NCBI GenBank assembly: GCA_023213395.1
Contig: CM041465.1
Coordinates: forward strand, 205,413,741 to 205,477,740
Reading direction: 5' to 3'
DNA length: 64,000 nt
Source: Cycas panzhihuaensis
Taxonomy: Eukaryota > Plantae > Cycadophyta
Notes under the pieces: generated by a model
The model's input: the letters and a program-made list of their open reading frames with translations, nothing else
Database searches by the model: none
What the model was told of the DNA's origin: nothing
Shown: positions 1 through 64,000 of the stretch, in pieces
Position numbering within the stretch: position 1 is the first letter of the stretch
Layout: each line of letters starts with the position of its first letter
Position numbers and translations under genes: made by a program

Positions 1-318
1 GTTTTTAATGGTAGTTAGGGAGGTGAAATTCACCTATTAATGAAGCAAAGTCATAGTTGGAGTCAAAATTCAAATGTGTAAGCCATGTTCATGGTATGAG
101 TTAGCTCGTTGGGTTCATCTAAAGCTAGTTAGTGATCTGTAGTAGTGATTGAAGTTAGCAAAGCATGTTCTAATGGTGATTCAGTAGTGGTGTCAGTTTT
201 ACTATTGACAAAACACCATAGAATTCAATATAAAATAAGCCTTTTTACTATCAAACATACCTTTCTCATTTGAGTGTGAGATTGGAGTCTTAAATTGGGG
301 TTTTTCTACCCTTAATAT

Positions 319-486
319 GAGTGTTGGGTAGTACACATGGTTGTAATAGTGTTTGTTTGGTAAAATTTAGTCTTAAGTTGGATTATGGTGTATCTGCTTG
401 AGTGTTGGATAGTACACATGGTTGTAATAGTGTTTATTTAGTAAAATTTAGTCTTAAGTTGGATTGTGGTGTATTTGCTTGAGTGT
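319..486 (+). repeat. 81-bp tandem duplication (2 copies) in the C1 leader
   Basis: gagtgttgggtagtacacatggttgtaatagtg...gtatctgctt at 319-399 is repeated at 400-480 with few substitutions. Confidence 0.95.
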
Positions 487-1299
487 GAGGCACTCCATTA
501 GCATATGTGTGAGTGATATAAGCTTAGATCAACTATGTTAAGGCTGGCTAGGCTTTGTATGTACTTCCTTACCAATTATGAACAACCAAAAGTTAAATCT
601 GGTCTGATTTTTAGTGCACGGGTTAATATTTATGTATTTGTAGTAGTCGCATCTCCATTTTATTTAATATTTAGACATGGAGATTTAAATTAATATTATT
701 TGATTAATATTTATTAAGTTTTAGACCTTAGTAATTTAATTCAATTAAAGTGACATTAATATAAATCACGTGCATTAAATTAGGCATACAAATGTAATTC
801 AAAATTTATATTTTTTAGAATATACCTTTTGGCATATTTCCTTTATAATATGATTTTATAAAAAAGGCCTTTGAACCATTAATATTCAATATATTTTATT
901 TGTGAAATGTTGTGGAGTATATTGTAGTGATAAACGATCATTTTTTAGCCATTTGTTATGTGGATCTGACTTGGAAGATGTACACCTTGTACTATGTTGA
1001 GATTCTATTATTTTTTAGCATATTCTAAGAATCCTAAGTCTTTTTTAAGACTATTTTAGTATTCTCAAGACATTTTTTTGGAGTCTATTAGTGAGGGATG
1101 AATAGTTGATGAGCCACTCTAGGTATGCATAGTCATTATTCTACGTTCCCTAGTGAGTATACCTAAGATGGAGGTGATCATAGTGGTGTAAGTTTTGTCC
1201 AAAGGAATATAAGTTCATTAGTCTAGTGATTTTAACTCTTGTGTTGAAGTTTATTTCTTAAGATTGAGTGTGTGCTTCCCAAAGTTATCTTTAACAATA

Positions 1300-4200
1300 A
1301 TATTTTAAATGAGTGGAAAGCTAACATGGAGTTAGTATTGATGGTGAATCAACTCTAGGCAATTACTAAGGTGAAGGTGGATGCTATCCCATTTGACTAT
1401 AAAGAATGTATGAAACTTAAGGAGAAGTAATTTATAGCCATTAGATTATTAAAGTTATCACTAGCACTAGACCAGAGGGATTTGGTTCATAACTTAGAGT
1501 AGCCAAATAAAATCAAGGCAAAATTATATCAAACTTTTGAGAAAAAGAAGATGAATAGATGTTTGGCCTTAATGTTGAAGCTTCTCAATTCTAGAGTAGA
1601 AGATGAGACTAATATAAGTTCCTACCTAAATAAAATCACTGACTTGATGAATAAGCTAAAAGAGTTAAAGCTAAAATTAATCGATGATGCACTCTTATTT
1701 GTAATAATCTTGTCAAAGTTACTAACTGCTTTTGCCATTGTTTAGACCATTTATGGTAGAGATGAGGTGATGCAGGTAGAGATATTTGATGGCATAAAGA
1801 ACCTTATTCTAGTAGAGGATGCTAAGTTAAAACATCATGGGATGCTTAGAGGTTTCGAATTGAGTCAGGCCTTATGAAGATACAGAGGAGAGAGGTCATT
1901 CAAGAGGAGACGTACACACATAGGTCTAGGGAAGACTCCCGAGAAAAGAAGAAATTCACTGGTAAATATAACTACTACAAAAAGGAAGGCCATAGAGAAA
2001 AGAATTATTAGTTCAAGAGATGGGACAAACACAAAGTTAGCCAAGATAATAAAGGGAAGAGCATTGCAATATATTGTGTTAGAGTAACAGCCTTATCTAT
2101 CAAGTTAAATAAGAGAGACTACTAGATTTTAGTCTCTATAGTGCAAAAGTATATCTCTTTCTAGAAGCATAAATTTGATATATGAAGTGAAAATTATAGT
2201 GCTACAAAGATCATCTTTAGAGATGCTCACATGTTACCAATGGAAGGTATTGGGGTTTTAATTGGTGGTATGTTTACAAGGATATATTATGTACCCAAGA
2301 TGTAGTAGAATTTACGTTTAGCTCGAGAAATCTATAAACAAGGAATGAAGGTAGAGATTTATCATGATAGATGCCTAATTAAGGATCTTAAGTAGAATTT
2401 CTCTATCATTGCTACTGATAATGTCAAAGATAACTTTTAAATGCTTGAAAATTTTTAATCTCAGAAGAAGTCATATGTCCTTGTTATCAGTGTAGATGAT
2501 GTGAGCAAGTTGTGGCATGATTGCCTAGGTCACCTTAATTACAAGAGCATCATATTATTGAAAAGGTTAAAAATAGTGGATGGATTACCATTTATTTTAT
2601 GTTTAAATAATGTTTATGAAGGGTGCATATATGGGAAGCATCATTGCTATTCTTTTTCTTAGGACAATGCCTAAAGAACCAAGGTGAAGCTAGAGCTTAT
2701 GCATATAAATATAATGGGTCCACTCCTAAAACCTTTAATATTAGAAGCTCAGTATACCTCAATGTTTGTGGATGATTACACTATGAAGGCTTGGGTATAT
2801 TTCATAAAGAATAAGTTAGATGTATTTGATCACTTTTATGACTGGAAAATAAGTGTAGAAAACAAATGTGATAAGAAGATTAAGATGTTAAGAAGTGATA
2901 ATGGTAAGGAATATGAGAATCATGTATTTAATTAGTTATGTTAGGATCATGGTATAAAATGGGAGTTTACCATCCTTTATACCCTATAGATGTTACTAAA
3001 AGGAAAAATTGTACCATGATAGAGATGGCAAGGTGTATGGTATACTCTAAAAACTTGCCACCAATGTTTTGGGCAAAGGCTATGGTGACTATTATTTATA
3101 TTTTAAACTAGATACCCACTCAAGTTGTTTAAATCATGACCCTTGAAGAAGAATAAACTAGTCATAAACATATGATTAATCATTTTAAAATATTTAAGTC
3201 CATTGGATATACACATATCCCTGACAATAATTGCAAAAATCTTAATTACAAGAATTTAAAATGTATCTTTGTGGGGTATCATTTTTTTTAAAAAAACTTA
3301 CAGACTGTGGGATCTATAAGGGAGAAAGATTGTGATTAGTCAAGATGTCAACTTTGATGAGCCATTAATGTATCATGCTAAAAATTATCCCCCACTACTT
3401 CCATTTCCAAATTCATCAACTAAAGGGGATGATAAGCTAATTGCTAAAATTTATGAGGAAGCTAGACCAAGTGGAGCAAGTAATAGTGAGGACCTAGCAA
3501 ATGAAGAAGTACCTCCAACAGTAGGTCCTTCTATACCATTATAAGTAAGAAAGACAATTGAGGATTTCATAGTGGTGATGCATACCCTTGCTAATAAGAG
3601 GAGAACAAGAAGTTAACATGCCAATTAAACTCTACTGGTAAACACCATCAACTCTAGTGAACCTGATTTATATGATGAGGTGAAAGGTGATCTATAATAG
3701 AGAGCCACAATGGAAGAGAAGTATAGTTTAATCATGAAGAATGACACATGAGATTTAGTTCCACTCCCTCTAACAAAGAAACTTATTGGATATAAGTGGG
3801 TTTATAAGACTATGTTTTACTCTACTGGAGAGGTGGATAAGTACAAGACTAGGCTTGTCACTTAAGGGTTCAAACAAAAGGAAGGAATTGATTATAAGGA
3901 TACATTTATACTAGTCTCCAAGATAATGATAGTTTATTTGATTATTTCCCTAACAGCTACATATGGTTAGGATTTACTTCAAATGGATGTTAAGTCTACA
4001 TTTCTTAATGGTGACCTAAAGAAGGAGATTTGCATGTCATAGCCTATGGGATTCATTAATGAAAGCCAGGAGCATATTGTGTGCCAATTGAAGAAATCAC
4101 TCTATGGCTTGAAATAAGCACCATGTGCTTGGTATGATAAGATTGATGCCAAGTTAAAAGCTAAAGGATTTGTTATTTTAGATCTCAACCTGAATCTATA

Positions 4201-5188
4201 TATGAAAAGGAGAGGAATCTCAATAGTAGCTATTATACTATATATAGATAATTTACTCATCAGAGGCAACTATAATAAGACCATTATAAGAGTCAAATCT
4301 AATTTGGAAGCTACCTTTGACATGACAAAGCTCAAGAGACTTCACTACTTATTATATATTTAAGTTAGGCAGACGAAAGATCAGATCATATTATTATAAA
4401 CATAGTATATGAAGAACCTACTAGAGAAGTTTGGGCTATAGAATTATAAGTTAGTTGCAACACCATATGTTAAGGGTATAAGACTACAAAAATATATAGA
4501 CAAACCCTCTATAAATAGAATGAAGTATCATTAATTAGTAGGGAGTCTAATCTATTTGATCCATACTAGACCAAATATCACCTATGTTATTGGATCAGTT
4601 TTTCAATATATGTAGAATCTTTAAGAATCATATTAGGTTACAGCGAAAGAGATTTTGAAGTACTTAAAGAGGAAATTCAATCTTGGTCTCGAATACCATC
4701 ATGGCAAGGAGATAAAGGTGTATGTCTATATTAATATCGATTAGGGAGCTAACTTTGATGATCAGAAGTCTATTATTAGATATATCTTTGGTGTTGGTAA
4801 TAGATTTGTTTCATGGTAGTCAAAAAAGCAACAAACAATGGTGTTATCTTCTACATAGGTAAAATATTAAGGACTCAATGTTGATGTAAAGGAAGTTGTA
4901 TGGTTTCAAGGTCTCATGGAAGTTCTTAGAGTTTTAAATGGGCATCCAATTATTTTTGTCAATAATCTAAGTACCATTTGTTTATCAAATAATCCAAAGT
5001 TTCATACTCGTATGAAGCACATTGAGATACAACACTGCTACATCTGTAAATAGATCAAGTTAGGGAAACTATAAGTCAACTATTATCCAAGTGAATACCA
5101 ACTTATAGACATCTTCACTAAAGCACTTATTGAAGATCAATTTATAAAGATGCTTACCAGATTAGGACTCATAGATATTATCCTCTAG
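1300..5188 (+). pseudogene. Copia gag-pol pseudogene of C1 (many stops and frameshifts)
   Basis: ORF 1551-1745 is gag-like. Eroded zinc knuckle YNYYKKEGHREKNY at ~1967, LWHDCLGHLN at ~2510, ORF 2684-2935 integrase (FVDDY, LRSDNGKEY), RT motif QMDVKSTFLNGDL at ~3980, RNase H end IDIFTKAL at ~5105. Confidence 0.9.
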
Positions 5189-5240
5189 GAGGGACGTATT
5201 GACAAGGATAAATAGGGAGGATGTATTGACAAGGATAAAT
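5187..5240 (+). repeat. 27-bp tandem duplication just after the pol stop
   Basis: aggagggacgtattgacaaggataaat followed by agggaggatgtattgacaaggataaat. Confidence 0.9.
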
Positions 5241-5317
5241 AAATAGGATAATCCCAATCTTTATGATAACTCAACTGCTATAGGTTGCAAGTTCCCTACA
5301 TTCACATTAAGGAGGGA

Positions 5318-5694
5318 TATTAATGTGGTAGTTATTTGTTAAGCCACTGATTAATATTAATATGGTGGTTTAACTTAATTATAATTAACAAAATGATGTG
5401 AGATATATAGAAGGTTATAACCCTTGTCAGTTGACACCTCTTAGAAGGATATATATAGAGAGAGACAGAGAGACAGAGAGACAGAGAGACAAAGCCCTTG
5501 TATACTCATCAATCAAGTAAGTGGTAATCAATGTGATCTATAGATCTTTGTGGTGGGTTTTTTCCTGAAAGAGTTTCCCACATAAATCCTGAGTACTATG
5601 CATCCATTTTTTGTGTATATCTTGTTTACTTATTGTATATTATAAAAGATTCTATGGATATAAACATGAATGTATACATTCATGTTCCTTAACA
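5318..5694 (+). repeat. 3' LTR of C1
   Basis: Follows the PPT, runs TATTAATG...CCTTAACA, and is colinear with the LTR at 57303-57652. Confidence 0.88.
5449..5491 (+). repeat. (AT)n/(AG)n/(AGAGAGAC)n microsatellite inside the C1 LTR
   Basis: Read directly; it sits where the related LTR has tataaaa (~57432). Confidence 0.85.
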
Positions 5695-7118
5695 AACCTT
5701 GTAATATCCCTCTAAAGGTATATAATATAGCAAAATCGAGAAAAATATGTTAGTTGAATTAATTCATATAAAGGAAGTCATAGAAATAAACAAAGATGCC
5801 CAACTATTTTTGTCTCATTTTAAGTTAAACAAAGGGTGTATCTAATTAAGAATCACTCATAAAGGATGTTATAAATATTTTCATTAAGATCTAATATTTG
5901 AAGTGAAATGGGGCAATATAAAAGAGGAAAAAAAGTGAAACAAATATGGAAATTCACTTAAACCTTGACCAATTAACCTATATTTAATATATCCCATATG
6001 CAGATGAATTATAGAGTAGATGCAAGGCCATGCAAGGTGCAATAGCAAAAGGAAGGATCAAATTTCATCTCTAAAGGTGAAATTTTGGTTCACAAAGTAA
6101 AAATATGATTGTAGGAGGAAGATAACCATTTTTGCTTGAACAATAATAAAAGATATAATGAAACCCATAATAATGACTTGTCATTTTGATCATTGATAGC
6201 CTAATAGACTAGTGGTAAAGTTATTCTAGGAAAAGACACATTCATTTATTAAAAAATCATTTTTTGTGAAGGAATCCAATATTATTCACACTTAAAAGTA
6301 GAATATTCTATTAAGAATATTATCAATAAAACTTTGGATAAGAAATATTTTATATTTTCTAAAGTTTAATTGAAATTAAATTAAATTAGGGTTTCATTTG
6401 GAGTCTAGTACAAATCGCCTAGTTTTCATCCCTCAGTCACATGGCATTTTAAGTGATAGAGATATTTCTAGACCATCTAGAGTCAAATTTTAAAAAGTAA
6501 ATATACCATGATGTATGATTTTTTGAGATCCATGATATAAGAGTAATCATATGTAGTAATTTAGAATAAAATATTAAACAAAAATTAATTTTTTTTATTT
6601 TTTAGTATATTCTAACTACCTGTACGTAGACTAAAGCAACAAAAGTGATCATATCAGCTACCTACATGTAGACTGATATTATTTATAGCCTTTTCTTTTA
6701 TTCTTGTTCTTATTTAATTATTTTTAAATTATTTTTATTTATTACTTTGCTTAAAAATAACTTTTGGAGGAATCATAATGGAAATAGTCACATAAAGGCT
6801 CATTATTCTTAAAAATTACATAATCTAGAAACATCATATACATAATTTCTTTCATCTAAATGATTTACAGAAGTACGTTAATAATTCTATAATGGGAAAG
6901 GATGCCAATGAAATCATTCATTTCTAAAATAGATTAAAGATAGATGTTGACTTCAATACTGAGTATCAATCAAAGATGAGGATTGCATTTAGATTTCTCA
7001 ACCTATTAATCAGTGTTAGCATTATTTTGAATATCAAGGATACTACTACATTAAACCAAATATGAGACATGATCATGAATATGTTTAAGCATAAAGACAA
7101 CATGAGAGCCCTCAACCT

Positions 7119-7444
7119 TATTGGGTATAATATTTGGACTTATGTTTAATTTATTAGTCATTGCCTAGATCCCACTTTTATGCTCTTGTAACCCTCAAGA
7201 TTATTTTGATTATTATATTATACTCATCTTAATATTTGTATAAGTGGTATCCTGATTTATATACCAAACCACCAAGAACACACCATTATTGATCTTGAAG
7301 GATCTTACATACATGTGAGTATCCTACATATGTATGCATATTTTATATTGTAATACAACAAGTAGTGTTCATTCGATTTATCCATCTTTATATCTCACAT
7401 TTCTTCTCTTAAGATATGATATTACTCCAATACCACATCTAACA
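7119..7444 (+). repeat. 5' LTR of element A
   Basis: Homologous to 13875-14198; bounded by the TSD and the PBS. Confidence 0.9.
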
Positions 7445-7480
7445 TTTAGTGTTAGAGTTAAAATAGGTTTTGATCCCTTG

Positions 7481-10400
7481 AGAGGTGTTTCCTAATATGG
7501 TATCAGAGATGTAAGAGTTGTACAAGTAGATAAACATTGTTTAGATCATCTAATCATTAGTTCTAGGTCATGTTGGCTTACTCGGTAAGGATTAACTTAT
7601 CTGATGACTGATAAAACTATCATGGAGGTGTAACTGATTATTTAAAAGCCTTGGAATATTGCCTATTATTATTTGTAGTTATTTAATACCCTATAGAGGT
7701 GTGTGTACAAGTAGAAGGCATTATTTTTAATGTTGGAGTCTCTATTTTCTAATCAATAGCCCTTGTTACTCCATTGCTAGTTATTTATGCTTGTTTTGTT
7801 CCTATTGACGGTGCCAGATCTATTGTTTAAGGTGCCACTAAGTATGCAAAGCCCCAAGATTATGTGGAGGTGTTTTTTATGTTTATTGAGTAATTTAGAG
7901 GTGATTGAGGCTACTCATGTAAGGAGAGATACTGTGCACCTAGTTGCAGATGATTTCCATTACCCCCATTGAAGTGAGACAATCCTGTGAGTGCAATAGA
8001 GCTATAAGAAATAACATAGCAAACATATTTATAAAGGTATGCTCTATTATATTTTTGGAATATATTGATTGCCCAGTTCTTGTATATTGATTTTAAGATG
8101 GCATTTGTATAGTTTAATCATCCTATTTATTATTTCATCACTCACGGGTTGATTACCAATTATGTGATCTAAATTTGATCACAACTGAGTATATGAAAAC
8201 CTTCATTGGATTATATTTATATATATGCCTATCGGTTGAATCCTATGTGATCATAGTTATTACATATCAAGCTACATGATGATAGATTATAGCCATGATC
8301 ATGTTATTTTTGCTCGTTGAAAATTTTCTACATAATCACATATTTACATCTAAATATATTAATTGCCTGAATAGATTCTTTAATTGATTGTTGGCTAATT
8401 AGATATATATAGTAGCATCTCTAATAAGTCATTTGATATGTACTATATTCACCTATATTGATTTGTGTTGCATTATATCTATTTATTGCATGATGATTAT
8501 ATGAAGTTTGCCTATATATATTTTATCTCAGTTGCCCTAAGTTTGCTATATAGTTTTCATATGTTCATCATTAAAATATAAAATCACAGTTGCAAAGAGA
8601 ATGTATAGGCTCGTATTGTTTATGGCCAAAATATATCATTTCTTTGATTAAGGTTGATCAACTTTATCTTATTTGATAAAGTTATTTGAGATTTTCTTTA
8701 ATGGCATGATGACTAAGGATGTCCAAATCAATTTTATTTGTTTGTTGTTTGCCCTGAGTCACCCATGTTAATATGTTTCCATTGAGATATATACAGTCAC
8801 CTTCAAGTTAATTTAGATGAAGGTCATCTTTGCATATAGTCATATTTAATTTTTCATAATGAAAATATGCCTAGTTTTATGTCATTTTGACGAGACATAT
8901 TAATGAATACAAAGTGATATGACATTTGATGTTTTTATATCATAAGGGATTCTTAATGTATTATAGATATTACATAAATATTTTCTACATGTGGTTGTGA
9001 TATTTAGGAGAGGCGTGTTACTTAATAATGTATATAAGTTTTTCCACTCATGATTAGTTAAAACATTCTATTATATTGATAATTATAAAGGGCGTATTTC
9101 ATGATTAATATATGTTTGAGATATGTTAGACATATGAGTTATCAGGGTAGGCAAACTGTATTGATCATTATGCATTGTGATATGATGGGTATGTGATGTG
9201 TGTTAGTGTTTCATTGGCAACATGAGGCAACTTTGAGATATGGCAAAGAAGTGAATGTTACCACTCTATATTGAGCATTATTTGGTGACTATTTTGGGTG
9301 AAGTGGGTGATACTAGGCAAAAGAGGATGAGTTTAAAGGGTGAGAATGGGTGAGAATTATCAAGGTAGTGGAGTTCACTAATTGATAGCAGGGCGAGAGG
9401 GGAAAGCATGATAGAGATACCTAAGCTACAAGCAAGAAAACTTTGTTGAATTGTCTAGATTATTACACATTATAATACAAGTGTGATTTATTTGAAAGTG
9501 ATGTATTTTATTCAATTATATCAAGTATTTTTACATCAAATATGAACATGATAAAGAGTTTAGAATTTTCTAGTTAATGGCTAGTTTATATAAGTGGTTA
9601 TAAGTGTTACTGGACCATTATACTTTAGGTGGTTGAACTAATGTTAGCATGAGGGTTTATATGGCCTATTTGATGTTGGTTCAACATGTGTACATATTTG
9701 AATAAGTCTGATGTAGAAACATTAGTGTGATTATATGAAATTAAAGTATGAATAGAAAGGTTTATGATGTAAAGCCTTAAAATTAGTTCAGCCTTTGTCA
9801 TGGTATGGAATAGGAGTGGTTGTCCCATATACCCTAGTTAGATTGAGTTATAGGTACCACGATGTAGATGAGGAGATGTTTGGCGTATGTTATGAGTTTG
9901 CCTCCCATGTTTTTTATTGACAGAAGTTATTATAGATAGTTGCTAACAGGTACCTTATTAAGGTTGTTCATGATATATCTCCCTTGTTTTTATGTGTTAG
10001 ACTAGTCAGAAACCTTCCATTTGATTCTTAAGGTACATTAGAGTGTACACATCTTAGACAAAGAGCACAACAGTAGGATTATAAGAGTTTGAAGTGAATA
10101 GGATTTACAAATAGTATGATCTATAGGGGAAAGTACAATATGATTAATCTACATGTCAATTTGAAGAGTTTATGATGTATCATGCTGAGTGTTATTTGAT
10201 TATAGGTTTTTATCCTTCATTTATTACCATTTCTAAGTTGTTGTTTATCAGATGTAGTGGTTTATTTGTCTAATATTGTGTTTGAGATAGAAGAAAGACT
10301 TAGTGGAAGTGATGATGAGGAGTTGTTACAAGAAGAGATATGGATTATAACCCATATTCCATTGATGGTAAAAGACTTGCAATATGATTAAAAGGTTAGC

Positions 10401-11397
10401 ATGCCATTCAAAGCTCGTGATAGACACCAACATTCTAGTAAGTAGAGACTTGCAATGAAGAGTTACATTAATAGAGGAGTGATGTATATGGGATTTAGGT
10501 CCCTTATCTCCCTTAAAGAACTTGGTCAGTTTGTAAGTTAGTAAAGATTATTGTGCAGGATTTCATGCAAAAAGAAGGATTTAGGTATAAGGAAACATTT
10601 ATACTAGTCTCTATGTTATTGGTCTATTTGATCCTTACTTTAGTAGCTACATATAGTTGGGAGTCACATCATGTCAGTATTCCTTAATAGAGACTTGAAG
10701 AGGATATTTACATGGCTCAAGTGGCTCAACCTCTTAGTTTAGTCAAAGGAAAATAGTTAAGTTTTATAAACTAAGTGTGAGTGCAAGAGAGAGTTATATG
10801 GTTATAAGGTCTATTAGAGTCAATTCTAAAGAATCAGACATATACAAGGAATAACACCATTACATCCGAGAGTAGATCAGATTAGGGAAGATGTAGGTTG
10901 AATTTTATCCAAGTGGAGATCAATTTATGGATGTATTCACCAAGCTCTTACTAAAGATTGCTTCATCAGTATTCATATATATTAGGAGAGGTTATCCTTG
11001 AGAGGGGATCTATCGGTAAGGATAAAGAGAGACCAATCCCTTAGGAAGACTTCATGATCCCATATTTATATTAAGAGGGGATGTTAGAATATATCATATA
11101 CTGTCTAACACTAAATATATGGATATTATATATGGATAATGTTGGTGTAATATTGGAATGAGCTGATGGATATAAACCTACTTATTTAGGACACTAAAGG
11201 ATCTATAAATATAGATCTAATGTCCATTGTGTGTGCACTTTAGATTTGTTTAAAATGTGATATAATATCATTTTGATATGTTTTACCTGAGAGAGTTTCC
11301 CACATCAAATCTGGTGTCCCATATGCATTCGTTCTAGTCAGATCTATTGTGTGTTAAAGATTCTATCATTTAGTTTGCGTAGAGGTGTTTCCTAACA
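7481..11397 (+). mobile_element. Non-autonomous copia derivative (B), related to C1, nested in A; 5' LTR reduced to its last ~17 bp
   Basis: agaggtgtttcctaata plus PBS tggtatcagag (7498-7508). RT scrap KETFILVS at ~10590 and RNase H scrap DVFTKLL at ~10930. PPT aagagggga, then LTR 11082-11397 ending agaggtgtttcctaaca. Confidence 0.8.
11082..11397 (+). repeat. 3' LTR of element B
   Basis: TGTTAG...CTAACA termini after a PPT; shares the motifs gagtttcccacat and aaagattctat with the C1 LTR. Confidence 0.85.
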
Positions 11398-13424
11398 TTT
11401 TTTTTATAAAAGGATCATTAAACTAAGGAGGCTTTTCTTCTATGAGAAAACTTTCCAAAGAAGTTTGTTGATGCTGCTTATAACCTCCCCTTATCTAAGG
11501 ATAGGTTCTCTATCCCGTGAAAGGACTAAGACCATAATCTACAAAAGTAGGACCCAATGCTCTAAAAGGCTCGAAGATGCTCATTTTTATCCTACTATTT
11601 GTACTCAATGCCTATAGAATTCTCATAAACTATAAGGTTTGTATTATTTCCACCTACGTAGAGGGGTTTCTATGTTGTAACTTTTGGTTAGACTTGTTTG
11701 TATCAAATATATTATAGTTACTCTCTACAAAAGTATTCAAAAGTATATCTATATCTATTGATACATGGACATCAACAATAAGGTACTATATCAAGAATAT
11801 GCCCTAAGAAAATAGGGTGATATGCCTAAATAGAGCTATAGTGATGAAAGTAAATCCCCAGCTTGAATGTAAATGGGCTATGTACAACTAAACTAATTAC
11901 CTTAGCTGTCATCTCTCTAATAGTATGTAGCCTAAGGAAGTCTTACTTCCCCTCTTCTAATATGGATAGAATATTATTTTAGGCTTCAAACTTTTATGGC
12001 TTTCACTAAATTTCTAGCTTGCTTCCACTCAAAGATATATACCCATAATCCTTTATTATTTGGATGGATCCGTTCATGGGATGAGTTATACCAATAAGAA
12101 AATAGTGGCGATCTAGAGTCACCAATAATACCTATTGACTCAACCTTGAATTATCAAATGTAAAATGGTTATGTTCTAATGTTGATAGCATGTAGTCGTC
12201 TGAGGAGCTAGTCTCCCTTCTTGTGTCTATAGTAACAGATGGGATGAACATGAGCTCAAGATCTCTAAACCTCAAAGAAAAGTAGCTCAATTGATTTGGA
12301 ATACGAATATGCAATGTCATTCAAACCTACATCATGATCATGATGAAGCAATAAATATTGTCATTGTAATGTCATTGCTAGATTCACAAAATAAAAAATA
12401 AAAAATGGAAAATATTTTCACCTAGGGTTTGATTTTTATTCTTTGGCATTTTAAAAGATTAAGTCATTTTTTGTTAATACGTTGAAATCTGTCATATTTT
12501 TAAAAAAAAATCAAATGTTTTTAAAAAATTTAATTAAATTTGAATGTTGTTTGAGTTTCGTAAGCCCTGAGCTGCTAGTAGATGGTCACATGAAGGTGAT
12601 AACATAACCAATAACCTAATGTTAAAGGGGCTAAGCACTTTTCCAGAGATCTTTTTTTATTTTTAAGCACCTATTTATACTATATTCATCATATCCCTCT
12701 CATATGGACTTTGATTTTGATTTTATCAATTGCATTAGAATCTTATTTCACTCCTCTTCAAAATGACTACTTATTTGACACCATTAGAGTCTATCTTATA
12801 AGCAAAAATAAAGTCCAAAGTTGAGTCAAAATTTTATGTACTTAATAAATATTACAATTAATGCCATATAATGTCTTAAAGGCCATGTTTAATCATTTAA
12901 TACCAACATCTTACATGATGACTAAAGTTTAATATTGTGTTACAAAAGTTTATTTAAAAATTAAACCTAAAATGGCTTAAGTTTAGTGATTTCTGACACT
13001 TTAAGAGGTGACCAATAATGATGTTGTTATTGATTTGGCATATAAGACCTTAGACAAGGCATTGCACATGATTTCTAAGTGTTAAAAGCCAAAGATGTAT
13101 GATAAATTTGAAGAGTTTGGTATTAACGTGGAGTCTTCTTCAACAATAGTAGGCGATGATCAACTATAAATGACAACTATAAGAGGCAAATATCTTAGTC
13201 TAATCATTTTTTGGTATGAGATTCACTTAAGTTACATGAGCATGATATACATGTATATATCCTTTTTTAAAATATACTATGTAAAAGTTAAAATATATGA
13301 TTTATGCTGCATTAAAATTATCATGTAATGTTGGCCTTGTATCCTTTGAGGGATCAATGATATCCCCATGTTTGTAGCCTTATTTAACTACTAAGACCCC
13401 TTATGTATTAGGGTCTTGATTTAT

Positions 13425-13545
13425 AAGCCCATTGAAATATGTTGAAACCATAGAAGCCATTGTAAGCCTATAATAGCATGATAAAGCCCATAGTAGCATG
13501 TTGAAGCCTACTAAGGCATGATTTAGAGCCATAACAGTAAATTTG
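13425..13545 (+). repeat. Degenerate ~20-bp minisatellite (about 6 units)
   Basis: Units include aagcccattgaaatatgttg, aagcctataatagcatgata, aagcccatagtagcatgttg and aagcctactaaggcatgatt. Confidence 0.75.
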
Positions 13546-13874
13546 AGGCTATAGTTTTTATCATTATATTTTTATCCATTAGATGTTGAAGAAAGCTACC
13601 TTATAGTTCTATTTAGTAAGAGGTAGAATACTCTTTCTAGTTACTCTTACATATTTTCAACATAGTTGATAGGCCACATAGGACAATATCTTATAAGAGA
13701 AGTGTTAATAAAGAAGCTAATTAAACCATGATCTAGTATATAGAGTTATATTCATAAGGACATCAATGATTTGATAAAGATTTAATGTAGCTTGGAGCAA
13801 TTATAGTAATAAGTAAATGAAGCAACAAAGATAGTAGATATAAAAACCATAAATTAAACATTAAGAGGGATAAA

Positions 13875-14198
13875 TATTAGGTATAATATTTGGATCAATA
13901 TTTAATTCATTAGTTACTACTAATTCCCCCTTCATACTCATGTAACTCTCAAGATTATTTTGATTATTATATTGTACTCATCTTAATATATATGCAAGTG
14001 GCATATTGGTTTGTATGCCAAGCCATCAAGAGCACACCATTATTAATCTTGAGAGATGTCACACATATGTGAGCATCCTATATATGTATGTATATTTTGT
14101 ATTGTAATGTAATAAATAGTATTCATTCTCATTGTCCATATTTGTGTCTTACATTTCTTCTCTTAAGATGTAATATCACTCTAATACCATATCCAACA
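13875..14198 (+). repeat. 3' LTR of element A
   Basis: Preceded by a PPT and followed by TSD AACCT. Confidence 0.9.
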
Positions 14199-14637
14199 AA
14201 CCTGTGGAGTCAGTTATATATAGTAAAGATGATAAGAAACATGGTAGATCTTATGAGGGAAGTAAGATCAATTTAGGATCAATTATTAATAATTAAGAGG
14301 TGATATATACAAATTGTAAGGATACTCTTATGTATAAAGAGTATTCCTTGCTATATCATTTAAACAAAAGTTATGGCATTAAAGAATAGGCCATTTGAAT
14401 TACTCTAATCTCTAATTAATATATAAATTTTAAATGGTATATGGTTTATATTTAATTGATAATAAAAGTATGTGAAACCTATATTTTTGGTGTCATAGAG
14501 AACCATTTCTAAAAAAGAAATCATAGAGAGAGAAGGAAGAAAAAAGTATAGAGAGAGAAGAAAAAATAAGGATTGGTTCACTATGGAATTTGTGGACTAA
14601 CATTTGTCATCTTGTTAGGTAGAGTGAGATACTTTAT

Positions 14638-14963
14638 TATTGGAGCGCGTGACGCTAACTATCATAAGGAAGTCCTCTTCCCAAATCACTCTGGGGCTTT
14701 TGGTGTAACGGCAACCTATGACAAGTGGTATCAAAGCGACCAGGGTTCAAAATTGGTCCTGTGTACCATGGTAGCATACCCAAAGATACGTGAAGGTGTT
14801 TATAGGGTAGCGCCGAGGAACGCCGTGATGGATATACAATGTCATGTAGGTACAACTAACTCCTTATGACGGGGGAGTGATGGAGCATGTGACGCTAACT
14901 ATTACAAGGAAGTCCGCTTTCCAAATCACCCCAAGGCTTTTAGTGTAACAGCAACCTATGACA
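14638..14963 (+). mobile_element. Complete 326-bp TRIM (terminal-repeat retrotransposon in miniature)
   Basis: 86-bp LTRs at 14638-14723 and 14878-14963. PBS tggtatcaaagc at 14726-14737. PPT gggggag at 14871-14877. TSD TTTAT at 14633-14637 and 14964-14968. Interrupts the host integrase motif RYFITF. Confidence 0.96.
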
Positions 14964-16286
14964 TTTATTACATTCATCAATAACTTTTTAAGAAAAGTTT
15001 AGGATTTTTTATTGAAGGAAAAATCATAAGTCTTCACTTATTTTAAGTAGTTTAAGGAGTTGGTAGAGAATAAAAGTAGACACAAAATTAATGTTTTATA
15101 AACTAATAATATGGTGGAGAGTAAACTTCAAATGACTTCACCTAATTCTATAAGGATTATAAAATTTAGAGGTAATTTACTACTGCCTATACACCTAAGC
15201 ACAATAGTTTTGTTGAGCGGATGAATAAATCTTTGTTTAAAAATATCAAAGTAATGATAAAAATAAGGATGTATCAGAGTTCTTATGGGCTAAAGCTATG
15301 AATATAGTGACATATCTGATAAATAAAAGTACTACAAAGGAAATGAGAAATATCATCCCTGAGGAAGCTTGGTTAGACAGAAAACTAATACACAGTCATA
15401 TGAGAGTCTTTGAATGTAATGCATATGTACATATTCCAAAGGAAAAATGACAAAAGTTAGATGATAAAAACATAAAGTGTATCCTAGTAGGATACTCTAA
15501 AGAAAGTAAAGTATACAAAGTATATGAGTTATCTTCTTAAAAGGTTTATATAACTCATGATGTGATATTTCAAGAAGAAGAAACACAGGACATTGATTTA
15601 ATTAAGGTTAAAAATCATAATGAAGTATAACTTAAATATGGTGCTTCATGTGATATTATTCAACCTAAATATAAACTAGTATATATTGGTGATGAAGCAA
15701 ATTTAGAATCCTTTCAAATTACAAAATCAAAATCTAAAAAAATACCAAAGAGAGAACAAAAGCCAAAGCAGGAAAAAGTGTTAAATTTGACACCTTCATC
15801 ATCAAAGAATAAGATTCTAAAATGGTATACAAAAATGGACATTGAAAGATTGTTACCTAATTTTGAAGAAAAGTTAAAATAAAAAATACAACCTTTTGAA
15901 CAAGAGAATATAACTCTCATGTTTTATGTATTAAATTCAAGTGAACCATTCACAATTAAAGAAGCAATTAAAGAACAAAAGTAGAATGATATTATGAAAT
16001 TTGAAATCTAAGCTATTAAGAAAATCCACACAAGGGATTTAGTTGAATTACCTATTAACAAATATGTAATTGGATGCAAATGGATATATATGAAGAAGTT
16101 TTAATCAAATGGATCTATAGATAGGTACAAATCTTAACTTATAGTGAAAGACTTCAAGCAGCTAGAAGGAATCAACTACTAATAAACATTCACTCTTATT
16201 GCAAAAATAAATACCATTCAAATCATTATGGTGATAGCTACTCAATTTAATTAGTAAATATACTAGACATATGTAAAAATTACATT

Positions 16287-19200
16287 TGTTTAAATAATGT
16301 TCATTAAATTGAATTCTAAAAGGGTGTGTCGGTATTGGGTGGTGTGGAACTAAATATAGCCTACCTTAATTGACCTATCCATATTTTTTTTAATGGTGTT
16401 TTTTAACACTAATGACGGTAGACATTAGGCAAGCCCAATGACCCGTCTATTTATATTGGGCCTCACGGCCTAAAGGTATTCTTTATCATTGCCCTCAAGA
16501 TTTAGAAATTTTGTTAATTAAGTTTATTTGCAATGGCTTTGTAGTTTTTGATTTTGCTCTGACCTCGCTCCATCATTTGGTATTAGAATTACATTGTATG
16601 GAACAAAGTTGAACGTTGCTACCTTCTTTTCTTAATATGTTTTATCAATATTTATAAACTAAGTGATTTAATATAGTTATTTGTTTTATTTTTTATATAC
16701 ATTATATTTTATTATATGTTTACATTTGCATGACCTGCGTATAGATCATACGGCCCATATGGCTATTTTAATCTATTAACTAATGATTCTTTTATAGAGA
16801 TTTTGATCCTGAGAAGCCTGATAGTGATTTGGAGTAATCTAATATAGATTTTAGAGATTTGTTGTTTGAATTTAATCAGTTTTATTTTTAATTTCAGGAT
16901 TAGTAAGTTGCCTTCATTTCAATGGAGTCTTATTCGCAAATTGATGATTAAAAACTCAACATATGACTACTCGTTTTGATTATATATGAGGCATCTATGT
17001 AGTGGAGAAGATTCTTCAAACTTTCATTGCCCCATTTGTAAGAAATTTGTCTCTAAATTTCATCTATCTCTTAAGTTTTCAAAACCCCATAACCTATTTA
17101 GTATTTTTTATATTTTTTTATGTTTTTAATATTTATTTCTCTTAATTTTTTGATAAGTATGTATATCTTATATCCATTTGATTGATCAATTTTTAGTGAT
17201 TTAGGTGATCAATTTTGATCATTTTAATTAGTCGAAGTCACTCTATTAAACGTATGTATGTGCACTTTTTATTTATTCATTAAAAAATGATTTTATTTTA
17301 TATTTTTCTCTAAAGTTTTTAATAAATTTAATTAAATTTAATAGAATTTGGAGTCTAATCCCCCCTCAACTGCTGGCTATTGGTCTTGTTATTGTGCTCC
17401 CTATGACCCTATTTTTGTAAAAAAATGGTGGATTTAAAATCACATTATGCTCTTTTTTATAATTTTAGATTTTAAGCGAATTGACTATATTTCATAAAAT
17501 TTGAAGTCTATAGCCCCTCTTTTCACTAGTAGGTGGTCACGTGATGTGATCCATTGACCAAGGGCTTATTCGATAAAGGGGCTTAAGGTTCCTCTCCTTT
17601 GATTTTTTTTCCACAAAGAGGTGTCTTCATTATTTTTGTAATAACCTTAAATCTAGGAGCCCATTTTTTGAACAGTTCAAATCATTAGAAAGTTGATTCA
17701 GAGCTCTTTAGTTTAGAATTAGTTTGAGATTAATTTAAAGCTCTTTTGCAAGACTTTTAAGCTACTAAAGTCAACCAACTTGATTAATCCTTATTTGAGT
17801 ATTTTTCATTATTTTTAAGGTTATTTTGTAATTTTCTTCAAAGATATCAATGCTTCATTATTATACTAACTATTGTTAATAAATTTTAGTCGACTATTTT
17901 AACTCATAAATATTTTGTAGTTGATTTTATGTAGGTTTGCTCTTGAAAGTGAACTAAATAATCTTGGGTCAAATTTTCACAAATAAGAGCTCTCTAAACC
18001 CTTTTAGCACTTTAGATTATTTCATTTAGTGTCATTTAATTTAATTTCATCTCATTTCATTTTATTTACTTTTAAGATTTTTAATTTTTAGTAAAAGGAA
18101 TATTATTTATAAGAAAGACCACAATTAATATTAATTTTTTCATATTAACAAGATAACCCCTGAATCAACCATCCTATTTTCTAGCCTTATAAGGGGAACA
18201 ATTATGACCCTTGAAGTTACCACCCTATATATGCCTTTAGTAGACTCTAACTTATTAAGAAAACCATTAGCTATCAAGTGTAATAGGTGGTAGGCTAAAG
18301 TGGAGAACCTTTTTCCATTTAGAGTTTGGAGACTCGGCTAGACCTAGAGGGGGTAAGTGCCTTGGTTAGTCAAGCTCTCAATACTAGATCTATCGCTAGG
18401 TATAAGTCTGACGTAGGTGAACTAACAAATCAAGGGGGTCTTTGACCTTATTGATAACATACGTACTAAGGTATATCAAGCCTTGAGCTTACATATCGGT
18501 ATATTAGATCCCTAGTTTTCCACTTGTAGGTAGGCGCCATCAAATAGTATAGCAACCGAGAGCTTTCCTTGGAGACCCTAACATACAAAACTCTAGATTA
18601 GAAACCCCCTAAGTAGATGGGATATAAATACATTTAAAATTTTAGGGTACATAGTTGAGTTTACAATGGCAACAAACTTTAGGAACATAATCATACCTAA
18701 ATTTGATAGAACTAATTTCTTTAATTGGAGTAAAAGAATGAAACTAATCTTTATAGATAAAGATATATGGGAACTTATCAAGGATAAATTTTATGACATT
18801 GGAGAAAATGCTACTTTGGATGAGAAACTAGTTTATAGAGAGTGTGTTAAAAAGGACAACGAAGTTTTAACTCTTATTTTTTGTGCTTTAGAAGACCACG
18901 TATTCCCTAGAATTAGTAAAGCAACTACATCAAAGGAAGCTTGGGATACTCTAAAGCTAATTTATGAAGGAGCCTTATCTATTAAGCTTTAATTCCTTAG
19001 AAATAAATTTGAGAAATTAAATATGTCACTAAGAGAAAGTGTCAATGAATTTATCACCAAGATCCAAGACTTAGTCAATAAGATAAGATCCCTAGAAGAA
19101 GTGTTGATTAAACAAAGGGTTGTAGAAAGAATATTGAGATGTATTAGAGAAGTTAAAATATTTGAAATGGTAGCCACAATCATTGAAGTTTCAAAGGACC

Positions 19201-22200
19201 TAAGTGCCCTTAAGATTAAGCAATTGAGTGCCATGCTTCTTGTAGTTGAAGAGAAGAAAGGTGAACACAAAACCTTAGAATATGTCTTTGCCACAAAGAT
19301 AAGGATCAAGCAAAGTAATCAAGGATAAAGTTTTAGAGGGAGGGATCAATCCCCTAAAGGAAGAGATAGAAATAAAGGGACATATCAAGAATCAAGCCAA
19401 AAATATCAAGAACCTCATCAAAGATACCAACGACTAAATCAAAGATACTAAGAGAGGAACAACTTCTATAATCAAGATAGACCTCAAGAATAAAATTATT
19501 ACTACCATGGATATAATAATTGTCAAGGGTAAGAAATCTATCTAGGACTAAGTTAATACTTTTAAGGATAAAATCATATGAATTGTCAAGGTGAAAATCA
19601 AACCTCATTCTTTGAAAGAGGAAGATCAACCTCTAGAGGAAGAGGAACCTCTAGAAATAGGAGCCATAATCAAAGAAGTAGAGAACCAATCCAATACTCA
19701 TTTTGCTATAAAATTGGACACATAGAGGACCATTGCTTTATCAAAAATATAAGTCAACAAAGAGAAATTACAAATACCATAACTGAATCTAGAGACAATG
19801 ATAGTCTTTTCCTATCAAGTCTTGTAGTTAGTGAAGAAGAGGACAGTTGGTATATGGATTTAGGGTGTTTAACCCATATGACTCATAAGGAGGAAATTTT
19901 TAAAACCATTGATAGAACTAAAAAGAGAAAGATTTTAATTTGGGATAACACTACCCATGACTTAATTGGCAAAGGTAATATTACTATAACCATGGAATCA
20001 AGATAAACTAGGTACATTGATGACATGTTGCATGTACCTACCTTGAAAAAGAACCTACTTTCCGTAAGTTAGATGATGGAATAAGATTACAAGGTCATCT
20101 TTGATAATGGTGAATGTGTAATGAAAGATAAAAGAATGAATAAAGTTATTGTAGCCAAGGGACAAATGACTAGTGATAGACTATTTAAGCTAGTCATTCC
20201 TCTAACAAATAATTATGCTTTAGAAGCCTCTACTAAAGTTGGAAGTGACACATGGCATAAAAGATTTGGTCATCTGAACTATAATAGCTTGGACCTAATG
20301 AAGAGAATAGAAATAGTCGAGGGCTTACCTACTATTGGAGAAAACAGAGAAATTTGTGAAGGTTACCTACTTGGAAAGTAACATAGAGAAAGTCTTCCAT
20401 AGTTCTCCTTCGATTAATCTACATAGATTTATGTGAACCCATGGATGTGCCATCACTTTGAGGTGCTAAATATTTTATGATGTTTATTGATAATTTTACC
20501 AAAAAAACTTGGGTGTACTTTTTAAAGTTTAAATTAAATACCTTCTAATGTTTTGTTAATTTCAAATCCTTTGTGAAAAAATGAAGTAGACATAAGATTC
20601 TCTCCCTTAAATCAGATAATAGGGGAGAATTCATCTCAAATAAATTTAAAAAAATTTGTATCCATCATGGCCTAAGAAGATAATATATCAATCTATATAC
20701 TCCACAACAAAATGGAGTGGAAAAAAGAAAGAATAGGACCATTGTTGAGATAATAATGTGCATGCTCAAGGACAAGAATCTTAGGTATGAATTTTGGGTA
20801 GAAGCCATACATACAACTATTTATCTATTGAATAGGTATACCATTAAAGCCCTTGGATGGGTCACACCAAAAGAGGCTTGGAAATGACATAAGCCAAGTA
20901 TTCACCACTTGAAAATCTTTAGATGTCTAGTATTTGCTCATATACGATAAGAAAAGAGAATGAAACTAGATAATAAATGTATCAAATACATATTTATAGG
21001 ATATTATAATACATCTAGATTTTATAAGCTATTTAACCCTAAGGAAAAGAAAATAATCATGAGTAGAGTTGTTATCTTCAAAGAGGATGATTGTTATAAA
21101 GTAGAAATCAAGAAAGACAAGGAAAAGAATATAATAGTGGAATTCGATTCATATCCTAAGTTGAAAAGTGTGCCTTTAAATATGCCAACAATACATGAAT
21201 TAAGTCCTAATGAGGTTGGACCCTCCACATTTAGTTAAAATGTTCTAAACTAGGCCTAAAGATGATATGACCCAATAAATATACTAGATAACAACTTTGA
21301 AAGAAGATCTACATGTTCCAATAGAATTAACTTTGCTCTAATGAGCCAAGTTATGGAATCACATGAGCCTTGTACCTTTAAAGAGGCTAATACTAAATAG
21401 GAATAGTAGAATGCAATGCAAAAGGAGTACAATGTTTGGTCAAAAATGACACATGGGAATTAGTTGATCTCCCTTTAAACAAATCAATAATTAGCACCAA
21501 ATAGGTTTAAAAGATGAAATTTAGGTTAGATGGTTCTATTAACAAGTATAAAGCAAGGCTAGTATCCAAAGGGTATGTCCAATTCGAAGGAATTGACTAC
21601 AATGAAACATTTGCTCCTATAGCCAGAGTGGAGATTGTACATCTTATATTGAGTTTTTCTACACAAAAGGGATGGACCATCCAACAAATGGATGTTAAAA
21701 GTACCTTCCTAAATAGATACATAGAAGAGGAAATCTATGTATAACAACCCAAAGGCTTTGAAGTCAAGGGGGAGGAAAACAAAGTATATACACTAAAGAA
21801 GGCCTTGTATGGATTAAAATAAGTGCCTAGAGTCTGGTACTCTATGATAGATAAATATTTTAGAGACAAAGGATTCGCAAGGAGTCAATTAGATCATAAG
21901 CTATATATAAAGATTGAAGAAGACTTAATACTTATTATGGGACTATATGTTGATGACCTAGTCTATACAGGAAATGAATTTCAATTATCACAAAAGTTCA
22001 AAGATGATATGTACAAAAAATTTAAGATGATTGACTTAGGCCTCATACATTACTTCCTAAGTTTAGAAGTATGGAAAGATGAGAATGGAATATTTATATC
22101 TCAAAGAAAATATATCTTGGATTTACTTCAAACGTTTAAGACGAATGATTGCAAAGCATTGGCTATACTAGTGAAAATTAGAATAAAATTATCCAAGTAT

Positions 22201-23191
22201 GATGACTCTATACCAATTGATCCTACACTTTACAAGCAATTAATTGGTAGTTTAATCTACTTAATGTCAACTTGTCTAAATATCATGTATTTAATAAGTG
22301 TAGTATCTAGATTCATGTAAGAACCTAAGATAACACATTGGTTGGCAGAAAAGAGAATTCTTCGATACCTAAAAGGTATAATTAGCTATAGGTTAGATTA
22401 CAAGTCCTTGACAGATTTCAAGTTAGTTGGCTACACAGATTTAGATTAGGTAGGTTGTATTGATGATAAGAAATCTACATCTGGCTATACTTTTAGCATG
22501 GGATCAACATCAATTACTTAGAGTACTAAGAAACAAAACATAGTATCCTTATCTATTATAGAAGTAGAGTACAAAGTAGCAGTAGTAGGAGTATGTAAGA
22601 TAGTTTGGCTATATCAATTACTCTAAGATCTACAAATAAAATAGGATGGACCTACAAATATGATATGTGATAATCAAAGTGTAATTCAAATGACACGTAC
22701 TCCAATATTTCATGGAAGAATGAAGTATATTAAAATACAACATCATTTTATGAAGGAATTGGTACAAGCTAGTGAGATTGAATTAGTTTACTATAACACA
22801 GAGGAATAAGTGGTAGACATCTTTACTACAACTCTTAGAAAATCAAGTTTTATAAATTCAAAGATAAGCTTAGAGTCTTTCCTAATGAACATTATCAGGG
22901 ATATATATTGGAATAATATTTATTAAATTAAACTTTAAAAAGGTATGTTGGCATTGGATGGTGTGGAGCTGACTCTAGCCCATTTAGTCAATCTACCCAT
23001 ATTTTTTAATGGCGTTTTTTAACACCAATGATAGTTGACATTGGGCAAGCCCAATAACCTATCTATTTATATCAAGTCTCACAGCCTGAAGGTGTTCTTT
23101 AACAATGCCCTCAATCTTTGGAAATTTTTATTAATTAAGTTTATTACAATGGCTTTGTAGTTTCTAGTTTTGTTCTAACCTTGCTCCATTA
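16287..23191 (+). mobile_element. Full-length degenerate Ty1/copia element (F) with TSD ACATT, inserted in the RT of H
   Basis: LTRs at 16287-16575 and 22906-23191. ACATT at 16282-16286 and 23192-23196. Eroded PBS tggtattagaat at 16578-16589. Complete gag-pol remnants. Confidence 0.93.
18666..22890 (+). pseudogene. Copia gag-pol pseudogene of F
   Basis: ORFs 18666-18992 and 19023-19328 (gag), 19578-20006 (knuckle and protease WYMDLGCLTHM), 20121-20381 (WHKRFGHLNY), 20960-21238 (INT C-terminus), 21514-21744 and 21823-22320 (RT, LYVDDL). Confidence 0.93.
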
Positions 23192-24395
23192 ACATTTTTA
23201 AATGGAGATTTATACAAAGATATTTATGTGGAGTAGCCACCTGGCGTTGTTGAAAAAGATCAAGAGTACTTACCATGTTGATTTAAAAAAGCTTTGTATG
23301 GCCTAAAATAGAATCCTCAAGCTTAGTATAAAAAAACTAATTAGTGCCTTTTAATGAATAGATTTGAGAGATCTTCAACTGATTAAAATCTTTACATCAA
23401 AGAATAAAATAAGAAGATCATATTTATGGTATTTTATATTGATGATTTATTGATTATAAGTAATGATATTACAATGATATAAAACTTGAAAGCAAATCTA
23501 AGTCACTTCTTTGAGATGATAAATTTTGGAACTCTACACTACTTTCTTAGAATGGAAGTATAGCAAAGGCCTGAACATGTCTTTATATCATAAGCAAAGT
23601 ACACTTAAAAATTTTTGAAGAATTTTAGAATGGATGATTACAAACTTATGTGTACCCTAATGGAAGTAGGTTCTTGGTTATCAACTAAAAATAATAAAGT
23701 AAATGTTGATTTTACTTTGTATAGGTAATTGGTAGGAAATCTAATATACCTAATCACTGCTAGACTTGATATTTCTTTTGTAGTTAGAATAATATCTACA
23801 TTTATGGAAGTGTCAGAATAGAGTCACTAGAAAGTTATAAAAGAATCTTTAAATACTCAAAAGGGATGATTCAATATAGGCTTAAATTTCATCATAATAA
23901 TAATTTTAAGTTTACAAGATTTATAGATTCTGATTAGGCTAGATGTATAGATAGCAGAAGGTCAACTTCTAGATATTATTTTAGTTTAGGAATAATTACC
24001 ATCACATGGAAGAATAAAAAGTAATCAAATATCATTTCATCATCAACTAAAGTAGAATATAAGGCTACAATTGCATAACTATTGAAGTCATTCGGTTACA
24101 ATAGATTCTAGAGGATATAGCACTACCATAATTAAAACTAGTTATCTTGTATTATGATAATTAGAGTATCTAAAGGATTGATAAGAATCCTATGTACCAT
24201 ACTCTTACCAAACACATAGATGTACACTGTCACTTTATTTAAGAATTAAATCAAAATTATGTGATAGAGATGGTATACATGCCAATAAAAGAATATTTGG
24301 CTAACATCTTCACTAAACCATTTGGATGTGAAAGATTTCAAACTTTATAAGATGGTTTAAGTATTAGAACAAATAAAATAAATATTAAGGGAAAG

Positions 24396-24565
24396 TGTTG
24401 ATGTTAATATTTATTTATGGCTGATAACTTAAGTTATAAGTCTTCCCTTAAAGTTTTGTATATTATTAGATTTTATGATTATTAAATTATAATGTGAGTA
24501 ATGAGTCATTGAGTGTTATAACTCTCACATCACATTTCACATAGGTATGAATTATATTCTATTTG

Positions 24566-24608
<43 letters not shown>

Positions 24609-24749
24609 CATATTGTACATTATTAAATTTTAATTAGAGATGATATTACTTTAAAAGTTTATGAATAATACGAATTTAATGTCCATGTTAGTCTGATAAT
24701 TAATCATATAGTGTGAGATCTCTATTCATGTTAGGTAGAATATTTAATA
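24396..24749 (+). repeat. 3' LTR of host element H (right end approximate)
   Basis: Starts TGTTGA after the PPT; ends where the minus-strand gypsy RT remnant begins. Confidence 0.65.
24568..24605. repeat. (TA)n microsatellite within the H LTR
   Basis: Read directly. Confidence 0.97.
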
Positions 24750-25568
24750 GCTCACAATCTTGAACTTCAATAATTAGTTGATCAAGAAAGTGATCTTAGT
24801 AAAATCTAGGATAAGCCTCCTTAAAAGATTAATCTTACCAAAAAAATACTAAACTACCTTTTTGTTGGAGAAGAATGAGAGATTTTTTATCAGTATCCTT
24901 AATAAGGTGATAAGAAATATTAGTTATATATCTTATTAAGGCTATGATTGAATCAAAGTATATATTAATGTGTATAATATATGATGTATTAAAGAGAGAG
25001 AAGAGAGGTCATTCCAAATGAATGAAATTCTTTTAAAGGTAGACTAATTCTACTTGGTATCTCTCATGTCTTTCTGATAATTAGGTTGCCAATATAGAGT
25101 GTTATTTAATAGTTCTATAGTTTATCCTTAATCTCATTTTTGGTATCAGAGTAGGTTATATTACAGGTTGATAATCAATTTCTCCATTTGTAATATTGGA
25201 ACTAGTGTATGTTTGAATAAAATTCTATATTCTTTATTTACATCTCCCAAAGATGCATCTTGATGTATATCCTACAAGCATTATAGTCCATGAAATAATG
25301 TATAGTTTTGGCATTTGGTAAAATAATTCTAGGTATTATGTAAGGGTGAAGATCTAAATGGTAGGTTGAATATATTCATTTGTTGACTGAGCCATGAAAG
25401 TATAATAGGCAAATTACGATCATCCTAAGAGGCTCATCTTTCATAGAACTTCAAATAGGGTAGAGCATGCAAGTGTGATCATTGACTAATGGGTTTCATC
25501 TCCATGAGCAGTAATAGTTTGTATACTACAATAAAATAGAGAGGCAAAAATCCAACTACCATAAGCAC

Positions 25569-25637
25569 CTCTTAAGGTTGGACCTTCTCTCTAAAGGTTG
25601 GACCTTTGTATCTCTTAAGGTTAGACCTTTACATCTT
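25569..25637 (+). repeat. Three ~20-24-bp tandem units (ctcttaaggttggacctt)
   Basis: Read directly. Confidence 0.85.
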
Positions 25638-26075
25638 GAATACAACTTAGAAATATCATATAAAGTATATGCATCAGTTGACATTATTCAAACCTAAAGA
25701 CCATATGAAGGACTGTATATTATTTATGTTATATGTAGGGATAAATGTGTCAAGGGTTATAGGAGCCATTGCACATAAGATGCCTAAAGAGAAATGATAT
25801 CGATATAAGCCACTTGAATGCTAGATAATAAACAATGTTTTTCTCTTCTCAGACAATGACAGTCATAGTTGAAGAAGTGTATTTAATCAATGGTGAGTAA
25901 AGAGATAAGGTGGTCATAGACGAGGAGAATATTTGAATATATGAATAGAGTGTAATAGATTAATTTGATGGTAGATACATTACTAATAAAAAATGAATTA
26001 ATTCAAAGTTAAAATTAAATCGAATCAACATAACATAGAGGCGAAAATCTGTCGCCAAGTGACTTAGGATAAAAT

Positions 26076-26099
26076 GTATGTGTGTGTGTGTGTGTGTGT
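26076..26099. repeat. (TG)n microsatellite
   Basis: Read directly. Confidence 0.9.
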
Positions 26100-27094
26100 A
26101 TTAGTAATGTTTATTTATATTAAAAAAAAATTAATTATGATTTGCAGTTTGGAGCCCCCCCTCCCCCACTATATTAGCCCCTACTCATATGTGTTAAAGA
26201 GGGCTAAATCATTTTCTGAGTCATAGAAGGGTTATTTGACAAAATAGACTACACTTTCCCATTATAATTTTTTGTTCTCTTAATAACTAACACAATCATA
26301 TAGGTAGATTCTGACTCTCAGTATGATGTACATTGATTTAAGGTATTTTGTTAGAACTCTACATAGTGACCAAGGGATTTGTTATCAATTGTGGTTAATA
26401 AAATAAGTACATGTTATCATAGGGTTATTTAATGTCCAATAGTTCTTTTTATTTTTTTAGTTATTTTACTATATTTTACATTAAATATGCGTGGAAGATG
26501 GTTATTTTTTGGCTCCACTCAGTTGCCTTAAACTTCCTATCTATTACATATTAGTTAACATCATAAAAAGGGATCTAGTAATGTGTGGTACATTGACTCA
26601 AGTGCCATAAGACATATGATAAGTAGACTAGATCTATTCAAACATATGTGGGAAACCAATAACCATATAGTTATTTTAGGTGACAAAAAAGTACTAAATA
26701 TTAAAGGTATAAGAGAAGTCTTAGTAATTACTCATAATTATAGTGATTCCTGTATGGAGAATGTATTATATATTCCTGGTCTAAAAATGAATTTTATCTC
26801 TATTAGCCAAATTGAGGATAATGGAATGATTATTCCCTTTAAGGATGAGAAAGCTTTCATCAATGATTGAGAAGGGAAGACAATCGCAAAAGGTATAAGG
26901 GATAACCATCTTTATAGGCTCTTAGTTAAGTCTATAAACTAAGGGGCTTATTTGACTATTAACATGATTAATAAGATCTAACTATTACATGAAAGGTTGG
27001 GACATCTATATTTTCTTAGCCTTTTGTTAATGAATAAATTAGATATGGTGCATGATCTCCCAAAATTTAAAGAAAAAAAGGGTACTTATAAACC

Positions 27095-27132
<38 letters not shown>

Positions 27133-27191
27133 ATATATATATGTATGTATGTATATATATATGTATGTATGTATATATATATGTATGTATG

Positions 27192-27223
<32 letters not shown>

Positions 27224-27242
27224 TGTATACATATATACATAC

Positions 27243-27309
<67 letters not shown>

Positions 27310-27336
27310 CATACATACATATATATATATATATAT
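27095..27336. repeat. 242-bp compound (TA)n/(TATG)n/(CATA)n microsatellite within the integrase zinc-finger region
   Basis: Read directly; it accounts for the YIYI ORFs in all six frames. Confidence 0.97.
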
Positions 27337-27924
27337 GGAATATAGAATAGAGAAACACTCCCAAAAGGAAAGGCTTTGAGAGCAACTAAAAATTTGAGCC
27401 TAATCCACTTTGATATCTTTAGTCCTAGGCCAACCACCTTGCCTAGAGAAGCCAAGTATTTCCTAACTTTTATTTATGACTTTTTAAGAAAAGTCTAGGT
27501 TTATCCATTAAAAGAAAAGTCTCAAACATTTGACATGTTTAAGAAATTTAAAGCAAAAGTAGAGAACAAAAGTGGAAAGAGAATAAAAATATTAAGATTA
27601 AACAATGGGGGAGAGTATACTTCCAAAGAATTTATCCAATTTTACAAAATCATGGCATAAAGAAATAGTTAATGATTATATATACTCTTTAGTAAAATAG
27701 AATTGTTGAAAGAATTAATAGAATATTGGTTGATAAAGTTAAGCTGATGATGAAAGCCAAGAATCTTTTAAAAATCTTTTGGGCAAAAGTAGTATATACA
27801 ATAACTTACCTAACAAATAAGAGTACTTCTAAAGTTGTAAGGAATAAATCACCTAAAAATGTATGGTCTAATTATAAGCCAATAGTTAATCATCTTAGAA
27901 TCTTTGAAAGCACTACACACATAT

Positions 27925-27950
27925 ACACACACACACATGTGTGTGTGTGT
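27925..27950. repeat. Perfect 26-bp (AC)6A-T(GT)6 palindrome
   Basis: acacacacacaca|tgtgtgtgtgtgt. Confidence 0.95.
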
Positions 27951-29980
27951 TCTCTAGGAGAAATGTCAAAGTTTGATGATGAAAGTTCCAAGTGTATTCT
28001 TGTTGGTTATAGTAAGGAAAGTAAAGTCTACAGGGTGTATGAATTGACATATAAAAAGGTGCATACTACTCAAGATGTTATCTTTGAATAAGAATAAGGT
28101 TCATATTAGATTCTGGAATAAGATACTCTAAAGATTTTGCAAGACAAAGGGAAATAGATGAAGAAATACCCTGAAATGAGTTTTAGGAGATAGTAATTTA
28201 TCAAGCCTAAAATAGAACTAAAAAGGAGGAAATTGAGGAGGAGAAATTTGAAGATGCTAAGGAAACATAATTAGAACCTAAGGTTGCTCCACCTATTAAA
28301 AAATTTCCTAAATAACATTTGAGAATCATGATTGAATCCTAGTTACCTAAAATAGAAGGTAAATACAAATCAAAGATGAGACCAAATATAGTCAATTTTT
28401 CTTTGATGGCAGATGTATTAAATATTGATAAACCTTCAAGTTTTAAAAAAGCCAACCAGTAGCAAAAGTGAAAGATAGTAATGGATATTAAAATATGTGT
28501 TGTTGATCAAAATGACACTTAGGATTTGGTTAAATTACTAATTAGCAAATATGCAATTAGATGTAAATGGGTCTATAAGACCAAGTTTAAATTAGATGGT
28601 ATAATTGATAAACATAAGGCAAAATTGGTATCCAAAAGGTTTAAGTAGATATAAGGTATTAATTACTATGAGATATTTGCTTTAGTGGTAAAGATAGTAA
28701 TAATTAGACTAATACTAGTAATAGCTACTCAAATCAAATAGTAGTTATACCAAATTGATGTCAAGAGCACTTTCCTTAATGGAGATCTTATAGAAGAGGT
28801 TTATATAGAGCAACCACTTGGATATATTATTGAAGGCAAAGAGATCTTGGTATGTCACTTGAAGAAGGCCTTGTATAGTCTTGAATAGGCTCTAAGAGCC
28901 TAGTATTCCAAGATCAATAGATATTTCTTAAATAATAGGTTTAAGAGATCACTTGCAAATCTAAGTCTATATATTAAATTTCAAGGAAATTTAGTCATAC
29001 TTATGGCAATGTATATAGATGATCTAGTGATCATAGGAAATAATGCCTCAAAGTTTGAAAGACTAAAAAATGATCTCAAAGAGACATTTGAAATGATAAA
29101 TCTTGGATTGTTCCTCTATTTTTTAGGAGTGGAAGTGTAGAAAAAGCCTAGAAAAAAATTTATTTTATATGGTAAGTATGTATGGAAAAATTTGAAAAAA
29201 ATTAGAATAGAGGATTGTAAACCTATTCATACCCCCATGGAAATCAGTTTAAAGCTAACAAGTCTAGATGATAATAATGATGAATGAGTTGATGGCATGC
29301 TACTCAGATAACTAGTAAGTAATTTAATTTACTTGGCTACTATTAGACCAAATATCTCTTTTATAGTTAGTATAGTATCAAGGTTCATAGTTGAACCAAA
29401 GTAAATCCATTAGAGAGTTACAAAGACAATCCTAAGATATTTGTAGGGAACACTATAATTTGGATCAGAGTTTAGCCAGAATAATAATTTCAAGCTAACT
29501 AGATACTCAGATTCTAATTAGGCTAGTTGTGAAGATAGCAAAAGGTTTACTTTAGGTTATTCTTTCAATATGGATTCTATCATTGTCACTTAGAGTAATG
29601 AGAAATAACCTAATGTTACTTTATCATCTACTCAGATAGAGTATAAAGCTATGGTTTTAGCTACTTGTGAGGCTATCTAATTGAGGTAGGGGCTTAGTGA
29701 TTTGGGACTATACTAAGAACAGGTAACCACTTTGTCCTGTGATAATTAAAGTATCTTGAAGATTGCCAAGAATTAAGTATTTCATGCACGTACTAAATAC
29801 ATTGAGATACATCATTATTTTATTAGGAAATAAATGTAAAATAGAGAGGTTATACTTCTATACCAACTAAGAGAGGAGTAGATTACTATTATTTTTACTA
29901 AATCTCTATTCAAGGATAAGTTTGATAAATTTAGATTTTGTATCAATGTTAAAAACAATGATATAAACAATAAGGGGGAA

Positions 29981-30296
29981 TGTTAGATTAATGTTCATGT
30001 TGGATAGGTGAGTCCTTAATAGGGACTCCTCGATGGGGAGTTATCAGTGTCCTTAATGGGGTGATAATAAATGATAATCAGTTATGTATCTTTTTGGGAC
30101 TATAACTGAACCAAAATGTATATTAATGTGAACAATATATGATGTATTGGAGATAGATGAGAGTGGCCATTTTGAATGAATAAAATTCTTTTAAAGGTAG
30201 ACTAATTCTACCTAGTATCTCTTATGTCTTTTTTATGATTATGTTACCAATGTAGAGTGTTAATTAATAGTTTTATACTTAACCCTTAATCTCGCA
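29981..30296 (+). repeat. 3' LTR of element G
   Basis: TG...CA termini, after a PPT, homologous to 24887-25138. Confidence 0.9.
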
Positions 30297-33200
30297 AATA
30301 ATAGTCCCTTCTTTTAAAATGATATGACCAAGCAATTTCCCTTTGATTACTCCAAACACATACTTCTTTGGGTTAAGGGAGATCTTGAATTATTTGCACC
30401 TGTATAATATTCTTTCCAAATACTCAAAGTGATCTTCCTATCCTTTGGAGTAGATAGTTATATCATCAAGATAGATGATAATAAATAGACCTATCTTTAA
30501 AGGAATGGTCTATAGCTCTTTAAAATGTGGCTGCTATATTAATTAACCCAAAAGACATCATCTTGTAAGAAAATATTCCCCAGAGAGTGGCAAATATGCT
30601 TTTAGGTTAGTCAAATTTAGAGACTAGAATTTGATTATATTCAAAGAAACCATCCAAATAAGGACATCATCTCTAAACCATTTATAGCCTATAGAATCTA
30701 TTCCATATATGGTAAAGGATAATTATCCTTGAAAGATTATTTATTTATATTCTTAAAGTTAACATAGAGATAAAGGTTGCCATTTTTTTCTTATCAAGAA
30801 TCAAGTTAGCTACCTATTATAAAACTCTAGAAAGGAAAATTATGTTAGCATCTAATGACTTTTTAAGGTCACCCAAAATTAAGATTCTTAGCTTTAGGTT
30901 CAAAGGTCTCTATTTTGGTTTAAATAACTTTACACTTAGCTTGATTAGAATGGTATATTGAATCACTTTCAAGTTTAAAACCTTCAAATCCTAGTACTTC
31001 CAAGTAAAAATTTCTTCATATCTTTTATAAATATTAGTGAATTTTTCTCATTCCTCTTGAGTACATACTTCATTGACATAAATCAATCTAGATTCATCTT
31101 GAGTACCTAGAGTAATGGGAATACTCTTATCCAAATCTATTTTTGAAACTTCATATTTATCAATATAAGCTTTAGAGAATCATTCATATTAAATAGGCCC
31201 TATAAAGTTGCCATCCCTTTTAGAATCCCATTTCATTTTATTTGAATAATACCTTCCTCATCCACATCATTTGACGCGTCTATGTTATCTAAGGAAAGAC
31301 TAGATTAGATCCCTCAACATGCTGATTAATAAACTCTTCTTAGCTCCATAGAAAATTCTTAATTTAGTTGTCATCCTCAAACACCTACTATTGATTAACA
31401 TTGTTAGGGATAGAAGACCAAGAAATGATCTCAACAATCTTGTTCTTAGAATTAACTAGATTAATTTCTAGCAAAGAAGTGACAAAGTCTAATAAGTTAG
31501 CTAATCAATTATCTTCTCTAAGGATGTGAGAGATTGAAAAAGCCTCAAAATCTTTAATCTTCTTAAGTACTTTCTCCCTATAGCTTTCCAATCTCTTATA
31601 CTTGATTAAGCACATAACTTTGACCTAGTTGATAATTAACATTGAGTTTCTAAGTGCCTTTAGGGATCTTACCTTAAGCTCTTTAGCTTTTTTTAGGGCC
31701 CAAATTAAGGCTTCATACTTTATTATGCTATTTATACATTAAAAATAAATAAATAAAAGAAAATAAAAAAGATTTATAATAAGGGGATTTAAAAACTACA
31801 ATGTATCTACTCCTATCTTTCAAATTTTATCCTTTATAGATAGGTTTTTAGGAATAACTAAATTACCATCTCACCTAAAGATTGCTAGAAAATAACATTC
31901 ACTATATCTTAGGTACTTTTACCCATAAGGTCATTCCTTATGGGCTTAAAAATGTATGAGTTACTTACTAATGAGCAATGCAATATATCTTCCAGGACTT
32001 GATCACTAAAATAATTACTATGGATATGAATGATATGCTTAACTTTTCTAAGTGCAAATAAGACTATACTCCTAACATTTAGGTCATTTTCAAAATATAT
32101 AATAATCTTTATAACTATGTATTTATTGTTATTACAATTAATTTTCTAAAGAATATAGTGTTGAAGAGGGGCATTAAAGTGGATCCCAAAAAATTTAAAA
32201 CCATTAGGGTGATGCCTCTTAAAAACTAGAGATAAATTAAGTCCTTTTCAAGAAGCTTTAGTATTCTATGTAGGTTCCTTACAAACTTTACTTTGAGTGC
32301 TAAGTCTTTGACTAACCTTCTCAAGGAATATTCCCCTTAATTGGACTCTTGAAGTCTAATAACTATTTAATCAATTAAAATAAACCCTAGTTTTGGTTCC
32401 AACATTAACCCCACTAAAGTTTAATTAACCCTTTATTTTATACAACTATATAATGGAGGTATCACCTAAGAGCATGCCCTCATAAGAAGATGACTTTGGT
32501 TAAGAAAATCCCTTTTACTTTATCAATGAGACTTTTGTGGTTGTAAATTCAATTATACTATCACAAAAAATGAATACCTTAGCTTGGTCTTTACTTCCAA
32601 GAAGTTAAGATATTATATGTTAGACAACACCATGGAGGTTATTGTCTAAATTAATCCTATAATACTTCTAATAAAGATTGACTTAACAGGGTAATCAAAA
32701 AATGAGCTTTACTATTACAAGAATTTGACTTAGAAGTAGTGAGGTATAAATCTAAACAAGGAACAATAGTAGTTAAATAATTTATAGTTATGCCTTTGCT
32801 TAATAATTCTAATGAAGGGATTGGTGATTCTCTCCTTAACAAACATGTACTCTATATGAACACCACTTAGGATGGGGAAGGATGGTATGGATACAGTATC
32901 CATTACCTTGAAACGTAATGCATCTTGAAGGGACCCATTCCAAAAAGAAAAGAAGGGTTAAAGCTACATCATGAAAATACATTATCATGGATGACACCTT
33001 ATACAAAGGTCCTTTGAAGAAATAACACTTAGATGTCTCTTCCTATCTAAAACTTAAGAGGTATTAAACTAGTGTCATGATGGGATATGCAAGGGGCATT
33101 TTAGAGAAAAATCCACTACCTAGAGAATCCTAAGGATGGGATATTATTAGCCTACTTTATTTAAGTATGTTCATACTTACATCCTAAAATGCAAAAAGTG

Positions 33201-34996
33201 ACAAACCTATGCTACCCTCATCTACCAACTAATATTTATATAAAGGCAATAGTTCCTTTGTGGCCCTTTTCTTAATGGGGTCTAAATTTGATTAGGCAAA
33301 TTTATACTACATCTACTAAAGGTCATGATTTAATCTTAACAACTATAGAATACATGGCAATGTTAAGCAAAGCCATTATACTAATTACTATTATAGAAAA
33401 AGTCATTATTATGTTTATCTTCTAACACACCATATATAAATTTAGGGTCCCTAATATAATTATCACTAATAATAGATCTTATTTCTATAATAAGCATATG
33501 AATGAACTTTGTAACAAATTTACTATCACACATAGGATCTCATCCCCTTACTACCCACAAGTAAATAGAGAAGTCAAAGCCTTCAATAGAATTTTAGAAA
33601 ATTTTATGTTAAAAATTATATCCACCTCACATTAAGATTTATATATCTAATTGTGTCTAATATTATGGGCCTATAAAAGCTTAATTTGTATAATAAATAG
33701 TATGGCATCCTTCTCCTTGATATACGACAATGAAGCAATACCTTCATTAGAAGTTGAAATCGCCTCCTTTAAAATATATTATAGCCCCCACAACCTAGAG
33801 ATAATATAGCCTAGTAGGTTAGCGTCATAAGTTAATATAATAAAATTAGTAATGGGTAGTAGCATTTAATATAGTTACATAATGTTTGAGACCACACAAA
33901 AGTTAATAAAAGGTATTATCATGAGGAGTATGACAGCATAAGGGTTAATTATATGCACTAGAATTAATGATGTGGTAGTTAATGTAAGTGAGTAGTTAGT
34001 ATGATGATTAAAGTAGTAAGTTTATCAAGTTGTGTGCATATTTTATGTATAAATACACCCTCCTATGTATTGTAAACGTTAATTACTATTTTATTAAATC
34101 AAATATATTATTCTTCAATGAAGATGAATATATTAATTTTCATTTACTCACTTGATTTTCATGGGGTTTATCATCAAATTCCTTGAGTATTTTAGATAAC
34201 AAATTCTAGCTCTATTACAACTGATATTAGAGTGGTGATACTTGACTAGTAAGTAATAATTTTTTCTTCTATTGAGGTTTTATTTACTATGAGGATTAAA
34301 TCACAAGTTATCAAGTCCAATTGATAACTTTATATTTCACTTTAGAGGATTTGAAGGAACGAGTTAAGATTTAGTGTATTGATTTACAAACACCACTAAT
34401 TTCAATTAGTAATTTAGCCATTTGAATATGTTGTAAATTTAGAGATTACCCTAAGGTTTTTAGAGCCATATCAAGGGATATAAGTGACTTTATGCTAACA
34501 TAGAACATTTATGGACATGAAAAGGTTCCTCAACCATAATTCATCATAGGCACAATGTGTAGTCTAGTCCTATATATTTCACACCTAGTTTTTTATTGCA
34601 CATGCCTTTTTGCATAAGCCAATAATAGTATCATTAGGGTTCCAACTATATTTATATAATCTGTTAGGATGAATCAATCTCAATAATCACTATAAAATCT
34701 ATAAGAAGTAGACCAAATAGCATAATCTTTATTATGAAATAAGAACAAATTATAGACCAAGCTCACCAAAGAGAATCAAAGTAGTACAATAGCATGCTAG
34801 GACACAAGATCACATATATTTGATAACCCTACTTTGCTCTTGTTAGGCCTTTTATAGACAATAGCGACCTCTCTACAAGGCTACCATTAGTAAGAGAAAA
34901 TGACCCACATATATGTTAAGGGCTAGCACTAACTATTATGTCAAGTGGTCATATGTGCTAGTTAATAGGTTTCATGCAATTAGGTTGGCTATGTAA

Positions 34997-37900
34997 TGGA
35001 AGGGTTCCATAAGCAATTTGTACTAATTTGTTATAAAGAGTATTAATAAAATTGTAAAATATGTAGCCAATAGATTTCTTTTATTAATTATAAGAACACC
35101 AAAAGATCACCAAATTCATATAATAGTACAATATTATAAATGAACTCTAGAGATAAGCCCTTCTTTACAAAGATTGAGCCTTAAATAGATGAGAATGACC
35201 CTTCCTCATATAATTCTATTAGTAAAAAAAATGACCCTTATTCTTATTAGAGGATATAAGTGGCCCATGAACATAAGTTTATAATAAGCTCTAACCATCA
35301 TGCACCTTGATCACATGGACTAATAACATGGTTATACTAGTTGTAGGTAATTATGTAATAAGCCCTCCTAAGAAATTAAGTCCTTAAAGCTTAAAAGATG
35401 CAAGTACTACTTGAAAAAATTATTAGATTCCCATGTTGCTTCCTTTAGATCATAATTGACCCACTGCACTAAATGCTTAAAGATGGTCCAATTATAAAGG
35501 TGATATTGTCAATTGGTAATGACATAGTTAGGGAGAATAGTTAGTAATTATTCATCATTAAGGATGGAAAGGATAAGCTAGGGAACAATATTCTTGGTAA
35601 GGTATTTATTTAAGTAGGAGACATGGAATGCATTATGGATTTTTATGTCTAGGAGGGGTTTGAGTATGTAGGTATTGACCAATTTTTTTAATCAGCTTAT
35701 ATAGGCCATAATAGTGTGGGATTAGCTTGTGGTTTTTATAGGATATAAGGGATTATTGTTTATATGGTTGAAGATAAAGGAATACTAGATCATTGATGGA
35801 TAAGAAATGGTCAAAATGATAACAGTTAAGGAGTTACATTATATGATTCTATGCATTTTCTAGGTTTTGGTTAACTATATATAAGATTTAGTTCATCACT
35901 TAAAGATTTTACTAGATAAAAGCATGGGTTACTGGATAGTGTCTAATGAGATGGTAGGGTGTACCCATAGAGAGTCATAAATGAGGATATACCTATGGCT
36001 ATATGATGTGACATGTTATACTAGTATTCAATAAGGGGTAACCAAGAAGTCCACTTAGCTTCATGATCAAAACAGAAACAACGTAAATAAGTTTTAAGTG
36101 TTTTATTTAGTACTTATAATCAACCATTTAATTAAGGGTGGTAGGTCATACTCATGTTAAATGAGGTTCCTAATTCCCTAAATAATACTTGCTAAAAAGA
36201 GTTAGTGAACTTAGGGCTTCAATCATATAAAATAAAGAGGGAAACTTATGTAAGAAAAAGATAGATTAGATGTAGAGATCAGTAAGGCATGATGCCTCAT
36301 AAGAAGTATATACCAATATGAAATGGGTATACTCAATTAGCTTGTTAAGATTAAGTCAAATCTAGTAGAAATTATCAAACCTATAATAAAGTCCATGCCT
36401 ATGTCTTACCATTTACCTTGGGAAATATACAAGGGCTATAGGATACTTAGCAAATTTTTAGTATCCACCTTGTTTCTTTGGCAAGTGACACATTTAGACA
36501 TAAATGTAAGGATGGTCAATTTTATAAGAGGCTAAAATAAATCTACATGAATGCAACAACATGTCTAATCAAATCTGGAGTGGCCCCTAAGGGGGTAGAA
36601 AGGTATTTAGATAAGATGTGAGGAATGAAGGAGGAGGTAGAATGGATAAAAATATGATTTTAGAGTAAGAGGGGGTTATTATAGGTTGACCATCCCTTTT
36701 AGCTATGGGCTTTCATAAGCCATTATGGGTAGCTTGATTGAGATAGGTTTCTTATAGCTAAATCTTCCAACCATGTGGGGTGGGGTTTAGAGATGGCATA
36801 GATGGCAAGATCAAGAGTGCTTGGATCAAAAGATAGGCATGATAGGGCATCTATAATAATATTATCTTTATCCCTCTTATATAATATGGTAGATCCAAAC
36901 ACTTATAAGCAATCAATCCATTTAACTTATTCTTCTAATAGTATAGACTAGTCTAGAAGATTATGAAGACTATGGTGATTTGTGAGGACTTTGAACTTAG
37001 AGCCTAAGAGATATGGTCACCACTTGTCTACTACATGCAAGGTTGCCTTCATTTCCTTTTGACAGGTTAATAACTAACATTCATGATATTTGAGTTTTTA
37101 GATTTTAAATATAATAGGATGAAAATTTTACATAAGGACTACTCTTAAGCCAAATCTTGAGGCATCATAGTCAAGTTAAAAGGGTTAAGAAAAGTCTAGA
37201 ATGGAAAGGATGAGTATTGAAATCATGACTTCTTTTAAGTGGTTAAAGGTAGCTTTTACAATTAGGGACCACTAGAATAAGTCTTTACATAAAAGGTTAA
37301 AGAGTGGGGCATCCAAAGAAGCATAACTATAAAGAAAACAATGGTAAAATCTCATGAGACTGAGCAAAGCCCATAGTTGGGTGAGATTTTTAGGTGTTGG
37401 CCAAGTGGTGATAAGTGAAATTTTATTTAGTGTCTACTCATACACTAGTTGTTGAAATGATATATCCTAATTATTGTAATTTAGATTTACCAAATCTACA
37501 TTTTGAATGTTTAGTGTATAGCTACTACCGGTGCAAGACTTAAAGAATAATTTCTAGATGGCAAAGATGATGGGCTAGACAAGAGTTATAAATAAGTATG
37601 TCATCAAAGAAAGTAATGATAAGTTTTCAAAGGTGGGAAGAAAAAATTATGTTCATTAAGGCTTTGAAGGTAGCATGCCATTGCAAAGGTTAAAGGGCAT
37701 TACCTAGAACTCAAAATGGCCATGATTAGTTTGAAACATTATCTTACGATGATCCTTAGTTTTATGGGGATTTGATAATAATCTAATTGAAGGTCTAGTT
37801 TCAAAATATTATGGCACCATGAATTTCATTAAGCATATCATCAATTCATAGTGTGGAGAACTTATTTTTCATGGTTATCTTATTAAGCTCCTTGTAGCCC

Positions 37901-40900
37901 ACATAGAGGAAGAAAGAATCATCCCCTTTTCAAGATAAGTATGATTAGCATAACATAGAGGATTTTGCTTGGTTGTATAATTTCCATATCAATTAGCTCT
38001 TTGACAATCTTCTCAATCTTATTTTTGTTTTAAATAATAATTTCTAGAGGCCTTAAGGTTAATGGGGTCATAAGAATACTGGAGTTCAATGGTCTAATGG
38101 AAGTTACAATCTTGAGGAATAGTGGTTAGGAGGGGGGTAAAGACCTATTGGTATTTAGTAATATTACCTTGAATGTTAGGATGAATATTAGAGTCATCTT
38201 GGATGTTATTAATTCAAACCATATATCCATTGTTGGATTGCAAATACCTCATCATTCAACTTGGGGATATACACTAATTAGGAGGGGATTAAATCATATG
38301 AAGCTTATGAGTCTTACCTATATTATCCTTAAATGATATAAAAGTATTATTAGGAGAATAACTATTGTTATACATGCCAAGGTTTTGTAGCCACTATTTA
38401 AAGATATTATCTAACCCACTTATAGATATAGCATAAAAATTAGAAACTAAGAGGTGTGTACCTATCTAAACCTATAAATTCCTGATAATCCCAACATAAT
38501 ATAACTTCTAATATCTAGGTGAGGAGTAGGTGGAGCCTATTTTTGGCACTATATATAGGTTAAATTGTCTATCGAGTGAGATATCAATGAATTTTAATGA
38601 CATTCCACCATCAATTAGGATGGGTATAGGGTTTTATAGAGTGTACCTCTTACTCTTAGTGATTCTAGATAGGCAATAGAAGAAATAATAGATAAGGATA
38701 TATCTAGTTTAGGATTATGGTAAGGTTCTAAGGGTGGGTCTTCCTTGGGTTACTGATCTAAATCTAAATTATAGTTTTTATCATATTAAAGTTTAGGGTT
38801 AATGGTGAAGACCATATACCTGGTTTTACAAGTATGACCATGACTAGGAACCCACTTCTCTTAGTATTATATGCAAAGGTCTACTTCTTTGCATCAGCTC
38901 ACTTCTACTAAAGGTACCTAGACTAGGTTTGATGAAGTTTCTAGTAGTGGCTAATCTATTAGAGGATGATGTGCCTCATATTTTCATGCTTATTGGTAAG
39001 GAAAATCTACTTGTCAGGCTCATTGGTACCATGGGAAATCTTGACAGAAAGACATTGACCATTCATATATAAATTCATATTCTACTACCTTAGCTATAAA
39101 CATGACCTATCTTAAACTTGATATTTTGATTGTATTTAGGTATATTTCAATGTACACTTTAAGGTCAACATTATATATTTCCACTATTGTTTGTTGATCT
39201 AAGGATTAGCCAACTCAAGTCTAAAGATATTAGAATTACTCTACATATGCATTAACTAACATTGTCTCTTTTAACCATGTGAGCTAAAAAAAGAAAGAAA
39301 GGTTCTAAGTCTCTTCATATTATTTAAAGAAACTTTTACAAATTTTTATCCAAGTTTGATTAGCTAAGTATTCTGTATAACACCATTAGAACCAATGGTA
39401 TGCCTTGTCATCCACATGAATTATAATGAACATTAATTAATCATCGATAAGCATGGGATTGAGTGAGAAGTAGAAGTCTAACTTACTGATCTAACCTAAA
39501 GAATTATCTTTATTTAAGTTAGGATCGATAGTTGGTATATTAATCTTATAGTGGATCGACTACTGATGTGGAGTAGGCCTTAGGATATGAGGCTATAATA
39601 TAAGACCTTATGTAGGTTGTAATATCAAACCTACTGTGTTTTAGGCCGATGCCATATTAGCTACTAGTGTTGATATGTGAGTGCTAATATTTGAAACTTC
39701 CTTTAATAGGAAATTAAGATGCTTTGACATATTATCCTAGTTTTGATCAACAGTCTTTTATTTCATTTTAAAGTTGTCCACTCTCTTAAACATGTCTATG
39801 AATTAGGTCTCAAGAGCTTAGAGACAGTCTGTTTGTGTTGCCACCATCAAGATACCCTTTTGTAAGAGAAAGAAGTGGAATTTAATATAAATTAAGAATA
39901 AGGCAAAAGAAAGGTCTTAACTAAGAGGAAATAAGATTAATAGAAAAAGAGTGAAGAGGTGGGAAGTATTATAGATGGGGAAAAGGGCAATAGGGATAAG
40001 AGGTGTTTATAGCTTGTTAAGCCCTAAAAATACTTAATAATTTTACCTAATATACTAGGTAATGGCTCTCTTTCTCTCTCTCTCTCTCTCTCTCAAGGAG
40101 GGTGGACTCAAATGGGTTAAACTAGACTCAAAGGATCTAAACTAGATGCAAAAATCAAAAGCCTACTAAAGGTTTAGATAGGAAGTATTCATAGATTCAA
40201 GCTTTTAGACATAGGTCTTGATCTTTTATATTATAAGATTTCTCTATCTTTGGTATAGCTTGTTACTTAGCAAGATTAAATTATTATACTATTTATGCTT
40301 TTATTTTAAGTGCCCTAATCATGATTATGGAAGTACTTAATTATTTTAGTGGTCTTTAGGAACTAGAAGGAAGTATAAAAGTCTCTATAGTTGATATTAT
40401 ATTTGGAAGTACCTAAGACTTAAGAAACATGGTGTACTTGGTTATGTAAGCCCCTTTATTAACTTCCCAGTTATTACTACTACTTTGTCTAATCTCTTAT
40501 GGTACCAACTATAGAGGAAATCTATTACCATAGTTATGGTAGTTGTAGTGGGGTATTCATGAAGAGTAACTTCCAAATACCAATCGCTACTTTGTGCACT
40601 ATAGAGGATAGGCACCTGATAGTTTTTTCTAAACTAGGTAAGGTAAAGGAACCTATAAGGATCCTTTGATATTCGTAAGGGTACATAGAGGCTCAAGTCC
40701 ATAGGAAAGTTTTGTTTAAGGCCTACATAAGTAGTGTGATCTAATTCACTTCATGCATGGGTGTATACCCACATATGCTTGGCCTAGAATGATAGATCCT
40801 TATGATGTTTAAAGACCCCTAACATAAGGTCTATACTTAATAATTAGGGGATACAAGAGGGCGATACTAGTTGCCTACTTACAACTAATTACGAAATCTT

Positions 40901-41443
40901 CTCAAAGTAATAGAAACTTTAGAAAACATAAATGAAAGTAGGAGAGGGTTTTCAGAATTTCACTAAGCGAAAAAAAAATCCTAATTTTTTTCATCCCTCC
41001 TATTGATCTACTTCTTTGGGTGGATCTACAACTTAGCCCTAACATCACTTGGAAGAGTTCCATAAGTAATCCACATCAATTTTTTATAAAGAGCACCTAG
41101 AAAATTGTAAAATATACAGCTAATATATTTATTTAATTAATTTATGCACCAAAGTCATAAAAAAAGGTACTTATAAGAACACCAGAAGATCACCAAATTC
41201 ATATGATAATGGGATATTATAAATGAACTCTAGACATAATCTTTCCTTTACAAAAATTAAGCCTTAAATAGATGAGAATATCCCTTCTTAATACAATTCT
41301 ATTGGTGGAAAAGATTTCCCTCATTCTTATTGGAGGATATAAGTAGTCCATGCACACAAATTCATAACAAGCTCTAACCATCATGTGCCTTAGTCACATG
41401 GACTGATAATGCAATTTTTCTAGCTATAGATACATATGTAATA
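34997..41443 (-). mobile_element. Degenerate chromovirus (Reina-like) Ty3/gypsy element (E), TSD TGTAA/TATAA
   Basis: LTRs at 41050-41443 and 34997-35360, eroded PBS at 41036-41047, PPT complement gccctcct at 35362. Minus-strand motifs: gag HVDDKAYHW (~39400), protease LIDGG (~38610), RT YKELNKIT, HGHFEF*VMPF and FFDDILI (37900-37590), chromodomain HLVQWVNYDLKEATWE (~35478-35428). Confidence 0.87.
40066..40094. repeat. (CT)n microsatellite
   Basis: Read directly. Confidence 0.92.
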
Positions 41444-44400
41444 TATAATATGCCCCCTTTCTTAAGATGTTGAGTCCTCAAAGTTGAGCTAGGTTTGGAG
41501 CTAATAAATAAACTTTATTATTAACTTCCTTTTTTGTGACTTTGTTTTGGATCCAACTCTTTTACCAAAGGACTAAAAGATATTATACTTAAATTGGATA
41601 TTATCTAGGGAACCACTAATAGCTTATTCTTTTTAGAGGATTGAGACAAGATTTTAGGAAGTGGTTAGTGGTATTTCATAAAAACTAAAAATAAGGAGGA
41701 TATTATGAAGTGAGTTGTTCAATAATATAGAAAGGTAGACTTCAATATTATTAATACATGTTATGAGACTAAGGCTAGTCTTATGGTGTTTTTGAATAGG
41801 AAGTAATGGTATACTATAGAGCTTATGATTTATTTCAAGCTAGTCTTTAAAAAGGATAAATAGATTTGTAGGGGAATTATTAGTACTATAGGTGCTTAGA
41901 GTTTATAGCCATTGGACTCCTAATATGGCATCTAATATACCAATAAAAATAACATAAAAATCAAAGATTAAATAATATGTTCCTATTTGAATATGGAGGC
42001 CTTTAGCAATTGATATATAATAGAGAACTTGGTAGCCTGAAAGAGAGTAAGTGAAGTTTATTTTTAGTACTATGTATAAATTGAGCTACTAAGCATAGGA
42101 GATACCTATAAAATTTAATGAAACACCATTATAAATAAGAATGGCCATGGAGGTTTTATGTAATATACTTTTAACTTAGAGGGATAAGGGGTAGAAGATA
42201 GAAGAAAGATTAGCCAAGGATACCATAGATTTGGGAAGAGGATGGGATTCATAAGGAGAGTTTTCACTTAATTCCTACTCTGATTCTGATTTCCTATTTA
42301 TAAATAGGTCCACATCAATGGTGAAAACTATGCATCAAGATTTATAGACTTTAATGTGATCATGGGTCCATTATTTTGCATATTTTTTACATAAATTGGC
42401 CTCTTATCATTTGTTTTCTTCTGCTTGAGAGACATGTAATGGGTCTGTTAGCCTTTTAGGAGATACATTATCTAAGGGATTCATTTATTAATATTGCCAA
42501 ATTGGTAATTGAGGATGTTAATGGGGCTTAGAATGATTTGATTGTTGGTATTGCTAGATTGTTGGCCAATGTTCCTATCATGAAGAAATTGAGTACTCTA
42601 TTACAAATTTTACTTCTATAGCCTTTACCATGGATATCACTTATTTTAAATTTGGTGGAAACATCGTTTTTAGGTCTATTTGAATGTGATACTTAGTCAT
42701 GTTATATACGTTTCAACATGCATATGATGATCAAGGGACTAACTCACTCAATTTTATAGATTATAGAATTCATCTATGTAGGATTCTATAGATGATAGAC
42801 ACTTTAATAAAGTAATCTAGCTAAAGAAACTTAGGTTCCATATGTCCTCATTCTACTTGAAGAAGTTGTTGTAGAACTAAGTTTATGTATGATCAGTTAG
42901 GTACTCTCACTACCACCACTAAAACTAGTGATGTGCTTTTCCATCTAAATGGATTAAGACAAAAGTTAATTGGTTATCTAGATACATGGGATTAAGGGCA
43001 AAGTAAGACTGCAATTTATTGATCTAACTCCTTACACTATCCTTATTTAGATCCAGATCAAACATTGGGATATTGATCTTATGATAAAAAGGTTATTATT
43101 ATAGACCCTAGTTGGGAGGGGTTATTTGATGTTGATTTAATATTCCTATTGAATTTGAGGTAGAGATCAAGTTCGACAATTAAGTAATTAGATTTACAAT
43201 GTCATTTGTCAACTTTATGAGGTCTTTCTAAGTAGCCATATTACTTGATATTTAGGTGATTTCATTCTACATGGTGGTGAAATCACTTTACATGGTAGTT
43301 AATTAGGTCTTTAGAGCTAAAATTCAGTCTACTTATGTTGGTATCATTATTTGGATAAATGAACTACTAAGGAGAAAGGGATTCTATGAAAAGGAATTAG
43401 AAATATAGAATGGGATAAATGATTTGGGAAGAGATAGAAAGAAGGGGACTAAAGAAATAAGAAATGAGTTAAGGGAAAGAGAAAAAGGGGGAAGGGATGA
43501 GGTTCTTAAAGCCTATTGACCCTAAAAAATATATATATAATAAATTTGCCTAGTGCACTAAGATAGGTGTGAAAAGCTCATCAAAATGAAGTAGGTTTGT
43601 TTTAAGTAAAAATTTTAGACTATGGGGCCTAGAGGGTGCTTATATGTTATTATACCCTAAGAATATTTGTTAAAACTACTCTTGTAAAATATGATCAATA
43701 TGATGCACTAATCAAAATAAGATGTATGATGACTAGGGGTAATTTTGAGCTATGGATATTCTTATTTTATTTTATTTACACTAAGTCTACTAATGCAAGT
43801 TTTATTTGAAGCAAATGAGTATTTACAAAAGTGACCCTATGAACCATGTGATGACTCTTATGTTCCTTTTTTTTTTGGAATTATTATACTCTAAAACTAA
43901 GGGTTTAGATAGGAAGAAAGAAAGACTATGACTTCACTATTATTGCAGTTACTATTAGCTATCTTTATTATAGTTATGTGCCTTTAATTATGTTAAATAT
44001 AAAATTGTGCTTTATTTTTTCTTATAATATCTTTTGGTAGTTCTAGACAATATGGAAGCAATAAAATTTTTATTAGACTTTTGATATAAATGTGCCTAGT
44101 CTGTAGGCCCTTCGATAAACTTATTACTTATTACTACCACTTGACCCAAAATCTAATGGTGCTTACTACAAAAAATTGCCCATACTTATAGTCATAATAG
44201 TCATACTAAAGTATTTGTCAAGGGTAGCTTCATAGCACTAATCACTAACCACTAAATTATAAATTTTTATCAATCAATAGTTTACTTAATCTATGTATAG
44301 AAGGAAATGTTAAATGGGTCCTCCTATATACCTAAAGATACAAGGAGTCTCACTTTCATAGCTAAGTGTTATCTAAGGCCTACATATACAATGTAATCTG

Positions 44401-47400
44401 TTTTGCTTCACATAGTGATGTATAGCCAAGTACACTTGGCCAAGAATGATAGCCCTTTATGATATTTATAGACCCCCAACATAGGTTCTTTTCCTAACCA
44501 CTGAGGGAAAATGGGTGAGAGGGATTACTACCTAATTATTATGTATTATAAAATATTGCTTGCAAAACTATAATAACAAAAAATAGAATAAAATATAGGA
44601 GAGGATTATGAAGTTTTTTACCATGGGGGAAAAAAAAGAAATATCCATAATTTTCTAGCTCCTTTCTCATAATTATGCATTCTTGATCCCCCAAACTTGA
44701 TCACTAATCTAGCTTTGATACCACTTACGATAAACTAGTCCTAATGATCACCACAGAAAGAAAATCAAAGCAGTACTATAATATACTATATAGAAGGTAA
44801 CATATATTTGATAACCCTACTCTACTCTTACAAGGCCTTTTATAAATAAGAGTGGCCACTCTATAAGAGTACCATTAGTAGGAGTAAACAACCCGCACAC
44901 ATGTTAAGGGTTAATACTAACTATTATATCAAGTTATTACATGTTCTAATTGATAAGTCCTATGTGATTAGGTTGGCTATGTAACATCTATAGACTCTCA
45001 ACACTATTCTCTAGTAACATTTGCCTCTAAATTGATGTTGAAATTGATAATTGTTTTAAAGTATCCCTATAGAAGTAATCCTATATACCTAGGGTTTCCA
45101 CAACATTTCATCATATGCCACCTATAATAAAAGTATTTTGTAGTCCATGGAATGATCGACATCATAACTGGAGTAACTAGCAAGTTTGTAATTTTGTTGG
45201 GCACCATTGTATTAAGAAATCATGGGTCTTAGCTTGGAATATTGCATAATGGTAACTTGGTATTGAAGTTAGGCATTTCTCATGTTCTTTGATGAAGTTC
45301 ACAAATATTTGCAAGTTTAAATTTACACTATAAACTAATTAAAATCCTAAACAATTTAAATGAATGCAATAGAAACCTGTATGTAGTCAAGAAAATTTGA
45401 TTCAATACTGATGGAAGTTATATATATTAAATGAAAATCTAAATAGTGAAATATATAATTGAAAGATTTAGCATATTTTATATTGTAAAGTTTTTATTAA
45501 ATTAAGTTAAGTTGAATTTTTATTTCAAATCCATTTTATCTCCCTTTGTCTTAATGGGTCGTTATAATGTGACTAAGTTCATTTTGGAAAAGGGATTAGG
45601 GTTTAATTTACAATGTCATCTTGAAATGTTAACACATACTTATACATTTTGCCTATAATTTCTTCATATAAACTTAGAATTTAATTCCATCTAACCTAAC
45701 CAAATCTACATTTTATAACCTTTAGTTTGATATTATATAACCTATTCTAAAGCTATTTTATAATAAATAGTAAAGTTTGAAGTTAGGTCTTATAGTTTTA
45801 TGATGCCTTATATTATATCCTCTTGCATTGTTTGATATTGTTCAAACTTTAGCTAAAAAGCCATCGCTTTTAAGGTTATAATATTTCCTTTATTTATTAA
45901 ACTATTAAAAAAAACCATCATGGTATGGCCTTAGACCTGAGTGAAGACCAAAATTCTTGATTTTAGTCATCATGGTTCATTTACTTTTGACAAATGGAAT
46001 GTAACCCTACTCACATACTTTCAGGAGACCAAACTAAAGATTGAGTATAAGAAAATTTATTAAGGTTCTTTACATTCAGAAGATGGGTTTATGCGGTGGG
46101 CATACTCTTGGCACTCTAAACATAACATGGCCTATTAGGATGACTTCATTTTGGCTCTTCAAGAACATATTGATGAGATACTACTTAGAGAGAATCGAGT
46201 AGAGACTAAACAAGAAGAGGAGCAATTTATTGATCATGTTTATAGTTTAGAAGCTCCCTCAAAAGAGAATATAAAGGTGACTCCTACACCCATTTTTGTT
46301 GTAGATGTTAGAGTTGATTATGTAAAGAGTAGTAATGGATGTGACTAAGAGGACTTAAGTAGACACATCAATGCCTAACTTGATCTTATTAAGTAATGGA
46401 TAATATAAACCAATAATAATATTCACAAGCTCATGGCCAAATAGGGATGACTTGAAACCTCCATTGTGTTATTAGTATTAGATGAAGGTTCTCTTTTGGG
46501 TGAATGTGAGAGTCCTACATTTATAGAAAGCAATAAGACTCCTCTTACGGTTGCATATGTAGAGTGGAGGAGAAGGGCATTATATTATGTATGGATGTTA
46601 AGCATAAGGAAATATTTCTTGATGATACCTTTCTTCCCCATAATTTTTTCTTATCAAAGAGAACATATGGACTTCAAAGAAAAGTAGGAGATTAAACTTT
46701 CAAGTAGGAAATTTATTAACATGTATTTGGGGCCTACATTCATATTTTTAAATTTATATATTACCATTTTACTATACTTTAGGATCATAAGTTTTTGACA
46801 TGCATTCTAATTCATATAAAAATACGTATGAATATCATCACTCTCCTTTAATGAAGGGTATAGTAGCAATTTCCACATATTAATATAAATGTAATATATA
46901 TACTTTTGACATCCCAGCAACAATAGAAGGTAGTCACATCAAAGTTTTATGGTTGAGGAAAACCATTTCCTAAAGAGGAAGGGAATGTTATATTCCCCAC
47001 AACCTAGGGATGGTATAACCTAGTAGGTTAATGTTATAGGTTATAATAATAGAGTTAGTAGTTGGCAATAGCATCTTATACAGTTACACTATGTTTGAGA
47101 GTGCATAAGAGTTAATAAAGTGTATTGGCATAAGTAGTATATGCATTGGAAGTAATGATGTGGCAATTAGTGTAAGTGAGTAGTTAGTGTGAGGATTAAG
47201 GGCAATGAGTTTATGAAGTAATGTGCATATTTTATATACAATTTCACCCTTCTATGCATTGTAAAGGTTAATTATCATTTTATTTAATCAAATCTATTAT
47301 TCTTTAATGAAGATCGATATAGCAATATTCATTTACTTACTTGATTTTCTTAGGGTTTATTATCAAATTTCTTATGTATTTTAGGTAATAGATGTAAGGT

Positions 47401-50400
47401 CTATTACAAAATATCACTTAAAGTATTCATACATTATGGGTAAATTAGGAAAGTTAGTTTACTTCAACTAGAAAATATGGATCAAATAAAATTCAAAGCC
47501 TATTAATAAAACCTTGCCTCTAAAGGGTGCATATCATAGAAACCTATGACCTAGAAAATTTAGAGGATATAATAAAGCACACAAACTTGAATATTTACAT
47601 AATAGACAATGTAAATTTCCATCAAAGTAGATAGACCCTTTTGTTATAATTAAATATCTTGGCAATGGGGCCTATTAGTTAGCCACCATGGAAGGCTCAA
47701 AGTTTAAGAATTTAGGAAATTCTCAATATCTCTATAAATATTATGCATAATCTCTCAGGTGAATAGGCTCCATAATGAGCATAACCTATAGCAAACTCTA
47801 AGATGATTATAAACTAGACTTTCTTCATAATAAAGGTAAACTATGGATTCTCTATAATTAAGATAAATTATAAATCTTTCATAATGTAGGTAAACTATGA
47901 CTCTCCTCAACTAAATCACTCAAGGGCATACCTCTGTAACAAGCATAAACTAATTAGGATTTTAAACTTTAGAAGAGAACATGGAGTGAAAGTAAGTGGC
48001 AAATAATTTAGCTTAAGGGAAATAAAATCCCTTAGAAGGATAAACATATGTGAGAATCTTGGGCCATGGGACATTATTAACAAGATTGTAGGTTTGTTAT
48101 TAATAATATATTAAAAGGAATCCCATATGATCTATAAACTAGTCATATATTAAGTGACTTATTATCACTCATTTAATGTTAGACAAATCTCCTTAGAAAG
48201 TGGCACACAAATATTAGCTACCTAGGCCTACCTAATATTGATAAATACTCATATAATACTTTTTGTGCATGCTCTATGAATCTCAATTAATCCTTGCAAA
48301 GATGGTCAATAAGTCCAAGAACTATTTATATAATTTTAATATTACTTTATTTGTTCAATAATCCTTGTAATCAAGTAAATCGAGTAACCCTAAATATGAA
48401 TAAATATTTACAACCAATCTTTCTAGGTAATTTTCTTTATCTTTAAATGACTTGCCTCTATTTTCCATTACAATATGATTTCCCTCAAAAGTAGTCCATG
48501 ACAAGTATAAACTAACTACACTCTGTGACAAGTATAAACTAATAATTGCCCTTCTATTGCCATAAAAAAAAACTTTTTCTTAAGTTCCTACTTTTGGGTT
48601 GAGCTCTTCTTTTCTCTAAATTATACATAAACATTTAACAAGTGTGTTTATGTAGATTCCAAAGTTACTAAGCTTAAATTTGGTGTCAAGTTCCATAATA
48701 CATATAATTGGCTTGTGGATCAAGGCCTCATTTCTAAGGACCTAATTAATATTATCTCAAAACTACTACTCTTTATAAGCTAACAATCCTTATTTTAAGC
48801 CAAGATCTCAAAACAATTAACCATCCTTATCAATTCCCTATGGTATGAAAATTAATCCTCAAAATAACAAATAATATTGACCTTTAATTCCCTTATATAT
48901 TTCTTTCATGAAATAATCCTACACTTGCCTCACAAATAAACTAGACTCCATTGAAAACTCTTAGCTATATACACAAGGATCCTAATTTACTTGATAATAA
49001 CCCATCTCCCTTTCTATAAACACTTGCATTACTATCTTGCACTAAGAAGGTCATGATCAAAAGATGGCCAAATTGAGCATCTATTACCCTAGGTTCAATT
49101 AGGAGAAAAAAGACTCCACCCACATTGTTTAAAAAACCAAAAAAAAAAAAACAAATCAACTAAGAAGAGCATCTATAAGATAAATTATAAACTTCACACT
49201 TAACTATTACATAAAAATCCATCTTAGGACTTAGGGTAGGTCACATGTCAATATCATCCCCACCTACTAATGTATAGTTTAGGTCTAGATCAAATGCATT
49301 ATATAAAGACTTCAAATATTGCTTATAGTCCATAAAGGCTCTTATTAGATCAAATTTCACTTAACCATTAATAAATAAAATCAAGAGGATTAATAAATTA
49401 ATAAATAATTATGCTATCTTGGCACCTAAAATAGGTTATGTATTAATCTCATCCCCACCTACCAATATGTAGTTTGATAATAGATTGGATATATTACTCA
49501 ATGACTTTAGGTTCAATGTAGGTATGTTCATCATGAATTTCATTTAAATCAAGTCATGTTCTAATATGTTTACATTAAGTTTAGGTAGTTACCTGTGAAT
49601 GCCCTTCTCAAACTAGGGACAAGTTTTCTACAATCCATCTTCTTTCCAATTATTTCTCAAACTTCCTTCACTCATCTAATAGTCTCTCAACATAATCTTT
49701 TAAAGCATGTTATATTTCCCTATTATATGTATCATTTATTTGGAAGGAAGAAGTCAAGGAAACCCAAGGCTTTCTATAGCATTTTAGATTATAGAAATCC
49801 CTATAGGTCATGTTTTAAAAAGTGTAAGATTATCCCTCCCTACTATAACCAATAACCTAGTTGAGTATACTATAGTTATAGATCATTACACGATGTAATC
49901 CATGCCTAGATCATAGATATAGATTTTTGTACTAGTTCTCTCTTAGTGGATCAATAACTAATTAGGGCTTGTCAAGCTTGAAAGCCCAAGGTTTATGTAC
50001 TTATAAACTTAGTTAGATCCTTACTTGTACACTTTTCACATGTTCAAATCCATCACTTCCCAAGATCTTAGAATATAACAATGATTTTTTTAGTCAACTA
50101 GATTATTGAATAGTGTCTTTAGAAGAGGCATTCTGATAACATTTAATATCTCACATCACTTGTTTAAAGAATTTTTGTCATCGAAGGGGAAAATAATCAT
50201 TAGTTCACGACACCCTATAATAATTAGGGATATCAACATTGTTCTTACTAAGGATGGCAATGTGTAAAATATAACTAGATTTCAACTCCTTTATTTGGTA
50301 TTAAAAAGACTTGATTCCATCATAAGACTACCTAAAAAATGATTGTTTCCTTAACTATTAAGTTTAAAATTTTAGGTTATTATAGTATAATTATTATTTA

Positions 50401-50409
50401 ATAAATTCA

Positions 50410-52999
50410 TAAAGATCAATCTTTCGAAGGTCTACGATAGAGTCTCTTGGGACTGCCTATTGGAGAGCATGGAGGCTTTCAGATTCGAAGAGAAATGGAG
50501 AGATTAGATAAAGCTTTGTATCTCCAACCCTCAATACTCTATTTTCATTAATGGAACATCCTTTAGATTCCTCTCAGGATTTAGGGGGTTGAGATAGAGG
50601 GACCCTATATCCCCTTACCTATTTATAATCCTAACTGAATTGTTGGGTAGGGCTATGGAGAAAGCCAGAAGTCAGGGCCTGGTTATAGGACTTAGACCTA
50701 CCTTTAGTACAGATAACAGTGTGCACCACCGATTTATAGATGATAACATATTTTTGGGGAAAGAAGCCATAAGGGAGACCCTCAGGTTTAAAGAGGGATT
50801 GAGAAGATTTGAGATGGCCACAAACCAGAAGGTAAACTTGAATAAAAGTAGTGTCTACTTTTTAAATACCTTGGTGACTACCCAAAGAAGGATAAGTAGA
50901 ATACTATAGATGGAGATTTAAAAGTTGCCCACTATTTATCTAGGGACGCCTTTATTTGTTAGGAAGATGACGAGGGATATGTGGGACCCTATTATCAATC
51001 GAATGTAGAGGAAGTTAACCAGTTGGAAAGGGGCTCTTCTGAGGTAAGCTGGAAAGCTTCAATTGGTGGCTACCTCCTTACAAAGTATCCCTGTCTATTA
51101 GATGTTAGTATTCAGATTACTGGCTAGGGTCTTGGTAGTGTTAGAATCAATTCAAAAAAGATTTATGTGGTCAAGGATTGAGGAGAAGGATAGAATCCAC
51201 TTGGTAAACTGGAACAAAGTTTGTGTCCCGAAATGGGCTAGGGACCTAAATCTAAGAAGAATACCATTATTTAACGTGGCATTAGTGGAAAAGCTAGGAT
51301 GGCACTTAACCAAAGGTGGGGAAGACCTTTGGGGTAAGATCTTATCCCAAAAGTATCTTTAGGGTTCTTTGTTATTAAATAAGAATATAATCCCTTCTTT
51401 TAGGTTAGTGGTATGGAGGAGTATTCTAAAATCCAGGAGTTTATTGATGGTTGGGGTGAGATGGAAATTAGGTAATGGGAATACTATAAATTTCTAGGAG
51501 GATATCTGGTGTGGAGAAAAGATCCTAAAAAGTAGGCTTGATCTAGCTGCCTTTCAGGCACCTTGTGAGAGGAGCTTCAGGATCTGTGTCAAGGATTACT
51601 AGACTGGGGAAGGGAGAGAGAGAAGGTGGAAGAGCTTCAAGACTCTCTTGGGGGATATTGGTACCTGAAAGAGTGTGGAAATTCTCTATAGGGAACTAAA
51701 CAAATTTTACATTCCAAAAACAAAAGTAGCTGACTCAGTGGTTTGGCCCTCTACCCAATCAAGGGAGCACTCAGTGAAGCAAGGATACCATTTTCTATGT
51801 GAAGAAAGAGGGGATCAGAGGAACAAGCTATTGGAAGGGGTATGTAAATTAGATCTTATCCCAAAAATAGCTATTTTTTGGTGGATTTTCTTGAAAAATA
51901 AGGTGTTAATAGTGGATAATTTGATGAAAAGAGGCTTTCAGATGATAAATAGGTGTGTCCTATGCTGTAAGGAAGAGGAATATGTGGACCACATCCTTCT
52001 CCATTGTTCCTTCTCAAGGGAGGTTTAGAGGTTGTTGTTTGATCTTTTTTAAGTCCAGTGGGTTCTATCGAAGAATACTATAGACCAGTGGATCTCTTGG
52101 TAGTGCCCCTACAGAAGTAGAGTTCTTGCTAGCACCTAGAGAATCACCTTTCTTATGGTGGCTTAGAATCTATGGAAATAAAGAAATAGAAGGCTCTTCT
52201 AGGATAAATAGATAGATGTAAATAAAATATTCAATATTATTTACACTGGAATTAGAGAGAATGTAAAACTCATCGATGAGAAGTGTGTTTCAGTGACTAA
52301 ATAGAAGATCTTGAATAAGAGAAGGTTATGCTCCTAGATACCATCGGATGACCACTGGGTAGAAATAAATTTTGATAGGGCATCGAAAGGAAACCCTGGG
52401 GAGTAGGGGGGAGGAATCTATAGAGACGCCAAAAGGGAAGGTTATCTAGGCCTTTGCAGAATATTATGAGAAGTAAACAAATCACAGGGCTAAGATGGCA
52501 ACTATGCTTAAATATCTCGAGTTGGCCCTTGAGGGAGGACTTAACAGGGTGGTGATTGAGGGTGATTCACTTAATGTAATAAGATTTCTAAATGGCTCAA
52601 CTACCCCATATTGGAGAACATAAGCTATGGTTAAGGATGCCCATGAAGCTTTGAAAGGGCTAGAGAATGTCCAGCTTCGCCATACTTACAGGGAAGGTAA
52701 TAAAGTAGCAGATAATCTAGCTAATTGTGGAGTGAGGAATAGGAGTTCAAATGTATGGAGGGAGGTTATCCCTGGGGAACTTATGAGACTGGTAGAGGAG
52801 GAAAAGGTTCATAAGAGCTAGCCATGGGGCTTGACCTAGCATGATCTAGTTGATATTGGTGTATGCTTTATACTTTGTTAGGCCACAAGCCTATCAAGGC
52901 CTTGGAGTGATTAGACTAATATATTCTTGGATGTACTAGGTTGTGGGATCCTGTTTTAAAACCCACGATTTATTTATTTTACCTTACCAAAAAAAAAAA
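50410..52999 (+). mobile_element. 5'-truncated L1-clade LINE with poly(A) tail and 12-bp TSD
   Basis: Starts inside RT (KINLSKVYDRVSW). Poly(A) at 52989-52999. TTAATAAATTCA at 50398-50409 and 53001-53012. Confidence 0.93.
50412..52821 (+). pseudogene. LINE ORF2 C-terminal part (RT, zf-RVT zinc finger, RNase H-like domain)
   Basis: GLR*RDPISPYLF, HHRFIDDNI, CVLCCKEEEYVDHILLHC, VIEGDSLNVI and HTYREGNKVADNLAN, with multiple TAG stops. Confidence 0.92.
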
Positions 53000-55517
53000 G
53001 TTAATAAATTCAAAATTTTAAACTGTTCAGTTTTTGCTCTCTAATGTAATTAACTAATGTGGTATGATTTTTGATATGGATTATTGAAATAATTTATACC
53101 ACCCACTACCCTTTTTACTAATGATGTTAAACAAAAGGTACATAATAATTGAGAAAAGAATCTAGTTTATGGTGATGTATAACTCAAATTCCTTTTGAAC
53201 CTGACATGTGGACCTTCTTACAATACTCCTATAGGGTTAAGACCATCTTTGAGTAAGGTAATTCCTTTTTTCCCCTTTATTTCATTTCTATCTAAAGATT
53301 TTTACCACAAATTGTGATGTTTTATATTCTATCATGATATTTTTAGTAAAAAAACATAACATTGACTTTATTGATATTGCAATAATTTGGCTGTCATTTT
53401 TATCACAATTTTATATTATAGTATTCTTTAGAAATCATGATCTTTGTTGCCAATTCATTGCACAATTAAAATCTTGGTCTTCCATTCCTTGACTTTATTA
53501 TGATTTTAGCACCATAGTTTCTTTCTTAAGTTATGATTTTATTAAACATTGCAATCTTAGCTAGTTGAAAACACAGTCTTTAGTTGGTTACCTTTATTGT
53601 GACATGCATTGTGATTTCCTTCTCAATCCATAATACTCCCTTTAACACCATATTTTTTCTTACTAAAAACTATAAAATTAGTTCCATTAACCGTTTTAAT
53701 AAAAGCAAATACATTTTCCATGACTTAGCATTGTAGTCTTCTTCTAAAAACTATATATTTTAATAAATTTAATACAATTTCTTATGAAAACTATGGTTTT
53801 CTACAATACTCATTATAATGTTGGATCCCCAAGGAAAAATTAGATTTTTCTCCTTGATTATTAAGACTTTTTCCCCTCCTAAGCAGCTTTTAGGCCCATT
53901 TATTGTGAGTAGAAATCATAATCTTCCCAAAACCAAGTGGGATTGAGTGAAAATATCTAAAATATATTACCTATAAATAGATTCTTTTTTATAAAGAAGG
54001 GATTAGCTCTTTATGAATTTTTAGAGTGAATATACCTCCTTTATTTCTATGTCATTTCTCCATTGACTAAGAGCCTAGTGATTTAAGAGAGATTTTACCA
54101 ATTTAGGGGTTGTTTCATTTGATTTACATCTTGTTTCTACCTAATATTAGACATGTTGTTGTACCTTCTCCCCTTCCACACAAGGAGAAGAAGGTCTTCT
54201 TTTATCATTTATTCCCTTGAAATATCACTCATAACTTTGACTAAGGAATGCTTGTATTTGACTTTATATCATAACATGCACCTTCCTAACTAAGGCATCT
54301 ACACTAACATAAAGTTATTATCTTGATTTAACTTGCTTATTTCTCTTTATCACATTTTCTTTCTTTTGCTATTATGCTTATGCTAGTTAATTTGCTAAGT
54401 TTATATTTAGAATTGTTATTTCTTTTTATGATTAGATAACCTTCTTTTTGACACATGTGTCAACTCTTACACTCTTATTTCCATTAAAAATATGTTGGAT
54501 GTAGGCATTACTATGCCTAAATTTTCATACTATTATGATATTCAAGTTTGCTAATTAGTCTTTGATTTAATATCTTTTCATAAATAAACTTTCTTTTACC
54601 AAGGAATAGAGTTCCTTTAATATGGTCATTATTTTTACCTTGCCAACCTTTTCTTTTATGAGAAAGGATCACACGAGTCTAAGAAAAATAGATCAATAGG
54701 AGAAGATAAAAGGGAAGTAAATCAAAAAAAGAGATATTCTTGACCCCACATTTTCTATTTGTATTTTCTTTAGTGTATATTTGCTTAAGTTTTTTTTTTT
54801 CTTATACCACTCCTTCTCCTATGGTATCAAAAGTAAAGGTAGTCTCTAATTTGGAAGAATATGACTCATTCAAGTCCTCTTCTAATATCTCCATAAAGCA
54901 TTCCATTGCTTTCTTATTTGGAGAGGACCTCCAATCCTATTCTTATTTTTTATAATTTTGACTTACCTATATACATGTTTATGATCTTTGTTTATAAAGG
55001 AAAAAGAGAACTTTGATTTCATAATAAAAGAAAGACCCATAGTAAATGTATGAGGTTTCAACTTTTCTGATAAGAAAAAACATATAGGAAAGAACTATAT
55101 TTTTGTTATGCATTATATTTCTTTCTTATATTAAATAGGTACTTAGAAACTATACACTCATTTATTTTCTCATATTATAACTTCACTTATTCAATCCACT
55201 TGTTGTGTTGAGGACAAATGGGAAATTTTTATTTGAGGAATTGAGTGGAGGCATAGTTACCCTAGATACCTATATACAAATCACCCTCTTCTATGAGGTT
55301 TGATATGTTGTAGAGATAACCATATATCTCCTACCCTTAAAGTTGGAAGGAGTCTTATTTTAAGATTCAAGTTAGTGATAGGAGTAACCCTCACATTGGA
55401 TAACACTTTTATATCTCTCTATAAATAGATAAGCCATAAATTATACTCTCTAAACTATGATATGATATGATATTTTATGACATGAGATGGTCATAAAATG
55501 AAGAATGATTATAATTT

Positions 55518-55544
55518 TATATATAGACAGATAGATAGATATAG

Positions 55545-55577
<33 letters not shown>
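55518..55577. repeat. Compound (GATA)n/(GTAT)n microsatellite
   Basis: Read directly. Confidence 0.9.
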
Positions 55578-55610
55578 CCAAATGTTATCCAAAATAGTAT
55601 AATTATCTAT

Positions 55611-56800
55611 TGTTAAGAGTTAATCTTTAATGTGTCTAGGAGAATATTATATTTAGGGTTATTAATGTATAGTCCTTAAGGGGTATTGTATCATGGTCTA
55701 TAGGTTAGTATTAATGTTAATATTAATGGTCTAATAGAAGTGTTATATCAAGTTATTAAGTGTGCTTAAGTACATCTTTATGTGTAACACCTAATTAATA
55801 GGTGAAATAGTTGTTAATTTAGTTGGAGGAGTTAGAGATAGACCCAAGTATAAATATGCACTCGACTCATTTTTAAAATTATAAATACAACAAAATTTAA
55901 TTTCAATGTTTTAACATGGTATCAAAGCAGGATACTTATCAAGCTCATCATTACATAGGTTTACCATTTTATTGATGTGTATAGAGGTGGCTTCGTAGAG
56001 TTGATTGCTAATTGAGGTTCTAATTTCAGAAGGTGAAGCCCTAAGGCCATCATTATTACAAGTTGTGCCAAGCCAGTGATAGTGATTGATACAAAATAGA
56101 ATTTTTACTAGAAAATATTATTCCTTTACTTTGTTATGTGATGAAAGCTTTATGCTAGGGTTCACTCTATAAAGACTTGATTGGTGTGAATTTATGAAGC
56201 TAAAAAGTGATGACATATGAATAAATATGAATTTTTATGTGAATAGAGGTTAGCCTAGGTATCAAGCTGATCGTTTCTATGTGAAAGTCACCCAAGGAAA
56301 AAAACTGTAGAGGTACTTAAGAGTGTGAAAAAAGAGAAGACCATAGTCTAAGATAGCTATAAGAAAAAGGATTCTTTGTGCAGAAAAAGAGATGAAGAAG
56401 TCATCTACAAGGAGAAAGTAGCCATAGTAAAGTGGCCATCTGTTTGTACTAGAATTTAGTCACCAAAGAGTAGAAGAAGACATTGGTTATGTTGGAGAAA
56501 TCACATGAAGATAGCCACCACACAAGTCTATATATGAAAGATAAATAGTGAGTGCATAACCCTAAGGCTACTAAAGAAATGAAGAAGTTTTGTTTAATCG
56601 ACATAGGTCATGGAAAGGAGCTAAATTTATGAGGAGTCATTTGGAGAAGCTTCCCACACGATAATTACACAATTTCCATAGCAATTTAGTAATTCCAAAT
56701 AATGCTTGGTAGCCACCATCTTTCATGGGACCACTAGACTAGACTGAGTTAGGGAAACCAAAAATTATGATGGAGGGAAACTGTATGATCATTCTCATTA
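55611..56800 (+). mobile_element. 5' LTR (55611-55916), PBS and degenerate internal region of an LTR element; right end not resolved
   Basis: TGTTAA...TTAACA termini, tataaat at ~55849, PBS tggtatcaaagc at 55917-55928. Confidence 0.75.
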
Positions 56801-57302
56801 GACCTTCTCCAACCTAAATTATTATAACACATCCTTAGATGGTAATGTTCCAACATTTATTTCATTCCCATATGACCTTGACACTAGTTGATAAGTCTGC
56901 ATGAGTAATATATGTCTTTATTGTCAACAAAGGACATAATATATATAGTAAAATAGAGGTTAGATTTATTTATTGCATAAACAAAATTTTAGGGTTTAAC
57001 AGAGAAGGTTCAATCTCCACCAACATCCATAACTGCCACTAAATCCATAGATTTGGCTACTTCAGTACAATAGTTATTAATAAATTTTGGTTTAACCTCT
57101 TTAAAATCATCTTTGAATACAACAGTTACCACACAAAAGATGGATTTCCACTTATTATGAAGAGATTAAAGGAGGAGTTGCTTAGACTATAGAGATTCTC
57201 CATGTGTAAAATAACAATTCCCTTATAAATAATGAATAACTAAGAAGTCTAGAAGAATTTTAATCCAGTGAATGTAGTCGATTGGTTCATCGTCATTGGT
57301 CA

Positions 57303-58361
57303 TGTTAATATGGTGGTTATTTGTTAAGCCACTAAATTAATGTTAATGTGGTTTAACTAAGGTGATTAAACGAAAAGGTGCAACTTATTTAGAGGGTCAC
57401 AACCCTAATTGGGTGACACCTCTTAGAAGAGTATAAAAGCCTTAAGGCCTTGTGTATTCAAAGTATCAAATCAATTAATTAATATGATCCATCAAGGATC
57501 CTTTTGTAATGGATTTTTTCTCAAAAATGTTTTCCCATATAAATCCTATATACTATACATCTATTTTTTGTGTGTATTATTGTTTGCTAGTTGTGTATGG
57601 TTAAAGATTCTATAGATGGGAACATTTATGTATGATTTCATGTTCCCAAATATGGTATCAAAGTCGTAGGGTCCTACACAGTTAAAGCCTGACATTGAGT
57701 GGAGCGATAAAATCATTGGTTACTGGGTGAACCCGTTAAATCCAGGACTTGTCTTAAGGGTCCATTAACTCAAGCAACATATAAAAGTAGGCACAACAGA
57801 TTAGTGGTTATTGAAGCGCTGAAAATCACTCATCAATGAAGAATAAGGGTTGGTTGTTGTCAATATTCAGATGTGCAGACCATGAACATAGAAAGAGGTG
57901 GCTCATTTGGGGTCATCTGAAACTGGTTCATGAATATATATATTGTTGGAGCTAGTAGAAGTGCATGCTAATGGAGATCAAATAGTATTGAGGATAGCCA
58001 GTCATGTATATACATAAGTCAATTATCTCTCTCATAAAAATACCATAAAAATCAATTAAATAAGCACGTTCTTTACTATTATTTCCTATCAAATCTTTCC
58101 TTAGCACCTGTGGACGTGATTGGAACCTATATTGGTATTTTTCTATCCATATGAGAGTGCTAGAATGAGTGTACAATAGTAGAAGATAGAATTCTTTCTA
58201 AGTCAAGCTACTTCATTGGTGTTTTTTTGGAGACTTATATATGAGTTGAGCTTGGAACAACCATATTAAGGTTAGTTGGGCACTTAGTGAATTGGTTGGA
58301 CATGTTTTGGAGAAGATTGGGTAGCGTACATCCTATTTACTAGCCATACGAAGGTTGTATA
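57303..58361 (+). mobile_element. 5' LTR (57303-57652), PBS and leader of a C1-family copia, interrupted by the TRIM/copia block
   Basis: LTR is colinear with 5318-5694. PBS tggtatcaaagt at 57653-57664. Leader matches window positions 1-340. Confidence 0.88.
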
Positions 58362-58599
58362 TGTCACAGGTTACCGTTATACCAAAAGCCCCGGGGTGAT
58401 TTAGGAAGAGGACTTCCTTGTGATAGTTAGCGTCACGTGCTCCAACACTCCCTCGTCACAAGGAGTTGACTGTTCCTGCATGGCATTGCATGTCCACCAC
58501 GGCGTTCCTCAGTGCCACCCAACAAACACCTTCACGTATCTCCAGGTGCGCTACCACGGTACACAGGACCAGTTTTGAACCTTGGTTGCTCTGATACCA
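58362..58599 (-). mobile_element. Second TRIM copy (PBS, internal region, PPT and 3' LTR; own 5' LTR absent)
   Basis: The reverse complement is colinear with 14726-14963. LTR 58362-58447 is 86 bp with TG...CA ends. Perfect PBS TGGTATCAGAGC at 58599-58588. Confidence 0.95.
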
Positions 58600-58601
58600 C
58601 A

Positions 58602-58913
58602 TGAAGGAAGGATGGATCTAGGAGATAAATCACTCACATGCACACAATGGCAATGGAGAATAAAAAAGAAGATAAAACAAGATATGAGAGCAAGCTTGGA
58701 GGTGAGAATGAATAATGACTCCCTCCTTGAGATTTCAACTTTTATTAATAAGGGTGAGCATTAGGATTAGGATTTTCTTGCCTAATGACATGAACTTGAA
58801 ATTACATCTAAATGCACATAAAGTACATTTCACTAAGAGACTAATGCTAACAATATATCATAAGGTCACATAATTAATCTACACAAATGACCTTGATACA
58901 TTAACCTCTTTCA
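58602..58913 (-). repeat. 3' LTR of element Y (312 bp)
   Basis: Directly follows the PPT and has TGAA...TTCA inverted termini. The partner LTR is outside the window. Confidence 0.82.
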
Positions 58914-59229
58914 ATCCCCCCCTTAATGGTGGAAGATCATTTTTAGAAAATCTATTCTATGAGGTCTTCATTTGAGCCTCATTATTACATTAAAATTCTA
59001 AATGACACTTTTGTGGGAAAACCCTCATGGGGAATAAGAACCTACGAACTTTCTAAGATCTATAGCCCCTTTTATAAATCAGAATAGCTAAGGTGGCTCT
59101 TTGATGTAGCCTAATAGCCAAGTGACTTAAATGTGTAGCTTAATCTGTTAAGTCTCCATATATTGTTTGGTCATTCCCTATGCCCTTTTGGGTTTTCATA
59201 GGTTCTGATTTTCTAAAACAAGTACAACC

Positions 59230-59333
59230 CTTATCCTTCCGTGCCCACATGGGGTTTTCACAAAGAGGATAGAGCAGAGACTTACTCTTATTCTTCCGTG
59301 CCCATAAGGGGTTTTCACGAAGAGAATAGAGTA
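59230..59333. repeat. Direct repeat with 57-bp period in the 3' UTR of Y
   Basis: cttatccttccgtgcccacatggggttttcacaaagaggatagag and cttattcttccgtgcccataaggggttttcacgaagagaatagag. Confidence 0.88.
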
Positions 59334-59420
59334 TGATGATCATGTTTCCATCTTCTTTGATCAATTGAAGATGGAGGCCCTAAGGCCGAGCTGCCTTTGG
59401 AACTGTTTAAACTTCACCCT

Positions 59421-62400
59421 TTATAGCGGTTTGGTGAAGATATTGGCCACTTGATCTGCTGTGGGATAGTAATCTAACTGAATTGTGCCGTCATGAACAA
59501 GTTCCCTAATCCTATGGACTTTCATACTTATGTTTTTGGTATGATCATGAAATATAGGATTTTTCGCCATGCAGATTACTGATTGATTATCCACATGAAG
59601 ACTCGTAGGACTTGTTTGGGTGATATTCAATGTTTCCAATAATTTTCTCAGCCATATCACCTCTTTATCGGTCTCGAAGCGAATGTATTCAGCTTCGGTA
59701 GTTGAATCTACAACTATCTTCTGCCATTTGGATCTCCATGATACTGGTGTTATTCCAAGAAACATTACATACCCAGACATAGATCTTCCCGTATCTTTAT
59801 CTCCTGTAAAGTCTGAGTCTATGTATGCAGAAAGCTTGAAGTCTAAATTAGGTTCATACAACAGACCATATTTGTTAGTCGTCTTAAGGTATCTCAACAC
59901 TCGCACTGTTGCCTGCCAATGATTCTGCTTAGGATTTGTCATGTAATGAGCAAGAATGCCGACAGAGTGTATAATATCTGGCCTTGTATTGGTAGTGTAG
60001 ATGAGACTACCTACAAGTTTCCTATAGAGTGTTGCATCTATCTCCCTAGTGTCACCTTCAGTTAAGAGTTTGGTATCAGGATCCATAGGTAACATCACCG
60101 GTCGAGCATCTTCTAACTGAAACTTGGTTAGAAGATCATTGATGTAATTTTCTTGGGAGAGGAAAATTTTTCTATTTTTTTGTATTACTTCAATTCCCAA
60201 GTAATATTTCATCAAACCGAAGTCAAACAATTTGAACGTTTTACCAAGGTCTTTTTTCAGCTGGCTTATTACCTGTTCACTATTACCCATTACTAGCATG
60301 TTATCCACAAAGATTATGAGATAAGTGACTTTATCCTTATGGCGCTTGATGAACAATGTTCCATCAATATCTTGATAGTCACAAACCTCGTATCCAAGTT
60401 ACCTCATCCTTTCAGACAACTTGGCAAACCAAGCGCGAGGGGCTTGTTTAAGGCCATACAAGGATGTTCTGAACCTACAAACCTTATGCTCTTGACCTTC
60501 AATCTTATATCCTTCTGGCTGAGCCATGTAAATTTCTTCTTCAAGATCTCCATTGAGAAACGTGGTCTTAATATCGAATTGGTGGATTTTCCAACCCTGT
60601 TGAGCAGCTAAGGCCACAAGAGTTCTAATTGTAGGCCACTTGGTTGAGGTGCAAAGACTTCAGTGTAGTCGATACCTTCCCTTTGTGTAAATCCTTTAGC
60701 TACCAACCTCACCTTGTGTTTTTCAAGGGTGCCTTCTGATCTATATTTATTTTTGAACACCTATTTATTTTGAACTACCTTTCTACCAAGTGGTAGATCA
60801 ACTAGCTCCCATGTATCGTTCTTAATAAGAGATTGGTACTCTTTGTTCATGGCATTTCTCCAAGCTGTATGCTTTATAGCTTCTTGGTACATTAAGGGCT
60901 CTTCATTAAGAGTAAGGTACAATTCAGTTGGTTCAAGCTCAGTATATAATGATTCCTGCATCCTTGCTTTATGGGCACTTCGAGTGCCAGTTTTGCCCAT
61001 CTCATCTGGTTGTATGTCCTTATTGAGCTGGCAGGCTTCTCGAGATCCTTGAGTTGGGAATGATGTCCTCATTTCCCTAACTTCTTAGTTCTCATCATGT
61101 TCGTTAAAATGATTATTTTGTAAGGAGGATGTTGATGTGCCTGAGGAAGATGGTCCTTTTACCATTATTTTGCCTTTGTCAGCTGAAGGTGGAGAGGATG
61201 GTTCTTCTATAATAGCTTTGCCTTTATCAACTCTGTTATCTTCAAAAGATGGTGTTGGATGTGCACTCATTTGTTTAGAGTCACAACTTGTATCCTCCAA
61301 GGCTCTATTGTCAGCTTCCAACATTTGGAGTAATTTATTTCTACCCCCCCCCCCCCCCCCAATTTTAGAATCTGAACATCATACTTGATAACATTATTGT
61401 AGCAGTGTGAGGGTACTATGGAGTCTAGTTTAAGTAATCGATCCTCTGTCTCTACAAAAATGACATCTCTGGTAACGATGATTTTTTGTTGTGAAGATAT
61501 AAAGACCTTATACCCTTTCTTATCCATAGGGTATCTAACAAAGATGCCTTTAAGTGCCCTTGGCTGGAGTTTGTTTCGATCTACATCCAAAATATGGGGA
61601 TAGCATCTAGAGCCAAAAATTCTAAAGTAGTGAACAATGGGGGCTTGTCCTAACCACTTTTCATTACGTGATTGTACTTCCTTTGATGGGCTAACAGTAT
61701 TGATACAATAAACGATTGTCCAAATTGCTTCAACCCATAGATAAGCATGTACATTTTTATATATTAACATAGCACGAGCCATGTCCATGATTGTCCTATT
61801 CATGCACTCAGCAACTCCATTTTATTGTGGGGTACCTGCTACTGTTATTTGATGCTTGATGCCATTGTCTCGAAGGTAGCTTTCAAACTTATGTGAGGTA
61901 TATTCACCACCATTATCAGTTCAAAGATATTTGAGTTGATAACTTGACTCTTTTTCAGTGAGGGCTTTGAATTCCTTAAATATACAGAATGCTTTATCTT
62001 TCTTGTGTAGAAAAACTACCTATACTTTTCTAGTAAAATCATCAATGAAAGAGATGCAATATAGCGTGCCCTTTAGTGAAGGAATGGGCATTGGCCTACA
62101 CAAATCAGAGTGTACCAATTGTAATAGATGGCTTGATTTCCACTGACTTTTAGGAAAGGGTTGTCGATGAGATTTGGCAATGATACAAGCTTCACATATA
62201 AAGGGCTTAGAGGAAAACTTTGGAAGGTTTGGAAGAGTATTAGAAAGATCTCTAAGTCTATCAATGTGAACATGGCCCATACGAGCATGCCAAAGAGCTT
62301 CTGGTGATAACGTTGGATGGGTCAAGATGGAATTAAATGCAAATTCTTCATCAACACAAGGGCTTTGGGTACAATTGGCTTTAGAAGATGGAGAGTCATC

Positions 62401-63940
62401 CAGTCGAAAGAATTTGCTAGAGAGATGTCCAGTCAAAACTACCTCATTAGTTAGAGGGTGAATGACCTTACGAGTCTGGTCATTTATGGTTATACTCAGA
62501 TCAAATCTACGAGAAATAAGTGTAGATGAAGAGATTAGGTTTTGTTTGAGATTGGGTATATATAAGACATCAAGCAATGTAAAATCTTTTAAGCCTGGGA
62601 GTTTCAGGCGAATGTTGCCAATTCCTTCAACAGGTTGTTGTGATTTATCAGCCATGTGAATAACTCCATAAACATTTGAGTCAAATGTTTGATATATACT
62701 GCGATTATATATCATATGTTGAGTTGCTCATGTGTCCATGATCCATTGTCCATCGATTGAAGCTACACTATTGGCAATTCCAATAGGGCTTGGCATTGGT
62801 GAAGGGAATTCACAAGTGATATATCCACACTGAGCTTCAAAGTATCTCTTTGGTTGGTCAATAGCATTTGATGTTGAAGATCCCTCAATTCTTTGAATGT
62901 GTGCTTGTACAAAACTTGCACCACTAAAGGATTTTTCACAAGTTTCTTCAACATTGTGAGCTCCATGTTTTGGTTGGAACTTAGCCAACTTATAAGTGGC
63001 AGTTCTGCAATCTTTTGCTAAATGTCTTTACGGTTACATTGATCACACATAATGGTTTGATTACCAGTCCCTGAAGAAGTACTAGTTTGGCCTGACTGTC
63101 TTGCTCTTTGTTAAGATGGCCCTTGGCCTTGAAACTGTCAAGGTTGTGATTGAGGGTTTGATTGACCTTCTGGATGATTTCCCATATTTCTTTCTCTTCC
63201 TCTTACTCGGTTATTTCCTCTGCCACGAGAGGGACCTTAATTTTTTGTGTAGCAAACTTCTTCTTCTACCTCAAAGGCTACATCTGGAAGAGAGTCAGAG
63301 GCTACAAAGTTTATATCAAAGGTCTTGTCAAATTTTATAAACTTTTCGGTAAGTCCTTTGAAGTTGAGTGTCTTCAATGTTCCACTAGATTGAAGACTTC
63401 CAAGCAAGTTTTTATAATCAGGGACATGTAAACATGACTGGATCAAAAATGCCCAAGTGATGCATTAGGTCTTAAAGTCTTTGTCAATTGCTTGTTTGAT
63501 TGGTCGAAGGAGATTTATTGTCTCATGAGCTCATCCCTTTTGCATTTTTAATTTGTTCATTTTCAAAACAAGATGAACAAATTCTAAATCTAACTTTGTA
63601 TCAAAGTTCTTTCTAAGAACATCTAGGACCTTCCAGGCTATATCATATTCCTCTTCGTTTATCAAGCTGTGCAATGAGTGATAAATGACCAACAAAATTC
63701 TTGCACGAATCTTTTCACCATCTATCTCCCATTGTAGTTTAGTTGTAGCATCTGTAAGAGCTGTTGGGGCAGATCCACTCAAAGTAGTTGTTGTAGTCGT
63801 TGCTGGTGTACTGGGTGTAGGTTACAAGTGGGCTCTCCAAAGGCCTTCATACTTTGTAGCATTTTTAATTCTAATGTACCATATATCCCAATTTTCTTTG
63901 CCTTTCAATATGCAGTTCACATTTTGCTTGAATTGAGATG
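59421..63940 (-). pseudogene. Copia gag-pol of Y with stops and frameshifts
   Basis: ORFs 63531-63782 and 63237-63446 (gag), CDQC..H..KDC knuckle at ~63050-63005, WIMDT*ATQHM protease, 62020-62715 (LWHARMGH, FIDDF), 61267-61803 (integrase), 60399-60617 and 59421-60356 (RT/RNase H, VANIFTKPL). Confidence 0.94.
61344..61360. repeat. C17 homopolymer in the INT-RT linker of Y
   Basis: Read directly. Confidence 0.95.
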
Positions 63941-64000
63941 ACATGGTGATGATAAAGAAGTAGAAGAGATTATATAAGTATGTGCCACTTACACATGTGG

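What the first reader, a model, noticed from the sequence alone, without database searches (positions are those of the whole stretch)
58362..58926. TRIM joined at its PBS to the LTR of a coding copia: candidate helper-parasite chimera
Seen: the minus strand reads copia pol - PPT - copia LTR (...CCTTCA) - TG - TGGTATCAGAGC - TRIM internal region - PPT - TRIM LTR. The copia LTR sits exactly where the TRIM's own 5' LTR sits in the complete copy, with the same 2-nt spacing to the PBS. The spacer is TG here and AG in copy 1. Known: plus-strand strong-stop DNA is LTR+PBS and transfers by PBS annealing, and tRNA-iMet PBSs are shared among plant families. Inference: a strand transfer between co-packaged copia and TRIM cDNAs could have produced an integrated hybrid with two different ends. 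That would identify the TRIM's mobilising partner, even though the two LTRs show no similarity. The alternative is a base-exact nested insertion between the TRIM LTR and its PBS.
Basis: partly seen in the sequence, partly recalled or inferred. Interest (0 to 1): 0.82.

Follow-up and report, generated by a model that had tools for sequence, protein, structure and literature searches.

The report
Copia LTR joined to TRIM primer site
A decayed plant copia retrotransposon ends with its long terminal repeat placed, to the base, where a miniature retrotransposon (TRIM) should carry its own; this is either a reverse-transcription hybrid of the two or a coincidental nested insertion, and about 1 kb of sequence just past the window end would decide.

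Summary
Read on the minus strand, the order is:
- decayed Ty1/copia "Y" pol
- PPT (58924-58915)
- putative Y 3' LTR (58913-58602)
- spacer TG
- iMet PBS (58599-58588)
- TRIM internal region
- TRIM PPT
- 86-bp TRIM LTR (58447-58362)
- flank TATAC

Homology to the complete TRIM (14638-14963, TSD TTTAT, spacer AG) starts at the spacer.

What made the junction cannot be settled.

I lean slightly (about 0.5) to a reverse-transcription join through the shared PBS. The result would be a heterologous version of the known three-LTR "complex" elements and tandem TRIMs. An ordinary nested insertion gets about 0.37. It needs a hit at one base position in one orientation (about 1 in 650). It also needs a transversion at the spacer (about 1.7% per site).

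The claim that this identifies the TRIM's helper goes beyond the data.

First-stage notes report similar PBS-bracketed units elsewhere in this genome. I could not check them. Interest is moderate, and the decisive test is cheap.

The parts
59421..63944 (-). Decayed Ty1/copia element Y, internal region: gag ATG at 63944, pol stop at 59423-59421
   Evidence: ORF fragments. Pfam finds Pol_BBD, gag_pre-integrs, SH3_retrovirus and RVT_2, with integrase before RT. In-frame stops in gag. Only 32-39% amino-acid identity (RT-RNase H and integrase fragments) to the other copias of the window.
58925..59420 (-). Y 3' untranslated region, with a 57-bp tandem duplication (59331-59284 and 59274-59227)
58915..58924 (-). 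Y polypurine tract AAGGGGGGGA
   Evidence: Read directly. It lies one base upstream of the TG that opens the putative LTR.
58602..58913 (-). Putative Y 3' LTR, 312 bp, TGAAAGAGG...CCTTCCTTCA, 34% G+C
   Evidence: The boundaries rest on the PPT, the TG/CA ends and a 7-of-9 terminal inverted repeat. There is no second copy in the window, so the boundaries are not confirmed by an LTR pair.
58600..58601 (-). 2-nt spacer TG between the LTR end and the PBS (AG in the complete TRIM copy)
58588..58599 (-). Primer binding site TGGTATCAGAGC (tRNA-iMet type)
   Evidence: Exact match. The same 12-mer is given as the Cassandra TRIM PBS in PMC7215508.
58448..58587 (-). TRIM internal region, ending in the PPT GACGAGGGAG (58457-58448)
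   Evidence: 83% identical to 14725-14878, E 2e-42; gap-free alignment
58362..58447 (-). TRIM 3' LTR, 86 bp, TGTTGGAGC...CCTGTGACA
   Evidence: 90% and 85% identical to the two LTRs of the complete copy
58357..58361 (+). Flank GTATA (TATAC on the minus strand), candidate target-site duplication of whatever integrated here
   Evidence: Read directly. Its partner lies beyond the window.
57302..58356 (+). Host element: copia 5' LTR (57302-57650), PBS-like TGGTATCAAAGT (57653-57664) and a leader, interrupted at 58361/58362
   Evidence: The LTR is 68% identical to 5317-5688. PBS context; sequence.
14638..14963 (+). Complete reference TRIM copy (326 bp): LTRs 14638-14723 and 14878-14963, spacer AG, PBS 14726-14737, TSD TTTAT on both sides

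Best explanation
**Proposal.** The junction was made during reverse transcription, not by integration. A TRIM RNA and a Y-family copia RNA were in the same virus-like particle. Both carry the same tRNA-iMet primer binding site.

**Favoured variant.**
1. Minus-strand DNA made on the TRIM RNA (TRIM LTR, PPT, internal region) reaches the TRIM PBS.
2. It does not stop there for the normal plus-strand transfer. Its 3' end pairs with the PBS of the Y RNA.
3. Synthesis continues through Y's spacer, U5 and R.
4. It jumps by R to the 3' end of Y RNA and copies U3, PPT, pol and gag.

The product is one concatenated cDNA: [LTR]-PBS-Y interior-PPT-LTR_Y-TG-PBS-TRIM interior-PPT-LTR_TRIM. It was integrated once into the leader of the host copia, with GTATA as its target-site duplication.

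**What this variant predicts.** The far (5') LTR is a TRIM LTR, and Y has no 5' LTR of its own. The variant takes about 0.3 of the 0.5.

**Shown.** The order of the parts, the base-exact junction at the LTR end/spacer/PBS, the shared PBS, and the non-TRIM first base of the spacer.

**Inferred.** Co-packaging, the template switch, and the single integration.
For: 1. **Position of the junction.** It coincides to the base with a landmark of reverse transcription. A complete LTR end (CA) is followed by a 2-nt spacer and the PBS, and TRIM homology begins at the spacer.
2. **The spacer base.** The first spacer base is T here and A in the other TRIM copy. Over the other 239 aligned sites the two copies differ by 35 transitions and only 4 transversions. 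Under nesting this is about a 1.7% per-site event. A switch inside the PBS would simply import Y's own spacer.
3. **The internal LTR.** It is flanked by a PPT on one side and a PBS on the other. This is the signature of three-LTR complex elements attributed to template switching (PMC1950507) and of multi-LTR Cassandra TRIMs. Those make up 15.5% of TSD-flanked intact copies in pear (PMC4079214).
4. **Precedents in TRIMs.** Tandemly arrayed TRIMs occur in 129 subfamilies (PMC4717578). Chimeric TRIMs with LTRs donated by other families are reported in sugar beet (PMC13570524).
5. **Leads only.** Unchecked first-stage notes report one-LTR units bracketed by PBS sequences in other copias of this genome. 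The same mechanism predicts that reciprocal arrangement.
Against: - The far end of the structure lies outside the window. The single TSD and the nature of the 5' LTR are therefore untested.
- Nested insertion is by far the commonest cause of two retroelements lying side by side, and this window is heavily nested.
- No heterologous copia-TRIM concatemer turned up in the papers I read.
- The Y LTR boundaries rest on one copy.
- The spacer argument rests on one base and on one reference TRIM copy. If many TRIM copies carry TG, it vanishes.
- My estimate of how often such chimeras form is a guess spanning two orders of magnitude.
Confidence: 0.5

Rival explanations
1. Ordinary nested insertion. 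A complete TRIM first integrated into the host copia leader, with TSD GTATA. Later a Y copia integrated into it in the same orientation. Its 5-bp staggered cut covered exactly the TRIM spacer plus the first three PBS bases (TGTGG). The Y 3' LTR therefore abuts TG-TGG..., and the TRIM 5' LTR lies beyond Y's 5' LTR, outside the window.
For: - Nesting is the default in this window. At least six LTR pairs are interleaved within 64 kb, and the structure itself sits inside another copia's leader.
- Every base is compatible with a canonical Y LTR end (CA) followed by a 5-bp TSD.
- No unusual mechanism is needed.
Against: - It requires one particular position out of about 326, in one of two orientations (about 1 in 650).
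- It also requires the TRIM spacer of this copy to differ from the other copy by a transversion. That class is 4 of 239 at the other sites.
- The two coincidences together are of the order of 1e-5 per nested TRIM.
Confidence: 0.37
2. The reader's specific variant, a subset of the best explanation. Y plus-strand strong-stop DNA (LTR plus PBS) transferred onto the PBS of a TRIM minus strand. The integrated hybrid has a Y LTR at one end and a TRIM LTR at the other, under a single GTATA duplication.
For: It gives the same junction as the best explanation. The PBS part of plus-strand strong-stop DNA is copied from the tRNA primer. It is therefore identical for all iMet-primed elements, which is established retroviral replication knowledge.
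Against: - On its own this transfer gives only the 565-bp hybrid. Keeping Y's pol-PPT upstream and also building a Y 5' LTR needs a second Y strong-stop DNA or a ligation step.
- The integrase would have to process two unrelated LTR ends (TGAAAG... and ...GTGACA).
Confidence: 0.15
3. Composite LTR. The Y lineage had already taken up a PBS-to-LTR piece of a TRIM at the 3' end of its own LTR. The true Y 3' LTR would then be 58913-58362 (552 bp), and the same composite would be repeated at Y's 5' end.
For: The block ends in a proper CA and is followed directly by the candidate TSD.
Against: - A working PBS inside U5 would misprime reverse transcription.
- It still needs the same base-exact junction to have arisen once.
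- No other Y copy is available to show it.
Confidence: 0.04
4. Post-integration DNA rearrangement (a deletion between a Y copy and a nearby TRIM), or an assembly mis-join at the shared PBS.
For: The terminal CA is shared by both LTRs, a 2-bp microhomology. A 17-base homopolymer inside Y shows that the assembly has at least one suspect stretch.
Against: - A deletion would need both break points to fall exactly on LTR ends.
- A 12-base repeat is far too short to mislead a modern assembler.
Confidence: 0.05

Closest known systems
Three-LTR 'complex' LTR retrotransposon insertions made by template switching (Sabot and Schulman 2007, PMC1950507)
   Same: An internal LTR is shared by two internal domains and flanked by a PPT and a PBS. 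The proposed origin is one reverse-transcription event on two co-packaged RNAs, followed by one integration.
   Different: The known cases join two members of one family (Angela, Squiq, Opie) through LTR/R homology. Here the partners are unrelated (a 5-kb copia and a 326-bp TRIM) and share only the PBS. The defining single TSD and matching outer LTRs are unverified here.
Tandemly arrayed / multi-LTR TRIMs (Cassandra in pear, PMC4079214; TA-TRIMs in 35 plant genomes, PMC4717578; Cassandra arrays, PMC7215508)
   Same: A TRIM unit (PBS-internal-PPT-LTR) follows an LTR that is itself preceded by a PPT. The same iMet PBS 12-mer is used.
   Different: Those arrays repeat one TRIM family. Here the upstream unit is a protein-coding-type copia with an unrelated LTR.
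Chimeric non-autonomous LTR elements with donated LTRs (sugar beet TRIM-08 with LTRs from TRIM-01 or TRIM-05, PMC13570524); Veju_L and BARE-2 chimeras (reviewed in PMC13317346)
   Same: Modules (LTR, internal region) from different families are combined, and the combination is attributed to template switching.
   Different: Those are TRIM-TRIM or autonomous-autonomous mixes. A concatemer of a TRIM with a copia interior was not reported in the papers I read.
Nested LTR retrotransposon insertion (the standard 'Russian doll' pattern; TRIMs as insertion targets, Witte et al. 2001, cited from memory because the paper is not held)
   Same: One element interrupts another in a TE-rich region.
   Different: Nesting has no reason to fall exactly at the LTR/PBS boundary. 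It predicts a second Y LTR and a CCACA/TGTGG duplication, and these are not visible here.

Membership tests
TRIM (terminal-repeat retrotransposon in miniature) | Two short direct terminal repeats with TG...CA ends around a short non-coding interior; total length well under 1 kb | tested here: met
   The complete copy 14638-14963 is 326 bp with 86-bp LTRs. Its 5' LTR now starts TA. The junction copy shows only the 3' LTR within the window.
TRIM (terminal-repeat retrotransposon in miniature) | PBS complementary to tRNA-iMet next to the 5' LTR, and a PPT next to the 3' LTR | tested here: met
   PBS at 14726-14737 and 58599-58588. G-rich PPT directly before both 3' LTRs.
TRIM (terminal-repeat retrotransposon in miniature) | 5-bp target-site duplication | tested here: met
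   TTTAT on both sides of the complete copy. For the junction copy only one side (TATAC) is in the window.
Ty1/copia LTR retrotransposon (element Y) | Pol domain order protease-integrase-RT-RNase H, with a copia-type RT (RVT_2) | tested here: met
   Pfam hits in that order on the minus strand
Ty1/copia LTR retrotransposon (element Y) | Two LTRs, own PBS, 5-bp TSD | not testable with these tools
Template-switch complex (three-LTR) insertion | An internal LTR flanked by a PPT on its 5' side and a PBS on its 3' side, between two internal domains | tested here: met
   PPT 58924-58915, LTR 58913-58602, PBS 58599-58588, with the Y interior upstream and the TRIM interior downstream
Template-switch complex (three-LTR) insertion | A single TSD flanking the whole complex, and near-identical outer LTRs | not testable with these tools
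   Needs sequence beyond 64000
Nested insertion of Y into a TRIM | Y bounded by two Y LTRs and a 5-bp duplication (TGTGG); the TRIM is restored when Y and one duplicate are removed | not testable with these tools
   Only the 3' side is visible. TGTGG follows the Y LTR, as nesting requires, but that is also the spacer plus the start of the PBS.
Helper-parasite pair (Y mobilises this TRIM) | Shared cis signals beyond the generic ones: similar LTR termini, leader or packaging region | tested here: not met
   No similarity between the Y LTR or 3' UTR and the TRIM. The termini are TGAAAG/CCTTCA against TGTTGG/GTGACA. Y's leader is almost entirely outside the window.

The most novel reading that the evidence does not exclude
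The locus is a single-integration concatemer of a copia and a TRIM, made by continued DNA synthesis or strand transfer through their common tRNA-iMet PBS. That would be physical evidence that this TRIM's RNA was encapsidated together with a Y-family copia RNA, and so a concrete candidate for its helper. Together with the PBS-bracketed units noted elsewhere in this genome, it would point to PBS-guided heterologous strand transfer as a recurrent way of shuffling modules between unrelated LTR retrotransposon families.
Probability: 0.35. Interest if true: 0.65.

Novelty: new variant of a known kind. Interest (0 to 1): 0.45.

Why it matters
For most plant TRIM families the element that mobilises them is unknown. 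Gao et al. found no protein-coding relative for 278 of 289 subfamilies (PMC4717578).

A concatemer formed inside one particle would be a rare natural record of which autonomous RNA a TRIM travelled with. It would also extend the template-switching model for complex elements in two ways: from partners of one family to unrelated partners, and from LTR homology to the 12-18 bases of a shared PBS.

If it turns out to be plain nesting, the locus is ordinary. It would then serve as a reminder that base-exact coincidences do turn up when many windows are read.

Tried and rejected
**Reading past 64000.**
- The search of earlier findings takes no coordinates beyond the window. The other scanned windows whose notes I retrieved lie megabases away.

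**External TRIM or Y copies.**
- A viral contigs pattern scan gave 10 loci. All were chance 18-20-mers with no TRIM around them.
- Two metagenome-contig scans (PBS plus downstream motif; LTR core) gave zero.
- A genome-contig scan gave zero.
- The search for related loci with the Y RT/RNase H fragment in viral contigs gave none.

**More copies in the window.**
- blastn and nhmmer found no further TRIM or Y LTR pieces.
- No paralogous empty site exists for the host leader.

**Structured-RNA explanations.** Rfam (E up to 1) and ARAGORN found nothing in the region or the window.

**Relative dating of Y and the TRIM.** I considered it and dropped it. The junction TRIM LTR has about 4 private changes in 86 bases. 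Y's decay can only be gauged from stop counts. The intervals overlap too much to order the two events.

**Large protein searches.** I did not run them. Pfam already places Y, and no protein result could resolve the junction.

**Witte et al. 2001 (PMC61118).** The paper is not held. What I say about it comes from memory.

Full report
**What is there**

Read on the minus strand, the window end holds a Ty1/copia element, called Y here as in the finding.
- Its gag ATG is at 63944 and its pol stop at 59423-59421.
- Pfam places Pol_BBD and gag_pre-integrs at 62715-62020, the integrase SH3-like domain at 61803-61267, and RVT_2 at 60617-60399 and 60356-59421. Integrase precedes RT, as in copia.
- Y is not intact. 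It is split into at least nine ORF fragments in three frames, and gag has in-frame stops at codons 41 and 138.
- It is only 32-39% identical in protein (RT-RNase H and integrase fragments) to the other copias of the window.

Downstream of pol, in order:
- a roughly 500-bp untranslated stretch with a 57-bp duplication
- a polypurine tract, AAGGGGGGGA (58924-58915)
- a 312-bp block (58913-58602) that starts TGAAAGAGG and ends CCTTCCTTCA

The two ends of that block form a 7-of-9 inverted repeat. With the PPT beside it, this is a credible Y 3' LTR. No second copy exists in the window to confirm the boundaries.

**The junction**

Immediately after the final CA of that LTR come TG (58601-58600) and the exact tRNA-iMet primer binding site TGGTATCAGAGC (58599-58588). 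After these follow:
- 140 bases of TRIM interior, ending in a PPT
- the 86-bp TRIM LTR (58447-58362)
- the flank TATAC

The reference TRIM at 14638-14963 is complete. It is 326 bp long, with two 86-bp LTRs, spacer AG, PBS TGGTATCAAAGC and a perfect TSD TTTAT.

The two TRIM copies align without a gap from the spacer to the LTR end, 200 of 240 identical. Upstream of the spacer they share only the CA that ends both LTRs.

Two small corrections apply. The stated span includes the PPT, and Y is a decayed copia rather than a coding one.

**Setting**

The whole structure lies in reverse orientation inside the leader of another copia. That host has its 5' LTR at 57302-57650 and its PBS at 57653. The window is heavily nested.

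**What could have made the junction**

Two explanations matter.

*Nesting.* Y integrated into a pre-existing TRIM so that its 5-bp duplication is TGTGG, which is the TRIM spacer plus the first three PBS bases. Nothing visible contradicts this. It does carry two costs:
- It needs one position among about 326, in one orientation (about 1 in 650).
- It needs this TRIM copy to carry T where the other carries A. At the other 239 aligned sites the copies differ by 35 transitions and only 4 transversions. A transversion at a given site is therefore about a 1.7% event.

*A join made during reverse transcription.* Both elements use the iMet PBS. A nascent TRIM minus strand ending in the PBS complement can pair with any iMet PBS or strong-stop tail in the same particle. 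If it pairs with the PBS of a co-packaged Y RNA, synthesis continues as follows:
1. It passes through Y's spacer, U5 and R.
2. It jumps by R to the 3' end of Y RNA.
3. It copies U3, PPT, pol and gag.

The resulting cDNA reads ...Y interior-PPT-LTR_Y-(Y spacer)-PBS-TRIM interior-PPT-LTR_TRIM. That matches what is seen, including a spacer that is not the TRIM's.

This is the heterologous form of known structures:
- Three-LTR complexes with a single TSD were attributed to template switching by Sabot and Schulman (PMC1950507).
- Tandemly arrayed TRIMs occur in 129 subfamilies (PMC4717578).
- Chimeric TRIMs with LTRs donated by other families are reported in sugar beet (PMC13570524).

**Weighing the two**

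Assume about 5% of old TRIM copies carry a nested LTR element. This follows from the window's density of roughly ten insertions per 64 kb. Nesting then gives this exact picture at about 1e-6 per TRIM copy.

A PBS-mediated chimera gives it at about 0.06-0.1 times its own frequency per copy. It becomes the better explanation if that frequency exceeds roughly 2e-5 to 1e-4.

I think that range is plausible, because homologous tandem TRIMs are so common, but I cannot measure it.

First-stage notes on the same chromosome describe related structures:
- a copia carrying [quoted passage not shown]
- a TRIM-like unit between the 5' LTR and PBS of a copia
- several post-PBS cargo structures

These are the reciprocal products that the mechanism predicts. 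They are unchecked AI notes and I could not open their windows, so I count them only as a nudge to the prior.

My estimates are 0.5 for a replication-mediated join, 0.37 for nesting, and the rest for a composite Y LTR, a DNA rearrangement or an assembly error.

Transfer of Y plus-strand strong-stop DNA to a TRIM minus strand yields only a 565-bp hybrid. It does not explain why Y's pol and PPT stay attached upstream, unless a nick is ligated or a second strong-stop DNA is made.

The natural product of the minus-strand route has TRIM LTRs at both ends and no Y 5' LTR.

The helper claim goes too far. The TRIM and Y share no cis sequence beyond TG/CA, a generic PBS and a G-rich PPT. Co-packaging would not prove that Y's proteins built the particle.

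**What could not be done**

The decisive bases lie beyond 64000.
- Scans of viral, metagenome and prokaryote-genome collections for the TRIM found only chance matches or nothing.
- A viral-contig scan for Y relatives found none.
- Rfam and ARAGORN found no structured RNA here.

**Verdict**

This is a real, base-exact LTR-PBS junction between a copia and a TRIM. Its origin is unresolved and leans slightly to a PBS-guided reverse-transcription concatemer.

That would be a new variant of a known kind. If confirmed, it is of moderate interest because it bears on which autonomous elements carry TRIMs. Reading about 1.5 kb more of the chromosome settles it.

Noticed in passing
window 61344-61360: A run of 17 G on the minus strand (poly-C on the + strand) sits inside Y between the integrase and RT regions. 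It may be a real homopolymer or a sequencing or polishing artefact.
   Followed up: no
window 59227-59331: Two tandem copies of a roughly 57-bp unit (48 bp aligned at 87.5% identity) lie in Y's 3' untranslated region.
   Followed up: partly
window 14738-14765 and 58560-58587: Just after the PBS, both TRIM copies keep a conserved GGTTCAAAAYTGGTCC stretch that looks like a tRNA T-arm or B box. Other first-stage notes on this genome propose Pol III promoters across TRIM LTR/PBS junctions. ARAGORN found no tRNA in the window. Rfam, run only on 58200-59100, found nothing.
   Followed up: partly
window 14638-14963: The two LTRs of the complete TRIM differ at 15 of 86 sites, 12 of them transitions, and the 5' LTR now begins TA instead of TG. 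This is an old insertion with methylation-type decay.
   Followed up: partly
window 55917-57664: Two iMet-type PBS motifs on the + strand lie 1.7 kb apart (55917 and 57653), each preceded by a different LTR-like end. This looks like an ordinary nesting of the host copia inside yet another element.
   Followed up: no
window 33950-47409: Three interleaved LTR pairs show at least three layers of nesting in 13 kb: 33950-34220/47138-47409, 34806-34996/44794-44984 and 35085-35360/41168-41443.
   Followed up: no
window 318-479; 27033-27380; 55487-55626: An 81-bp tandem duplication at 94% identity (318-479), and (GATA/TATG)n-type microsatellites at two sites.
   Followed up: no
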